A stretch of 64,000 nucleotides of DNA, taken from contig CM082577.2 of NCBI GenBank assembly GCA_040954595.2, forward strand, positions 19,690,303 to 19,754,302, read 5' to 3'. The stretch is from Balanoglossus misakiensis (Eukaryota; Animalia; Hemichordata). A program made the translations under genes and the position numbers. The notes below the pieces were generated by a model, which saw nothing but the letters and a program-made list of their open reading frames with translations, was not told where the DNA came from and made no database searches. Of this stretch, positions 1-64,000 are shown piece after piece. The stretch's first letter is position 1, and the number at the start of each line of letters is the position of its first letter.

Positions 1-345
1 TCATGGATGTTGAAGGATTGATTGTGCAAGCTTTGCGAAATACCTGTTGATTATAAAAAAAACATTGCTAATTTCTAACAGGAGTGCAGATTATTTTGGA
101 ACTGCCTTGTCTTTTCCAGCATTTTTTTACTTTTAAGGACAGATAGGCAGCAGTCAACTGAAGGAAAATGTTAGAACGCTTTAAATGAATGAATTTCCCT
201 TTCTTATCTAAACGATGCCAATTTCCTTTAAAAATACAAACACTGCTCTTTCTCACTACAAAATACGTGTTGGCATCCCATTTTAATGTATTATCAAAAA
301 TGGAGCCAAGGTATGTGTGAGTCGGGACAATTTCTACTTGATTTT
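1..345 (-). mobile_element. Decayed non-LTR retrotransposon fragment (L2/Rex1/CR1-like post-RT region)
   Basis: Minus strand reads QVEIVPTHTYLGSIFDNTLKWDANT, resembling the YLG..D..L.W motif of these LINEs; frameshifted. Confidence 0.6.
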
Positions 346-559
346 TATAAAGGTCTTCTTGCGCATTTCTTCAGGTTTCTCAAGATGTTTCTATAAATGA
401 ATTTAAAATAAGAAGCTTAACATCTTCCACACCAGTTCTTTTCGAAAACGCACATCAAAGGGATAGATCGGAAGACTTTACAGTTTTATCTAGTGTTTTC
501 AGGAAAATATACATTAATGCAATGGAGTTGGAAATCAATTAATTGTTTGTAATTACTTT

Positions 560-1130
560 TATTTGGAATTTGAACAGCTTGTAGTGGGAATGATAAAAGT
601 GTGAACAGAGATTTGAAGGTTGAAAGATCTCGTTCAGCTGATCAGTACATTATTTCGAGGCAAATCACAAATGCGATCTGGGGACCAGTGTTTGTATTTA
701 ATTTCAGTGTTTATAGGGTTATACATGTAGCTGGTTATGACTACCCGTAGGTCACATATAGTAGGATAGTTCACAATTATGAAATCGACGACTGATCTAA
801 GGTGTTACTCGAACATTTACTAGCAATAGTTTTACATCATATTTTGTAGAGATTGCATAAACTTGGCTCCATATGGATGTATAGAAAGGTGACAGGAAGT
901 TCAGCATTCTTATTATTTCAACATCGGTGTATTTACATTTGGCATCATTGTTGAAAAATATAGCCTGAGTTGTGTTAATGACAATATGCTCATGCCTACG
1001 ACTGCCACCAAAGAAAGCCTGTTTCATCAGTAATGTTAGTCTCTGTTGTAATGGGACTGTTTCCTTCCCATGGTGTTTACTAGTATATAGAAATAGGAGA
1101 CTGTAGGTGTGTCCTGAATCGTAAGAATGT
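560..1130 (-). mobile_element. Decayed Penelope-like element fragment
   Basis: KQAFF...KYTDVEIIRMLNFL resembles the Penelope-like RT segment ending 'I..ML.FL'; disrupted. Recognised from memory only. Confidence 0.4.
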
Positions 1131-2727
1131 TGCTAACTTTATTGGGGGCACAAGCGCCCTCAGGCGGCTTGTGCCCCCATTGGTATTGTTGGAATTTTTA
1201 GGGCCCAAGCGCAAGCAAGCGCTTGGGCCCTATTGGTTTCGTTGGGGTTTATCTTTAGGGCCCAAGCGCAAGCAAGCGCTTGGGCCCTATTGGTTTCGTT
1301 GGGGTTTTTTAGGGCCCAAGCGCATACCAGCGCTTGGGCCCTATTGGTTTCGTTGGGGTTTTTCTTTCTTCTTTCTTTATTCTTGTGTCAATTCTTTGTC
1401 GCTCTAGATCTCAGACACCGCTGCAGGTACACTTCTGAAACTTGCTACAGTGGTCAAGGTCAATGAGTAGTCGTGCATTGAACCCTTGAATTTTTAATTA
1501 GTCACGTGACCTGGCGGCCATATTGGATATTCTGAAAAAATGCAAATCTCAGATCTCAGAAACTACAAGTCAGATCGACTTCAAATTTGGTGTGCAGGTA
1601 GTTTACCTTCTACCCATCATTTTTGTAATTGGAAATTATGCTGTCAATGTTGCAGTTTTTTTGCTACAATTTTTTTTCTGAAATCTGGCTTAAATTTCAA
1701 AAATCTTCTTCTCCAGAACCGGTGATAACCGAGTCACGCGGTTTGGGGTATGTGGTCACCTAACTGATGTCTATCAAGTTTGCGAAGATCATTGTGATTG
1801 GTTGAAGATTATGGCGGCCATATTGGATTTTCGAAAAACCCTAGTAAAATTTCAAAAATCTTCTTCTCAAGAACCGGCGATAACCGAGTCACAAGATTTG
1901 GTGTGTGTGGTCACTAAACAGATGTCTATCAAGTTTGCGAAGAGGAATGTGATTGGTCAAGGATTATGGCGGCCATATTGGATTTTGTGAAAAACGATTA
2001 AAAAGTAAAAATTCCCTTTCTAGCCTAAAAATTGATAGCACAGAAATTCTTTTTATGGATATGAATCATCATATGCCAAGAATAAGCTATAAATATTTTG
2101 GTAATTTTGGCAATGACCTTTGACCTACTTTTGACGCATCATTTTTCTGCATATCTAATTTCAGGCTAACCTTTAAGGCTATCATTTTGGTTTTTGATGT
2201 ATGTGGATTTGTATGTGATCAAAAATTTTTGCTACTTTTCATGACCCCTTTGACCTCTGCTGACCTCATTAAATATGCACATACCTAATTACAGATGAAC
2301 CAATAGACCTAGAGGTTTTGTTTTTGTTATACATGGACCAGTAACGGGTCAAAATATTTTGCCCAAATGTTGGGTGACCTCGGGTGACCTTTGACCTACT
2401 TAACACTATATCAGCATCAGATCAGATAATAGAGCTTGGGCCCGGACAATGCTGCTTGCAGCTTTAATCTTTCTTTCTTTCTTTCTTTCTTTATTCTCCT
2501 GTCCATTTTTTATCGCTCTAGATCTCAGACACCGCTGCAGGTACAGTTCTCAAACTTGCTACAGTGGTCAAGGTCAATGAGTAGTCATGCATTGAACCCA
2601 TGAATTTTTAATTAGTCACGTGACATGGCGGCCATATTGGATTTTCTGAAAAAATGCAAATCTCAGATCTCAGAAACTACAAGTCAGATTTACTTCAGAT
2701 TTGGCGTGCTGGTAGTGTACCTTCTGC

Positions 2728-3910
2728 CACGGTTACTAGAAGAAGACGGTTAGGAAACTATTTTTTCTCCATTGTTAGATGCTCGCCTCGGTAAACACTT
2801 AGTGTAAACGAAAGATATCAGGTGCTAACGAGCCTGGCCGTACGAATAAACAGACAGTATAACTGACCGCTCGGTAAAAATGACGTCATTCCCCCCACAA
2901 TCCAATGCAAACCATACTCAATTTTGAACTTTCAAGGACGTGGTGAAGCCATACAATATTTGTCTTGAATCAAGCCCTAGAGATTCGATGCGAACCAAAA
3001 CAAACAAGATGGCCGCCATACATCAATGTTACTACGGTTATCGAAATGCGTATGAAATCTCGACGAAATATGCCACATGGAATTAACGAAATAGCCCATG
3101 CACTACAAAAAGGAGTAAAATATATAAATATATTAAAAAATAACAGAAATGCGACCATCAGAGTTGAATTCTAGGGGTTCGAAATTCGACGCCATTTTGA
3201 ATCTTGGAATAATGTCCTTTTCACGACCACTATTTTAATTCACGGCGTTTGGTGCGTTTGCTTCCACTAAACCATATAAAATGTAAATTTCCAAGCCGAA
3301 AGATAACAGTCTACCATATGGTAACTGATAGAGTAGTAATCAGACGAAATTTTGTTTCGGTGACGGACTTATAGTTAACCACCCCAAGAAACGTTGATAG
3401 AAAATGAAATATTGGAACACTCGGAACGGGCAGTGATATCGCGGTTACAGAGTGCCCGAACCCGAACAGACTATGACCGTGCACTCCGTAAGCAAATATG
3501 GAACTCGTAAAAAAAAAAATGACTATGTACTCTTGACGAAAAAGGGCAGTTGAAGGGGTTCAAAAATTAGCTAGGTCATCCTAAGTCGCCATCAGGCTCT
3601 TATGATTTAGACATCATAAAACACAATCAAGAATTTGACCTCAGAACTGGAAGAATCTGTATGAAATACCCATCGTAGAATAGAAAAGACGTTCACCCAA
3701 CAGTACGATCTGTTCAAGCGATAAAATCCACTTCTCTTGGCTGCAATTTCTGGAATGTGCAGGAACACACCAGAGCGTACCCACGCCACAAACCCAAGCT
3801 GTGACGTCATCAACGCTCATAGCGGTTTGGACATGTACTCTCCTAGCTAACACCTCGTTCACACCTTCCGAACAATAGAGTTTCCTAACCGTCTTCTTCT
3901 AGTAACCGTG
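2728..3910. mobile_element. Non-autonomous TIR transposon with 7-bp TSD (possibly P superfamily), nested in one Helentron unit
   Basis: 32-bp TIR cacggttactagaagaagacggttaggaaact; TSD cttctgc at 2721-2727 and 3911-3917; the empty site is visible in sibling units. Confidence 0.85.
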
Positions 3911-6900
3911 CTTCTGCCCATCATTTTTGTATTGGATATTTTGCTGTCAATGTTGCAGTTTTTTAGCTACATTTGTTTTTCTGAAATCTGGTCAAAATTT
4001 CAAAAATCTTCTTCTCCAGAACCGGCGATAACCGAGTCCCGCAATTTGGGGTATGTGGTCTCCTAACTGAGGTCTATCAAGTTTGCGAAGATCATTGTGA
4101 TAGGTCGAAGATTATGGCGGCCATATTGGATTTTCGAAAAACCATAGTAAAACTCCCAAAATCTTCTTCTCCAGAACGGGCGATACCCGAGTCACAAGAT
4201 TCGGGGAGTATGGTCACTACACTGATGTCTATCAAGTTTGCAAAGAGCATTGTGATTGGTCGAAGATTATGGCGGCCATATTGGAATTTGTAAAAAGCAT
4301 CGAAAAATTGAAATTCCTTTTTCTAGTTTAAAAATTGATAGCATAGAAATTCTTTGTATGGATAACAATCGTCATGTGACTAAAATATGTTACAAATTTT
4401 TCTGCGATTTTTCACATGACCTTTGACCTACTTTTCATATGTTATTTTTTCTGCATATCTAATTCCAGGCTAACCTATAGGGCTAGACGTTTGGTTTTTG
4501 ATGCATGTGGATTAGTGTGTGATCAAAATATTTTGCTACTTTTCATGACCCCTTTGACCTCTGCTGACCTCATTAATTATGTGCATAGCTAATTTCAGGT
4601 GAACCAATAGAGCTAGAGCTTTGGTTTTTCATGAACATGGACCAGTATAGGGTCAAAATTTTTTACCCAAATGTTGGGTGACCTCTGGTGACCTTTGACC
4701 TACTTTCGCATATCTCAACATCCAGAGCAGATACAGCCTTGGCATTTGGCAGGATGGGACCTAAATGTAAAGCCAAATTTTTGGGTCACCTGTGACACCT
4801 GCTGACCTCATTAAATATGCACATACCTAATTACACGCGAACCAATAGAGCTAGAGTTTTGGTTTTTGTTGGACATGGCCCAGCATGGGTCAAAATATTT
4901 TGCCAAAATGTTGGGTGACCTCAGGTGACCTTTGACCTACTTTACCCTATTTCAGCAGCAAAAATACATACGTCCTTGTTATGTCATGAGATAATACACC
5001 CGATAGAAAATTCTGTTTCTTCTCATTCATACTGTGCATATATAATTCAAGATCAGCGCTTGGGCCCGACAATGCTGCTTGCAGCTTTAATTCTTTCTTT
5101 CTTTCTTTCTTTCTTTATTCTCCTGTCCATTTTTTATCGCTCTAGATCTCAGACACCGCTGCAGGTACAGTTCTCAAACTTGCAACAGTGGTCAAGGTCA
5201 ATGAGAAGTCGTGCATTGAACCCATGAATGTTTAATTAGTCACGTGACATGGCGGCCATATTGGATTTTCTGAAAAAATGCAAATCTCAGATCTCAGAAA
5301 CTACAAGTCAGATTTATTTCAGATTTGGCATGCTGGTAGTGTACCTTCTGCCCATCATTTTTGTAATTGGATATTTTGCTGTCAATGTTGCAGTTTTTTT
5401 GCTACAGTTGTTTTTCTGAAATCTGGTCAAAATTTCAAAAATCTTCTTCTCCAGAACCGGCGATAACCGAGTCACGCGGTTTGGGGTATGTGGTCACCTA
5501 ACTGAGGTCTATCAAGTTTGCGAAGATCATTGTGATTGGTCGAAGTTTATGGCGGCCATATTGGATTTTCGAAAAACCATAGTAAAACTCCCAAAATCTT
5601 CTTCTCCAGAACGGGCGATAACTGAGTCACAAGATTCGGGGAGTATGGTCACTACACTGATGTCTATCAAGTTTGCAAAGAGAATTGTGATTGGTCAAAG
5701 ATTATGGCGGCCATATTGGAATTTGTAAAAAGCATCGAAAAATTGAAATTCCTTTTTCTAGTCTAAAAATTGATAGCATAGAAATTCATTGTATGGATAT
5801 CAATCGTCATGTGACTAAAATATGTTACAATTTTTTTGCGATTTTTCACATGACCTTTGACCTACTTTTCACATGTTATTTTTTCTGCATATCTAATTCC
5901 AGGCTAACCTATAGGGCTAGACGTTTGGTTTTTGATGCATGTGGATAAGTGTGTGATCAAAATATTTTGCTACTTTTCATGACCCCTTTGACCTCTGCTG
6001 ACCTCATTAATTATGTGCATAGCTAATTACAGGCGAACCAATAGAGCTAGAACTTTGGTTTTTGTTGAACATGGACCAGTATGGGGTCAAAATTTTTTGC
6101 CCAAATGTTGCGTGACCTCTGGTGACCTTTGACCTACTTTCGCATATCTCAACATCCAGAGCAGATACAGCCTTGGCATTTGGCAGGATGGGACCTAAAT
6201 GCAAAGCCAAATTTTTGGGTCACCTGTGACACCTGCTGACCTCATTAAATATGCACATACCTAATTACATGCGAACCAATAGAGCTAGAGTTTGGGTTTT
6301 TGTTGGACATGGCCCAGCATGGGTCAAATTTTTTTGCCCAAATGTTGGGTGACCTCAGGTGACCTTTGACCTACTTTACCCTATTTCAGCAGCAAAAATA
6401 CATAAGTCCTTGTTATGTCATGAGATAATACACCCGATAGAAAATTCTGTTTCTTCTCATTCATACTGTGCATATATAATTCAAGATCAGCGCTTGGGCC
6501 CGACAATGCTGCTTGCAGCTTTAATCTTTCTTTCTTTCTTTCTTTATTCTCCTGTCCATTTTTTATCGCTCTAGATCTCAGACACCGCTGCAGGTACAGT
6601 TCTCAAACTTGCTACAGTGGTCAAGGTCAATGAGTAGTCGTGCATTGAACCCATGAATTTTTAATTTGTCACGTGACATGGCGGCCATATTGGATTTTCT
6701 GAAAAAATGCAAATCTCAGATCTCAGAAACTACAAGTCAGATTTACTTCAGATTTGGCGTGCTGGTAGTGTACCTTCTGCCCATCATTTTTGTAATTGGA
6801 TATTTTGCTGTCAATGTTGCAGTTTTTTTGCTACAGTTGTTTTTCTGAAATCTGGTCAAGATTTCAAAAATCTTCTTCTCCAGAACCGGCGATAACCGAG

Positions 6901-9900
6901 TCACGCGGTTTGGGGTATGTGGTCACCTAACTGAGGTCTATCAAGTTTGCGAAGATCATTGTGATTGGTCGAAGATTATGGCGGCCATATTGGATTTTCG
7001 AAAAACCATAGTAAAACTCCAAAAATCTTCTTCTCCAGAACGGGCAATAATCGAGTCACAAGATTCGGGGAGTATGGTCACTACACTGATGTCTATCAAG
7101 TTTGCAAAGAGCATTGTGATTGGTCGAAGATTATGGCGGCCATATTGGAATTTGTAAAAAGCATCGAAAAATTGACATTCCTTTTTCTAGTCTAAAAATT
7201 GATAGCATACAAATTCTTTTTATGGATATCAATCGTCAGGTGACTAAGATATGTAACAATTTTTTGGCGATTTTTCACATGACCTTTGACCTACTTATCA
7301 CGCGTTATTATTTCTGCATATCTAATTCCAGGCTAACCTATAGGGCTAGACGTTTGGTTTTTGATGCTTGTGGATTAGTGTGTGATCAAAATATTTTGCT
7401 ACTTTCCATGACACCTTTGACCTCTGCTTACCTCATTAATTATGTGCATAGCTAATTACAGGCGAACCAATAGAGCTAGAGCTTTGGTTTTTGTTGAACA
7501 TGGACCAGTATGGGTTCAAAATTTTTTGCCCAAATGTTGGGTGACCTCTGGTGACTTTTGACCTACTTTCACATATCTCAACATCCAGAGCAGATACAGC
7601 CTTGGCATTTGGCAGGATGGGACCTAAATGTAAAGCCAAATTTTTGGGTCACCTGTGACACCTTTGACCTCTGCTTACCTCATTAATTATGTACATACCT
7701 AATTACACGCGAACCAATAGAGCTAGAGTTTTGGTTTTTGTTGGACATGGCCCAGCAAGGGTCAAATTTTTTTGCCCAAATGTTGGGTGACCTCAGGTGA
7801 CCTTTGACCTACTTTACTCTATTTCAGCAGCAAAAATACATAAGTCCTTGTTATGTCATGAGATAATACACGCGATAGAAAATTCTGTTTCTTCTCATTC
7901 ATACTGTGCATATATAATTCAAGATCAGCGCTTGGGCCCGACAATGCTGCTTGCAGCTTTAATTCTTTCTTTCTTTCTTTCTTTCTTTCTTTTTTCTTGT
8001 GTCAATTCTTCGGCCAACTAAATCTCTGAAACTACTGCAGGTACACTGCTCAAACTTGCTACAGTGGTCAAGGTCTATGAGTAGATGTGCAGTGACTTGT
8101 GAATACGTAATTAGTCATGTGACCTGGCGGCCATATTGGATTTTCTGAAAAAATGCAAATCTCAGATCTCAGAAACTACAAGCCAGATCGACTTCAAATT
8201 TGGCATGCAGGTAGACTACCTTCTACCCATCATTGTTGTAATGTTGCAGTTTTTTTGCTACAATTTTTTTTCTGAAATCTGTCTTAAATTTCAAAAATCT
8301 TCTTCTCCAGAACCGGTGATAACGGAGACACGGGGTTTGGGGTATGTGGTCACCTAACAGATGTCTATCAAGTTTGCGAAGATCATTGTGATTGGTCGAA
8401 GATTATGGCGGCCATATTGGATTTTCGAAAAACCATAGTAAAACTCCAAAAATCTTCTTCTCCAAAACGGGCGATGACTGAGTCGCAAGATTCGGGGAGT
8501 ATGGTCACTACACTGATGTCTATAAAGTTTGCAAAGAGCATTGTGATTGGTCGAAGATTATGGCGGCCATATTAGATTTTGTAAAAAGCAGTGAAAAATT
8601 GAAATTCCTTTTTCTAGTCTAAAAATTGATAACATACAAATTCTTTTTATGGATATCAATCGTCATGTGACTAAAATATGTTAAAATTTTTTGGCGATTT
8701 TTCACATGACCTTTGACCTACTTATCACACGTTATTATTTCAGCATATCTAATTCCAGGCTAACCTATAGGGCTAAACGTTTGGTTTTTGATGCATGTGG
8801 ATTAGTGTGTGATCAAAATATTTTGCTACTTTTCATGACCCCTTTGACCTCTGCTGACCTCATTAATTATGTGCATAGCTAATTACAGGCGAACCAATAG
8901 AGCTAGAGGTTTGGTTTTTGTTGGACATGGACCAGTATGGGATCAAAATTTTTTGCCCAAATTTTGGATGACCTCTGGTGACCTTTGACCTACTTTCGCA
9001 TATCTCAGCATCCAGAGCAGATACAGCGTTGGCATTTGGCAGGATGGGACCAAAATGTAAAGCCACATTTTTGGGTCACCTGTGACACCTGTTGACCTCA
9101 TTAAATATGCACATACCTAATTACAGCCGAACCAATAGAGCTAGAGTTTTGGTTTTTGTTGGACATGAACCAGTATGGGTCAAAAAAATGTGCCCAAATG
9201 TTGGGTGACCTCAGGTGACCTTTGACCTACTTCACCCTATTTCAGCAGCAAAAATACACACGTCCTTGTTATGTCATGAGATAATACACCCAATAGAAAA
9301 TTATGTTTCTTTTCATTCATACTGTGCATATATAATTCGAGATCAGCGCTTGGGCCCGACAATGCTGCTTGCAGCTTTAATTCTTTATTATTATTAGGGC
9401 ACAAGCCAAGCAGGCTTGTGCCCTATTGGTATTACTGGGGTTTTTCATCTTTTTTTTTTTTTTTTCTTGTGTAGTTTTTTTGCTCAGGTAGATCTTGAAA
9501 ACGGCTGAACCTACAAATCTCAAACTTGGCACAATGGTGCAGGTCTATGAGAGCTTGTGCAGTACCCTCGTGAATGTGTAATTAGTCACATGACCTGATG
9601 ACCATATATGGGCAAAGTTTTCAAATGGGCCTAATTTGCATATGAATGATGATATCAAAATTCTGTGCAATCATTTTGCGGACCATATGGTCAGTGTCCT
9701 ACATGCTAAATTTCAAGGCTCTGGGCCAAGTCAATTTTGAGAAGAAGATTTTTAAATATTATATTTCATATTTTTTGGACCCAGCCATAGGCCTATACTT
9801 TCTATAGTTAAGCTATGATGCTATGTCCACATCTGTGCAATGGTCCTGTACTGTGACTCTCTATTGGCCCGTGAGCAGAATGGGACCAAAATAAAAGGCA

Positions 9901-10965
9901 AAATTTTGGGCTCACCTGTAACACCTGCTTAACTCATTAATTATGTGCATACCTAATTCTGGGCTAACTAATAGGGCTAGAGGTTTTGTGCTTGTGGGAC
10001 ATGGACCAGTAAAGGGTAAAAAAAAATTGCCCAAATTTTGGGTGACCTCAGGTGAGCTTTGACCTACTTTACAATATCTCGGCATGCACAGCAGCTACAG
10101 CCTTGGCATTTGGAGGGATGGAACTCCTGATGGAGCCTTACACTTTACCTCATTAATTATGCACATACATAATTGTAGGCGAACCAATAGGGCTCGAGAT
10201 TTTGTTCCTGTGGGACACGGACCAGTATGGGGTCAAAATTTCTTGCCCAAATTTTGGGTGACCACTTATGACCTTTGACCTTCGGCTTAAGCTTGGGCCC
10301 GTCATCGCTGCTTGCAGCTATATTTATTCTTCTTCTTCTTCCGAGAAATTCGGCCAGGTAGATCTGGAAAACCGCAGCACCTAGGGGGCTGAAAATTGGT
10401 AGGGTGATAGGGGCCAATGAGTAGACGTGCAGTGGCTCGTGAATATTTAATTAGTCACGTGACCTGGCGGCCATATTGGATTTCCTGAAAATCGTTAAAT
10501 GAGTCCTTCTCAAAAACTACTGGGCCGATCGAGTTCAAATTTGGTGTGCAGGTAGCCTACCTTCTGTCCATCATTTTACCCAATTGAAATCATGACGTCA
10601 CACATACAGTTATTTTGCTACAATTGTTTTTCTGAAAAACTACTTAAAACTTTAAAAATCTTCTTCTCCAGAACCAGCGATTGCCGAGTCACGGGATTCG
10701 GGGTATGTGGTCACCTAACCTATGTCTATCAAGTTTGCGAAGCGCACTGTGATTGGTCGATCATTATGGCGGCCATGTTGGATTATCGGAAAACCATTGA
10801 AAAATGAAAATTCCGTTTTGTAGCCAAAATGTTGACAGCACGAAAATTCTTTTTTTGGATATGAGTCATCATATGACCGGAAGTTGTCACAATTTTTCGG
10901 GGCAATTTTTACATGACCTTTGACCCTGTTTTAAAACAACTAATTATATATGCATATTCCCCATA

Positions 10966-11374
10966 CAGTGCAGCTTAGGAATAGCTTTCCAATTTGCTAA
11001 CAACTTGCTGACACGGTGTTTATAATGAGTCAGCTCAGTGTTAGCCTGTGTGTTCCAAGTGTTACAAAGGTGTGAATCTGCTGGCCCTGGCACTTGGCAT
11101 TGTTCAGTGTTAGCACCTTGGCGCACCCTATTGTTTTGGCACACAGTGTTAGCCTGTGTGTTCCAAGTGTTACAAAGGTGTGAATCTGTTGGCCCTGGCA
11201 CTTGGCATTGTTCAGTGTTAGCACCTTGGCGCACCCTATTGTTTTGGCACACCCTAGTTAAACAATAGGTGCTAATTAGAGCGCCAATAGGGTGCCAACC
11301 TAGAGTTGACCCAGTGTTTAAACAGAGCTGACCCAGTGTTGGTGCAGTTGGAAAGCTATTCCTAAGCTGCACTG
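10966..11374. mobile_element. Tc1/mariner-type MITE, copy 1
   Basis: TIR cagtgcagcttaggaatagctttcca, TA on both sides, internal ~108-bp direct repeat. Confidence 0.88.
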
Positions 11375-12755
11375 TACCTCCTCTTGTCAAAGCACCACAG
11401 TCATGAATTTTGTGGTCATGGGTACCAATGCTGCCAGGACATGACACAAATATTTTGGTAATTTTGGCAATGACCCTTGACCTATTTCTGAAACATCATT
11501 TTTCTGCATATCTAATTCCAGGCTAACCAATAGGGCTAGAGGTCTGGTTTTAGTTGGACATGGCCCACTCTGGGGTCAAAATTTTATGCCCAATTTTTGG
11601 GTGACCTTGGATGACCTTTGATCTACTTTCCCATATCTCAGTATCCACAGCAGTTAGAATCCTGGCTTTTGGGGGGCCGATGGAGCACATATGGAATCTT
11701 ACACAAGACCTCATTAATTATGTGCATACCTAATTGTAGACGAACCAATAGGGCTAGGGGTCTGGTTTTTGTTGGACCTAGACTAGTATGGGGTCCGATT
11801 TTTTTGCCCAAATTTGGGGTGACCTCAGGTGACCTTTGACCTACTTTCCCATATCTTGGTATCCCCAGCAGATACAGCCTTAGCATTTGCTGGTTACCAT
11901 GGGAACCGCTTGTGCCCCGCCAACGCTGCTTGCAGCTTTAATTCATTATATCCTTGTCTAAAATTTTGCCAATGTTTATTCTGTCCATCCCTTGTAAACA
12001 AATCTTAAAATCCTGGAAAAAAACTCATGTTGACTAATGAGACATTCTACTCGAACATTTTTAATAGGTGTATCTTTATCCGAGATACAGATAAAGGCTA
12101 TGTATACGGGTGTTTCAGGATTGCATACACTCATTTGGAAACACACAAATATGATCAGAACAATGTCCAGTACATTTTAATGTACATTTCAATGTAGTTT
12201 ATTGTAGTTCAGAGAATACGTTATAATCTGCGTTTATACAGTTCAACTTGATAAAAAACAGTTAAGCTTTAAATAATCTCTGATCTACACTGTACTTCTA
12301 ATTAGGTGTAATAAATGATATTGCCTGATAGTATATCAAGAAAACACTTATTTATGAATTTATGGTAAAATGGCCAAAAATGAAAGGAATATCAGTAGAG
12401 TGAAACATTTCCGCAAGTTTTGTGCCATGAAAAATAAAAAATCTAATGTCTCAGTGGAGTACATTTACTTCCATGTGTTCTACTGGATGAGATAATGCTT
12501 TGTTTATGAAGTTCTAAAGTGAGAAATGCAATGTTGTCATTGTATTTTTCATTTTACTACAGTGAAGGCCATATTCCTTTGCGGCAAAGATTAATATTCA
12601 TCTGGTTAAAACTTGTATGTAACTCATGTTTAGGGTTTACAATACTTGTATATACGTCATGGAGCGTTAACTTATGCAAATTAGTATTTAAATATACTCA
12701 ATTATGACAACTAACCTGTTTTCGCACTATAAATGTGATTTCTATATCTCTTACA

Positions 12756-13504
12756 TTGATAATTGAAATCATTTGGCGGCCATTTTTTATGCTAATTATC
12801 TCAAATTGCTCAACACTGACGGAGCTCCTGTAATCATTTCTTTCACTCTGATGATCTATACAAGCAGAACCCGCTTTAAAAACTCTGATGACACTAATAC
12901 AAGGTTCGTCACAAAAAGCGGACTTGGCAGCCGGCCTATATATTGATAATTTGAAATCATTTGGCGGCCATTTTTTATGCTAATTATCTCAAATTGCTAA
13001 ACACTGACGGCGCTCCAGTAACCATTTCTTTCACTCTGATGATCTATACAAGCAGAACCCGCTTTAAAAACTCTGATGACACTAATACAAGGTTCGTCAC
13101 AAAAAGCGGACTTGGCAGCCGGCCTATATATTGATAATTTGAAATCATTTGGCGGCCATTTTTTATGCTAATTATCTCAAATTGCTAAACACTGACGGAG
13201 CTCCAGTAACCATTTCTTTCACTCTGGTGATCAATACAAGCAGAATCCGCTTTAAAAACTATGATGACACTAATACAAGGTTCGTCACAAAAAGCGGACT
13301 TGGCAGCCGGCCTATATATTGATAATTTGAAATAATTCGGCGGCCATTTTTTTATGCTAATTATCTCAAATTGCTCAACACTGACGGAGCTCCAGTAACC
13401 ATTTCTTTCACTCTGGTGATCTATGCAAGCAGAATCCGCTTTAAAAAAAACTTTAGACGCCAAAACAAGGTTCGGCAAAAAAAGTGGATTTGGCGGCCGG
13501 ACTA
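12756..13504. repeat. Tandem repeat, four copies of a ~188-bp unit
   Basis: The attgataat...ggcggccattttttatgctaattatctcaaattgc unit recurs at ~12756, 12942, 13130 and 13318. Confidence 0.9.
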
Positions 13505-14742
13505 TACATACAATACATACATACGCAACGGATTCAATAAGTTCCCATGGTATATATACAAATGGGACTTAAATCAAAAATTTTCTAAAACCAATAATTA
13601 GAAATACACAGAATAAAATCTATATGATCTATATAACCGACATTTAAATAATCTATAATGGCTCAGTGACTGTAACATTTAAATGTACATGTAGCATATG
13701 TCTTAAATTTGTGTAATTTGTCATCTCCCATACAACTAGTGAATAATTTCTGTAACAGTGCCTCTGAAGAATCATTGGTGATGATTACACTAACGTACAA
13801 AAAGAGAAAACACAACCAAGCTATTAAAAATTTAATTATATTACATGTATATCATGCTACCATCCGCCATTCTGATTGGACGAGAGCTCAATCCAGCGAT
13901 GCTAAAATACTCAATAAAGCACTGCTAAAACGGGCCCCTGAAGTAGCATGCGCAGCAGGGAAAATGTGCGGTTAGACCACAGTCGCGTGGGATTAAACCA
14001 AATAAATAACATAATTTACGGACGTTTTATTTTGGAACTGGTCTGCTTTGAATATTTTGCACTTTTGTCACTTTTGTCGTCTGCTCGGGCCGCTCGTGTT
14101 TACATTCACTGTCGCTATGTTGGTTCACGATCGTAACTTCTTTTTCTGACGCCTTTTCGTTAAAGCACTTAGCTCGTCTCACACGCATGTTCCAGCTGTA
14201 GCCGCTGGTTACAGACGTTTATTGAACAGTCAATCCCATAAGGCAGTGCTCTGTCCTAACAACAAAGAAGATGGCGGCGACCATAAACTGCGTCGGAGAT
14301 TGTGAAAAGACACCAGCTTGGGTGAAAAGGAGGGACAAAACCAGAATCTACTTATACGGTGCGCATGAAATATGGAAGGAAGCAAAGGCAGTCCACTATT
14401 TGAATGCATCGAACAGTAAATTTGTTGAACATTTGCTGGCTATACACAGGGAAAACTGTCGTGAAGGGAAGTTACGCGCCTGTGTGTGAGACGAGCTAGG
14501 CGCTTTAAGAAAATGACACTGATATGCCACAAAATCAATTGTTGATATAATATAATAGCAATAACCCCCACCTCAGTCGGGTATACACTCGATTTTGGTA
14601 CCATTCGCTCCATATATATATATGTCTCGAATTGTACCAAAATCTCGGGTATACCCGCCTGCGGCGGGAGTTATTGCTTAAATAACTGATGTTATTCAAT
14701 TCTATCATGGTCATTATGTGTTAATAAATAAATATTCCTTAC

Positions 14743-15101
14743 CCAGTCTCTTGAACATGTTTGCAGAGTAACAGAAATGCTTCATGTTGAACTCCATGTG
14801 TGAAAAACACATCAAAACAATGCTGTTTTTGTACATTTGTAAGTTTCCCAAACCAATCTCGGTGAATTTGTTGAAGCAAGAAATCACAGAATCTTGTGTA
14901 GTGGTGCTTGCAGAATTCTTGCTTTGCAGCAACAATTGATGTTTCTGGAAAGTATGCAGTTTGCCTGCATTGGATATCAGGTAATAAGCCTGACAGACTT
15001 CCCAGAGTGTCTGTTGCAACTGTTACATCTTGTGTTGAAGATAAAATGTTCTGTGTTTCTCTCACATACCGACGCACTTCACCAACCAAGTCAAAATCCA
15101 T
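14743..15101 (-). CDS. TELO2: First coding exon of telomere length regulation protein TEL2 homolog (TTT complex)
   Basis: Motifs EVRRYVRETQNILSS, AKQEFCKHHY and FDVFFTHG...EAFLLL match, from memory, the vertebrate TELO2 N-terminus (EVRLAVREAIHALSS, EKEEFASAHF, SFFLEG..DQAFLVL). The minus-strand acceptor ttatttcag precedes 15151 and the donor GG|gtaagg follows 14743. Confidence 0.8.
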
Positions 15102-15755
15102 CGCTTCAGTTGCTTATCATTTATCTTACTGATGCATGTCAGCTGTTCTTTCTGAAATAATGATAAACACAACATGAATTGATTTACTTTACAATTAGTC
15201 AAAAAAACAGTGGTAGAATATTGGTATATTACATACCATACCATCTAATTACCTTATAAATAAATAAACAAACAAGCAGACAAACAAAAAAATAATTAAA
15301 TAAACAACAACAACCAACAATGCCACAGTTCCTTAGAGTTATTTTTATAATCCTGTGGATACATGGCACTGGAACTTTTTGATAAACTTTTACATGAAGT
15401 ACGTCATTTTTCCCACTACACTTGGCGGCATGACTTCACTGGCCAACTGAACTCAATGGGCGACTAGCTAGGAGATTTTATGAATTAACAGCAATAGTCC
15501 ATCATTTGGATATCTGGTGGGGGGAAATAATCCTGCTAAGTAAAATACGACGCCGCTCCAAAATTGTTGCAAGATACTGAATTATTTTAGTCCTGCCTCT
15601 TAGTCTTATAACGAAATATAAGAAGACTGATCATGTGATAAATATATATCCCATATTGATATCTTTCTGTGTTTAACGTCATTGTATACTCGTGGTTTGC
15701 GCGGAGGCGTACAACTTCTCGCCTACGGCTCAAAGTTGCACTGCTCCACAAAAAC

Positions 15756-16913
15756 TATGGAGTGTAATTCATGCCAAAATTAGCACCCAGCTTTTCGATG
15801 AGAGTATTCACTTTTCGATCAGAGCACCAAGCTTTTCGATCAGAGCACTAAAGCTTTTCGATGAGAGTACGTCAGCTTTTCGATGAGAGCACCCTCTTTT
15901 CGATGAGAGTACCTCAGCTTTTCGATGAGAGCACCCTCTTTTCGATGAGAGTACCTCAGCTTTTCGATAAGAGCACCTAGCTTTTGATCAGAGTTACCAT
16001 CCCACTTTTCGATGAGAGCACCCGCTTTTCGGTCAGAGCACCAAGCTTTTCGATAAAAGTATTCAGGTCTACTGGGGTGGGCTTAGGGGGTCTTATAGCG
16101 GTGCCCCGGAAGTTTAAAGTTTTGAAACTTTGACAGTGTGGACGCCCAATTTGTTTGCCGTTGCGTCGTGGACGTAGCCCAGTGATCAAATGCACGGGTT
16201 GGATTTTATAAGAAAATAACGTTTAGGTCTGCTTTGACTGGAACGCGTTAAGTGTACATGTTGTTATGGAAGTTTATTTTAGAACCGCTTGTGGCTTGCC
16301 CTTTGCTGTTTCGTTGTTTCGCGGTTTCGTTGTTTTGCAAAGTATAACTAGCCGTTGTTCTATTTGGAGTTGCTCAGATTCCATGAACTCGAGATTCTGT
16401 GCTTTCCTCAATCTACTGGCCGGTTTTGGTTCTCTGCTGAACCACTTCTCCGGCCTGGCATCAACACGGTGAACGGTTCGTGTTTTGAAGCCGTTTCCCA
16501 TGCACATGGTCAAAGTTTGACCTTCCGGTTTACTGATCTCCCTAGCATATTACTATAAATTTTATGGAAATTCCAGTGACGCGTTGTGACGTAGCCATGA
16601 CGCGTTGTGACGTAGGTAAAACGCCAGCGGGCCGAGTTGTAAAAACTCTTTAGTGAACTAGGGCGTCTGGGGTGCTCTCATCGAAAAGAGGGGCACTCTT
16701 TAATCGAAAAGAGGGTGTTCTCATCGAAAAGTGAATACTCTCATCGAAAAGCTGAGGTACTCTCATCGAAAAGAGGGTGCTCTCATCGAAAAGCTGACGT
16801 ACTCTCATCGAAAAGCTTTAGAGCTCTCATCGAAAAGCTTGGTGCTCTGATCGAAAAGTGAAAACTCTCATCGAAAAGCTGGGTGCTAATTTTGGCATGA
16901 ATTACACTCCATA
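15756..16913. mobile_element. Foldback-type non-autonomous TIR element with 7-bp TSD and subterminal short repeats
   Basis: TIR tatggagtgtaattcatgccaaaattagcacccagc..., followed by many ttttcgatgagag units mirrored at the right end; TSD caaaaac on both sides. Confidence 0.85.
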
Positions 16914-17214
16914 CAAAAACCACTCGTATACAATGACGTCAAACAAAGAAAGATATCATGAGATTACATCTTTTGATAATATGAATGGACAAACTGCCAT
17001 GCTGTAAACTCTGTCAGAGAAACAGTGTAGCTGCACAAGTGGAATGGGAATTCTCACTGGGGTCATAGCAATTTATGGGACAAAAAAATACACACAAAAA
17101 TAAACAAACAAATAATGTGGTGTCTTGAATTGAGCCGCCTGCTCGTGCGATCGAGCAGCTGACACAAAAAGTAAATTGGCTCAAAGGCCCAGTCTGTATG
17201 GTAATTAGGTGGTA

Positions 17215-17655
17215 CAGTGAAGCTTAGGAATAGCTTTCCAATTTGCTAACAACTTGCTGACATGGTGTTTATAATGCGTCAGCACAGTGTTAGCTCCTGT
17301 GTTAAGAAGGTGTGAATCTGCTGGCCCTGGCACTTAGCATTGTTCAGTGTTAGCATGTGCTACAAAGGTGTTAAACCTTGGCGCACCCTATTGTTTTTTG
17401 GCACACAGTGTTAGCCCATGTGTTACAAGTGTTACAAAGGTGTGAATCTGTTGGCCCTGGCACTTGCCATTGTTCAGTGTGAAACCTTGGCACACCCTAT
17501 TGTTTTGGCACACCCCAGTTAAACACAAGCCCAATAGGTGCTAATTAGAGCGCCAATAGGGTGCTAACCCAGAGTTGACCCAGTGTTTAAACAGAGTTGA
17601 CCCAGTGTTGGTGCAGGCGGAAAGCTATTCGGAAAGCTATTCCTAAGCTTCACTG
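17215..17655. mobile_element. Tc1/mariner-type MITE, copy 2
   Basis: TIR cagtgaagcttaggaatagctttcc, TA TSD. Confidence 0.85.
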
Positions 17656-17692
17656 TATGCTGTGTACTAATACTACACATCATACCACCTAA

Positions 17693-19419
17693 TTAGGGGA
17701 CCAAGCGCCTGAGGGCGCTTGGTCCCCTTCTGTTATTGCTGGAGTTTTTCTTCTTTCTTCTTGAGTCGTTTTTTTGCTCCCGTTTTTCTCAAAAATCCCT
17801 GGACCTACAGTGCAGCTTAGGAATAGCTTTCCAATTTGCTAACAACTTGCTGACACGGTGTTTATAATGGGCCAGCTCAGTGTTAGCCTGTGTGTTCCAA
17901 GTGTTACAAAGGTGTGAATCTGCTGGCCCTGGCACTTGGCATTGTTCAGTGTTAGCACCTTGGCACACCCTATTGTTTTGGCATACAGTGTTAGCCTGTG
18001 TGTTCCAAGTGTTACAAAGGTGTGAATCTGTTGGCCCTGGCACTTGGCATTGTTCAGTGTTAGCACCTTGGCGCACCCTATTGTTTTGGCACACCCCAGT
18101 TAAACACAAGCCCAATAGGTGCTAATTAGAGCGCCAATAGGGTGCCAACCCAGAGTTGACCCAGTGTTTAAACAGAGCTGACCCAGTGTTGGTGCAGTTG
18201 GAAAGCTATTCCTAAGCTGCACTGTACGCCTATGAAATTTGGCACGGTGGTTGGGGCCCATGAGTACTGGTGCACCTGCCCTTTGAATTTGTAATTACTC
18301 ACGTGACTTGGTGGCTATAATCGAGCGAAATTTTAAATTGACCTAATTTGCACGTTAATGGGGGCATGTACATTCTTTTCGCAATTTTTGAAGACCATGT
18401 GGCCAAAACCCCCTGTGCCAAATTTCAAGGTCCTAGGCCACGTCGATTTTGAGAAGAAGATTTTTGTAATATTTTTCGCATTTTTTGGTGGGCTGAGGAC
18501 GAACACTGGGGCATCGGACTTTGAACGACATTACGTAATGTTGTGGAGATCTCATTAGCAGGCGGGTTGCAGTAGTCCTTGGAAAATCGGCTGAAATACG
18601 TAAACAGACCAGTGATTATTTTCCACGGAATGAATTTTGGGACAACACATTATCGGAGTTCAGGCTGTGTTAGGGCGTTTTATTGAATTGCGCTGAGTTT
18701 GTTAGCTGTTGCCATTCAAATGTGTCTACGCAGACCCGGCTACACTGGTTAACATTCAATGTAATGCGGCAGCGGACTTTGACCCTCAGTCGCTAATGTT
18801 GTGGGAGGTTTCATCATTAGCATGGTAGTCACATGTAGTGGATAGTAGTTCGGGAAATTGGCCGAAATACGTAAGCAGACCAGTGATTTTCTTGCACATA
18901 GGGAGTATGGTACCAGCAATAATCAGAGATCAGGCTTCGTTGCCGTTCAAAAGTTCCTACTTCAGTCGTGACGTTGCAACTGGACGTTCAATATGGGGTT
19001 CGGCCCGCAGGTGGCCGTGGGGGTTATCAGGTCCCCCGTAATGGCACGCAGCTTCATGCAGCTGTATGGGACCAAAATAATACGCCCGATTCGGGGGTCA
19101 CCTGTGACACCGTACCTGCGTAACTCTATTATGTGCATGCGTAATTGTGGGGTCAATGAAAGGGATGCTAGCGTGGTATTTGTTGCACATGGATCAATAT
19201 GAAGTCCGATTTTCCTGTCAAGTTGTGGTCGACCTTATGTGACATTTCACCTACTTTTGCTTAGTGAATAACAGCAGATGCATGCAGCTTTGGCGTGGTG
19301 GGGGGGGGGGTATACGGATGGGACCATAATGATATACCAAAGGTGGGGTCACCTGTTGCACCTGCCTAAGTTATTAACTCTATGCTTCGGCCCCTTCAAT
19401 GCTGCTTGCAGCTTTAATT
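17693..19419 (+). mobile_element. Helentron/HINE-like element (ggggaccaagcg head family)
   Basis: 5' palindrome ggggaccaagcgcc...ggcgcttggtcccc; 3' gcttcggcccc + gctgcttgcagc + tttaatt. Confidence 0.75.
17808..18224. mobile_element. Tc1/mariner-type MITE, copy 3 (nested in Helentron-like element)
   Basis: Same TIR and TA TSD; near-identical to 10966-11374. Confidence 0.88.
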
Positions 19420-20774
19420 ACCATATGAATTAGAGCCTTTGACACAAGCCACTTCTTGTGTAAATTGCTTGGCTCAATTCGACACATTGTATCATGATGG
19501 TGGTGGTGGTGGTGGTTGATTATTTTCTTTCCCCAGCGCACCGATCTGTGACCCCCACGAGCTATGCAAATAATGTAACATTTTTCATTCATTAAGTCAA
19601 GTCGACTTTCCAGTTTTATACTCTTTACTCTTTGTCTACGAATCGGATTCGTGGATCACGCGGACCAGAATTTTGATACATTCTGCCTGTCAATCATCGT
19701 CACAACGAGCATGTCATCACGCATCGAGTTCACCCGCGAAGTCATGCCGCAAGTTACAGTTTGATAGAAAAAGTGACGTGCTTCATGTAAAACTTTATGA
19801 AAAAACAAACACAGTTCCAGTGCCATGTTTCCTAAAACCGTTAATGTGACAGGATATTAAAAATATTACTCTAACTTCTAAGGAACGATGTTCACGGTTG
19901 TGTTTGCGGCAGCCTGGTGAGGTCAAGTCAGCGGCGCAGTGGGTTGGTGTTTCCGTAGAAATAGGCCAACAAACGCTCGTAGCGGCATAACATCTCAGCT
20001 TTGATGATGTAGCTTGATTTTGAAGTTTTGTAAAAATATTCCTTTTGAATGTTTTATGCCAAGTTAAGTAATGTAAAAGGCAAGCTCAACATATGACAAG
20101 TGTTATGTAAATGTATGCAAATTAGCCAATAGGCTATAATTGGGGAGAACACTGTTTGCCTTTTTGACTACACAGATCCATGATTTACTAAACTGATATA
20201 CTGGTACCTGTGCACCAACGGTTTTATTTATAAGTATACCATTTATACAACACATCACACAACCAACAACAGAAAATTGGTTCTGTCTTGCCAACATTTA
20301 TGCACTACACAGGGGTTTCGTTAGTAGCTGGCAGCCAGAGAAATTACCAGGTTACTCTCGTGGATTCTCCGGCTAGCCTACTTTCAGGACTATTACGTAC
20401 ATGGGATCGTGTGATCGGGGAAATTTGTCATTGAAAACCGGGAAAGTTTGCTGGAAAAAAAACGCTCATTAACTTTTTTAAGATTAACCCTAACGCTGGT
20501 CAATTTAAATAGGCAGTGATAACAAAGCCGTCACCATCGGCCGCGAAGTTCAAATGTGATTGAATTTGACTGGGTACAACTTGGAAATAGACGTTTTTCC
20601 ACTCATTTGCAGGTCGATAGATCAAGTGAAGCCCAAATTAGGTCAGTGAGATAAATTTCAATGCCTATGATGGCATAATTTAATCGATCGCTCGTGAATG
20701 GGGTGATAGTTCTGGGCCTTGAAGATGGCCCATGTGCCCAGATCAGGGCATGTCCATTCCACCCTAGATGGGAG

Positions 20775-21860
20775 CAGGGCTCGAAATTAGCGGTAGTCCC
20801 GCGTCCACAGACTACCAACTTTTCCCTGGGGCTACCAAAATCTGCGTAATGGTAGCCCCCGCGGACTACCAAAACTTTGCGTGTGCGATCGACGCGATGT
20901 TGATCGCTTTGACCTGATCAACGCTCACACGCGTACACGGCCCGATCAAACCAGCACTGTACAGCAAGACTGTGACATTGTTATGCAAATTAAAATCCAC
21001 AGTGCGTGCAGAAGAATGTTTGATACAAACTTTCAATAAAAGTATCAATATCTGAACTGACGTAGGCATGGGAAACTTTAGCCAATGAAAAGGCATTTTC
21101 ATCAAAATTTGATTACAATGTATCAATCGAAAAAATTTAAATCGCGACCCTAGGCCCTACTAAACGGACAAATTTACTCGACGGACTTATATCTCTAAAT
21201 GTAAATATGAGTATCGTAAATTATTTCCGACGACAAGTGCCACGCGATGAACCATCATCATCTAGCGACAACCCCCCTGTCAACGAACCTGTCAACGAAC
21301 CGACAAAGCCTGTTCGAGTTAGAAAATTTCAACGATCGTGGATGATCAGCTTTTTTCTGAAGTGTACAAGATGTCCCATGACAGCGGAGAAAAATAGCTA
21401 AATTAATGGGAACGCGATTGTACCGTTGTCATTCTGAAATTCATGGCTAATAACTGTAGTCTATTTTTAGTCTTGTTATGTCTCCTCCCCTGCTGATCAC
21501 TGTGGTCGTTGTCATGGCGAATGTAAAAATTTGCATATAACCTCTGCGTATTAATAGGTCATCAAACTTTTGGGTGTCGCCCTTGTCTGGACATGTACAT
21601 GCTATTCTTATACAGGGTATGATCTGCATGCAGCCAGCCAGGTACTAGAAAAAAAATTCATGAGCACAAGTCAATCATGAAAAAAAAATATTTTTATTTT
21701 TTTCTTATGAGATTGATGAAAAAAATATCCTTCACAGAAAAAAAATATCACTCTTCATTGAAAAGGTGTGCAGGCTACCAGACCTTGTCACGGGGCTACC
21801 AACTTCAGAAAATGGTAGCCCAAGTGGACTACCAGTGAAAAAAGTTAATTTCGAGCCCTG
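20775..21860 (+). mobile_element. Internally deleted hAT-like element with 5-bp TSD
   Basis: TIR cagggctcgaaatta, TSD gggag. Internal ORF 21207..21401 (MSIVNYF...RKFQRSW) resembles the start of hAT transposases with a TTF-type zinc finger. Confidence 0.75.
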
Positions 21861-22012
21861 GGGAGTGACGTTGGGCGACCTAGGTCATGTTTTCCACGAG
21901 TGACGTTGGGCGACCTAGGTCGTGTTTTCCAAGATTATGGTGAGTTTTTTTACAGTTATCTACAACATCGACAAACTTAGCAAGAAATGACACATTGATT
22001 TTTCTTTAATTT

Positions 22013-25000
22013 TTAGGGTTTCGAGACCAGAGGGGTCTCGAAACCCTCTTGAAATCGTGTTGTTTTTTATTATTAGGGTTTCGAGACCAGAGGGGTCTCG
22101 AAACCCTCTTGAAATCGTGTTGTTTTTTATTATTATTATTCTTCTTCCCACTTTTAAAAACAGCCGCTATTCGAAGACCGTTGCACCCAATGACTTGAAA
22201 TTTGGCTCATAGGTAAAACTCAAAGCAAGTAATTTTCTGATCATGTCACTATGGCAACAGGTCACATGACCTGGCAGCCATCTTGGATTTAAACTTTTAA
22301 ATTGGTCTCATTTGCATAAAAAATGAAGAATCCAAATTCTGTTCAGAAACTGTGTGGACCATATGGCCAGGGTCCTATATGCCAAATTTCAATGTCTAAG
22401 TCCTTGCCGATTTTGAGGAGATGATTTTTAAAGCATTATTTTTCATATTTTCCATGACCATTGGACCCAGCCATTGGCCTATACTTTCCATGGTTAAGCA
22501 ATGGCCCCCTAGGATTTTAGATTTATGCCCAATATCTCAACATCCGCTGGGCTGATCAGCTTCAAATTTTGTGTGCAGCTAGCCTACCTTCCGACAATCA
22601 TTTCCAACTGGAAAAAATAATATGGAAAATCGACCGATTTTTTTATATTAATTTTTTTATGAAATCTATACCTATACTTATTCAACTATACTTTAGCTAT
22701 GGCCACATAGTTTTGTAGAATTCTGGTCGGTGCAATAGTCTGCAGCATAGGACCAAAATAAGAAGCCAAATTTAAGGCTCACCTGTGACACCTGCTAAAC
22801 TCATTAATTATGTGCATACCTAATTCCAGGCAAACCAATAGGGCTACAGGTCTGGTTTTTGTCGGACATGGACCAGTATGGGGTAAAAAAAAATTCCCAA
22901 ATGTTGGGTGAACTTGGGTGACCTTTGACCTATTTTCGCATATCTCAGCATCCAGAGCAGGTACAGCTCAGGTGTTTGGGTGGATGGGACCAAAATAAGA
23001 AGCCAAATTTAAGGCTCACCTGTGACACCTGCTCAACTCATTTATTATGTGCATACCTAATTCCAGGCAAACCAATAGGGCTACAGGTCTGGTTTTTGTC
23101 GGACATGGACCAGTATGGGGTCAAATTTTTTCCCCAAATTTTGGGTGACCTTGGGTGACCTTTGACCTACTTTCGCATATCTCAGCATCCAGAGCAGGTA
23201 CAGCTCAGGTGTTTGGGTGGATGGGACCAAAATAAGAAGCCAAATTTAAGGCTCACCTGTGACACCTGCTCAACTCATTAACTATGTGCATACCTAATTC
23301 CAGGCAAACCAATAGGGCTACAGGTCTGGTTTTTGTCGGACATGGACCAGTATGGGGTCAATTTTCCCCCCCCCAAATTTTGGGTGACCTTGGGTGACCT
23401 TTGACCTACTTTCGCATATCTCAGCATCCAGAGCAGATACAGCTTGGGTGTTTGGGTGGATGGGACCAAAATAAGAAGCCAAATTTAAGGCTCACCTGTG
23501 ACACCTGCTTAACTCATTAACTATGTGCATACCTAATTCCAGGCAAACCAATAGGGCTACAGGTCTGGTTTTTGTCGGACATGGACCAGTATTGGGACAA
23601 TTTTTTTTCCCAAATTTTGGATGTCCTTGGGTGACCTTTGACCTACTTTCACATATCTCGGCATCCAGAGCAGGTACAGCTTAGGTGTTTGGGTGGACGG
23701 GACCAAAATAAGAAGCCAAATTTTAGAGTCACCTGTGACACCTGCCTAACTCATTAATTATGTGCATACCTTATTCCAGGTAAACCAGTAGGGCTACAGG
23801 TCTGGTTTTTGTTTGACATGGACCAGTATAGCGTAACCTTTGACCTACTTTTCCACATCTCAGCATCCACAGCACATACACCCTTGGCATTTGGAGTGAT
23901 AGAACAACTAATGCAGTAATTAAATATGCACAAATCTATCTCCAGGCGAACCAATAGGGCTAGTAGTGTCTCGAAACCCGCTTATTGCTGTTCACAGCTA
24001 TATTTATTATTATTATTATTATTATTCTTCTTCCCACTTTTAAAAACAGCCGCTATTCGAAGACCGTTGCACCCAATGACTTGAAATTTGGCTCATAGGT
24101 AAAACTCAAAGCAAGTAATTTTTTGATCATGTCACTATGGCAACAGGTCACATGACCTGGCAGCCATCTTGGATTTAAACTTTTAAATTGGTCTAATTTG
24201 CATAAAAAATGAAGAATCCAAATTCTGTTCAGAAACTTTGTGGACCATATGGCCAGGGTCCTATATGCCAAATTTCAATGTCTAAGTCCTTGCCGATTTT
24301 GAGGAGATGATTTTTAAAGCATTATTTTTCATATTTTCCATGACCATTGGACCCAGCCATTGGCCTATACTTTCCATGGTTAAGCAATGGCCCCCTAGGA
24401 TTTTAGATTTATGCCCAATATCTCAACATCTGCTGGGCTGATCAGCTTCAAATTTTGTGTGCAGCTAGCCTACCTTCCGACAATCAGTTCCAACTGGAAA
24501 AAATAATATGGAAAATTGACCGATTTTTTTATATTAATTTTTTTATGAAATCTATACCTATACTTATTCCACTATACTTAAGCTATGGCCACATAGTTTT
24601 GTAGAATTCTGGTCGGTGCAATAGTCTGCAGCATTGGACCAAAATAAGAAGCCAAATTTAAGGCTCACCTGTGACACCTGCTCAACTCATTAATTATGTG
24701 CATACCTAATTCCAGTCAAACCAACAGGGCTACAGGTCTGATTTTTGTCGGACATGGACCAGTATGGGGTCAAATTTTTTCCCCGGAATTTTGGGTGACC
24801 TTGGGTGACCTTTGACCTACTTTCGCATATCTCAGCATCCAGAGCAGGTACAGCTCAGGTGTTTGGGTGGTTGGGACCAAAATAAGAAGCCAAATTTAAG
24901 GCTCACCTGTGACACCTGCTCAACTCATTAATTATGTGCATACCTAATTCCAGGCAAACCAATAGGGCTACAGGTCTGGTTTTTGTCGGACATGGACCAG

Positions 25001-25927
25001 TATGGGGTCAAATTTTTCCCCAGAATTTTGGGTGACCTTGGGTGACCTTTGACCTACTTTCGCATATCTCAGCATCCAGAGCAGGTACAGCTCAGGTGTT
25101 TGGGTGGATGGGACCAAAATAAGAAGCCAAATTTAAGGCTCACCTGTGACACCTGCTCAACTCATTAACTATGTGCATACCTAATTCCAGGCAAACCAAT
25201 AGGGCTACAGGTCTGGTTTTTGTCGGACATGGACCAGTATGGGGTCAAATTTTTTCCCAGAATTTTGGGTGACCTTGGGTGACCTTTGACCTACTTTCGC
25301 ATATCTCAGCATCCAGAGCAGGTACAGCTCAGGTGTTTGGGTGGATGGGACCAAAATAAGAAGCCAAATTTAAGGCTCACCTGTGACACCTGCTCAACTC
25401 ATTAACTATGTGCATACCTAATTCCAGGCAAACCAATAGGGCTACAGGTCTGGTTTTTGTCGGACATGGACCAGTTTGGGGTCAAATTTTTTCCCCAAAT
25501 TTTGGGTGACCTTGGGTGACCTTTGACCTACTTTTGCATACCTCAGCATCCAGAGCAGGTACAGCTTAGGTGTTTGGGTGGACGGGACCAAAATAAGAAG
25601 CCAAATTTTAGAGTCACTTGTGACACCTGCTTAACTCATTAATTATGTGCATACCTAATTCCAGGCAAACCAGTAGGGCTACAGGTCTGGTTTTTGTTTG
25701 ACATGGACCAGTATAGCGTAAACATTTTCTGCTCATATTAAGCGTGACCTCACGTGACCTTTGACCTACTTTTCCACATCTCAGCATCCACAGCACATAC
25801 ACCCTTGGCATTTGGAGTGATAGAACAACTAATGCAGTAATTAAATATGCACAAATCTATCTCCAGGCGAACCAATAGGGCTAGTAGTGTCTCGAAACCC
25901 GCTTATTGCTGTTCACAGCTATATTTT
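22013..25927 (+). mobile_element. Self-nested pair of Helentron/HINE-like elements with internal ~237-bp tandem repeats
   Basis: Two heads gggtttcgagacc...ggtctcgaaaccc (22016, 22076) and two tails gtctcgaaaccc + gctg-ttca-cagc hairpin (~24003, ~25925); five internal ~237-bp units per body. Confidence 0.82.
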
Positions 25928-26307
25928 ATTATTATCATCATCATCATCATCAACAACAATAACAACAACAACATTTCCTACGCCCCCTGTGAAATACATG
26001 TATATTCATACTTTCTGAGACAACACCAAACAAACAAACGCGACGAGGAACAGACTACTACCGTAGCGCAGTTAGTGCAGGTGACTGATGTTGACGTACC
26101 CCGGTGATGTACATGTGAAGTGAACAGACAGTTTTCAAATTCGTCGGCTATTTGTACAAATATCTCAGCTCCTGCACATCAAGGAAACATTTTGTAGTGA
26201 AACAGTTATAGCGCAGCACGGGCCGCTCGCGTAGCGAGCACTTTAGATAGCGCGTGTACGATAATGAGGGATTTATATGGGAAATAGAATGTATATCTCT
26301 ATACCTA

Positions 26308-27126
26308 CAGTGCAGCTTAGGAATAGCTTTCCAATTTGCTAACAACTTGCTGACATGGTGTTTATAATGCGTCAGCACAGTGTTAGCTCATGTGTTACAA
26401 AGGTGTGAATCTGCTGGCCCTGGCACTTGGCATTGTTCAGTGTTAGCATGTGCTACAAAGGTGTTAAACCTTGGCGCACCCTATTGTTTTTTGGCACACA
26501 GTGTTAGCCTGTGTGTTCCAAGTGTTACAAAGGTGTGAATCTGTTGGCCCTGGCACTTGACATTGTTCAGTGTTAGCATGTGCTACAAAGGTGTTAAACC
26601 TTGGCGCACCCTATTGTTTTTTGGCACACAGTGTTAGCCCATGTGTCACAAGTGTTACAAAGGTGTGAATCTGTTGGCCCTGGCACTTGGCATTGTTCAG
26701 TGTTAGCATGTGCTACAAAGGTGTTAAACCTTGGCGCACCCTATTGTTTTTTGGCACACAGTGTTAGCCTGTGTGTTCCAAGTGTTACAAAGGTGTGAAT
26801 CTGTTGGCCCTGGCACTTGACATTGTTCAGTGTTAGCATGTGCTACAAAGGTGTTAAACCTTGGCGCACCCTATTGTTTTTTGGCACACAGTGTTAGCCC
26901 ATGTGTCACAAGTGTTACAAAGGTGTGAATCTGTTGGCCCTGGCACTTGGCATTGTTCAGTGTGAAACCTTGGCGCACCCTATTGTTTTGGCACACCCCA
27001 GTTAAACACAAGGCCAATAGGTGCTAATTAGAGCGCCAATAGGGTGCTAACCCAGAGTTGACCCAGTGTTTAAACAGAGTTGACCCAGTGTTGGTGCAGG
27101 CGGAAAGCTATTCCTAAGCTTCACTG
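26308..27126. mobile_element. Tc1/mariner-type MITE, copy 4 with expanded internal tandem array
   Basis: Same TIRs and TA TSD; about five internal units of ~120-130 bp. Confidence 0.88.
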
Positions 27127-29277
27127 TATGTACGAGTTTGAAAAGTGCGTCCTGTATCTATGGGGGCATCCATTAATTTTGATCTCTTCCTTAAAACGTA
27201 AAACCAATGTCCTTATTCATCGCAAATCCTACTCAGAAATGTACACCGACCACAAGACCATCAAAGATGGTGGAAAATTAAGTTGGAAAATGAAATTTAG
27301 TGGCTTTTCTGGGCACTTTCTGGACCGTTTTCGAGAGCCCGATGGTCGGCGCCATATTGAATCACGTGAGATCGAAATCACGCCAAATTTCGCAATACTT
27401 TGAAATTACTTTACGCGTGTAAGGGGCCACCACCAACAACATTTATTCTTTTAGAGCCTAAACATTTAACCACAACAAGATTACCCCAATGACCTTGTGT
27501 GAGAATGAAACCCACTGATAAATAGATAATCTGAAGCTATCAGAGAATGGAACGTCTTTGGCAAAGTATTGCAAAGCCTTCAGTTGACCATCAGAAAGTT
27601 GATGAAGCATGCATGTGGAAAGTGGAGTGTTGACAACAATGTGATTGGGAATATTTCCACGATAGCTTGCTGCGCTCGCACTCAGGTCAAACCTGTTACA
27701 TGTTATATACATGTAACACAAAGTACCAACGGTTCTCTCCCACAGGCCGACTTCTCGTACTGGCCGAGGCCGACTTCTCAGGACATCGGTCCGCCATGTT
27801 CGAACAAACATGGCGGATAACTTTGAACACTGACCGGCGAAACTTCAGTGGATTTATCGGGTTTTTAATGGAAGCAGGGCACTTTGATTGAGGGAAAATT
27901 TGGGCGTCAGAGGTGTTTGGGGGATACGACCGTGCAGTTTTCAAATTTTATCGGAGGTAAGAGTTAAACCACGTAACTGAGTTGACGACAGAAAGTTGAT
28001 TGGGAAATTACACATATGGCCTTGTTGTGGTATGGCTGCGAACACCTCTCAACCTAGCAGTAGGGTTCACAAAGGAAAATTAAAAACTCAAATTAATTCT
28101 AAATTTGTCTATTGTATGTGTTAGGGAGCCCCTACAGATGGCAAAAATGCATACATGTAATTTAAAAATCCACCTTGCCTACAGTCTTATGACTGGACCT
28201 TCAAGGTTGCCATTTTTGAAGTTTTTCCCATAATTTATGCTAATTTTATGCAGGGTACACCCACACTTTGTGTCATACTACCCATTTCAAAGATACATAT
28301 ATCCAATGTACCAAATGAGTATAGAAGTTGTGATTAGCCTAGGAGAGCCCTATCCAATGATGCACTGGGTTCTGAGAGTGTGCAGGATTTCACTGCAAGG
28401 CCAAGCTGCTGCTGTAGCTGACAAAGCAAAGTCAGTTTTATGAAAGTGAATGAGCAATAATGACACCGGATTGATATATATTACTATGTAGTACATACAT
28501 TGTAAATGTTGGAAAGACAACCAATTTTGTTGCTGGTTGTGTGATATGTAATTGTATTGATCATAATGGTATACTTATTTGTAAATAAAACCGTTGGTGC
28601 TTAGGTACCGGTATGTCATTTTAGTAAATAAAAGATCTGTGTAGTCCAGAAGGCATAAAATGATCTACCATTGATTACCGAGGTGATGACCAGCGTAGTT
28701 ATAATGCAATACCATCAATTGCATAGAATTTATACTGTTAACATGGTTAAAGTTGTTGTAATATTTGGTCCATCCACAGATCATAGTAGTACATGTAACA
28801 CACATTTGCTGTAAAGTATAAAACTGAAGGGCCAATGTTTTTTGTTGACAATAAAGTTATAATTGACTCTTTAGGTGGCTTAAAAGCATAAACTCACTGG
28901 TAGTACCCGCTTGGAGAACGCATCTTAACACAAGATGAAATATGTACACGTTGCAACTTGCTACGTTACCTCTTTTGTTCTCCACAAAAGAAAGTGCTGC
29001 ACAGTATAAACAATAAAGAGAACAACGCGTATGTTCTGAAATTAACTCACTTCCGCCTTTCTAAAAACGCGTTGCGCTAGTTTGCGCTACACTTTTGTCG
29101 ATATGTAGCGGTCGGAAACGCTAGAATTTTGTATGTATTTTGAAGAGCGCGTTGGTTCAGGTACGCCCTACTTCATTTACATGCCGAAAACGGTGAAATT
29201 AGCAAATGTTTCCATTTTTCGATACATTTCGCCTCGCCTTTCGAATTCCCGTGTTGTCTCTCCTGTAGACAAGAAAC

Positions 29278-30491
29278 CAATCTGATTAAAATCAGATGTA
29301 GGGAACGGCGACTTGGTTTTTTTATGCTGTCGCCTCACACTACATCTGACCAACTCTCAATGGAGATCCCGCTGAACTTTCGCGTTCTGACCCGGCCAAT
29401 CAGATTGCGTGTTATGCTGACTAAAGAATTGCACTGGGAGATGGGAGAAATGTTGTTGTTGACTTCGAGTATCGCACAGAATACAAAAGATTGGCTTTCT
29501 CTTGTGAACAATTACATGTAATCCCATGATATCTTTCTTTGTTTGGCGTCATTGTATGCGAGTGGTTTTCGCAGAGCAGTGAAACGTCGAGCTGTAGCCA
29601 TATACAAATGATGAACTGTCGTTGATCATTTATAAACTCTCCTAACAAGTCGTCATGTTCGCCCTCGTAGTCATGCTGCCAGTCGGGAAAATGACGTACT
29701 TCATGTAAAAGTTTATAAAAAATAAACCAATTTTCACTGCCATGTATCCCAAAACAATTTATGTGACAGATTTTTTAAAAAGAACGCTACCTTCGGCTAA
29801 GGAATGTCAAGTCATAGCTCCGCGTTCAGGTCTGTGTGTTCCCGACGCACCACAGCCCTGCATAAGGCCCCATAGACAAAACTGGTGCGTCTGCGGTCCG
29901 GACCCGGACGCCCGACCGCAGCTTTTTTTGTCGAAATTCGATTTTATCGAGGCAAAATCCTTTCCCTGTCTACTTCAACCGACCCCAAATATGATGCGAT
30001 TAACTTCTTCTAACGTCCGTGTAACGCCGGGAACACACAGACCTGCACGCACAGCTAGTCAGTGCACTCTCGTGTATACAAACGATCGTGGCGACAGAAT
30101 CTCTCCCTGGGACTGCCTTACACAAATATAATCGATTCTCTAACAATTTTACTGCAACTTGTTGCCACGTCTTATACATTTCGTTGACCGGTGGAATATA
30201 GAGGTTCAGTCGTCACGCTGAACTGGCTCGAAACCATTCCCCACGCTGATTCGACTCTCGCGCCCGGGATATATGTCTGTGGTAGCTCCATGGTAACAAC
30301 CGCAAGGGGCCAGGTCATGTGATTGTGGGTTGCCTATCATTTGCTATAAGGCGCCTTCTGATTGGATTATATTCCCAGTAATTCTCGTAGAGTTCAGCGG
30401 GATCTCCATTGAGAGTTGGTCAGATGTAGTGTGAGGCGACAGCATAAAAAAACCAAGTCGCCGTTCCCTACATCTGATTTTAATCAGATTG
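29278..30491. mobile_element. Non-autonomous TIR element, ~100-bp TIRs, 9-bp TSD (MULE-like)
   Basis: caatctgattaaaatcagatgtagggaacggcg... is mirrored at the right end; TSD acaagaaac. Confidence 0.85.
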
Positions 30492-31110
30492 ACAAGAAAC
30501 ATGACTACACATGGTTTCAAATTTCATGTCAATACGCCCACGCGATTACTCAAAAACGGGAAAATCCCACGACGTGACAGTCGCAAGATGGCGTCCGTGA
30601 AAACAAAAACATATCAAACTGTTCGCAAATTTACGCCAAATCGCGCGCTCCAAAATTTTTACCAACAACAGGAGGTGGAAGTACATGAACTTTTCTTTGA
30701 CTATTGCGTTTCAGACCACTGAACTCCGCCGCGATCACCTTTTGAGTAGCAAATCATTTTGGGTCGCAACCCCATGGTGTGGAATAGGAAGGTCCGACCT
30801 TTGGGATCCCTACCTTGTCCGCGCACTGCGGATCCGCAGTGCAGTTTTACGTACAAAAGTATAGGAACGCCTTGTAGCCCTGGTGGGGCCGACAGCGATC
30901 ACCCAACCCACCAAGGCTACAATTATTGCAGCTACAATGGGACCTAAAAACAGGAAAATCCCACGAGGTGACGGTCGCAAAATGGCGTCTGAACTCCGCC
31001 GCTATAACCTTCTGATTAGCAAACCATTTCGGGTCGCAACCCCATGGTGTGGAATAGGAAGGTCCAACCTTAGCAGCATGCACCGGCTACAATCATTGCA
31101 GCTGCGATCA

Positions 31111-31234
31111 TTGCTGCAGTTTGCAGCCCCTCCATCTCCCCTGGACGATTTTTGGTTTTGCGGGGAGAGGCCCGCCCTCTCCCCGCAAAACCAAAAATCG
31201 TCAGGGGAGATGGAGGGGTTGCAAACTGCAGCAA
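31111..31234. mobile_element. 124-bp hairpin MITE with 9-bp TSD
   Basis: Near-perfect palindrome ttgctgcagtttgc...gcaaactgcagcaa; TSD ctgcgatca. Confidence 0.8.
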
Positions 31235-31491
31235 CTGCGATCATTGCTAGAGGCACAGTAAAGTTAACGTTTTCTTTCAAGAAAATCAACTTCAGCTTAC
31301 CTGTATTTATCACCGGCACAAAGTAACAGAGGCCAATAACCTTGCAAAATCTACCCCGTGGAAACCTTTCTCGGTCTACACTTACTTATAAATGGGCGCA
31401 GCCATCTTTGTAACGATACTGAAGTAAGACTCGGATTCGATTTCGGTTTCGGATTCGGATTCGAGTTCGAGAGACTGACGGTAGTTATTAA

Positions 31492-32599
31492 GGGACCGTT
31501 CAGTTTTTACGGCCGGGGGGGGCGGCAAAATCCAGGGGGGGGGTCACTTAAATTTTGAAGTCCACAAGGGGGGGGTCATCTGTTTTTTTTTTAAACGTTT
31601 AGGGGGGTCACATACTTTTGCCACCAAACTTTCGCTTTTGAGTCCACAAAATTGCAGTTTCGCACCCTTTATTTTACAAAATTTTCTACACCCACCCCTT
31701 CATTCTCCGCCACATTTCACTTTTTGCTGGTTTGTCTAGCGTACCAGGGCAGAGTGCTTGCCACCCCAACCCCACCGATGATAATACATTTGTATTTAAC
31801 AAAGTGAATACATAAAGGAGAATAATTGTTTAAACCATTTTGCATAACTGATAGTTTCGCGCTGCATCTTCTACATACTAGAAGTTTTATAAATGATGTC
31901 ATGGCAAGATGACGCCAAATCTTCTAACTTTGAGTGGAGTGGCAAAAAGTAAAATTGGTCCTCCCAAACATTGAGATAATTTGTTTTTGAGTTCATTAAA
32001 ATGCAACTTTGCGCTACATATTTTACAAAATTTTCTTCCACACCCACCCCCTCCATTCTTCGCCACATTGCATTTATTCACTGGTTTGTCTAGTGTACCA
32101 GGGAAGACTTCTTGCCACCCCATCCCACCAATGCTTACTTTGAGTGAAGTAGCAAAATTAAAATTTGTCCTCCCTAACATTGAGTTAATTTGCTTTTGAG
32201 TTCATTAAATTGCAACTTTGAGCACCGTATTTTATAAAATACGCCCACCCCACTTTTCTTGTTTTACCGATTCTAGCAACTATTGTATTGACTTGTCATT
32301 TTAATTTGTTCATAAATTTCTTTATTGCATCGATATACTATTATATACTTCAATAATACTTTAAGAAATATATAATTGAGGTGTGAGGAGCCTCATTCCC
32401 TTTATTGCATACAGTGTACATAGGATCAGAACAGCGAATGTTTTGGGCGTGGGGGGGGGTCATCATATTTTTGGGTCTGTCAAAGGGGGGGGGGTCATCA
32501 TTTTTTGGTCCTGGGTGAAGGGGGGGTCGGCCTGATTTTGAGAACCGATGACACAAACTTGCCGGCCCCCACCCCCTGCCGTAATAACTGAACGGTCCC
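31492..32599. mobile_element. PIF/Harbinger-type MITE
   Basis: TIR gggaccgttcagtt.ttacggc, TAA TSD, G/C homopolymer runs; a partial copy starts at ~40213. Confidence 0.82.
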
Positions 32600-32937
32600 T
32601 AAGTAAGTTAAGCATTTTCGGGCGACCATCGCTGTTTGGCATCTGCAGTACGAGTATGAATATTTACTCTGCTAAAACACGAATAAATTTGATTAAAATC
32701 TCTACTTGTTATGTGTGATATTTTTGGCACCCAAAAATTGTTTATCCGTGTCAAAAATTACAAACAATTATCATTTTTTCATTGAAGTATGTTTTTCGAT
32801 GATAATATAATCATGTATGACATGAAAAAAGCAGTGTTCGGGTGCCAAAAATATCATAATAACATGTCGAGAATGTTTGATCAAATGTCCTACTCATGCA
32901 CGCGCAATCAGAAGTTGCAAGGGGTCGAATTCCAACC

Positions 32938-33018
32938 TAGTCTCGGTTACCCAGACGCCTTTGCTTCTTCTTCTGGAGAGCAGCGGAAGAAGCAAAGGCG
33001 TCTGGGTAACCGAGACTA
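32938..33018. mobile_element. 81-bp hairpin MITE
   Basis: tagtctcggttacccagacgcctttgcttcttc / gaagaagcaaaggcgtctgggtaaccgagacta; near-perfect 9-bp TSD attccaacc / agtccaacc. Confidence 0.8.
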
Positions 33019-34842
33019 AGTCCAACCCAGAGAGGCCGGAATGGCTGAGGACAGTGTACTATGCCGTGGCCTCTTACAGCATGAGTCAACCAATCCATGA
33101 AGTATTATGTCTCAGTGGAGTACATTTACATGTACTTCCATGTGTTTTTGTTGATGAGATCATGCTTTGTTTATGAAGTTTCAAATGCAACGTTTTCATT
33201 TTACATGTATTTTGCATTTCAATTCCCACGGTGCAGTGGTGGTCATATTCTATGGCGGCAAAGCGTTATAATTTTACGATTCAAACTTGCAGGTGCACTC
33301 ATTTTGGGTACTAAGGGTTTAAAATGCTTTTAGATACACAAACTTCCGTGTATACATCTGATGAAGGGCATAGGCCTAATACGCTTCAGTAAATGTTTAG
33401 GGATTACATGTATTTATTACACTAAGTTTGGTCGATAACGCGTCGTATTCAAGTGATGTCCGTATTTTGACGAGTTGCATGTAATAAACCCTTTATCATA
33501 CATGCATACCTATAAAACGGTACGATTTGCTAAAATGCGCCGAGAAAAAAAAATTCACGGCCAGAAATTTGAACCGGGAGCCCTGCGATCACCGCAGTAG
33601 CGCATAGCCAAGTATGACAGGGCGATGCGATCAGGTGATCAACGACAGGGGGCGCTCCCTCCGTGCTTTTATCATGCGTGTTTTTGTTTGTTGTTGTTTA
33701 TTGGCATAATAAACAAATAAAATATTTATTTATTTATTTATTTATTTATTAATATATATGGTTTGCTTGTTGACATGTTGGGGTTAGGGTATACTTAACG
33801 GTTAGGGTAATAGTGTTGGCATTTTTTCAATCCATGGCAGCACTCCCAATCCCAACACTAACCCTAATCATTGAACCACTGAGTCAAGTGATGATTTCAG
33901 CGCGTTCTCAAAAATAGTTCGAGACACGGAGTGAAAAAATTATTCGGTATTTTCACTCGGTGAAAATACCGGCTAATATCTTCACTGCCGATAACATTGC
34001 GATTCACTTTCGTAATTTAGCGTGGTATTTCTCCCGAAAACATACTAAGTCAAAATACAAACAATGAAATTCCACACATCGCTGCTGTTGCGTAGTGGTT
34101 CGCTTCTAAAAAAAGTTTTTATAAAGTACTGACATTAATGAAAATAGGACAACAATGTAGCATGACGTCAGAGCAAACATCGGATGTTTTGTCGAATAGA
34201 TCGTATTAAGTGCATTCTATAAACTCTGTCACAGATGTGTTGTGCATATTTATATATTGTGATAAATATTCATGGTTGCCGACAGGAGCTGTCGTCAGCC
34301 ACCAGTTAGCGGCTGTGACAGGGCTGTGATTGTCTGTGACGTAGGTCGTCGATCAAGTCTACTTGGTCGTGAGGTCCTTCTCGAAGACTTGTTTTCAGCT
34401 TGGTAACCCTGGCGTAGAGGTGTTTATAAGGTAAATATATATATTTTTTTCAAGAAATTCGACACTTTCATATTACAGTGATTTAAACTGAATGTTTTTT
34501 TACTCGACATAGGTAATCTGTCAAATTCATCAAATGCTCTGAGACACAAAACTTTTATTTTAACATTTTGGAGTTAAGCTAATTTTAAGAATGCCTGCAA
34601 CGAGGTATTTAAGGAACTGGTGGTCATTAAACACTGGTTGGTTGCAAAGATCTTGGTGAAATTGTGTTTGTTTCATGAAATTGCATTTACTGTTAGACGC
34701 CCAGTGGCAAAGCGGATTATAAAATAATGTATTCAACATAGAAATGACAGCTTGTGTACATATAGCACGGATAGAATGGCATCCAACGGAAGCATATTAG
34801 CGGGGCAATTTTAGACTGGTTGCATGAGCAGAAAAAAAACTC

Positions 34843-35047
34843 GGATCTGGTTCTCTTAGTGGACACGACTATACCCCATGGCAACGATACCATGGCAATG
34901 AGGGTGAGTTAGGGTTAGGGTTAGGAGGGTTAGGGGTGGCAATGTGAGGGTGAATTTAACCCTAACCCTAACCCTCCTAACCCTAACCCTAAAAAACCAT
35001 ATTATCGCCCGTGGAGTATAGTCGTGTCCACTAAGAGAACCAGATCC
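34843..35047. mobile_element. MITE carrying inverted TTAGGG/CCCTAA repeats, 8-bp TSD
   Basis: TIR ggatctggttctcttagtggacacgactata; TSD aaaaactc; internal gttagggttagggttagg...aaccctaaccctaacc. Confidence 0.82.
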
Positions 35048-36173
35048 AAAAACTCGTTATCTGTTAGCTCCTTCAGATGAAGTTTAGATTAATAGATTGG
35101 TCGACATTAATGTCCGTTAGTGCGTCCCCAGTCAATTACTGGGAAATGCTTGAACCAATTTCATGAAAACTTGTTACAAGGCAAAAAACAATAAAGTACA
35201 TGATGCACCCTGATTGATCGCCGTCAGATGGCTATTTTTTACGTTATTTTCATGTCAAAAGCCGGCATTACACAGACATGCCAGAACGGGGATCCTTCAA
35301 AATAAGGACTATTTACAATGACGTACATATACACGTCAATTTGTGTTTGCGAACTGATTTCATTCGAAATTCGTACGAGGACAATATACTTTTACTTAAA
35401 GTTGACATCTAGTATGCCTTGGGGTAGACATCTTTCTGTGAATTCTTCATGTCCAGAGATTTTCCTCAAACACGCTTCAAGTGATGGCTGGCAACTGTTT
35501 TTTTATGAGATTACAAACTCATGAATTATAACTAGAATGGTTAAAGAACACATTTCTATATTGATGTTTTGCTCTTGACAACATATTATTATGTTATCAA
35601 TTTTTCGACAATACAGTGTCATCCCGCCCATATTTCTTATTCATGTCCATTTCTGTAGTTTCATCAAGCGACTACTTAGAATATACACAGGGCGTCTCTA
35701 TGAACATAGTGTATAGTTTACAATAAAAAATAACGTCGAGTGACACGGAATACCGTTAGCTCCTTCAGATGAAGTTTAGATTAATAGATTGGTCGACATT
35801 AATGTCCGTTAGTGCGTCCCCAGTCAATTACTGGAAAATTACAAAAAAATCTAAGAAGTGGAGTCGAGTGACCTTACGTAAACCTCTCTCTCTCTCCCCC
35901 CTCTCTCTCTCCCCCCTACAGACAGGAGATGTTGGCATCACAAATTTGGCTCATATAGGTAGGTTGTGTGTTTTCAATTAGCGGTAACATTGTAACATCA
36001 TTACTTTTTAGGTAAACAAGGGGATTGGTTACGATTATTACAAGGCCCGGATCAGCAGAACTTGTTCCAAACAGTCTGAACCCATTTTCATTTCTAAAAA
36101 AGCACCCAATCTTTGCCTGTTAAATTGATACAGATATTTACATATCATGGATTTGTGTGCTTTCTGTCTACAG

Positions 36174-36215
36174 CTACAACAACACAGCCGTATCTGAAAT
36201 CATACTGTTAAAATT
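36174..36215 (+). other. Candidate 5' UTR exon of the cysteine-module gene
   Basis: tttctgtctacag acceptor and gtaagt donor. An upstream exon is expected because an acceptor lies 5 nt before the ATG. A further candidate donor is AAG|gtaaat at 34430. No transcript evidence. Confidence 0.3.
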
Positions 36216-36899
36216 GTAAGTGCAGTGAGGAAAAATAGGGACTCTGATCACTCTACAGGCATCATGATATAGAGTAGAGAGCAAACATGTAATTTGTCAG
36301 TAGTATTCATGGTTTCATAAATCATGAATTAAATCATTTGATTTTTTAAAATGTGCCTATTGCGGCAGACGTCTGACTGACTATCAAGCAAGGTTTCAAC
36401 ATAGTGTGCATTTATAATTTAGGCGACATGTGTCGAGAGTCGTGTTCACGTGAACAGAGTGTGATGTACGAAATCAAGCGTGAAAAGTGCTGCGTCATGT
36501 GGTAATAATCCCTTTTAAAGTTCAGCCATTCATAAATTAATGCACGCTATTTGGGACACACAGATGTCGACCTCTTCAATAGCGGTCATTTTTTATCTGA
36601 CAGTCTTCATGGAGAATGCATATGTAAAAAAAAAACGATTTAGATGCATAGTTCTAGCAAGCGCGACATTCTGATAAAGATATTCAACTATATCTGGACG
36701 TACATTTTGGAAGATTGCTCGTTCGATGCGCTTTCTATCACTCCTTATCGAGAGGCCATTAAGTGAGTGAAAATTCTACCATGCTATTTACTGTCCTAAT
36801 TAATCTCTCCTTTCTGAGGAGCTCTGCTTCACTGACTTCGGTAGTTAATACCTGTGCCTTTCTCGGAAGTATTATATGAATCACGAAGTCTAGATCCAC

Positions 36900-37120
36900 C
36901 GTCCTGTCAAAAGAGTTCTGAAAATAGACAATGTAAGAAAAATTTTGGTTTCAAATTTGAAATCTTCCCATTATGTCATATATACTTAGTGTACAGAATA
37001 TCTAATTAAACAGATCAAGGTGTACTACTATGCCAACATTTTCTATTGTTTCTTTAATTTCCAAGTTTACTGGATAGATACTGGATAGATCACCACATGA
37101 GCCCATACCCTTCCTATCCA
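36900..37120 (-). mobile_element. Decayed Penelope-like RT fragment
   Basis: IYPVNLEIKET...HLDL followed by a degenerate YDKRDDF-like segment. Confidence 0.5.
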
Positions 37121-38449
37121 CCGAATCAAAAATAAATGAAAGTCCCTGAAAACACACCACCACACACCTAATATGGGCGACGCCATAATATAATTTCACA
37201 GATTGGCGGTATCTGCTTTTTAAGGCAACTGGGACACTATATCATGGTAAAACAATTAATCATTAAACTGCTACGGAAATATCTTTATCCGTTGTTGGGT
37301 ACTGTGCTTCAAAAATGGACTCTGCGTTTAGTAGACCTTATAGTTCATAGCAAGACAAAGAACTATTTCGTATAATTAATACCGTCCGACATATGACCAA
37401 AAGTGACGATTATTTAACCCTTCCACTACCATGTTTTGGTCAAAATCAGTTATTTTCTATGGTCAACTTGGAACTCCAAAAGAGGAACATTGACACAGAA
37501 CATAGTCATCAGAATCCATGTTGTTTGAAAAATAACTGTACATGATTATATTATAATTATTATACATGTTCTCATTGTAGGTTGACTGAAATCTATGTTG
37601 TGCCGAAGATATTATGCATGTCTGCGAAATTTAAAGTGACACTCCACTTTGTGAATTCAGTTAAATTGGTTGCCATTGCCCTATCCATTTATGTTGATGA
37701 AACTAATTTGTGTAATTACTGCATGTTGTATTACAGAAGTAACGGGTTTCAAGAAGAATCTGCGCAAAACTAAAGTTCAATCACTAATTAGGGTCTTTTG
37801 ATTCAGGTAAGTTGAGCGGGAATAATTGCATGATTTCAACTTTGTTATTAGGCGAATGATCATTGTGTGATATATACGTTATTTTGCCAAAATGTATACA
37901 AGCATGCAGTTTGTACAGGCAAATAAATGTGACTGTAGTAGTCGCTTTATGGTAGAGGGGTTGTGATTTGAAACATGGTTGTGAATCGCTTACTAAGGTA
38001 GAAATCAACGTCAAAGTCATGACTTTGTTTTAAATCGTTGACGAGGACTTAGTTTCGCTTTAATCGTTCGAAAACCCCTGGTATATCTTTTTGATTGGTT
38101 GATCATAAAAAAGAAAAGAAAAACATAGCTCTGAAATCAGCGTGTATATATCCCATCTGCACATAATCCCTAAATGCTCTAGATTTGGAGAAAGTATTCC
38201 TGTAGTTTTTGAGATTAATATAACTCTGAATATAGCAGCTTTTGCAGTGTACAAGACAAAGATATGTGAATAAAGACAGATAGCATGATATAGGAATTAA
38301 TATTTTTGAACAAAACCAAACAAAGAATAGAAAAAGTAATAAAACTCATATAGTTTGTGCAAGTAATTTCTCTTTGGTTTCCTATGTTAAAAAATGTATG
38401 AGCTTGACTAGAATTATCTTGATGAAAAAACAAAAACAAGAGATGATGA

Positions 38450-38700
38450 ACGACTTGGTCTTCCTCCACTAGTCAGTGATCATTTCATATCTGATGACTT
38501 GTTTTGTTATAACACCACAGTTGAGAAAAATTGCTCGACATATTGAAATCCTTGAAATTTCGTCCATGTGGGAAAATTGATATATCGGCTTTTACATCTG
38601 ATATCATGAATATGCATCATGTGATCCCAGTATCATCACAACCTACGTACAACACAGTTCTGAATGAGTTGTTAGATGAACATGCTCCCGTCAAAATGAA
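38450..38700 (+). mobile_element. Decayed L2/CR1-like ORF2 fragment
   Basis: An SDH motif, then YNTVLNELLDEHAPVK, typical of the endonuclease-RT linker. Confidence 0.5.
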
Positions 38701-38899
38701 TTAATATTAATTAATTGGCGACGTAAATATTCGGTTGCTTTGTAGATTCATTATTTACACATTAAATCCAAAAAGGATGATTATAATTTACACAGGAAAG
38801 AAACAAATGGAAATGCCCATGTTTATAACTTTCTTGTATTCATGTCCTGTACTGCTTTAATACAATTTTATTTAATACTTATATTTTCTTACAGATAAT

Positions 38900-38983
38900 A
38901 TGAAAGCCTTAATAATTTTAAAACTAGTAGTGGTATTTCTAGTTATTCAATTTCCGAGTATACTTCAAACAGCATTGGCGAAG
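38900..38983 (+). CDS. Coding exon 1: signal peptide MKALIILKLVVVFLVIQFPSILQTALAK
   Basis: Acceptor ttttcttacag ends 38894, ATG at 38900, basic n-region, hydrophobic core, A-L-A cleavage motif, donor AAG|gtaagg (phase 0). Confidence 0.8.
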
Positions 38984-39007
38984 GTAAGGACATACATGTA
39001 ACTACAT

Positions 39008-39096
<89 letters not shown>

Positions 39097-42000
39097 TGGT
39101 CGGTTGATCTATCTATCTATCTGTCTGTCTGTCTGTCTGTCTGTCCGTCCGTCCGTCCATCCATCCATCCATCCATACAAAATCATGGCCCCCAATGAAA
39201 ACATTGTATTTTCCACCTTGAAACTACACAAAGTATGATCTCATTCACTAGAACACATGGAAGTAAATGTCCTGAGACATTACATTTTTATTTTTCGTTG
39301 CAATATTTCGCTTTTCATTTTAATTGCATGGAATTTATATCTAGCTGAAATGGCGTATTTGAGTTTTCCAAAGAACGTATGGTGGTGCTCTTTGTTCCGC
39401 GTGGGCCACCCACTGAAAATCTGTGATTGCATGGTTAGATCTCAATTTACCATGGTAACTGTAGCTAAATTTGCATAGGTGACCATATAGCAGACTTTGC
39501 AACATCCACGCGTCTGTAAAACCATCGAAAGAAACTAAAATTGTCACAAGAGGAAAACGCCACGGCATAGATTGGTTGATGCAAATCACTACAATGACTG
39601 CAGCGTGCCCTGATTTCATTTGGGGCTGAACATTTCTGTGATACCGTAATTCATGTATGTGACAGTTCCAAGTCAAAAATGTCTTTTTTCCCAGGAGTGT
39701 AAAACTAGCAAGAACACGAAGACGTACATAGAAACACAGCACAGAGAAAAAAGGAAAGTGGCACATCACCCAATCACAAGTACGTTTTTTAATTGCAATG
39801 TGTTTTTAGCATGTTTCAAAATTGCATAGTAGTTCGCCCATTCATGTTGAAAATAAATTGTCTATCGTCACAATATTTTATGAGCACATATGGGTAGTAC
39901 CATAGGTAGCCTGGTCACCATACCCAGTGTGTTTCAGATAGACTCACACCTCCGTGTTTTAGGTGTATGTTTGTTTGTTTGTTGTTATTGAACAAAAATG
40001 TTTGTTTGTTTATTTATTTATAAATATGGTCACGTTTGTTTGTTGACATGTTAGGGTTAGGGTGTATTCAACGGTTAGGGTTTATTGGGACTTTTTTCGC
40101 TCCACGGCATCTCTCCCAAACACTAAAACACGGAGGGAGCGCCCCCTGTGGTAGTACCCACAGTACTGAAAATCTGTGATTGGCTAGATCTCAATTTGCC
40201 ATGGTCACTCTAGGGACCGTTCAGTTTTTACGGCCGGGGGGGGGGGGGGGCAAAATCCAGGGGGGGGGGGTCACTTAAATTTTAAAGTCCAAAAGGGGGG
40301 GGGTGATCTGGGTTTTTTAAACGTTTAGGGGGGGTCACATACTTTTGCCACCGAACTTTTGAGTCCACAAAATTGCAGTTTCGCGCCCTTTATTTTACAA
40401 AATTTTCTAACACCCACCCCCTTCATTCTTCGCCAAATATGGTAGGCATGTTCCTAGGGGTACATCAAATAAGTTGTTCTAAAAAAAATTTCCCTTTTCA
40501 TTGCAGTATTGCACTTTTTTTAAAATTGCAGGAATTTTCGTTTTTCTTTAATTTTTGGCCATTTTGTCATAAATAAGTGTTGAGCTTGATATATTATCAT
40601 GAAATATCATTTTATAGACATAATTAAAAGCATATACGAGAATATTTAAAACTTTAATTTTTTATCCAGTTGCAGCTCATGTACCTTTAATGCGTCAGTG
40701 GAATTCGAATTGGACCAAATAGCTTGTTAGTCCAGCTTTGGCCAGCACTGGCGTGAACCCGGAAGTTTTATTGGTCCAATTTGAATTTCACTGACGCAGT
40801 AACCTTCCATTGTGTGACATTTAAGTACTGGGCTAGTTTCAACCCTTGTCTCTCTTTGTATTTTGGGAGTGATGCCGTGGAGTGAAAAATCCCAACACTA
40901 ACCCTAACTGTTGAATATACCCTGTCATGTCAACAAACAAACGTGACACGTTTGTTCATTATACCAATAAATAACAACAAACAAACAAACAAACAAACAC
41001 ACACAATAAAAGCACGGAGGGCAGCGCCCCCTGTGTCAAAACATCAATTAAAAGCAAACAAAATCAGAAATTCCTTTTCTAAGCTAGATCAAAACAGATT
41101 TATAAAATATTTTTAATCAGCTAGATTAATTAGCTGTCCTCATCATTGATTAGCATTTAAGGCTATGTTTTCTACACTGATCCCTTCTAGATGTTTCTGT
41201 TGAAAACTTTTCCTGTGAGGAAAACTGTGGCGGAACATGTCAATTTAGGTGGTGTTACAAAGGAGAAATTGAAGCTCCCAAAAGGTGTAAGTGTAAAGAT
41301 GCTTTATACAAATGTTGTTTAGGTGAGTACTCATCTAATTTGAATGAAGACAATGTCAATATCTGGTTTAGCATTTCACATCACATTTCAATGTATATGA
41401 CTGCCAGGGTCATCATATTCATCGAATCTTCAGTTTCCATAGCAACCAGAACAGATCATAATACAATGAAATACCATGCACACATCACTCTTTTCTATTT
41501 TTGATACAAAATAAATCAATGCACAGATCGATGTTTGTAAAGTAGTCCTTGAAACAGCTGTGTTGTCTCTGTATTCAATGTAAAGTTATAAAGTAACTGT
41601 CGTTCAATATTCTATTTAATTCCCCAAGGACAAATTGGCAGTTGGACTTTCAGATTTTGTTTTCCATTTATCCAAGTGTATGCATGCAGACAGTCAGTTC
41701 ATGTCTTGCACAATTGTATTCAGATGATGATGATGATGATGGTGATCATGATGATGATAAATTAATTTTGAAAAATTGTTTACCAAATATTTCTTCTAAA
41801 AGTGTCAAGAATAATTAAAATGTAACAGTAACTGGTGTAATACTGAAACAGTTGGAACTGAGAAATAGGGCACTGTAGTAGATATCACAAAAAAGTGATG
41901 TTCACATTTCTTTTTTTTTGTCCCATTTGGTATACCATGGGACCATATGGAATCAGTTGCATCTGTCTGAATGTCTGTCTGTCTGTCTGTATGTATGTAT

Positions 42001-45000
42001 GAAAAAATGATCTGTCGTCTTCTTTAAAAGTTAGTATAAACCTTATATAGGTGATCTGAGTTATCATAGTTTTGTTCAAATTGTTGGAAAATTTGCGTAT
42101 TTTTAATTTTGTAGCACTTTTTGCCTTTTTTGGTCAAAATTTTTCTCTAAAACCACTTGTCAGATTGCTTTGAAATATGGTAGGCATGTTCCTAGGGGTA
42201 CATCAAATAAGATGTTCTAAAAAATTTTTTATCAAAAATTATTTTCTTCCAAACTGCATGTTACATTGTTTTGAGCAGTTTTCGTAGGCATGTTCCTTTT
42301 GGTGATTGAACAATTTGTGTTTTTGCCACTTTTGAAAAAATATTGATTTCTCTGAAACTGCTTATGTTATGGGATTGCTTTGAAATTTGGTAGGAATATT
42401 CCTACTGTTAACCCAAGTTTTTGTCTGATTGCTTTGCAATTTGGGATGCAAGTTCATAAGACATGTGCAACTTTTATGCAATTCTGATGTTAGAAATGTT
42501 CAATATTTAGCAAGTATTTTTGTAATTATCTTTGATTTCCTCCAAAACCTCTTGTCCACTTGCTATGAAAGTTACCCGATATAATGAGTTGATCACTCAG
42601 TACACTACATGTTTATATAACTTTAATAGGCCAGCTGTTACAGAGACCACCAGCTATGTCTCTATTTGTCCCAGAGCTGAATGAAAGAAGTTGCTTGTCA
42701 TACTCATATGCGTTCTTACAGACAGTTTTTGGTCAAAAATCAGTTTTTCTAGCACTGCTTGTAAGATTTCTTTGACAATGACACTTGATTGGGCATGTTC
42801 GTAGTTATTTTTTTTTACATTTCCATATTTTTTCTAAAATTTATATATGGTTATATCATATCTGCTTGTCAATGTCACCGGGTACCTGTGATTTTAATTC
42901 TGGTGTATACCTATTTCTCTGTAATCCAAAAATGGGATCACAGTGTCCTTGATGCTATTTTTTGTAATTTTCTTTGTTTTTGTCAACAAAACTTCTCCTA
43001 AGCCACTTGTCCAGTTGCTTTGAAAGTTAATCTTTACTTTTCTATGATATATCGCCTGGATGGTTCAGATCAAACTGATGTGACTCGGATTTAACTCAAC
43101 AGTCAACAAGTGTGCATTTATTGTATGGCTTCCATGAAGCTAAAGAGAATAACAATATCCCATATTATATTATACCAGTATATTGATGGTGTAAATCGCG
43201 CTATTTGATTGGTCGAGACACGACACGTGACCGTGATATATTAGCCATATACCACAGTCATATATCATAGTCAAAGAAAATGCCTTTTAAAAATGTTTTA
43301 TGCAAAGTTTCAATATACTGGCATAATATAATAGCAATAAAACACCCCAAGCCATGGTATACCACTCGATTTTGACCAGTTCAACTCCATATACGCACTC
43401 GCTATCGCTCGTGCGTATATGTCGTGAACTGGTCAAAATCTCGTGGTATACCATGGCTGGGGGTGTTTTCGGATAATACATGTACTTCAATTAACCATAG
43501 AGGGCAGTGTACATCAGAACACGACATTTTCTTTTATTAACTGCCGGTGGCAGGTCACTGAGTGTCGGTCTGTCTGTCTTTTCTTTTTATATTTGGTTAG
43601 CTAGGTCATACATGTATCTGCCTGCCAATGTCACCCGATTTTTATTCTGGTATATACCTATTTCTGTGTAATCCTCAAATTGGACCAGAATGTCCTTGAC
43701 GCTACGTTTTAGGAAAGGCATGATTCTATTTTAACTTACTTTTTGCAACTTACCCAGAGTATAGACAATAACCATAGGTACAGCAAAAATGTAGGATGTT
43801 AATGACAAACAAGAAGGAAGTCGAGAAGGACTGAGTATTTCAAAATGTGAACCCTTCACATGAATATTATGCTGGACAAGTTTTGGTCCTACGAAAATTG
43901 AGTATAACGCCCTCTTGCACCGGAAATACATGCACCTGTTCGTCCGAGTTGTGAAGTCAGATAGATATAGAAGTGGGAAGGCTGCCACGCACGATGTTGT
44001 TACAGTACTACGAGTAGTTTAGTATTTTGATAGTTTTACTGCGATTTGATGTCGTTGATCGGCCCAATATAGATGTCAACGTTCCGTTTCGTGTTGGCAA
44101 AATTTCCGATGTAGTTTTTTGATAGATCTGAGACTGTTGAGGACCCAACCCATGCATTAATATTGCTATTGACATTTAATCGACCATAGCGAACAGTTTC
44201 CGGTGTTTTCTGACACTTGAACTTTGATTGTTATCGATTGGAATTCGTTTTCGGCAATTTGTGTTGGTTTATTGAATACGGTCCTTTACAAATAAAATAA
44301 ACTTCACATCGTTCGTTCGTACGAACGAACACTTTATGAACCTTAGCAGTGGAATCAGTTATTGAACTTTTTCGTACTTCTGGTATTCTTTGTTCTAATT
44401 TTATATGCAGATGACCCCGATGAATTGCACTGTAATGAACAATGTGGAGGGCTATGCCGGACAACATGTAAACCCGATGAAGTTGAATCAACAGGACCAT
44501 GCAAATGTAATGGTCTCCAAAGTAAATGTTGTATAAGTAAGTGAAAAGATATAAAACAAGATTGTTTTTATTGAGCTCAGTAGTGAGTACATGTTTGAAG
44601 CTTTGATTTTATCACCATTGCTATAATTATATTTGGCTCAGTCTATGATTTTATTTCTGACATATTTGTGATAAAGTGAGTGAGTGGGATGAATGTAATA
44701 CAGGGGAGTATATTAACATCCTCGAGCAATTAAGCTGGATTTCATTCAATCTTACTGCTCAGATTTCACTTTGATGCAGTCACCATGAATTTTGCACTTG
44801 CAACTTCTAAAGTTTTTTTGTGAAATCAAGAGAAAAACCCAAATTGTAAGTTATGACTTTTATGACAACTGGAACCAATTCTCCCCTGTAGTGAGACTTA
44901 CTCAAAAAGTGTTTTTAGCTTTGACAAGTTTTGTCTTTTTGTTTGTTTACTGTTTGGCTAAATAGAGAACCCAACAATTCTGAGATGTGCTGATCAATGT

Positions 45001-45587
45001 GATGGAAGTTGCCGAAAACACTGTAAAGATGGTGAAATTGTTGCATCAAACGGATGTACTTGTAAAGACAACCATGTCTGTTGTATTGGTAAGTCATAAA
45101 TAGTGATAGTAATTGTTTATCTGTTAGTGTGACTATGAATACCGAGATAGTTAGCTTTAGATTTGTAGCGTGGTCTTTGTATGTATGTATGTATGTATGT
45201 ATGTATGTATGTATGTATGTATGTATGTATGTATGTATGTATGTATGTATGTATGTATGTATGTATGTATGTATGTATGTATGTATGTATGTATGTATGT
45301 ATGTATGTATGTATGTATGTATGTATGTATGTATGTATGTATTATGTATGTATTATGTATGTATGTATGTATGTATGTATGTATGTATGTATGTATGTAT
45401 GTATGTGTGTATGTATGTGTGTGTATGTATGTATGTATGTACGTACGTGTATGTATGTATATGTATGTGTGTGTATGTATGTATGTATGTTTGTATGTAT
45501 GTATGTACATGTATGTATGTATGTATGTATGTACGTATATGTATGTACATGTATGTATGTATGTATGTATGTATGTATGTATGTATG

Positions 45588-45621
<34 letters not shown>

Positions 45622-45950
45622 TGTATGTATGTATGTATGCATGTATGTATGTATGTATGTACGTGTATGTATGTACATGTATGTATGTATGTGTGTGTGT
45701 ATGTATGTGTGTTTGTGTGTATGTATGTATGTATGTATGTATGTATGTATGTATGTATGTATGTATGTATGTATCATGTATGTATGTATGTATGTATGTA
45801 TGTATGTACGTGTATGTATGTACGTGTATGTATGTATGTGTGTGTGTATGTGTGTATGTTTGTATGTATGTATGTATGTATGTATGTATGTATGTATGTA
45901 TGTATGTATGTATGTATGTATGTATGTATGTATGTATGTATGTATGTATG

Positions 45951-45981
<31 letters not shown>

Positions 45982-46747
45982 TTACATATAATCCCATGAT
46001 ATCTTTCTTTGTTTGCCGTCATCGTATACGAGTGGTTTTCGCGGAGCAGACTGCAACTTCGAGCCGCGCCTCCGCGCAAACCACGAGTATACGTTGACGT
46101 TAAACAAAGAAAGATATCATGGGATTATATGTAAATATGCAAATGATGAACTATCGCTGATCATTCATAAAATCTCCCAACATATATCTCGTGGGGGAAA
46201 TAATACCGCTCAGTAAAATACCGCGCCATTTCAAAATTGTTGCAAGATACTGAATTTTTTTTTTTTAGTCCTGCCTCTTCTAACGAAAAATAAGAAGACT
46301 GTTCATGTGATAAATAGATAATCCCATGTATGTATGTATGTATGTATGTATGTATGTATGTATGTATGTATGTATGTATGTATGTATACATGTATGTATG
46401 TATGTATGTATGTATGTATACGAAATATGTTGTTCGACTGGTCCGATACGGAGTGCTCGATACTATAGTAGAGCAAAATATAAAGTAAGGGTAGCTGGAG
46501 AAACGATAGGTGGTATAATCTCTACAATGTTGTTTCGTGAGTCACTGGACTCCCTCATCAGGAGACTAAACTGGAGAAAATGTGAAGGGGAAGACGTGGT
46601 TATATGCAGGTGGTGGAATGTTGGTTGGGAAGGGCAGTTTTGCATAACAATGTGTAGCTGGTGATGTGAATGTGTTGTGTGGGGAGTTTCTAGATTTAAT
46701 TTGTTGCATAACAATGCTTTGTGTCTGTGTCGACATGACATGTGTGC

Positions 46748-46778
<31 letters not shown>

Positions 46779-49700
46779 GAATTTATTCGGCTCTACCACA
46801 TATACATACATTCATATACATACATGTTTTATGTATAGGTTTGTAAACATTAAACATTACATAATTATATCCTGGACTGTAGATAGGAATTTGTTCATAT
46901 TAATTTGTGCAGATCAAGCTGTAATTTTTCTCAGAAGCGATTTGTGCAAGAGTTGATAAAGTTTGCATGGAGGTACCCAAGAATCTTCACTTGCACTTTC
47001 CTTCAAGTTATGATATACATGATAGTTTATTTTGGGGCAAAGATAGGAATGTAATGGAAAATTGATTCAGCTGATATGCTTGTGAGTATGTCTTAACTAA
47101 ATGAACTATTTTTATGTTTTGTGGTATCAAGATGACCCAACTAAATTGGACTGTTCTGAACTGTGTGGTGGCACATGCAGAAATTCAGGTTGCGAAAAGG
47201 GAGAGATTCGGGCAACTAAGGGTTGTAAATGTGCTGGCAAATTTCACTGCTGTATTTGTAAGTATACTGTGTACCTTGTAAATATTTGGAACACCTGCAA
47301 TCTGATCATTGTATTTCCCCCAACAATGAAAAGTAAAGTATACATGTTGTGTGGTAAAAAGCATTGTAATATTTAAGCAATAACCCGCAGCCAAGGGTGG
47401 TTATACCCTGAGATATAGCACAATTCATGCCATATATGCACGTATATACAGTATGGAGTGAATTGTGCTATATCAAGTGGTATACCCACCCTCGACAGGG
47501 GATTAATGCTATTTTATTATATCATCATTATTATATCACGAATACGACATAACAAGTGAGGTGTAATACTTTCTTTTCAACACTGTGTGACATAAGAAAC
47601 TTAGGAATTATCAGTTATCTGAGTCATGGACCTGACTCTCTTTTTTAGGTCCCTTTTGTGTATGTATATATACCAGTGCAGTGGGACCTCATGGGATCGG
47701 TTGTGTCTATATGTATGGATGTATATGTATGTATGGATGTATGTCTGTATGTCCGTCCACATCAAAAACTTGAAAACCGCTGTGCGTATAACCTCGATAT
47801 TTGGTGTGCAGGTGCATTACGGGCTATAGGTAGGAGTTTGTTCAAATGAAGTTGTCGTGGCCAAAAACATGCAAATTCGCTGGGGGAAACCTAAATAAGG
47901 TCAAAACTCAGAAACTCAACAACCACTGGTCATATTGATTTGAAAATTAATATGCATGTACCTGATGTTAACCTCACACAGGTCTGTATGTTTTGAGCTA
48001 ATAGTGTGAATTTATTTTTTATGTATTGTTTTGTCTTTTTCCACATTTTTGGTAAAACATCTACTTTTCTGGAATTGATCAGCCGACTTCTTTGAAATTT
48101 AGTATGGAGCTTCATATAGGTGATCTGAGTTTCCAAAGTTTTGAGCAATTTTTGCCTATTTGATCAAATTTGTTTTTCTGTAAAATCGCTTGTCAGATTG
48201 CTTTGAAATTTGGTAGGCATGTTCCTAGGGGTACCCCGAGTAAGACTTAGGTGTATGTTTTCTAATCAAGTTGAAGAATTCAATAGTATATTTTTGGGCG
48301 ATTTTTGCCTATTTTGGTCAAAACTCTTTCTCAGAACCCTTTTCCCCATTGCTTTGAAATTTGATTTAAAGGTTCCTGGGTGTGTTCTCATGATGATTTA
48401 CAAAACCTATGATGAAAGTGTCAATGTTTTGTGTGGGCAATATCTTGTATTTTGGGGGCATATTTTCCAATTTTGATAAAAAAATTATATTTCTCAGAAA
48501 TTATATGGCTGATTATTTTTAAAAATTTTGTTGTAAGATAATTGGATTGTCTTCTTTAGAATTATAATGGAATCAAATCATAGGTAAATCGGAACTTTTA
48601 TATTTTGTAGGATATTTTGTCTTATACCACAAAAAAATTCATCTCAAGAAGAGCAATTACTTGTACATTCTTTGTAATAAAAGAGGCACCCTACTGACAT
48701 TTGTAAACACAGCAAATTCCTGCATGATTACATAACTGGCCAACTTTTAAAGAGACCAGCTGTTCTATTTGGTGTATGTACAGTACACATGCCATCGGCA
48801 GCTTATGGGTCAGTCAGTGTTTGCCCATTGATCTCTCGCTATGTGTGTGTGTGTGTCTGTTTGTATATGTACTCCGGTTTAGACTTTTTCTGTGTAATCC
48901 CTAAATGGGACCACTGTGTCCTTGACGCGATTTTTTTATTGTTGTTACCAACCGAAGAGGAGTAACATGCACACACCTGTAGTAGAGATTGTGTAATATT
49001 CTCACTTTTGGAATGATGTTTATAAAGTTGTAACTGTAATTATATCTATTCTATTAGCTGACCCCTACAATGTCAGAATTCCATGTGATGACAGCGAAGA
49101 ACGTGTGTGTCGCCATAGACAGTGTCAAGTGGAGGAAGAGAAAGCTCCGCATTTCCTTGTATGTGATGGCTCCACTGATACCTGTTGTATAGGTGTGTCT
49201 TTAATTGTTATAGCAGTAGAATAGTACACAAGTCCAAATGAATTAAACTTTGTGGTTGGTATTTCCCTCATCAGTATTACACCAGAGAAAAATAAAGGCA
49301 GTGACATCATGAATGAAATATTAAAAGTGTATTAAGGCCGAGTGAAAGTAATATGTTTTTATTGATTTGATGAGGATACTGTTGAAGTGCAATACTAGTT
49401 AGTTTATTATGTCAATAGTAATACATAGTGGAGAAAGTATACGTATTGTATGCAGTTGAAATTCGCAAACTGTTTTTTTAAGAAAAAATACTTGGTCAGA
49501 TGACCAGGTTGATCAGCTAATTGACCAGTAGAATATATGCTAGTCTAGAATCTATCCGTTCGTAGTCGCATTCACCCTACTACCGTCTAGGACCGCAGAA
49601 CCAAAATCTAGTAAGGCCATAAAAATGGTAATTTGAATGTGAATAGTCTCCAACTGAGCAATCTGACGTCAGAGAAGTCAATCACTTACGTTGACCGACT

Positions 49701-52700
49701 ACTGATTGGCCGTGAGGTGATGACGTTGAATGTTAATTATGTTTACAATGTAGCTCCGCCCCGAATGATACATAATCATGATCACGTGGTGACGCTTGAC
49801 GTCAGATTGCTCAGTTGGAGACTATTCACATTCAAATTACCATTTTTATGGCCTTACTAGATTTTGGTTCTGCGGTCCTAGACGGTAGTAGGGTGAATGC
49901 GACTACGAACGGATAGATTCTAGACTAAATATATGCATGCTGTTGCCAGTATAACCAATTATATTAATGCATTGATCGGATAAAGATTGAATTGTTGATC
50001 AGCTACTGAGGTGGCTGCACATGCGTAGCCGCTGTTTAAGCGCAACTAGTTGCCAGTCGAGTAGCCCGGTGTAACTGTTCGATGTAGCGTAGCGACTCGA
50101 GTTGCACACTTGGCCTTTTATAGAACAAGAGGCGCAGCTCAACCAGTGCTAATAGTACATAGATCACACAAGTTGTCTGTATCAACATAGAGTGTATTAA
50201 GGATACGAGATAAGAAATTCAATTTTTTTGAGGTTATAAACGGCTAGCGAGGGTATTTGGTTGCGGATGGTGAAAATAGCATATTTGGCGGGAAACAATC
50301 GCCTCGCGCCTGAGAGGTATCCGTACCAAATACCCAAGCGCACCGTTTATAACCTCTTTATAATATGAATTTGCAGGATAAAGATAAACAATTTCATTAT
50401 TTTGAATTCGTTGTTTGGTTAGGAATAAATCATGCCAGTTCCAGGGCCTCATCGCTCACTGTTCCAGAATGTGCCTGCTGAGCTCATGCTAACGTGTTCT
50501 AGAATTTCTAAATCGCGCGAGTTTATTCCACCACCAGTAAAGTTATAAACTGTGTTGTATTCAGGCCCGTTCTCTTCTTCGTGTTCCAACATGTTATTTT
50601 TTTTTAACTATTCACTGTGCAGGGTCCAGGTCGAGGATATAAACCCCGGCTCCAGCCAATCTGCGAGCTGGATTCATACCAAGCATATTATAATGAAATA
50701 AACATTTCTCTGTTAATAATTGTGCTCAGAATCCCCTAAAACTATATTTTCTGAAAGCTTAGATATAGGAGAACATTTTGAATACCATTGTTTACACATC
50801 TATCACGTGACAATCAATTGAAATAACCTTTGAAAAATCAGTTTTCTCGATGTTTTGTGTTAAAGCTTGGAGATATCTTGCTCAAATTTGCATGAATGCA
50901 AGTTGTCGTAACTATCATACAAAGTATGTCTCAGATTTTTTTTAAAGCACCTAGCTCAATTTTTATGACACGAAAACTTCGGGAGCAGTGAATTAACCCT
51001 AGTCTATCGCCTTTAAGAATTTACCACGAAAAAAACAGTCAGATAAAAGAAATCCCAGACACACTTTGTATGATAGTTGTGTATACAATGGTCACACTGA
51101 AGTAACCAAAATTTACTTCCTATATCTATATGCTAGATATTAATTTAGGCAGAATGTCAATGTATTTAAACATGACGGCTCCAGAGTCCAATTGTGAAAT
51201 AAATGAGTTTCATAAAATAAAAAATAACCAAAATCTTAAAGAACGTGACCTTATATCATACAAGCACAGCTGCATAGTGGCACTATTTTGTGTATGATCC
51301 CAATCATAAAATCTCTGAAAAGCGAATGAAGACTAGGAATAATTGACAAAAGAATTGTAATCTCTCTACAACAGACCAGGACTATGAAGTAAGATGTGAA
51401 AGTTCATGTCATGGTAAATGCAAGACAGAATGCAATTATAAGGAAATTGAATTATCATCTGATTGTAAGTGTAACAAAGGTCATGTATGTTGCATTGGTA
51501 AGTATGCCTGATATTCGCAAGAAATCTTACAATAAACAATAATTTTGCACCCCCCAAAAAACAAACAACAACAAACGTTCTTTCAATTGACATTTGACCA
51601 AAGTTACCTCAAATATTTTAATTTTTATATGAAGTGTCTTACCCAGAGATTGAAATAAATCCAAATTAATTTGGAATTTTTTGACTACTTTTCAAAATTG
51701 TTTGAATTTATCTGGTGATGAGCCATCAAGTTTATTATTAGTTTAATGAAGGGGTTGTAAACATATTGAGAAATATATTTCAAAACCCTCTTCCTGTGCC
51801 ATGTGAGATCTTGGATGAAGCACAAATGTCACAAATTACCCAATTGTGCTAACAAAGACAAATTATGAAAATACCAGTTTACAGCAAATAATATTGAGGC
51901 TTGTATCGACTGTATATTCTGACAGAAAATCCAAGCATCTTAGAATGTAACCAGGCCTGTGGTGGTACATGTCTCACAGAGTGCAACGAAGGACAGATTG
52001 AATCCTCACACGATTGTAAATGTAAAAAAAATGGCAAATGTTGCATAGGTAAGCAGTGCTACTGTTGTCATGCATGATGACTGCAGCAGATTATTTCCTT
52101 CAAATAAAACAGTCACAAGCAAAATACAAATAAGCTTGCATGTCGATTAATATTAATGACGCTACGCTAATTTGCATACAAGCGTCCCCCATCACAGTTG
52201 TTAATCTAAGGTTCCACTGTATATTATGCACTTCACATATTGATATGTTTCTCTAAGAGGCTGAATGTAAATCGAGGGCATGGACAGATCTTTTGTGTAT
52301 GTACTTGTTTGAAAGCAACATTTTGGAAAAAAAAGGTAGTGCATCCCGGGACCAATGCATGTCCGTGCTCTGAGATTTTTTTCTATCTTCTTCAAAACTA
52401 TTGAGAGTTCAACAAAATCGTTCGGCACAACTATTTTCAAAGGCATTGGTCCCGGAATGCGCTACCTTTTATTTCAAATTGTTGCTTTTCACACAGGTAA
52501 ATATCGGGAAAAACTTACAGTTACAGGGCTGTGCATCTAACGGTGATGCCCTGGGGCATCACTGGCCGTAAGACACATTTGCTACGCCCTGCTACGAGCC
52601 TATGTCACACCATGCAGAGCTAGCCGTTTCCGTGCTCCGAGTATTTTTCAATCTTCTTCAAAAGTATTGTGATTTCAACAAAATCGTTAGGCACAACTAT

Positions 52701-55700
52701 ATTCTAAAACATTAGTCAAGGAACGCGCTACCTTTTATTCTGAAATTTTGCTTTCAAACACATATTACTATCAGGAAAAACTTCCAGTAAAATAAAGCGA
52801 GTGTTTGTAGTCCTGATCGGCATTTTGAAATCCCATGGAATGTCGGGAAGAAACACCGAAAATTTCAGCTGGACTATGTAGGTTTTGCTGCTTGACAAAC
52901 CCCTTGCGCAGCTAAATTATCTAGATTTCGTCGCTTGATAAATTTTCTTTCCATCTAGTGGATATAGATTCTCTGCTTTGCTAATATTTCTTACCTAGGC
53001 CTGATTTTTGTCTTCATAATGTTTTTAAATGACAGCAACAGCATGCATGAACACCTGTGTATCAACATGAATGTCATTTCAATGCAATTCTCAGTCTTGT
53101 CTGATTTTCTGTGGACTTTTTAACACAGCGGATCCTCAGAGACTGGAGTGCAATCAAGTGTGTGGTGGTAGATGTCGTCACAAATGTGATGAAGATGAAA
53201 TTGAAGCCAATGACAATTGCAAATGTGTTGGCAAAAGCAAATGCTGTATTCGTAAGCATTGATTTTTTTAGGTCCCATTTGGTTTATATGTATGTTTATA
53301 TGTTTATATACCATGGGACCTTATGGGATCAGTTGCGTCTGTCTGTCTGTCTGTATTTATGTCTGTCTGTCTGTCTGTCTGTATGTATGTATGTATGTAT
53401 GTATGTATGTATGTATGTATGTATGTATGTATGTATGTATATGTATGTATGTATATGTATGTATGTATGTATGTGTATGTATGTATGTGTATTTGTATGT
53501 GTATGTGTATGGATGGATGTATGTATGTATGTGTATCAAAAACTTGAAAACCGCTGCGCGTATAACCACAGGGGGCTGCAAACATGAAAGTTATAAATGG
53601 CGAAGTTCTGATCCGCATTTTCCCCAATAAACAGTACTTGCTGAACAGTCTCTGTGCTTGTTATTTTTCTGTGTTACCCCCTCCTGCCTTATCAGTTGCT
53701 AATCCGGAATACAAGCTATCTAATTTCCCATTAAGCACCTGCTAATGACATAATCTGTGTGCCCCATCCACGGATTAAGTGGATAAAGTAAACATCGGTC
53801 AGTTCTCACTTGGTAACCCAGTACTCGGTGACCAATGTTTACTTTATCAATTTAATCCGTAACTGCTCTAATCAGTAAGGCTGCATTCACAAACACCTGT
53901 GGAGGGGGGCGGGGGCGGGAGAATTCAATTTTTTTTACCGCTAATTTTCACATGCCCCCCTTCCGAACTGCCAATATTTTCAAATCCCCCCCTTCCGAAC
54001 TGCCAAAATTTTGAAATCCCCCCCCCATTTTCTTTCACAGAGCAAAACACATCACCTACCTATCTTGTAAAAAGAAAAACAGCGCTCCCATGAAAAGAAT
54101 TTGAAACTGATGTTTCCCCTCATCAGTGGGTATTAAAACTGAACATTGTTTTTATTTTTTAAGTACATATATTTGTATTCTGTGTTGGGAGACATTGTAA
54201 ACCGAGAATTGAAGGGGGTGGGTTTGGGAGGGGGTGTCCTTTCTAAAATACAGAGCTCAAAGCTGCATTTTAATGAACCCGGCAAAAGCAAATTAACTCA
54301 ACTACCGGTATGTTGGGGAGGACAAAGTTAACCGTCGCCGCTCAAAGTTATCATGGGGTGGGGCAAGTCCCCTGACCTGGGACACTAGATAAACCAGTCA
54401 ATGATTGAAAGGTGTTGATGAATGAAGGGGGTGGGTGTGGGAGGGGGTGTCTCCCTCCCACATTAGAAAATTTTGTAAAATAAAGGGCGCGAAACTGCAT
54501 TTTTGTGGACTCAAAATAATTTTTGTCTGTCTGTGTGTCTGTTCCAGGGCTGACTGAAAGAAGTTGCTTGTCATATGTGTTTGTACAGACAATTTTTGGT
54601 CAAAAATAAATTTTTCTAGCACCACTTGTAAGACATGGCCATCTATTGGGCATGTTCCTTGTTAATTTTTTTACATTCCATATTTCTATATGATTAGATC
54701 ATATCTGCTTGCAATGTCACCTGTAATTTTTATTCTGGTTTATCCCTATTTCTGCGTAATCCTCAAATGGGACCACAGTGTCCTTGACGCTATTTTTTTT
54801 ATTCATTCTGTCACTGCACTCATAAAAAGGGTGTATTGTGATTGGCCACTTGGGTGGAAATGTTATGTGTCCATAACATCTGTAGGAGAGAAAATGGTGA
54901 TTACCGGTATATGAATATTTTTAAAATCTGTAACAAAAGTTATTATACCTATTATCTTCCAAAATCTTTATTCACTTATAAATATTTTACATGATTTATG
55001 TTAGGTTGTAGTGGTATTAGGGTAGACTATTCTGAGTAAAAACTGATATATTTGCAATCATATATAGTGATGATTGAACACTCCATGTCATTGATGATGT
55101 CAACAAAATAATCATGATTTAATCAAATGTGTTTGATGTCTGCATGTGATGTAGGCCACCCTGATGTGATGGACTGTAAAAAGAACTATGGAGGCGAATG
55201 CCATGAAGAATGTGGACCTGGTTTAAAAGAAGCTGTTGGACTGAGTCGATGCCACAACAAAACTCTTAAATGCTGTGTCGGTGAGAATATGTCAAGAAAG
55301 ATGTGATTTACTGACTATTCAGTGCTGTATTCATAAATTTGCATGGCTTTTGCATTAAAGATATAGTGTCTCCAAATATGAGATTCGAGTAGTCAATTAC
55401 TCGACTGAAGATCATGAATGCAAATTTTGTTTTAAAATCAGGCCCATATATTTTTAAATACTTTCCATGACAGTGTTGAAGTGATAAAACTGAAACTAAA
55501 TTGTATTGGGCTGATAACTCCAAAAGCAACAAACAATACTAGACTGGTGTGTGCACTGTATTTTTGCCTTTTTGTTTTTCCTTCTGACAGAGAAGTTAAA
55601 AGTCCCCTGATAATGTGATTGCATGCACACAAAGGTATGCTGACATCTATTTAACATGTAACTAACATTTGAATTTATTTTAGATGATCCACATGAACTG

Positions 55701-56794
55701 AAATGTGGAAAACATTGTGGTGGAGAATGCAAATCGTCTTGTGGCAAAGGGTTTCGTAGTACACCTGCAGATTGCAAATGTCCTGATAAAGATGAAGTCT
55801 GTTGTATTGGTAAGTATGGCTATTGAAATGCTATGCCTATAGTTATCCCTTAAAACCATAGCAGCAGATCTGCTGAGAGATACTACACATCTGATTAAAA
55901 GAAGCATCAGACATCCACAATTTACATGCAGATCTGCCAAATAGTCTCCGAGAGGATTTTCCAAAAGCAGTGGAGACAACTGGCACCTTTACACAAGCTT
56001 CAGCTTTAAAACAGCTGGCATGAAAACTACTTCTAAAATTTGAGAACCGAAATACTTTGTGCAGGTTGACTGTGCCACATAAGCCGGAAGATACCAAATT
56101 AGAAGTGATGGCATTTCGCTGAACCAATTGTGAATTGCTATGGATAGTCTCAATTTCTGTGTCCTAAATATCTCACCCCTTATTCCTTCTGCATTACATC
56201 ATCATGTGATTTAAAACTGATCATGCCTGTAAGAGTAGTTTTGTCTTTGTAACTTTCTTTTCAAATTTGTTTATAAAATTAAAAAAACACACCAAAGATT
56301 GAAAAGGAGGCTTGTAGTGATTTTGGCAAAATGTTTAGGGGAAATGTGTTTGGGTATTATCAAAATAAAGTGAAACTGCATTCAACATTATGAAAATGAT
56401 CATGAGCAACAACATAGACGATGTTCTGATGACATTACTGGGGACTCATTAACCTTCATATTTATTTATTTATTTCAAATAAAAATAAATTAGTTGGATG
56501 CAAACCTCTCTCCGCTTGAGCCCAGGCCTTTGTACAGTGCATTAAACATTTGATATGTACAAATGTATATGAAAAACTAGCATCATAATATTTAAAATGT
56601 GTGACATTTCCCCGATTTAAACCTGATTTTGTAACACACCTCTTGTTTCTCTGATTTCTCTAGATCACTTAGAAGAACTAAAAAGGTCAAAATCTAAGAG
56701 AGAAACCACATCAATTCAGAATGCCCCAGTTACCAACCCTCCCACCACAGGATTGCCAACAACACAAGGATATCTGGATGATACTGACTTGTAG
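38900..56794 (+). CDS. Spliced gene model: secreted ~520-aa precursor with ten tandem beta-defensin-like cysteine modules (13 coding exons)
   Basis: join(38900-38983,39695-39779,41191-41322,44411-44536,44966-45088,47132-47257,49058-49192,51375-51497,51926-52048,53129-53251,55155-55280,55684-55809,56664-56794) = 1563 nt, 521 codons including TAG. All introns are GT-AG, phases are compatible (0, then 1 throughout), and there are no internal stops. The fold assignment is inferred from Cys spacing only. Confidence 0.85.
39011..39175. repeat. Compound microsatellite (TTTA)n then (TCTA)/(TCTG)/(TCCG)/(TCCA)n
   Basis: Read directly. Confidence 0.95.
39695..39779 (+). CDS. Coding exon 2: pro-region ECKTSKNTKTYIETQHREKRKVAHHPIT
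   Basis: Acceptor cttttttcccag, donor A|gtacgt. The 85-nt phase 0-to-1 exon bridges the signal exon to the phase-1 module exons and contains R-E-K-R (39743-39754). Confidence 0.7.
41191..41322 (+). CDS. Module 1 (8 Cys): NVSVENFSCEENCGGTCQFRWCYKGEIEAPKRCKCKDALYKCCL
   Basis: cccttctag acceptor, G|gtgagt donor, 132 nt, phase 1-1. Confidence 0.9.
   Translation: MFLLKTFPVRKTVAEHVNLGGVTKEKLKLPKGVSVKMLYTNVV
41911..42964 (+). mobile_element. Intronic DINE/HINE-like element (gtcccattt...aaatgggacc family)
   Basis: 5' gtcccat...atgggacc palindrome, GTCT/GTAT microsatellite, 3' aaatgggatc + gtgtccttgatgc hairpin + T run. Confidence 0.65.
44411..44536 (+). CDS. Module 2 (8 Cys): DDPDELHCNEQCGGLCRTTCKPDEVESTGPCKCNGLQSKCCI
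   Basis: atatgcag acceptor, A|gtaagt donor, 126 nt, phase 1-1; overlaps ORF 44362..44544. Confidence 0.92.
   Translation: MTPMNCTVMNNVEGYAGQHVNPMKLNQQDHANVMVSKVNVV
44966..45088 (+). CDS. Module 3 (8 Cys): KNPTILRCADQCDGSCRKHCKDGEIVASNGCTCKDNHVCCI
   Basis: aaatag acceptor after a T-rich tract, G|gtaagt donor, 123 nt, phase 1-1. Confidence 0.9.
45178..45980. repeat. (ATGT)n microsatellite, ~800 bp, with degenerate core; shorter tract at ~46326-46420
   Basis: Read directly; it generates the MYVC/HTYI ORFs. Confidence 0.98.
47132..47257 (+). CDS. Module 4 (8 Cys): DDPTKLDCSELCGGTCRNSGCEKGEIRATKGCKCAGKFHCCI
   Basis: tatcaag acceptor, T|gtaagt donor, 126 nt, phase 1-1; overlaps ORF 47101..47376. 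Confidence 0.9.
47641..48937 (+). mobile_element. Intronic DINE/HINE-like element, same family
   Basis: ttttttaggtccc...gggacc head; aaatgggaccactgtgtccttgacgcgattttttt tail. Confidence 0.7.
49058..49192 (+). CDS. Module 5 (6 Cys, divergent): SDPYNVRIPCDDSEERVCRHRQCQVEEEKAPHFLVCDGSTDTCCI
   Basis: ttctattag acceptor, G|gtgtgt donor, 135 nt, phase 1-1; has the DP start and CCI end shared with most other modules. Confidence 0.85.
   Translation: MTPTMSEFHVMTAKNVCVAIDSVKWRKRKLRISLYVMAPLIPVV
49541..49927. mobile_element. MITE with ~130-bp perfect TIRs and 9-bp TSD (MULE-like)
   Basis: tagtctagaatctatccgttcg...tgacgtca is mirrored; TSD aatatatgc. Confidence 0.9.
51375..51497 (+). CDS. Module 6 (8 Cys): DQDYEVRCESSCHGKCKTECNYKEIELSSDCKCNKGHVCCI
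   Basis: tctctctacaacag acceptor, G|gtaagt donor, 123 nt, phase 1-1. Confidence 0.9.
51926..52048 (+). CDS. Module 7 (8 Cys): ENPSILECNQACGGTCLTECNEGQIESSHDCKCKKNGKCCI
   Basis: ttctgacag acceptor, G|gtaagc donor, 123 nt, phase 1-1. Confidence 0.9.
53129..53251 (+). CDS. Module 8 (8 Cys): ADPQRLECNQVCGGRCRHKCDEDEIEANDNCKCVGKSKCCI
   Basis: tttttaacacag acceptor, C|gtaagc donor, 123 nt, phase 1-1; overlaps ORF 53071..53262. Confidence 0.92.
53263..54800 (+). mobile_element. Intronic DINE/HINE-like element, same family, with nested Harbinger fragment (~53879-54520)
   Basis: tttttttaggtcccattt...atgggacc head, (GTCT)/(GTAT)n, tail aaatgggaccacagtgtccttgacgctattttt. Confidence 0.7.
55155..55280 (+). 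CDS. Module 9 (6 Cys): RHPDVMDCKKNYGGECHEECGPGLKEAVGLSRCHNKTLKCCV
   Basis: gatgtag acceptor, G|gtgaga donor, 126 nt, phase 1-1. Confidence 0.87.
55684..55809 (+). CDS. Module 10 (8 Cys): DDPHELKCGKHCGGECKSSCGKGFRSTPADCKCPDKDEVCCI
   Basis: tttattttag acceptor, G|gtaagt donor, 126 nt, phase 1-1. Confidence 0.92.
56664..56794 (+). CDS. Terminal coding exon: DHLEELKRSKSKRETTSIQNAPVTNPPTTGLPTTQGYLDDTDL*
   Basis: Strong pyrimidine tract with ctctag acceptor, open in phase 1, two KR sites, Thr/Pro-rich tail, TAG at 56792-56794. Confidence 0.75.
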
Positions 56795-57139
56795 CAAATA
56801 ATTGTGTCTATAAATTTATCCCTATTGTGTCAGATAACTTTGGAAATAGACCAAAACCATGAATCTCCTTCTGTACTCTCATATGCATACTGTATTTGTT
56901 GTACTTTCAAATTTTACACCCAGGGCACTCAATCTGTGGGAATACATTAATACACTGTGTCCAAGGGTCACTGACAGGCTGTGTTTGCCTATTATTGTAA
57001 TACAGGGTCAAAGTTTCGGAGAAAACTTGTTTTGGAACTTCTAAAGCTACATACTTTTTAATGTACCTTACTGTATCTGCCAGTTGGACATAAATACATG
57101 TATTTGGTTTATGTCTACAAGTAGTCAGAAATGGTACTA

Positions 57140-58021
57140 CCGTTAAAGTCATATTTGTAGACGCACACATAATTATAAACGCACCCTCTTTCTGAGCAGG
57201 TGGCAATAACATAAATTCAAAGATTTGGAAAAACAGAAAAGTACATATTTGTGAACGCAACCTGTTTTCAGCGTTGCTCAGGACATGCGCCCTTTCATTC
57301 AGTGCACAAAGACTAAAGGTGATTTTCTTTGCCATTGTCTCAACTGCCCATAATTGCTGGGTCTAAGTCTTTTCCATTGTCTCAGTTGCTGATAATTGCT
57401 CAACTGGTCAACTCAATGTCCATGAAACATGCATGAAATTAACATATGAATACACTTTGACATGTATAGTTGACCTTTCATTAATTATCCTCTAAAATCA
57501 TTTACTCTGATTGGTTGAAGTTTTCAATGGCTGTCACTTTGACATTTGATGCCTTGTCACCCATTGACACATGGCTTCAGTAGTGTTGACCCAGACAGTG
57601 CATCTGATTTTATCAATGGGCATGTAACGTAATTTGCAACAATTGTTTGTAGCTGCTAAGTCTCAGATTACATTATGGGGTGAATATACGGACAAGACAT
57701 GACACTTGAAAATATCAAAAACTCAAACTTTGTATGAATAAAACGATTTTTGAACTGTATGAGGAATAGGCTTCAGAATTTTGAGCAAAATGAAAGAACA
57801 CAAGTCATGCAGCAGGAGTAGAAGTGTATGATTGCATACTGGGAAGTACTTTCTTTATGACCTTATTTTTGGCGATGTCTTCTCCTTAGAACAGAAAAAG
57901 TTTGTTTTGAAACTTGGCATACGGCCATATTATTAGACCACCCCGACTTCACGGACATTGTAGCAATAAAAAACTTGCAACATTGGTAAAAAAACTGCGT
58001 TTACAAATATGACTTTAACGG
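57140..58021. mobile_element. TA-TSD TIR element (Tc1/mariner-pogo type) downstream of the stop codon
   Basis: ta|ccgttaaagtcatatttgtagacgca ... tgcgtttacaaatatgactttaacgg|ta. Confidence 0.75.
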
Positions 58022-59220
58022 TAGGATGCTAAATCCTCAGAGAAGCTTGCTGTTCAGAACCACATTAAAAATATATATTATTTGTGATTGTGAAAGCAAT
58101 TGCATTTAAATCTACCTATCACCCAAACACACACTTAATTCAAGATGGTGGGCTGAGGTCCCAGCTCAAATTCACAAACTGAAGTCATAGGTTGACGTCA
58201 TGGTTTGCTTTGATTGTGATTTACAGTCATGAAGGGAAAGCTTTATGCTAAAGTGATGTTGCCTAGACACAGCCAATCAACACACTGAAATATGCTGAGT
58301 ACATATGAACATAACTTCTAGTACTCACTCAAAATTATGTCATGGAAGTTTCATGCATCTTTGCAAAATACGTTAGGCACAGCTTTTTCAAATCATGACT
58401 TCTCACATCAAATTCAACACAAATATCCAAAATAATTTCAGCTGATGGTGTTCAGTCACTTTTTTAATTCAGCACTGTTTGTTTGTGTAAAGCCCTCAAT
58501 ACCGTACTCGTCCCATCATAAGCCACTAACTAGGGAGGGAAAGGGAAATCTAAAAATTTGTAAGGTATGGGCCTATAATGGAATGTTGTCTGTATCATGA
58601 TACAACAGCTTGGTTTATTTAATATATGCTAATTTATGCAGATAAATTAATGCCAACAGCCAAGTCAGTGGTTTTATTTTCCTTTGCCAGAAGTTAATTT
58701 GATGATCAATGCCAACAAAAGGTGTTTATTTTGCCAAAATATTGGTTTGGTCTTACAGACTGAGACAAGCCAGGTACATGAAATGGCGAAATTACAAACA
58801 CAGTGGAATTTGAAACAATGTAGGAAGTGTTGAATGGGTGGGTCTCTGGGCATAGTGCCCAGCTGAAATGCAAGTGATTGTTTACTACTGAAATAAAGAC
58901 CATTTCTGACCACTCCACATCACATGCACAACAAAAATCGCAACACATATAAGATCTTCTGGTTATTGATCTGGAGAAAATGTAAAACTGAGTAGCACTT
59001 CACGCACAGATTTAAAAATCAACTATCACTGCGTTATATGATTACCAGCATGTCATACTGGTCATATGATTGTCAATTTTATTTTGTAGTCCTTGCTCTG
59101 CAGCAATACGGTATGGGCTTATACATAAATGTAAATTATTTTCATTTTTTTTTTTTTTTTTGGGGGGGTGGGCTTTTAAATGAGCTTCGGGCTATGATGG
59201 GATGGGTACGGTATATGTGT

Positions 59221-59679
59221 CAATCTGATTAAAAATCAGATGTAGAGTTAGGCACTGCGCGCTGTCTTTGGCTGTTCTGTTCTCTGTCTTTGTCTTGGCT
59301 ATTGTATTCTCTGGTTTGGCTGTTCAAGGTGTATGCAGCACACTACATCTGAACCTATGTCATATATTAGAACATCTCGTTTTAGCGAATGGACCCATTC
59401 GACCAATCACAGAGTGGCTTTTCCGACGCTTTAGAACTGGCCACGCGCACGCCATGCGCTGGAAAATCGCTACTATTGTTCAAGTTTGTTTGTTTTTCTA
59501 CACCTCCAGTTTTCTTCTCTAACGACTGCTCTGATTGGCTTGAGAAAGCGTGTGATTTAAACAAGATCTCCTATGGCATAGGTTCAGATTATAATGTGGG
59601 CATCCCTTCCAAACAGAACAGCCAAGAATCAGCAAAGGTAAAGACGGCACCCAACACTTAATCTGATTTAGTCAGATTG
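59221..59679. mobile_element. TIR element related to 29278-30491
   Basis: Ends caatctgatta... / ...tagtcagattg; only a 6-bp flanking match (atgtgt). Confidence 0.6.
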
Positions 59680-60909
59680 ATGTGTAAGTGGGCAGCTTAG
59701 AAGCGACCACTCAATACTGTAATAGCAATGAAAGCCTGTAAGCCGTCTTTAAAAATTTTCAGCTATAGGGGAGCGTATACAAATTCATGTCTAAATAGGC
59801 AGTGAGTTAAATGGTTGGTGTACACAACAAACTTATTATCAATCTCTGATTGCAGCTATAAATTTAAATGTGAATATCAGGTGCCGCACACGTTTATTTA
59901 TAAACTGCCCATTGCAAGAGTATACACTATTGTGACATGCGCACATGGGTATTAAAATCCCTACAAAGTCAAAATGTGTTATTTGTCAACTAAGGATAAG
60001 GAAAGGTTGAAATATCTTATCGATTAAAAATATTAGAAGTGGCAACTACTGTACTTTGCTTTTAATGACAAACATGCATCGTCTATAGTTACAAATTTAT
60101 CATCATACTATGTTTGAACCTCAATGCATTTTACAAATATATTGCGATTTTAAATCTTTGATTCTATTGGTTCAACATCAGTGAATTGCATTCATAAATT
60201 GAATGACGACTACTTCCTTAGAGCAATGAATGCATCAGCCAACTACATGTAATGCAATGCCTTTCATCTTATCTTGTAATATTGGTCACACTGGCTTATG
60301 GGTACAGTGTACTTTGATTGACAGCTTTAATTATTTATTTTCTAGCCTACAAGTATTCAACTCTGTAAATTAATTACTACATGCTACATGTAACTGGACC
60401 TATATGACATGATTCACATTTACATGATAATTATGTGCAACATGTTGCACTGGGATCAATGTAAGGTTTGTATTTTAGACTGTCAGCAGTCACTCATGCC
60501 TTCTTTGTCTAAATTAGCAACGCAGGCACTAGGCAGTGCATAAGCATAGCGCCAGAGGTGCACGCAACCTCTGGTTTGAGTGTCGTGGCACGTGAAACAA
60601 TTGCCAAATGGGCAGTAGCGGCAGTCAACAGTTTACTTGTCTTTGTAACTGGGTTTTTAGCTACACATCAATAGTATTTTAAGCACTACTTTGATGGCTA
60701 TACCTAGACAAGGGTATCCATGTAAATATATGTAAATGTCTAATGTGTAAATGGATTTTAAATTTACTGCATCACTGGCCATTGATGCACAATCTTATAT
60801 ACTTCTGTCAGTTTCTTGTCAACATTCTAATAATCATTTTACACCTCTGGCTTTTCTTTCCTTCATAATCTATTGTTGCTTTACATGCCAGATGGGCCGG
60901 GCTATATTA

Positions 60910-61236
60910 CCAGGTTCACACAGGGAAAAATATGAGACACTATTTGCCTATGGTAAACACAGAGCATTAATCCTTTGAGTCGCGTTGTGTCCACACACAC
61001 ACATAGTTTATGTATGGGCGCTGAGGCTCACTCCCATAGAAATGGGTTGCGGATAGGTGTTAATCCTCACACTGGCTCAGGTCTGGCGGGCAAAGCCGTC
61101 TCAAATCTAAGCCGTTTCAGAACCACTATACACCGTCTACATTTGTGTGTGTGTGGACACAAGCAACTCAAAGGATTAATGCTCTGTGTTTACCATAGGC
61201 AAATAGTGTCTCAAATTTTTTAGTGTGTGAACCTGG
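60910..61236. mobile_element. MITE with ~90-bp imperfect TIRs, TA flanks
   Basis: ccaggttcacac...gagacactatttgcctatggtaaacacagagcattaatcctttgag is mirrored at the right end. Confidence 0.8.
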
Positions 61237-62328
61237 TATGTGTACTGGAGAAGGTTTATTTACAAGTGTTTACCAAAGGTCTGTGATTGTTAGCTTTGTT
61301 TGTTGGGCAGATTATGCAAATAGTACACTGACCGGCAAGCTATCAGGAGTTGTCTGACTTCTTGTGTGTCCAGGAAAACTGCCAATTTTGCTCCTGTACA
61401 AATGTTTTCTTCGAACATGACACATTAGACAATGTTTGAAAATACCAATCTATGAAAGAGATTTCAATTGGAAATCAAGGCACTTTAAGGGTATATTGTT
61501 ACTGAAAATCAGAGGTCTAACCTTCTTTAATGGTCCCATAGAAAAAAATTGGATTTGGACTGGACCATTAGTGGTGAAAGGGTTAATTGTTTATGTATAT
61601 TAAAGGTATATTAAAGGTACAGGCTCACTTTCAATTTACATATGTCCATAAATGACAGAAATGGTGTACCTGAGTTTTCTAAAGAACATATGGGGTGCTC
61701 TTTTTTTTGTGTGTGCCACGCATTGAAAATATGTGATTGACTAGATATCAATTTCTCATGGTAACTGTAGCTAATGGTGATCGATTACTTTCAAGGTTTC
61801 AACTAGTGTTGCTTAGAGGCCAGTAGCATTGAGACTCAACTTACCACTTCTATGTAAAATCTTGCACTTAGTCTGTATTGTTCAATGTGAGAAATAAATA
61901 AATACATGTATGTATGTGAACGTGATGTTTGGTGAAATATATTCAGCACACACTCATTTAGACCCTTACATGTACATGAATATGCAGTAGCCAGTGTGCG
62001 CACTCAATGATTCACCATGCAGTTAATATAGCTCACTTACAAGTAACTTGAAATGCAAAATCATGTGTCTACATTAACAAACACATAAGCACCTGTTGCT
62101 ACTGGTTAGTCTTCAACTTTTGTCTAACAAAAAGCTCATCAAAACAGATTCTTAGGTCCAAACCCAGGGTTTCAATACATGCATGCTGGATACAGTGCTT
62201 TGAAATTCTCATCGCTAGTGGGAACTCTTGGATGCACTCCAGTCATGTTGGCAATGCGACTTTTTAGCACAAACATTGTACCACTTATTCATACTGTAGT
62301 AGTATTCCCTGTAAGTTCGATGAAATAA

Positions 62329-63293
62329 GGCTGCATTCACAAACACCTCTGGAGGGGGGGGGGGGGAGAATTCAATTTTTTTTACCGTTAATTTTCACAT
62401 GCCCCCCTCAACAACCCGAAAAATTTTCAAATCCCCCCCTTCCGAACTGCTAAAATTTTCAAATCCCCCCCCCCTATTTTCTTTCACACAGCAAAACACA
62501 TCACCTATCTATCTTGTAAAAAAGAAAAACAGCGCTCCCATGAAAAGAATTTGAAACTGATGTTTCCCCTTATCAGTGGGTATTAAAACTGAACATTGTT
62601 TCTATTTTTTAAGTATTTTTGTATTCTGTGTTGGGAGACATTGTAAACCGAGAAGTGAAGGGGGTGGGGTTGGGAGGGGGGGGGGGTCGGCAAGTTTGTG
62701 TCATCGGTTTTCAAAATCAGGCCGACCCCCCCCCCCTTCACCCAGGACCAACAAATGATGACCCCCCCTTTGACAGACCCCAAAATGCTAGATTTGGTAA
62801 AACAAGAAAAGTGGCGGGGGTGGGCGTGGGAGGGGGTGTCCCCCTCCCACATAAGAAAATTTTATAAAATACAGAGCTCAAAGCTGCATTTTAATGAACC
62901 CAAAAGCAAATTAACTCAACTACCGGTATGTTGGGGAGGACAAATTTAACCTTTGGCGCTCAAAGTTAGCATGGGGGGGGGGGGGGGGGGGGCAGGTCCC
63001 CTGACCTGGGACACTAGATAAACCAGTCAATGATTTAAAGGTGTTGATGAATGACGGGGGTGGGGGTGGGAGGGGGTGTCCCCCTCCCACATGAGAAAAA
63101 TTTGTATTATGAAGGGTTCAAAACTGCATTTTTGTGGACTCAAAATAAATATTTAGTCCTCAAAGTTTTCAAGTCCCCCCCTTAACAGTCCCTAAATTAT
63201 TTCAAATCCCCCCCTTTCATACCCTCAATTTTTTCAAATCCCCCCCCCCTCAATTCTCCTGCCCCCCCTCCAGAGGTGTTTGTGAATGCAGCC
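62329..63293. mobile_element. PIF/Harbinger-type MITE
   Basis: TIR ggctgcattcacaaacacctctggaggggggg, TAA TSD; shares internal segments with 31492-32599 and 53879-54520. Confidence 0.85.
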
Positions 63294-64000
63294 TAAACCT
63301 GTGTTCTTTTCTGACACCAAATTCAAACTTTTCAACGTACATACAGACACTGAATATGTTAAGCAACTATTGATTCTTTTGAACTTCTGTATAGGCATTT
63401 TGGTTTGGGGGGGGGGGGGGCATTGTACAGTTGCTGAAAGTTTTAAATGTTAAGGCAAACATGAAATATATTTCATACTGTGACATGTTTCTCCATCATA
63501 ACAATTTTTATTTTCAAACATTTAAAACACAAATAGCTAGTCGAAAATGATATTTTCTGACCTCTAAAAATACCAGTGTATTTTATACATGCAACTCTAA
63601 AAAAATGTACATACATGTCAAAGTATGTATCAATCACACTTCTGATATAGGGCAGTCTGAATATCAATACACATATTTCACAAAAGAACGGAAGTTCATA
63701 TTGTGCATGTGTAATCATATGCAAATCGAGCGTTTGACCTAGTTGTTATACGGAAGGTTCAGGAATGTTGTAAAATTTTGAACAGTATAGTGCGAAATGT
63801 ATTTATTGACAAACAGTTAGAGGCCACAGTGTGCGCCCTCTATGTCAGTTATTGTTACTTCCATTAAGGTGGCATTGCACGAAACTGTCAAGACTTTTTC
63901 AGAGGCCTATTTCTCATCAAAGACAACGTTAAAACCCCTATAAACCATACACATTCTAGAAGCTGAGTTTTTGAACTTTTGTTTGAGTTGCATATTTTAT

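What the first reader, a model, noticed from the sequence alone, without database searches (positions are those of the whole stretch)
38900..56794. Hidden secreted polyprotein with ten tandem, one-exon-each beta-defensin-like domains
Seen: ten 123-135 nt phase 1-1 exons spread over 15 kb of repeats, each encoding one Cys module, bracketed by a signal exon, a pro-exon and a tail exon. They splice into one open ~520-aa frame. Known: beta-defensin-fold domains have a six-Cys core ending in CC with G-x-C and C-x3-E motifs; multi-domain examples I know are short (two domains in avian AvBD11 and tick carboxypeptidase inhibitor, four in helofensins). Inference: this is an unusually long invertebrate poly-defensin-fold protein with an 8-Cys domain variant, possibly an uncharacterised defence, protease-inhibitor or mucus protein family.
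Basis: partly seen in the sequence, partly recalled or inferred. Interest (0 to 1): 0.9.

Follow-up and report, generated by a model that had tools for sequence, protein, structure and literature searches.

The report
Ten-bead defensin-fold acorn-worm secreted protein
Thirteen exons, likely from an acorn worm, would splice into a predicted secreted chain of ten small cysteine-rich domains, one per exon, that are predicted to fold like beta-defensins and likely act as a many-handed binding part of protective mucus rather than as membrane-killing peptides.

Summary
Observation confirmed. Ten 123-135 nt phase 1-1 exons, plus signal, pro and tail exons, join through 12 GT-AG introns into one 520-aa frame. 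No RNA run was listed, so splicing rests on sequence and homologs. The module's only significant relatives among 1.84 billion proteins are four acorn-worm proteins: two stand-alone arrays in Saccoglossus and two Ptychodera proteins where 4-5 copies sit beside VWD/C8/TIL/lectin domains. Their linkers match the window's junctions. A module-5 model (pLDDT 84.6) matches only weakly (top Z 4.3), but 19 of 20 hits are defensin-fold. The 8-Cys spacing is not new: squamate ovodefensins share it. 'Polyprotein' is not supported: basic sites flank the array, none lie in linkers, and the beads are neutral to acidic. Best reading: a convertase-trimmed, multivalent mucus or surface-coat protein (0.45). Precedents: 2-4 beta-defensin domains (AvBD11, rusticalin, helofensin) and 11 domains of another fold (Spod-11-tox). 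The scan has no look-alike on other DNA, only an analogous three-domain cis-defensin note. New variant of a known kind; interest 0.55.

The parts
38900..38983 (+). First coding exon: ATG and hydrophobic signal peptide (aa 1-28), donor in phase 0; an acceptor just upstream suggests an unlocated 5' untranslated exon
   Evidence: hydropathy peak 3.3 over 11 residues; no other hydrophobic segment, max 0.39 over 19
39695..39779 (+). Pro exon (aa 29-56), phase 0-1, with the furin-type site REKR at aa 45-48 and the only Cys outside the modules
41191..41322 (+). Module 1, 8 Cys, phase 1-1
44411..44536 (+). Module 2, 8 Cys, phase 1-1
44966..45088 (+). Module 3, 8 Cys, phase 1-1; weak Pfam Defensin_beta_2 match (E 0.0071)
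47132..47257 (+). Module 4, 8 Cys, phase 1-1
49058..49192 (+). Module 5, 6 Cys, phase 1-1; most divergent; modelled as a defensin-type fold
51375..51497 (+). Module 6, 8 Cys, phase 1-1
51926..52048 (+). Module 7, 8 Cys, phase 1-1
53129..53251 (+). Module 8, 8 Cys, phase 1-1; nearest language-model clusters are beta-defensins (0.83, lead only)
55155..55280 (+). Module 9, 6 Cys, phase 1-1
55684..55809 (+). Module 10, 8 Cys, phase 1-1
56664..56794 (+). Tail exon (aa 478-520): dibasic sites at aa 484-485 and 489-490, then a Thr/Pro-rich, Cys-free tail and the stop; nearest AATAAA at 57737

Best explanation
The exons would splice into a predicted secreted protein, likely of an acorn worm, that is likely trimmed by a proprotein convertase at the basic sites on either side of the array to a chain of about 440 residues holding ten disulfide-locked beads predicted to have the beta-defensin fold, and that likely stays in one piece and works as a protease-resistant, multivalent binding or cross-linking component of the mucus or surface coat rather than as a cationic membrane-lytic peptide. 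Shown from sequence: exon layout, open frame, signal peptide, Cys patterns, 8-residue linkers, charge, and the homologs' domain layouts. Predicted: the fold. Inferred: cleavage at both ends (it would remove the one unpaired Cys and leave 76, an even number), a fourth disulfide between the two extra Cys, growth of the array by duplication of a symmetric phase 1-1 exon, and the mucus role, in which ten diverged heads would bind glycans, microbial surfaces or foreign hydrolases with avidity.
For: Array flanked by REKR (aa 45-48) and KR sites (aa 484, 489); 1 Cys before, 76 within, 0 after. No dibasic pair in any of 9 linkers; 8 of 9 are 8 residues. Net charge per module (K+R-D-E) -5 to +2, trimmed chain -7; 13 of 15 homolog modules are negative, against +3.5 to +20 for lacertid ovodefensins (PMC12278569). 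The same module occurs 5 times before a VWD domain in Ptychodera P0001 and 4 times inside a lectin-VWD-C8-TIL-EGF protein P0002; VWD-C8-TIL is the building unit of gel mucins, FCGBP and tectorin (recalled). The two extra Cys are present together in 8 modules and absent together in 2; a Ptychodera module that lacks the first extra Cys has gained another and keeps 8. Selection: modules are 22-58% identical, 299 of 672 same-residue codon pairs differ silently, three similar-sized introns show no kinship (z within 0.3), yet all ten frames, splice sites and six core Cys are kept. Precedent for a defensin array that is not cut into active peptides: Spod-11-tox (PMC2728511).
Against: No expression, tissue or activity data; the mucus role rests on two predicted Ptychodera gene models and on analogy. 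VWD-C8-TIL proteins also build egg coats, sperm adhesins and inner-ear matrix (recalled). Charge does not exclude killing: anionic Ueq 12-1 (net -3) is moderately antibacterial (PMC5450702), and 13 of 65 lizard beta-defensins are neutral or negative. The fold evidence is weak: top Z 4.3, no Foldseek match at E 0.001; the 8-Cys-only profile matched no solved structure at E up to 10, and 8-Cys module 3 weakly matched plant cis-defensins (E 0.61 and 1.1). The organism is inferred from four homologs only.
Confidence: 0.45

Rival explanations
1. A multi-headed enzyme inhibitor: each bead blocks a protease, carboxypeptidase or glycosidase of microbes, parasites or predators, as beta-defensin-fold tick carboxypeptidase inhibitor and helianthamide do.
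For: Only sequence hit of the ten-module profile in the PDB was helianthamide (E 0.063; its alpha-amylase inhibition is recalled). Tandem beta-defensin-like repeats in rusticalin were proposed to act as a double-headed inhibitor (PMC6339383). Diverged, non-cationic heads in tandem are typical of multidomain inhibitors (recalled).
Against: No conserved exposed reactive-site motif beyond Cys, Gly, Arg and Glu in the alignment; 4 of 10 modules have no aromatic residue; no peptidase domain is attached in the window or in the four homologs.
Confidence: 0.2
2. An egg-coat, jelly or gamete-surface protein: ovodefensin-like beads protect or bind spawned eggs or sperm.
For: 6 of 8 eight-Cys modules fit the lacertid ovodefensin motif exactly and 8 of 8 with one position relaxed; 7 of 160,000 shuffles fit. 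Ovodefensins are oviduct/egg peptides. The fusion partner P0002 has a zonadhesin/tectorin-type layout (zonadhesin likeness recalled).
Against: Only 1 of 15 homolog modules fits the strict ovodefensin motif (2 of 15 relaxed), so the spacing drifts within acorn worms and the match may be convergent. Ovodefensins are single-domain, two-exon and cationic.
Confidence: 0.13
3. A true polyprotein: the chain is a store that is cut into ten single antimicrobial or deterrent defensin peptides, for example at the acid-labile Asp-Pro bonds in the linkers.
For: One bead per exon with a free linker; Asp/Asn/His-Pro opens 8 of 10 modules. The closest fold match, Ueq 12-1, is an anionic mucus peptide with antibacterial and TRPA1 activity.
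Against: No dibasic site in 9 of 9 linkers; the same linker persists inside VWD mosaic proteins; Spod-11-tox, the tested case of a defensin array, yields no active defensins.
Confidence: 0.12
4. The 8-Cys modules are not beta-defensin homologs but another small disulfide fold, such as a cysteine-stabilised helix type, that resembles them by Cys pattern alone; or the exons are not all joined in one transcript.
For: 8-Cys modules carry C-x3-C and C-x-C, the cis-defensin signature; module 3 matched plant defensins weakly. All fold scores are below usual thresholds. Symmetric exons can be skipped freely.
Against: The 6-Cys modules keep the six beta-defensin-type Cys and lose the two extra ones together; they are kin to the 8-Cys modules by leave-one-out test. 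Pfam, the language-model atlas, the PDB profile search and the fold search each point to beta-defensins. Homolog models show the same tandem junctions.
Confidence: 0.1

Closest known systems
Uncharacterised acorn-worm proteins XP_070579761.1 and XP_070580320.1 (Ptychodera flava), XP_077867894.1 and XP_077866429.1 (Saccoglossus kowalevskii)
   Same: Same Cys module in tandem (5, 4, 5 and 2 matched stretches; E 2.4e-15 to 1.3e-4); signal peptides; 8-residue linkers in 7 of 7 Ptychodera junctions, with Pro at the fourth place in 6 of 7, as in 8 of 9 window junctions.
   Different: Fewer copies; the Ptychodera ones are fused to VWD or lectin-VWD-C8-TIL-EGF and are named for those domains only; Saccoglossus spacing differs around the C-x-C. 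None is the ortholog of the ten-module protein.
Vertebrate multi-domain beta-defensins: AvBD11 (2 domains), Komodo VkBD39 (3), helofensin (4)
   Same: Secreted, tandem six-Cys cores ending in CC; AvBD11 domains are on separate exons (PMC9138766; PMC6716921). Both AvBD11 domains appear among the fold hits.
   Different: Ten domains; invertebrate; neutral to acidic; 0 of 10 fit the narrow canonical spacing; most carry two extra Cys.
Squamate eight-cysteine ovodefensins (VkOVOD4, VkOVOD6, lacertid OVODs)
   Same: Cys spacing 3-3-3-9-1-6 in Komodo against 3-3-3-10-1-5/6 here; lacertid motif met by 6 of 8 modules.
   Different: They are single-domain, two-exon, cationic, and clustered between MTMR9 and XKR6; sequence kinship beyond Cys and Gly was not shown.
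Lepidopteran X-tox proteins (Spod-11-tox)
   Same: Secreted array of about ten imperfect defensin-like motifs without conserved cleavage sites; not processed into active defensins (PMC2728511).
   Different: Cysteine-stabilised alpha-beta (cis-defensin) motif ending in C-x-C, cationic, insect blood cells; here a predicted trans-defensin core ending in CC.
Rusticalin-like proteins and tick carboxypeptidase inhibitor
   Same: Tandem beta-defensin-like repeats used as modules in secreted invertebrate proteins, in rusticalin fused to another domain (PMC6339383).
   Different: Two repeats, six Cys, spacing Cx6Cx6-7Cx8Cx7CC, fused to a peptidase; no hemichordate mention in that paper's main text.
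Ueq 12-1 and cnidarian SCRiPs
   Same: Best fold match (Z 4.3, rmsd 2.0 over 40 residues); anionic, beta-defensin core with extra disulfides, from mucus (PMC5450702).
   Different: Defined by a C-terminal CCC, absent from 10 of 10 modules; single domain.
Big defensins
   Same: Phase 1 intron just before the Cys domain, shared with vertebrate beta-defensins (PMC7203481).
   Different: No hydrophobic N-terminal domain here; reported absent from Ambulacraria.

Membership tests
beta-defensin (trans-defensin) | Six-Cys core ending in CC, broad spacing C-x6-7-C-x3-5-C-x8-14-C-x5-7-CC (lizard set) | tested here: met
   10 of 10 window modules, 9 of 15 homolog modules, extra Cys allowed within the gaps (motif)
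beta-defensin (trans-defensin) | Narrow canonical spacing C-x6-C-x3-5-C-x8-10-C-x6-CC | tested here: not met
   0 of 10 and 0 of 15 (motif); core spacing here is x7, x3-4, x12, x5-6
beta-defensin (trans-defensin) | Defensin-type antiparallel sheet fold | tested here: inconclusive
   Module-5 model pLDDT 84.6: 19 of 20 chains at Z 2 or more are defensin-fold, top Z 4.3, rmsd 2.0, 40 aligned; 20 of 21 Foldseek rows, none at E 0.001. Consistent but weak; no confident model of an 8-Cys module
beta-defensin (trans-defensin) | Disulfides C1-C5, C2-C4, C3-C6 | not testable with these tools
   Model coordinates are not returned; inferred from alignment only
beta-defensin (trans-defensin) | Signal peptide and phase 1 intron before the Cys domain | tested here: met
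   feature from PMC7203481
beta-defensin (trans-defensin) | Match to Pfam beta-defensin models | tested here: inconclusive
   PF13841 in 1 of 10 (E 0.0071), PF00711 in 1 of 10 (E 0.45); none in four homologs at E up to 1
beta-defensin (trans-defensin) | Cationic mature peptide | tested here: not met
   net -5 to +2; 2 of 10 positive
beta-defensin (trans-defensin) | Antimicrobial activity | not testable with these tools
   needs assay
eight-Cys ovodefensin | C-x3-6-C-x3-6-C-x3-C-x8-12-C-x1-C-x4-6-CC | tested here: met
   6 of 8 eight-Cys modules strictly, 8 of 8 with x3-4; homologs 1 of 15 and 2 of 15
eight-Cys ovodefensin | Two exons, single cationic domain | tested here: not met
   13 coding exons, ten non-cationic domains
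eight-Cys ovodefensin | Cluster between MTMR9 and XKR6 | not testable with these tools
   no genome held for the window
big defensin | Hydrophobic N-terminal domain before the Cys domain | tested here: not met
   highest 19-residue hydropathy outside the signal is 0.39
SCRiP / Ueq 12-1 | C-terminal CCC triplet | tested here: not met
   0 of 10, 0 of 15 (definition)
X-tox | Cationic cysteine-stabilised alpha-beta motif ending in C-x-C | tested here: not met
   modules end in CC and are not cationic against the consensus
rusticalin-like | Two repeats Cx6Cx6-7Cx8Cx7CC plus MD-clan peptidase domain | tested here: not met
   spacing lists differ; no peptidase-sized region in the 520-aa frame
tick carboxypeptidase inhibitor (I68) | Sequence or fold match to the inhibitor | tested here: inconclusive
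   not excluded
WAP, antistasin, TIL | Pfam match of the module | tested here: not met
   0 of 10 modules at E up to 1
convertase-cleaved peptide polyprotein | Basic cleavage sites between repeats | tested here: not met
   0 of 9 linkers

The most novel reading that the evidence does not exclude
Acorn worms carry an unrecognised, expanded trans-defensin lineage that is truly homologous to vertebrate beta-defensins and to the eight-Cys ovodefensin framework. In it the defensin exon became a freely shuffled phase 1-1 module, strung into the longest beta-defensin array on record and spliced into VWD-C8-TIL-lectin mucin-type proteins. That would fill the Ambulacraria gap in defensin history and give a living case of the exon-shuffling route proposed for the origin of beta-defensins.
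Probability: 0.3. Interest if true: 0.8.

Novelty: new variant of a known kind. Interest (0 to 1): 0.55.

Why it matters
A review of big defensins reports none in hemichordates or echinoderms and leaves exon shuffling versus intronisation open for the origin of beta-defensins (PMC7203481, passages). A paper on AvBD11 calls the reason for polydefensins an unanswered question and cites four domains as its longest case (PMC9138766, passages). A hemichordate beta-defensin-like exon with phase 1 introns on both sides, repeated ten times here and built into mucin-type mosaic proteins elsewhere, speaks to both questions and is testable by structure and expression. It also supplies ten natural, non-cationic disulfide scaffolds of one family. 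The limits: the parts have precedents, the function is untested, and homology to vertebrate defensins is not proven.

Tried and rejected
Sequencing runs: none was listed for 49000-56999, kind RNA; no evidence either way, and no reads could be laid. No genome is held for the window, so paralogs and synteny were not examined. A single-sequence model of 8-Cys module 7 had pLDDT 62.6 and gave two unrelated Foldseek rows and no VIA match at Z 2; a low-confidence model says nothing on the fold. My second and last fold job went to the alignment led by 6-Cys module 5, so no alignment-based 8-Cys model exists. Tick carboxypeptidase inhibitor was not listed, which does not exclude it. Searching with the module region of P0001 returned only itself, 1 of 110 candidates. 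The atlas search with P0003 gave one unnamed arthropod cluster at 0.76, not taken up. Placing the organism through the TELO2-like neighbour exon failed: 0 of 149 candidates. A tree of 25 modules was unresolved (2 of 22 branches supported) and included two wrongly cut P0002 modules; the cut was corrected for and the tree was not used. The incomplete fifth module of P0003 was left out of the 15 homolog modules. A block duplication suggested by three introns of 403-429 nt was rejected. The 13-row alignment with whole homologs gave one PDB row, a human beta-defensin at E 1.7; module 9 alone gave one unrelated row. A metagenome locus search could not run for lack of a conserved stretch. The ovodefensin peptides printed in PMC6716921 were compared by Cys spacing only, not scored against the profile. 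No complex prediction was made: no partner is proposed. Paper searches that found no description of this family: (0 papers); the library lacks most subscription papers, and no supplements were read.
Full report
Observation. The finding is real at the stated place. A blind scan for open phase 1-1 exons rich in Cys returned all ten module exons, 123-135 nt long, between 41191 and 55809. Adding the signal exon at 38900, the pro exon at 39695 and the tail exon at 56664 gives 1563 nt, 520 residues and a stop at 56794, with 12 of 12 GT-AG introns in matching phase. Seven of the ten module donors begin GTAAG. A strict pattern found 9 such exons on the + strand and none on the reverse complement or reversed sequence. 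The ten modules are kin: each beat 500 of 500 shuffles against a profile of the other nine. They are old duplicates kept by selection: 22-58% identity, silent differences in 299 of 672 same-residue codon pairs, no detectable kinship among three like-sized introns. No RNA run was listed, so splicing is not directly shown.

Anatomy. Residues 1-28 form the only hydrophobic stretch. REKR at 45-48 precedes the array and KR pairs at 484 and 489 follow it; between them lie 76 Cys, with one Cys before and none after. Cutting at both ends would leave 443 residues, about 49 kDa, net charge -7. Eight modules have spacing C-x3-C-x3-C-x3/4-C-x10-C-x1-C-x5/6-CC; modules 5 and 9 have C-x7-C-x3/4-C-x12-C-x6-CC, that is, the same frame without the second and fifth Cys. 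Losing those two together suggests they pair with each other on top of a six-Cys core (inference). Linkers are 8 residues in 8 of 9 cases and hold no dibasic site, so this is a multi-domain chain, not a classic polyprotein. Because every module exon is phase 1-1, any can be duplicated, skipped or moved without breaking the frame.

Relatives. A profile of the ten modules read against 1.84 billion cluster representatives found 4 proteins at E up to 0.001, all from acorn worms. In Ptychodera flava one has five modules before a VWD domain; the other has four modules inside a 1631-residue lectin-VWD-C8-TIL-EGF protein. In Saccoglossus kowalevskii two are stand-alone secreted arrays of five and two matched stretches, with no Pfam match. 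A single module scores too few bits to pass in so large a library, so one-domain relatives in other animals are not excluded. These are predicted gene models, but independent of this finding, and their junctions agree with the window's: 7 of 7 Ptychodera linkers are 8 residues, 6 of 7 with Pro in fourth place, against 8 of 9 in the window. A profile from 15 homolog modules alone picks out the ten exons as its ten best hits in the window. The window's spacing is closer to Ptychodera than to Saccoglossus; the source is therefore likely an acorn worm, but I could not place it further. The ten-module protein itself was not among the hits of either database search.

Fold. Pfam gave only beta-defensin models, weakly, in 2 of 10 modules. 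The atlas put module 8 nearest to two beta-defensin clusters (0.83 and 0.77, lead level). An alignment-based model of module 5 was confident (pLDDT 84.6). Of 48,161 chains, 20 reached Z 2 and 19 of them are defensin-fold peptides, led by Ueq 12-1 (Z 4.3, rmsd 2.0, 40 residues), platypus DLP-2 (3.9) and human beta-defensins 1 and 2 (3.6); Foldseek listed 21 rows, 20 of them defensin-type, none at E 0.001. The scores are low, as the tool warns, and the support lies in the uniformity of the list. Against: the 8-Cys-only profile hit no solved structure, module 3 weakly hit two plant cis-defensins, and no confident 8-Cys model was obtained. I put the beta-defensin-type fold for the family at about 0.85.

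How it likely works. The chain would be secreted and trimmed to ten rigid beads on short tethers. The beads are neutral to acidic (-5 to +2; 13 of 15 homolog modules negative), which fits poorly with charge-driven membrane lysis, though anionic Ueq 12-1 is moderately antibacterial. The same bead has been built into VWD-C8-TIL-lectin proteins, the architecture of gel mucins, FCGBP, tectorin and zonadhesin (recalled), and acorn worms live in and feed with mucus (recalled). I therefore favour a multivalent binding or cross-linking role in mucus or surface coat (0.45), ahead of a multi-headed enzyme inhibitor (0.2), an egg-coat protein (0.13), a store of single peptides (0.12) and a wrong fold or splice call (0.1). 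The first two are not exclusive.

Comparison with what is known. Multi-domain beta-defensins are described as rare, with two domains in AvBD11, on separate exons, and four in helofensin (PMC9138766, passages), and three in Komodo VkBD39 (PMC6716921, passages and Tables 4-5). The 8-Cys frame is that of squamate ovodefensins: 6 of 8 modules fit the lacertid motif exactly and 7 of 160,000 shuffles fit its relaxed form (PMC12278569, sections 12-13 and passages). Only 1 of 15 homolog modules fits strictly, and ovodefensins are single, cationic and two-exon, so convergence is as likely as descent. Invertebrate deuterostomes already have paired beta-defensin-like repeats fused to a peptidase (rusticalin; PMC6339383, passages). 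An eleven-domain defensin array exists in moths, with the unrelated cis-defensin fold, and is not cut into active peptides (PMC2728511, abstract, Introduction, Discussion; lead from earlier finding e1-7595718). SCRiPs and Ueq 12-1 are excluded by their CCC (PMC5450702 and PMC10892658, passages). Big defensins are reported absent from Ambulacraria and share with beta-defensins the phase 1 intron before the Cys domain (PMC7203481, passages). PMC9363672 was read in passages. The ovodefensin papers of Whenham 2015 and Zhang 2019, the helofensin paper and the beta-defensin origin paper were seen only as citations; supplements were not read and might hold longer arrays. Ten searches (listings only, apart from the papers named) showed no account of this hemichordate family.

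Verdict. It is built like a beta-defensin array but should not be filed as a beta-defensin, ovodefensin, big defensin, SCRiP or X-tox member: each fails at least one defining test, and the disulfides are untested. It is best called an undescribed acorn-worm family of beta-defensin-like exon modules, of which this gene is the longest array found. New variant of a known kind; interest 0.55.

Noticed in passing
window 14742-15101, minus strand: Open stretch resembling the first exon of a TELO2 (TEL2) gene; weak matches to two TEL2 structures over the N-terminal 110 residues (E 0.05 and 0.078). Divergently oriented, about 24 kb upstream of the defensin-like gene.
   Followed up: partly
window 49533-49934: Long inverted repeat (self-match over about 400 bases) in the intron after module 5; looks like a MITE or foldback element. 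Smaller palindromic elements at 40687-40802, 43339-43469, 45979-46137 and 47376-47510.
   Followed up: no
window 45178-45980 and 53340-53532: TGTA microsatellites (199 and 50 copies) right after modules 3 and 8; they translate to Cys-rich junk frames that are not part of the gene.
   Followed up: partly
window 1692-8587, 12755-13506, 22750-25795, 26392-26963: Satellite-like tandem arrays with periods of 155, 188, 237 and 130 bases; the 155-base pairs recur about every 1.4 kb.
   Followed up: no
P0002 (XP_070580320.1) residues about 1272-1442; P0001 (XP_070579761.1) residues about 36-250: Ptychodera proteins annotated as alpha-tectorin-like and BMPER-like hold unannotated runs of the same defensin-like module next to VWD domains; P0001's VWD starts with a GDPH motif (self-cleavage role recalled).
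   Followed up: partly
window 39695-39779: The pro exon carries the only unpaired Cys; if the pro part is not removed it could link chains into dimers or to mucins.
   Followed up: no
window 41191-41322 and 55155-55280: Three N-glycosylation sequons in the joined frame (aa 57, 62, 428) and a Thr/Pro-rich tail (8 Thr, 3 Ser, 4 Pro in 43 residues) that could carry O-glycans.
   Followed up: no
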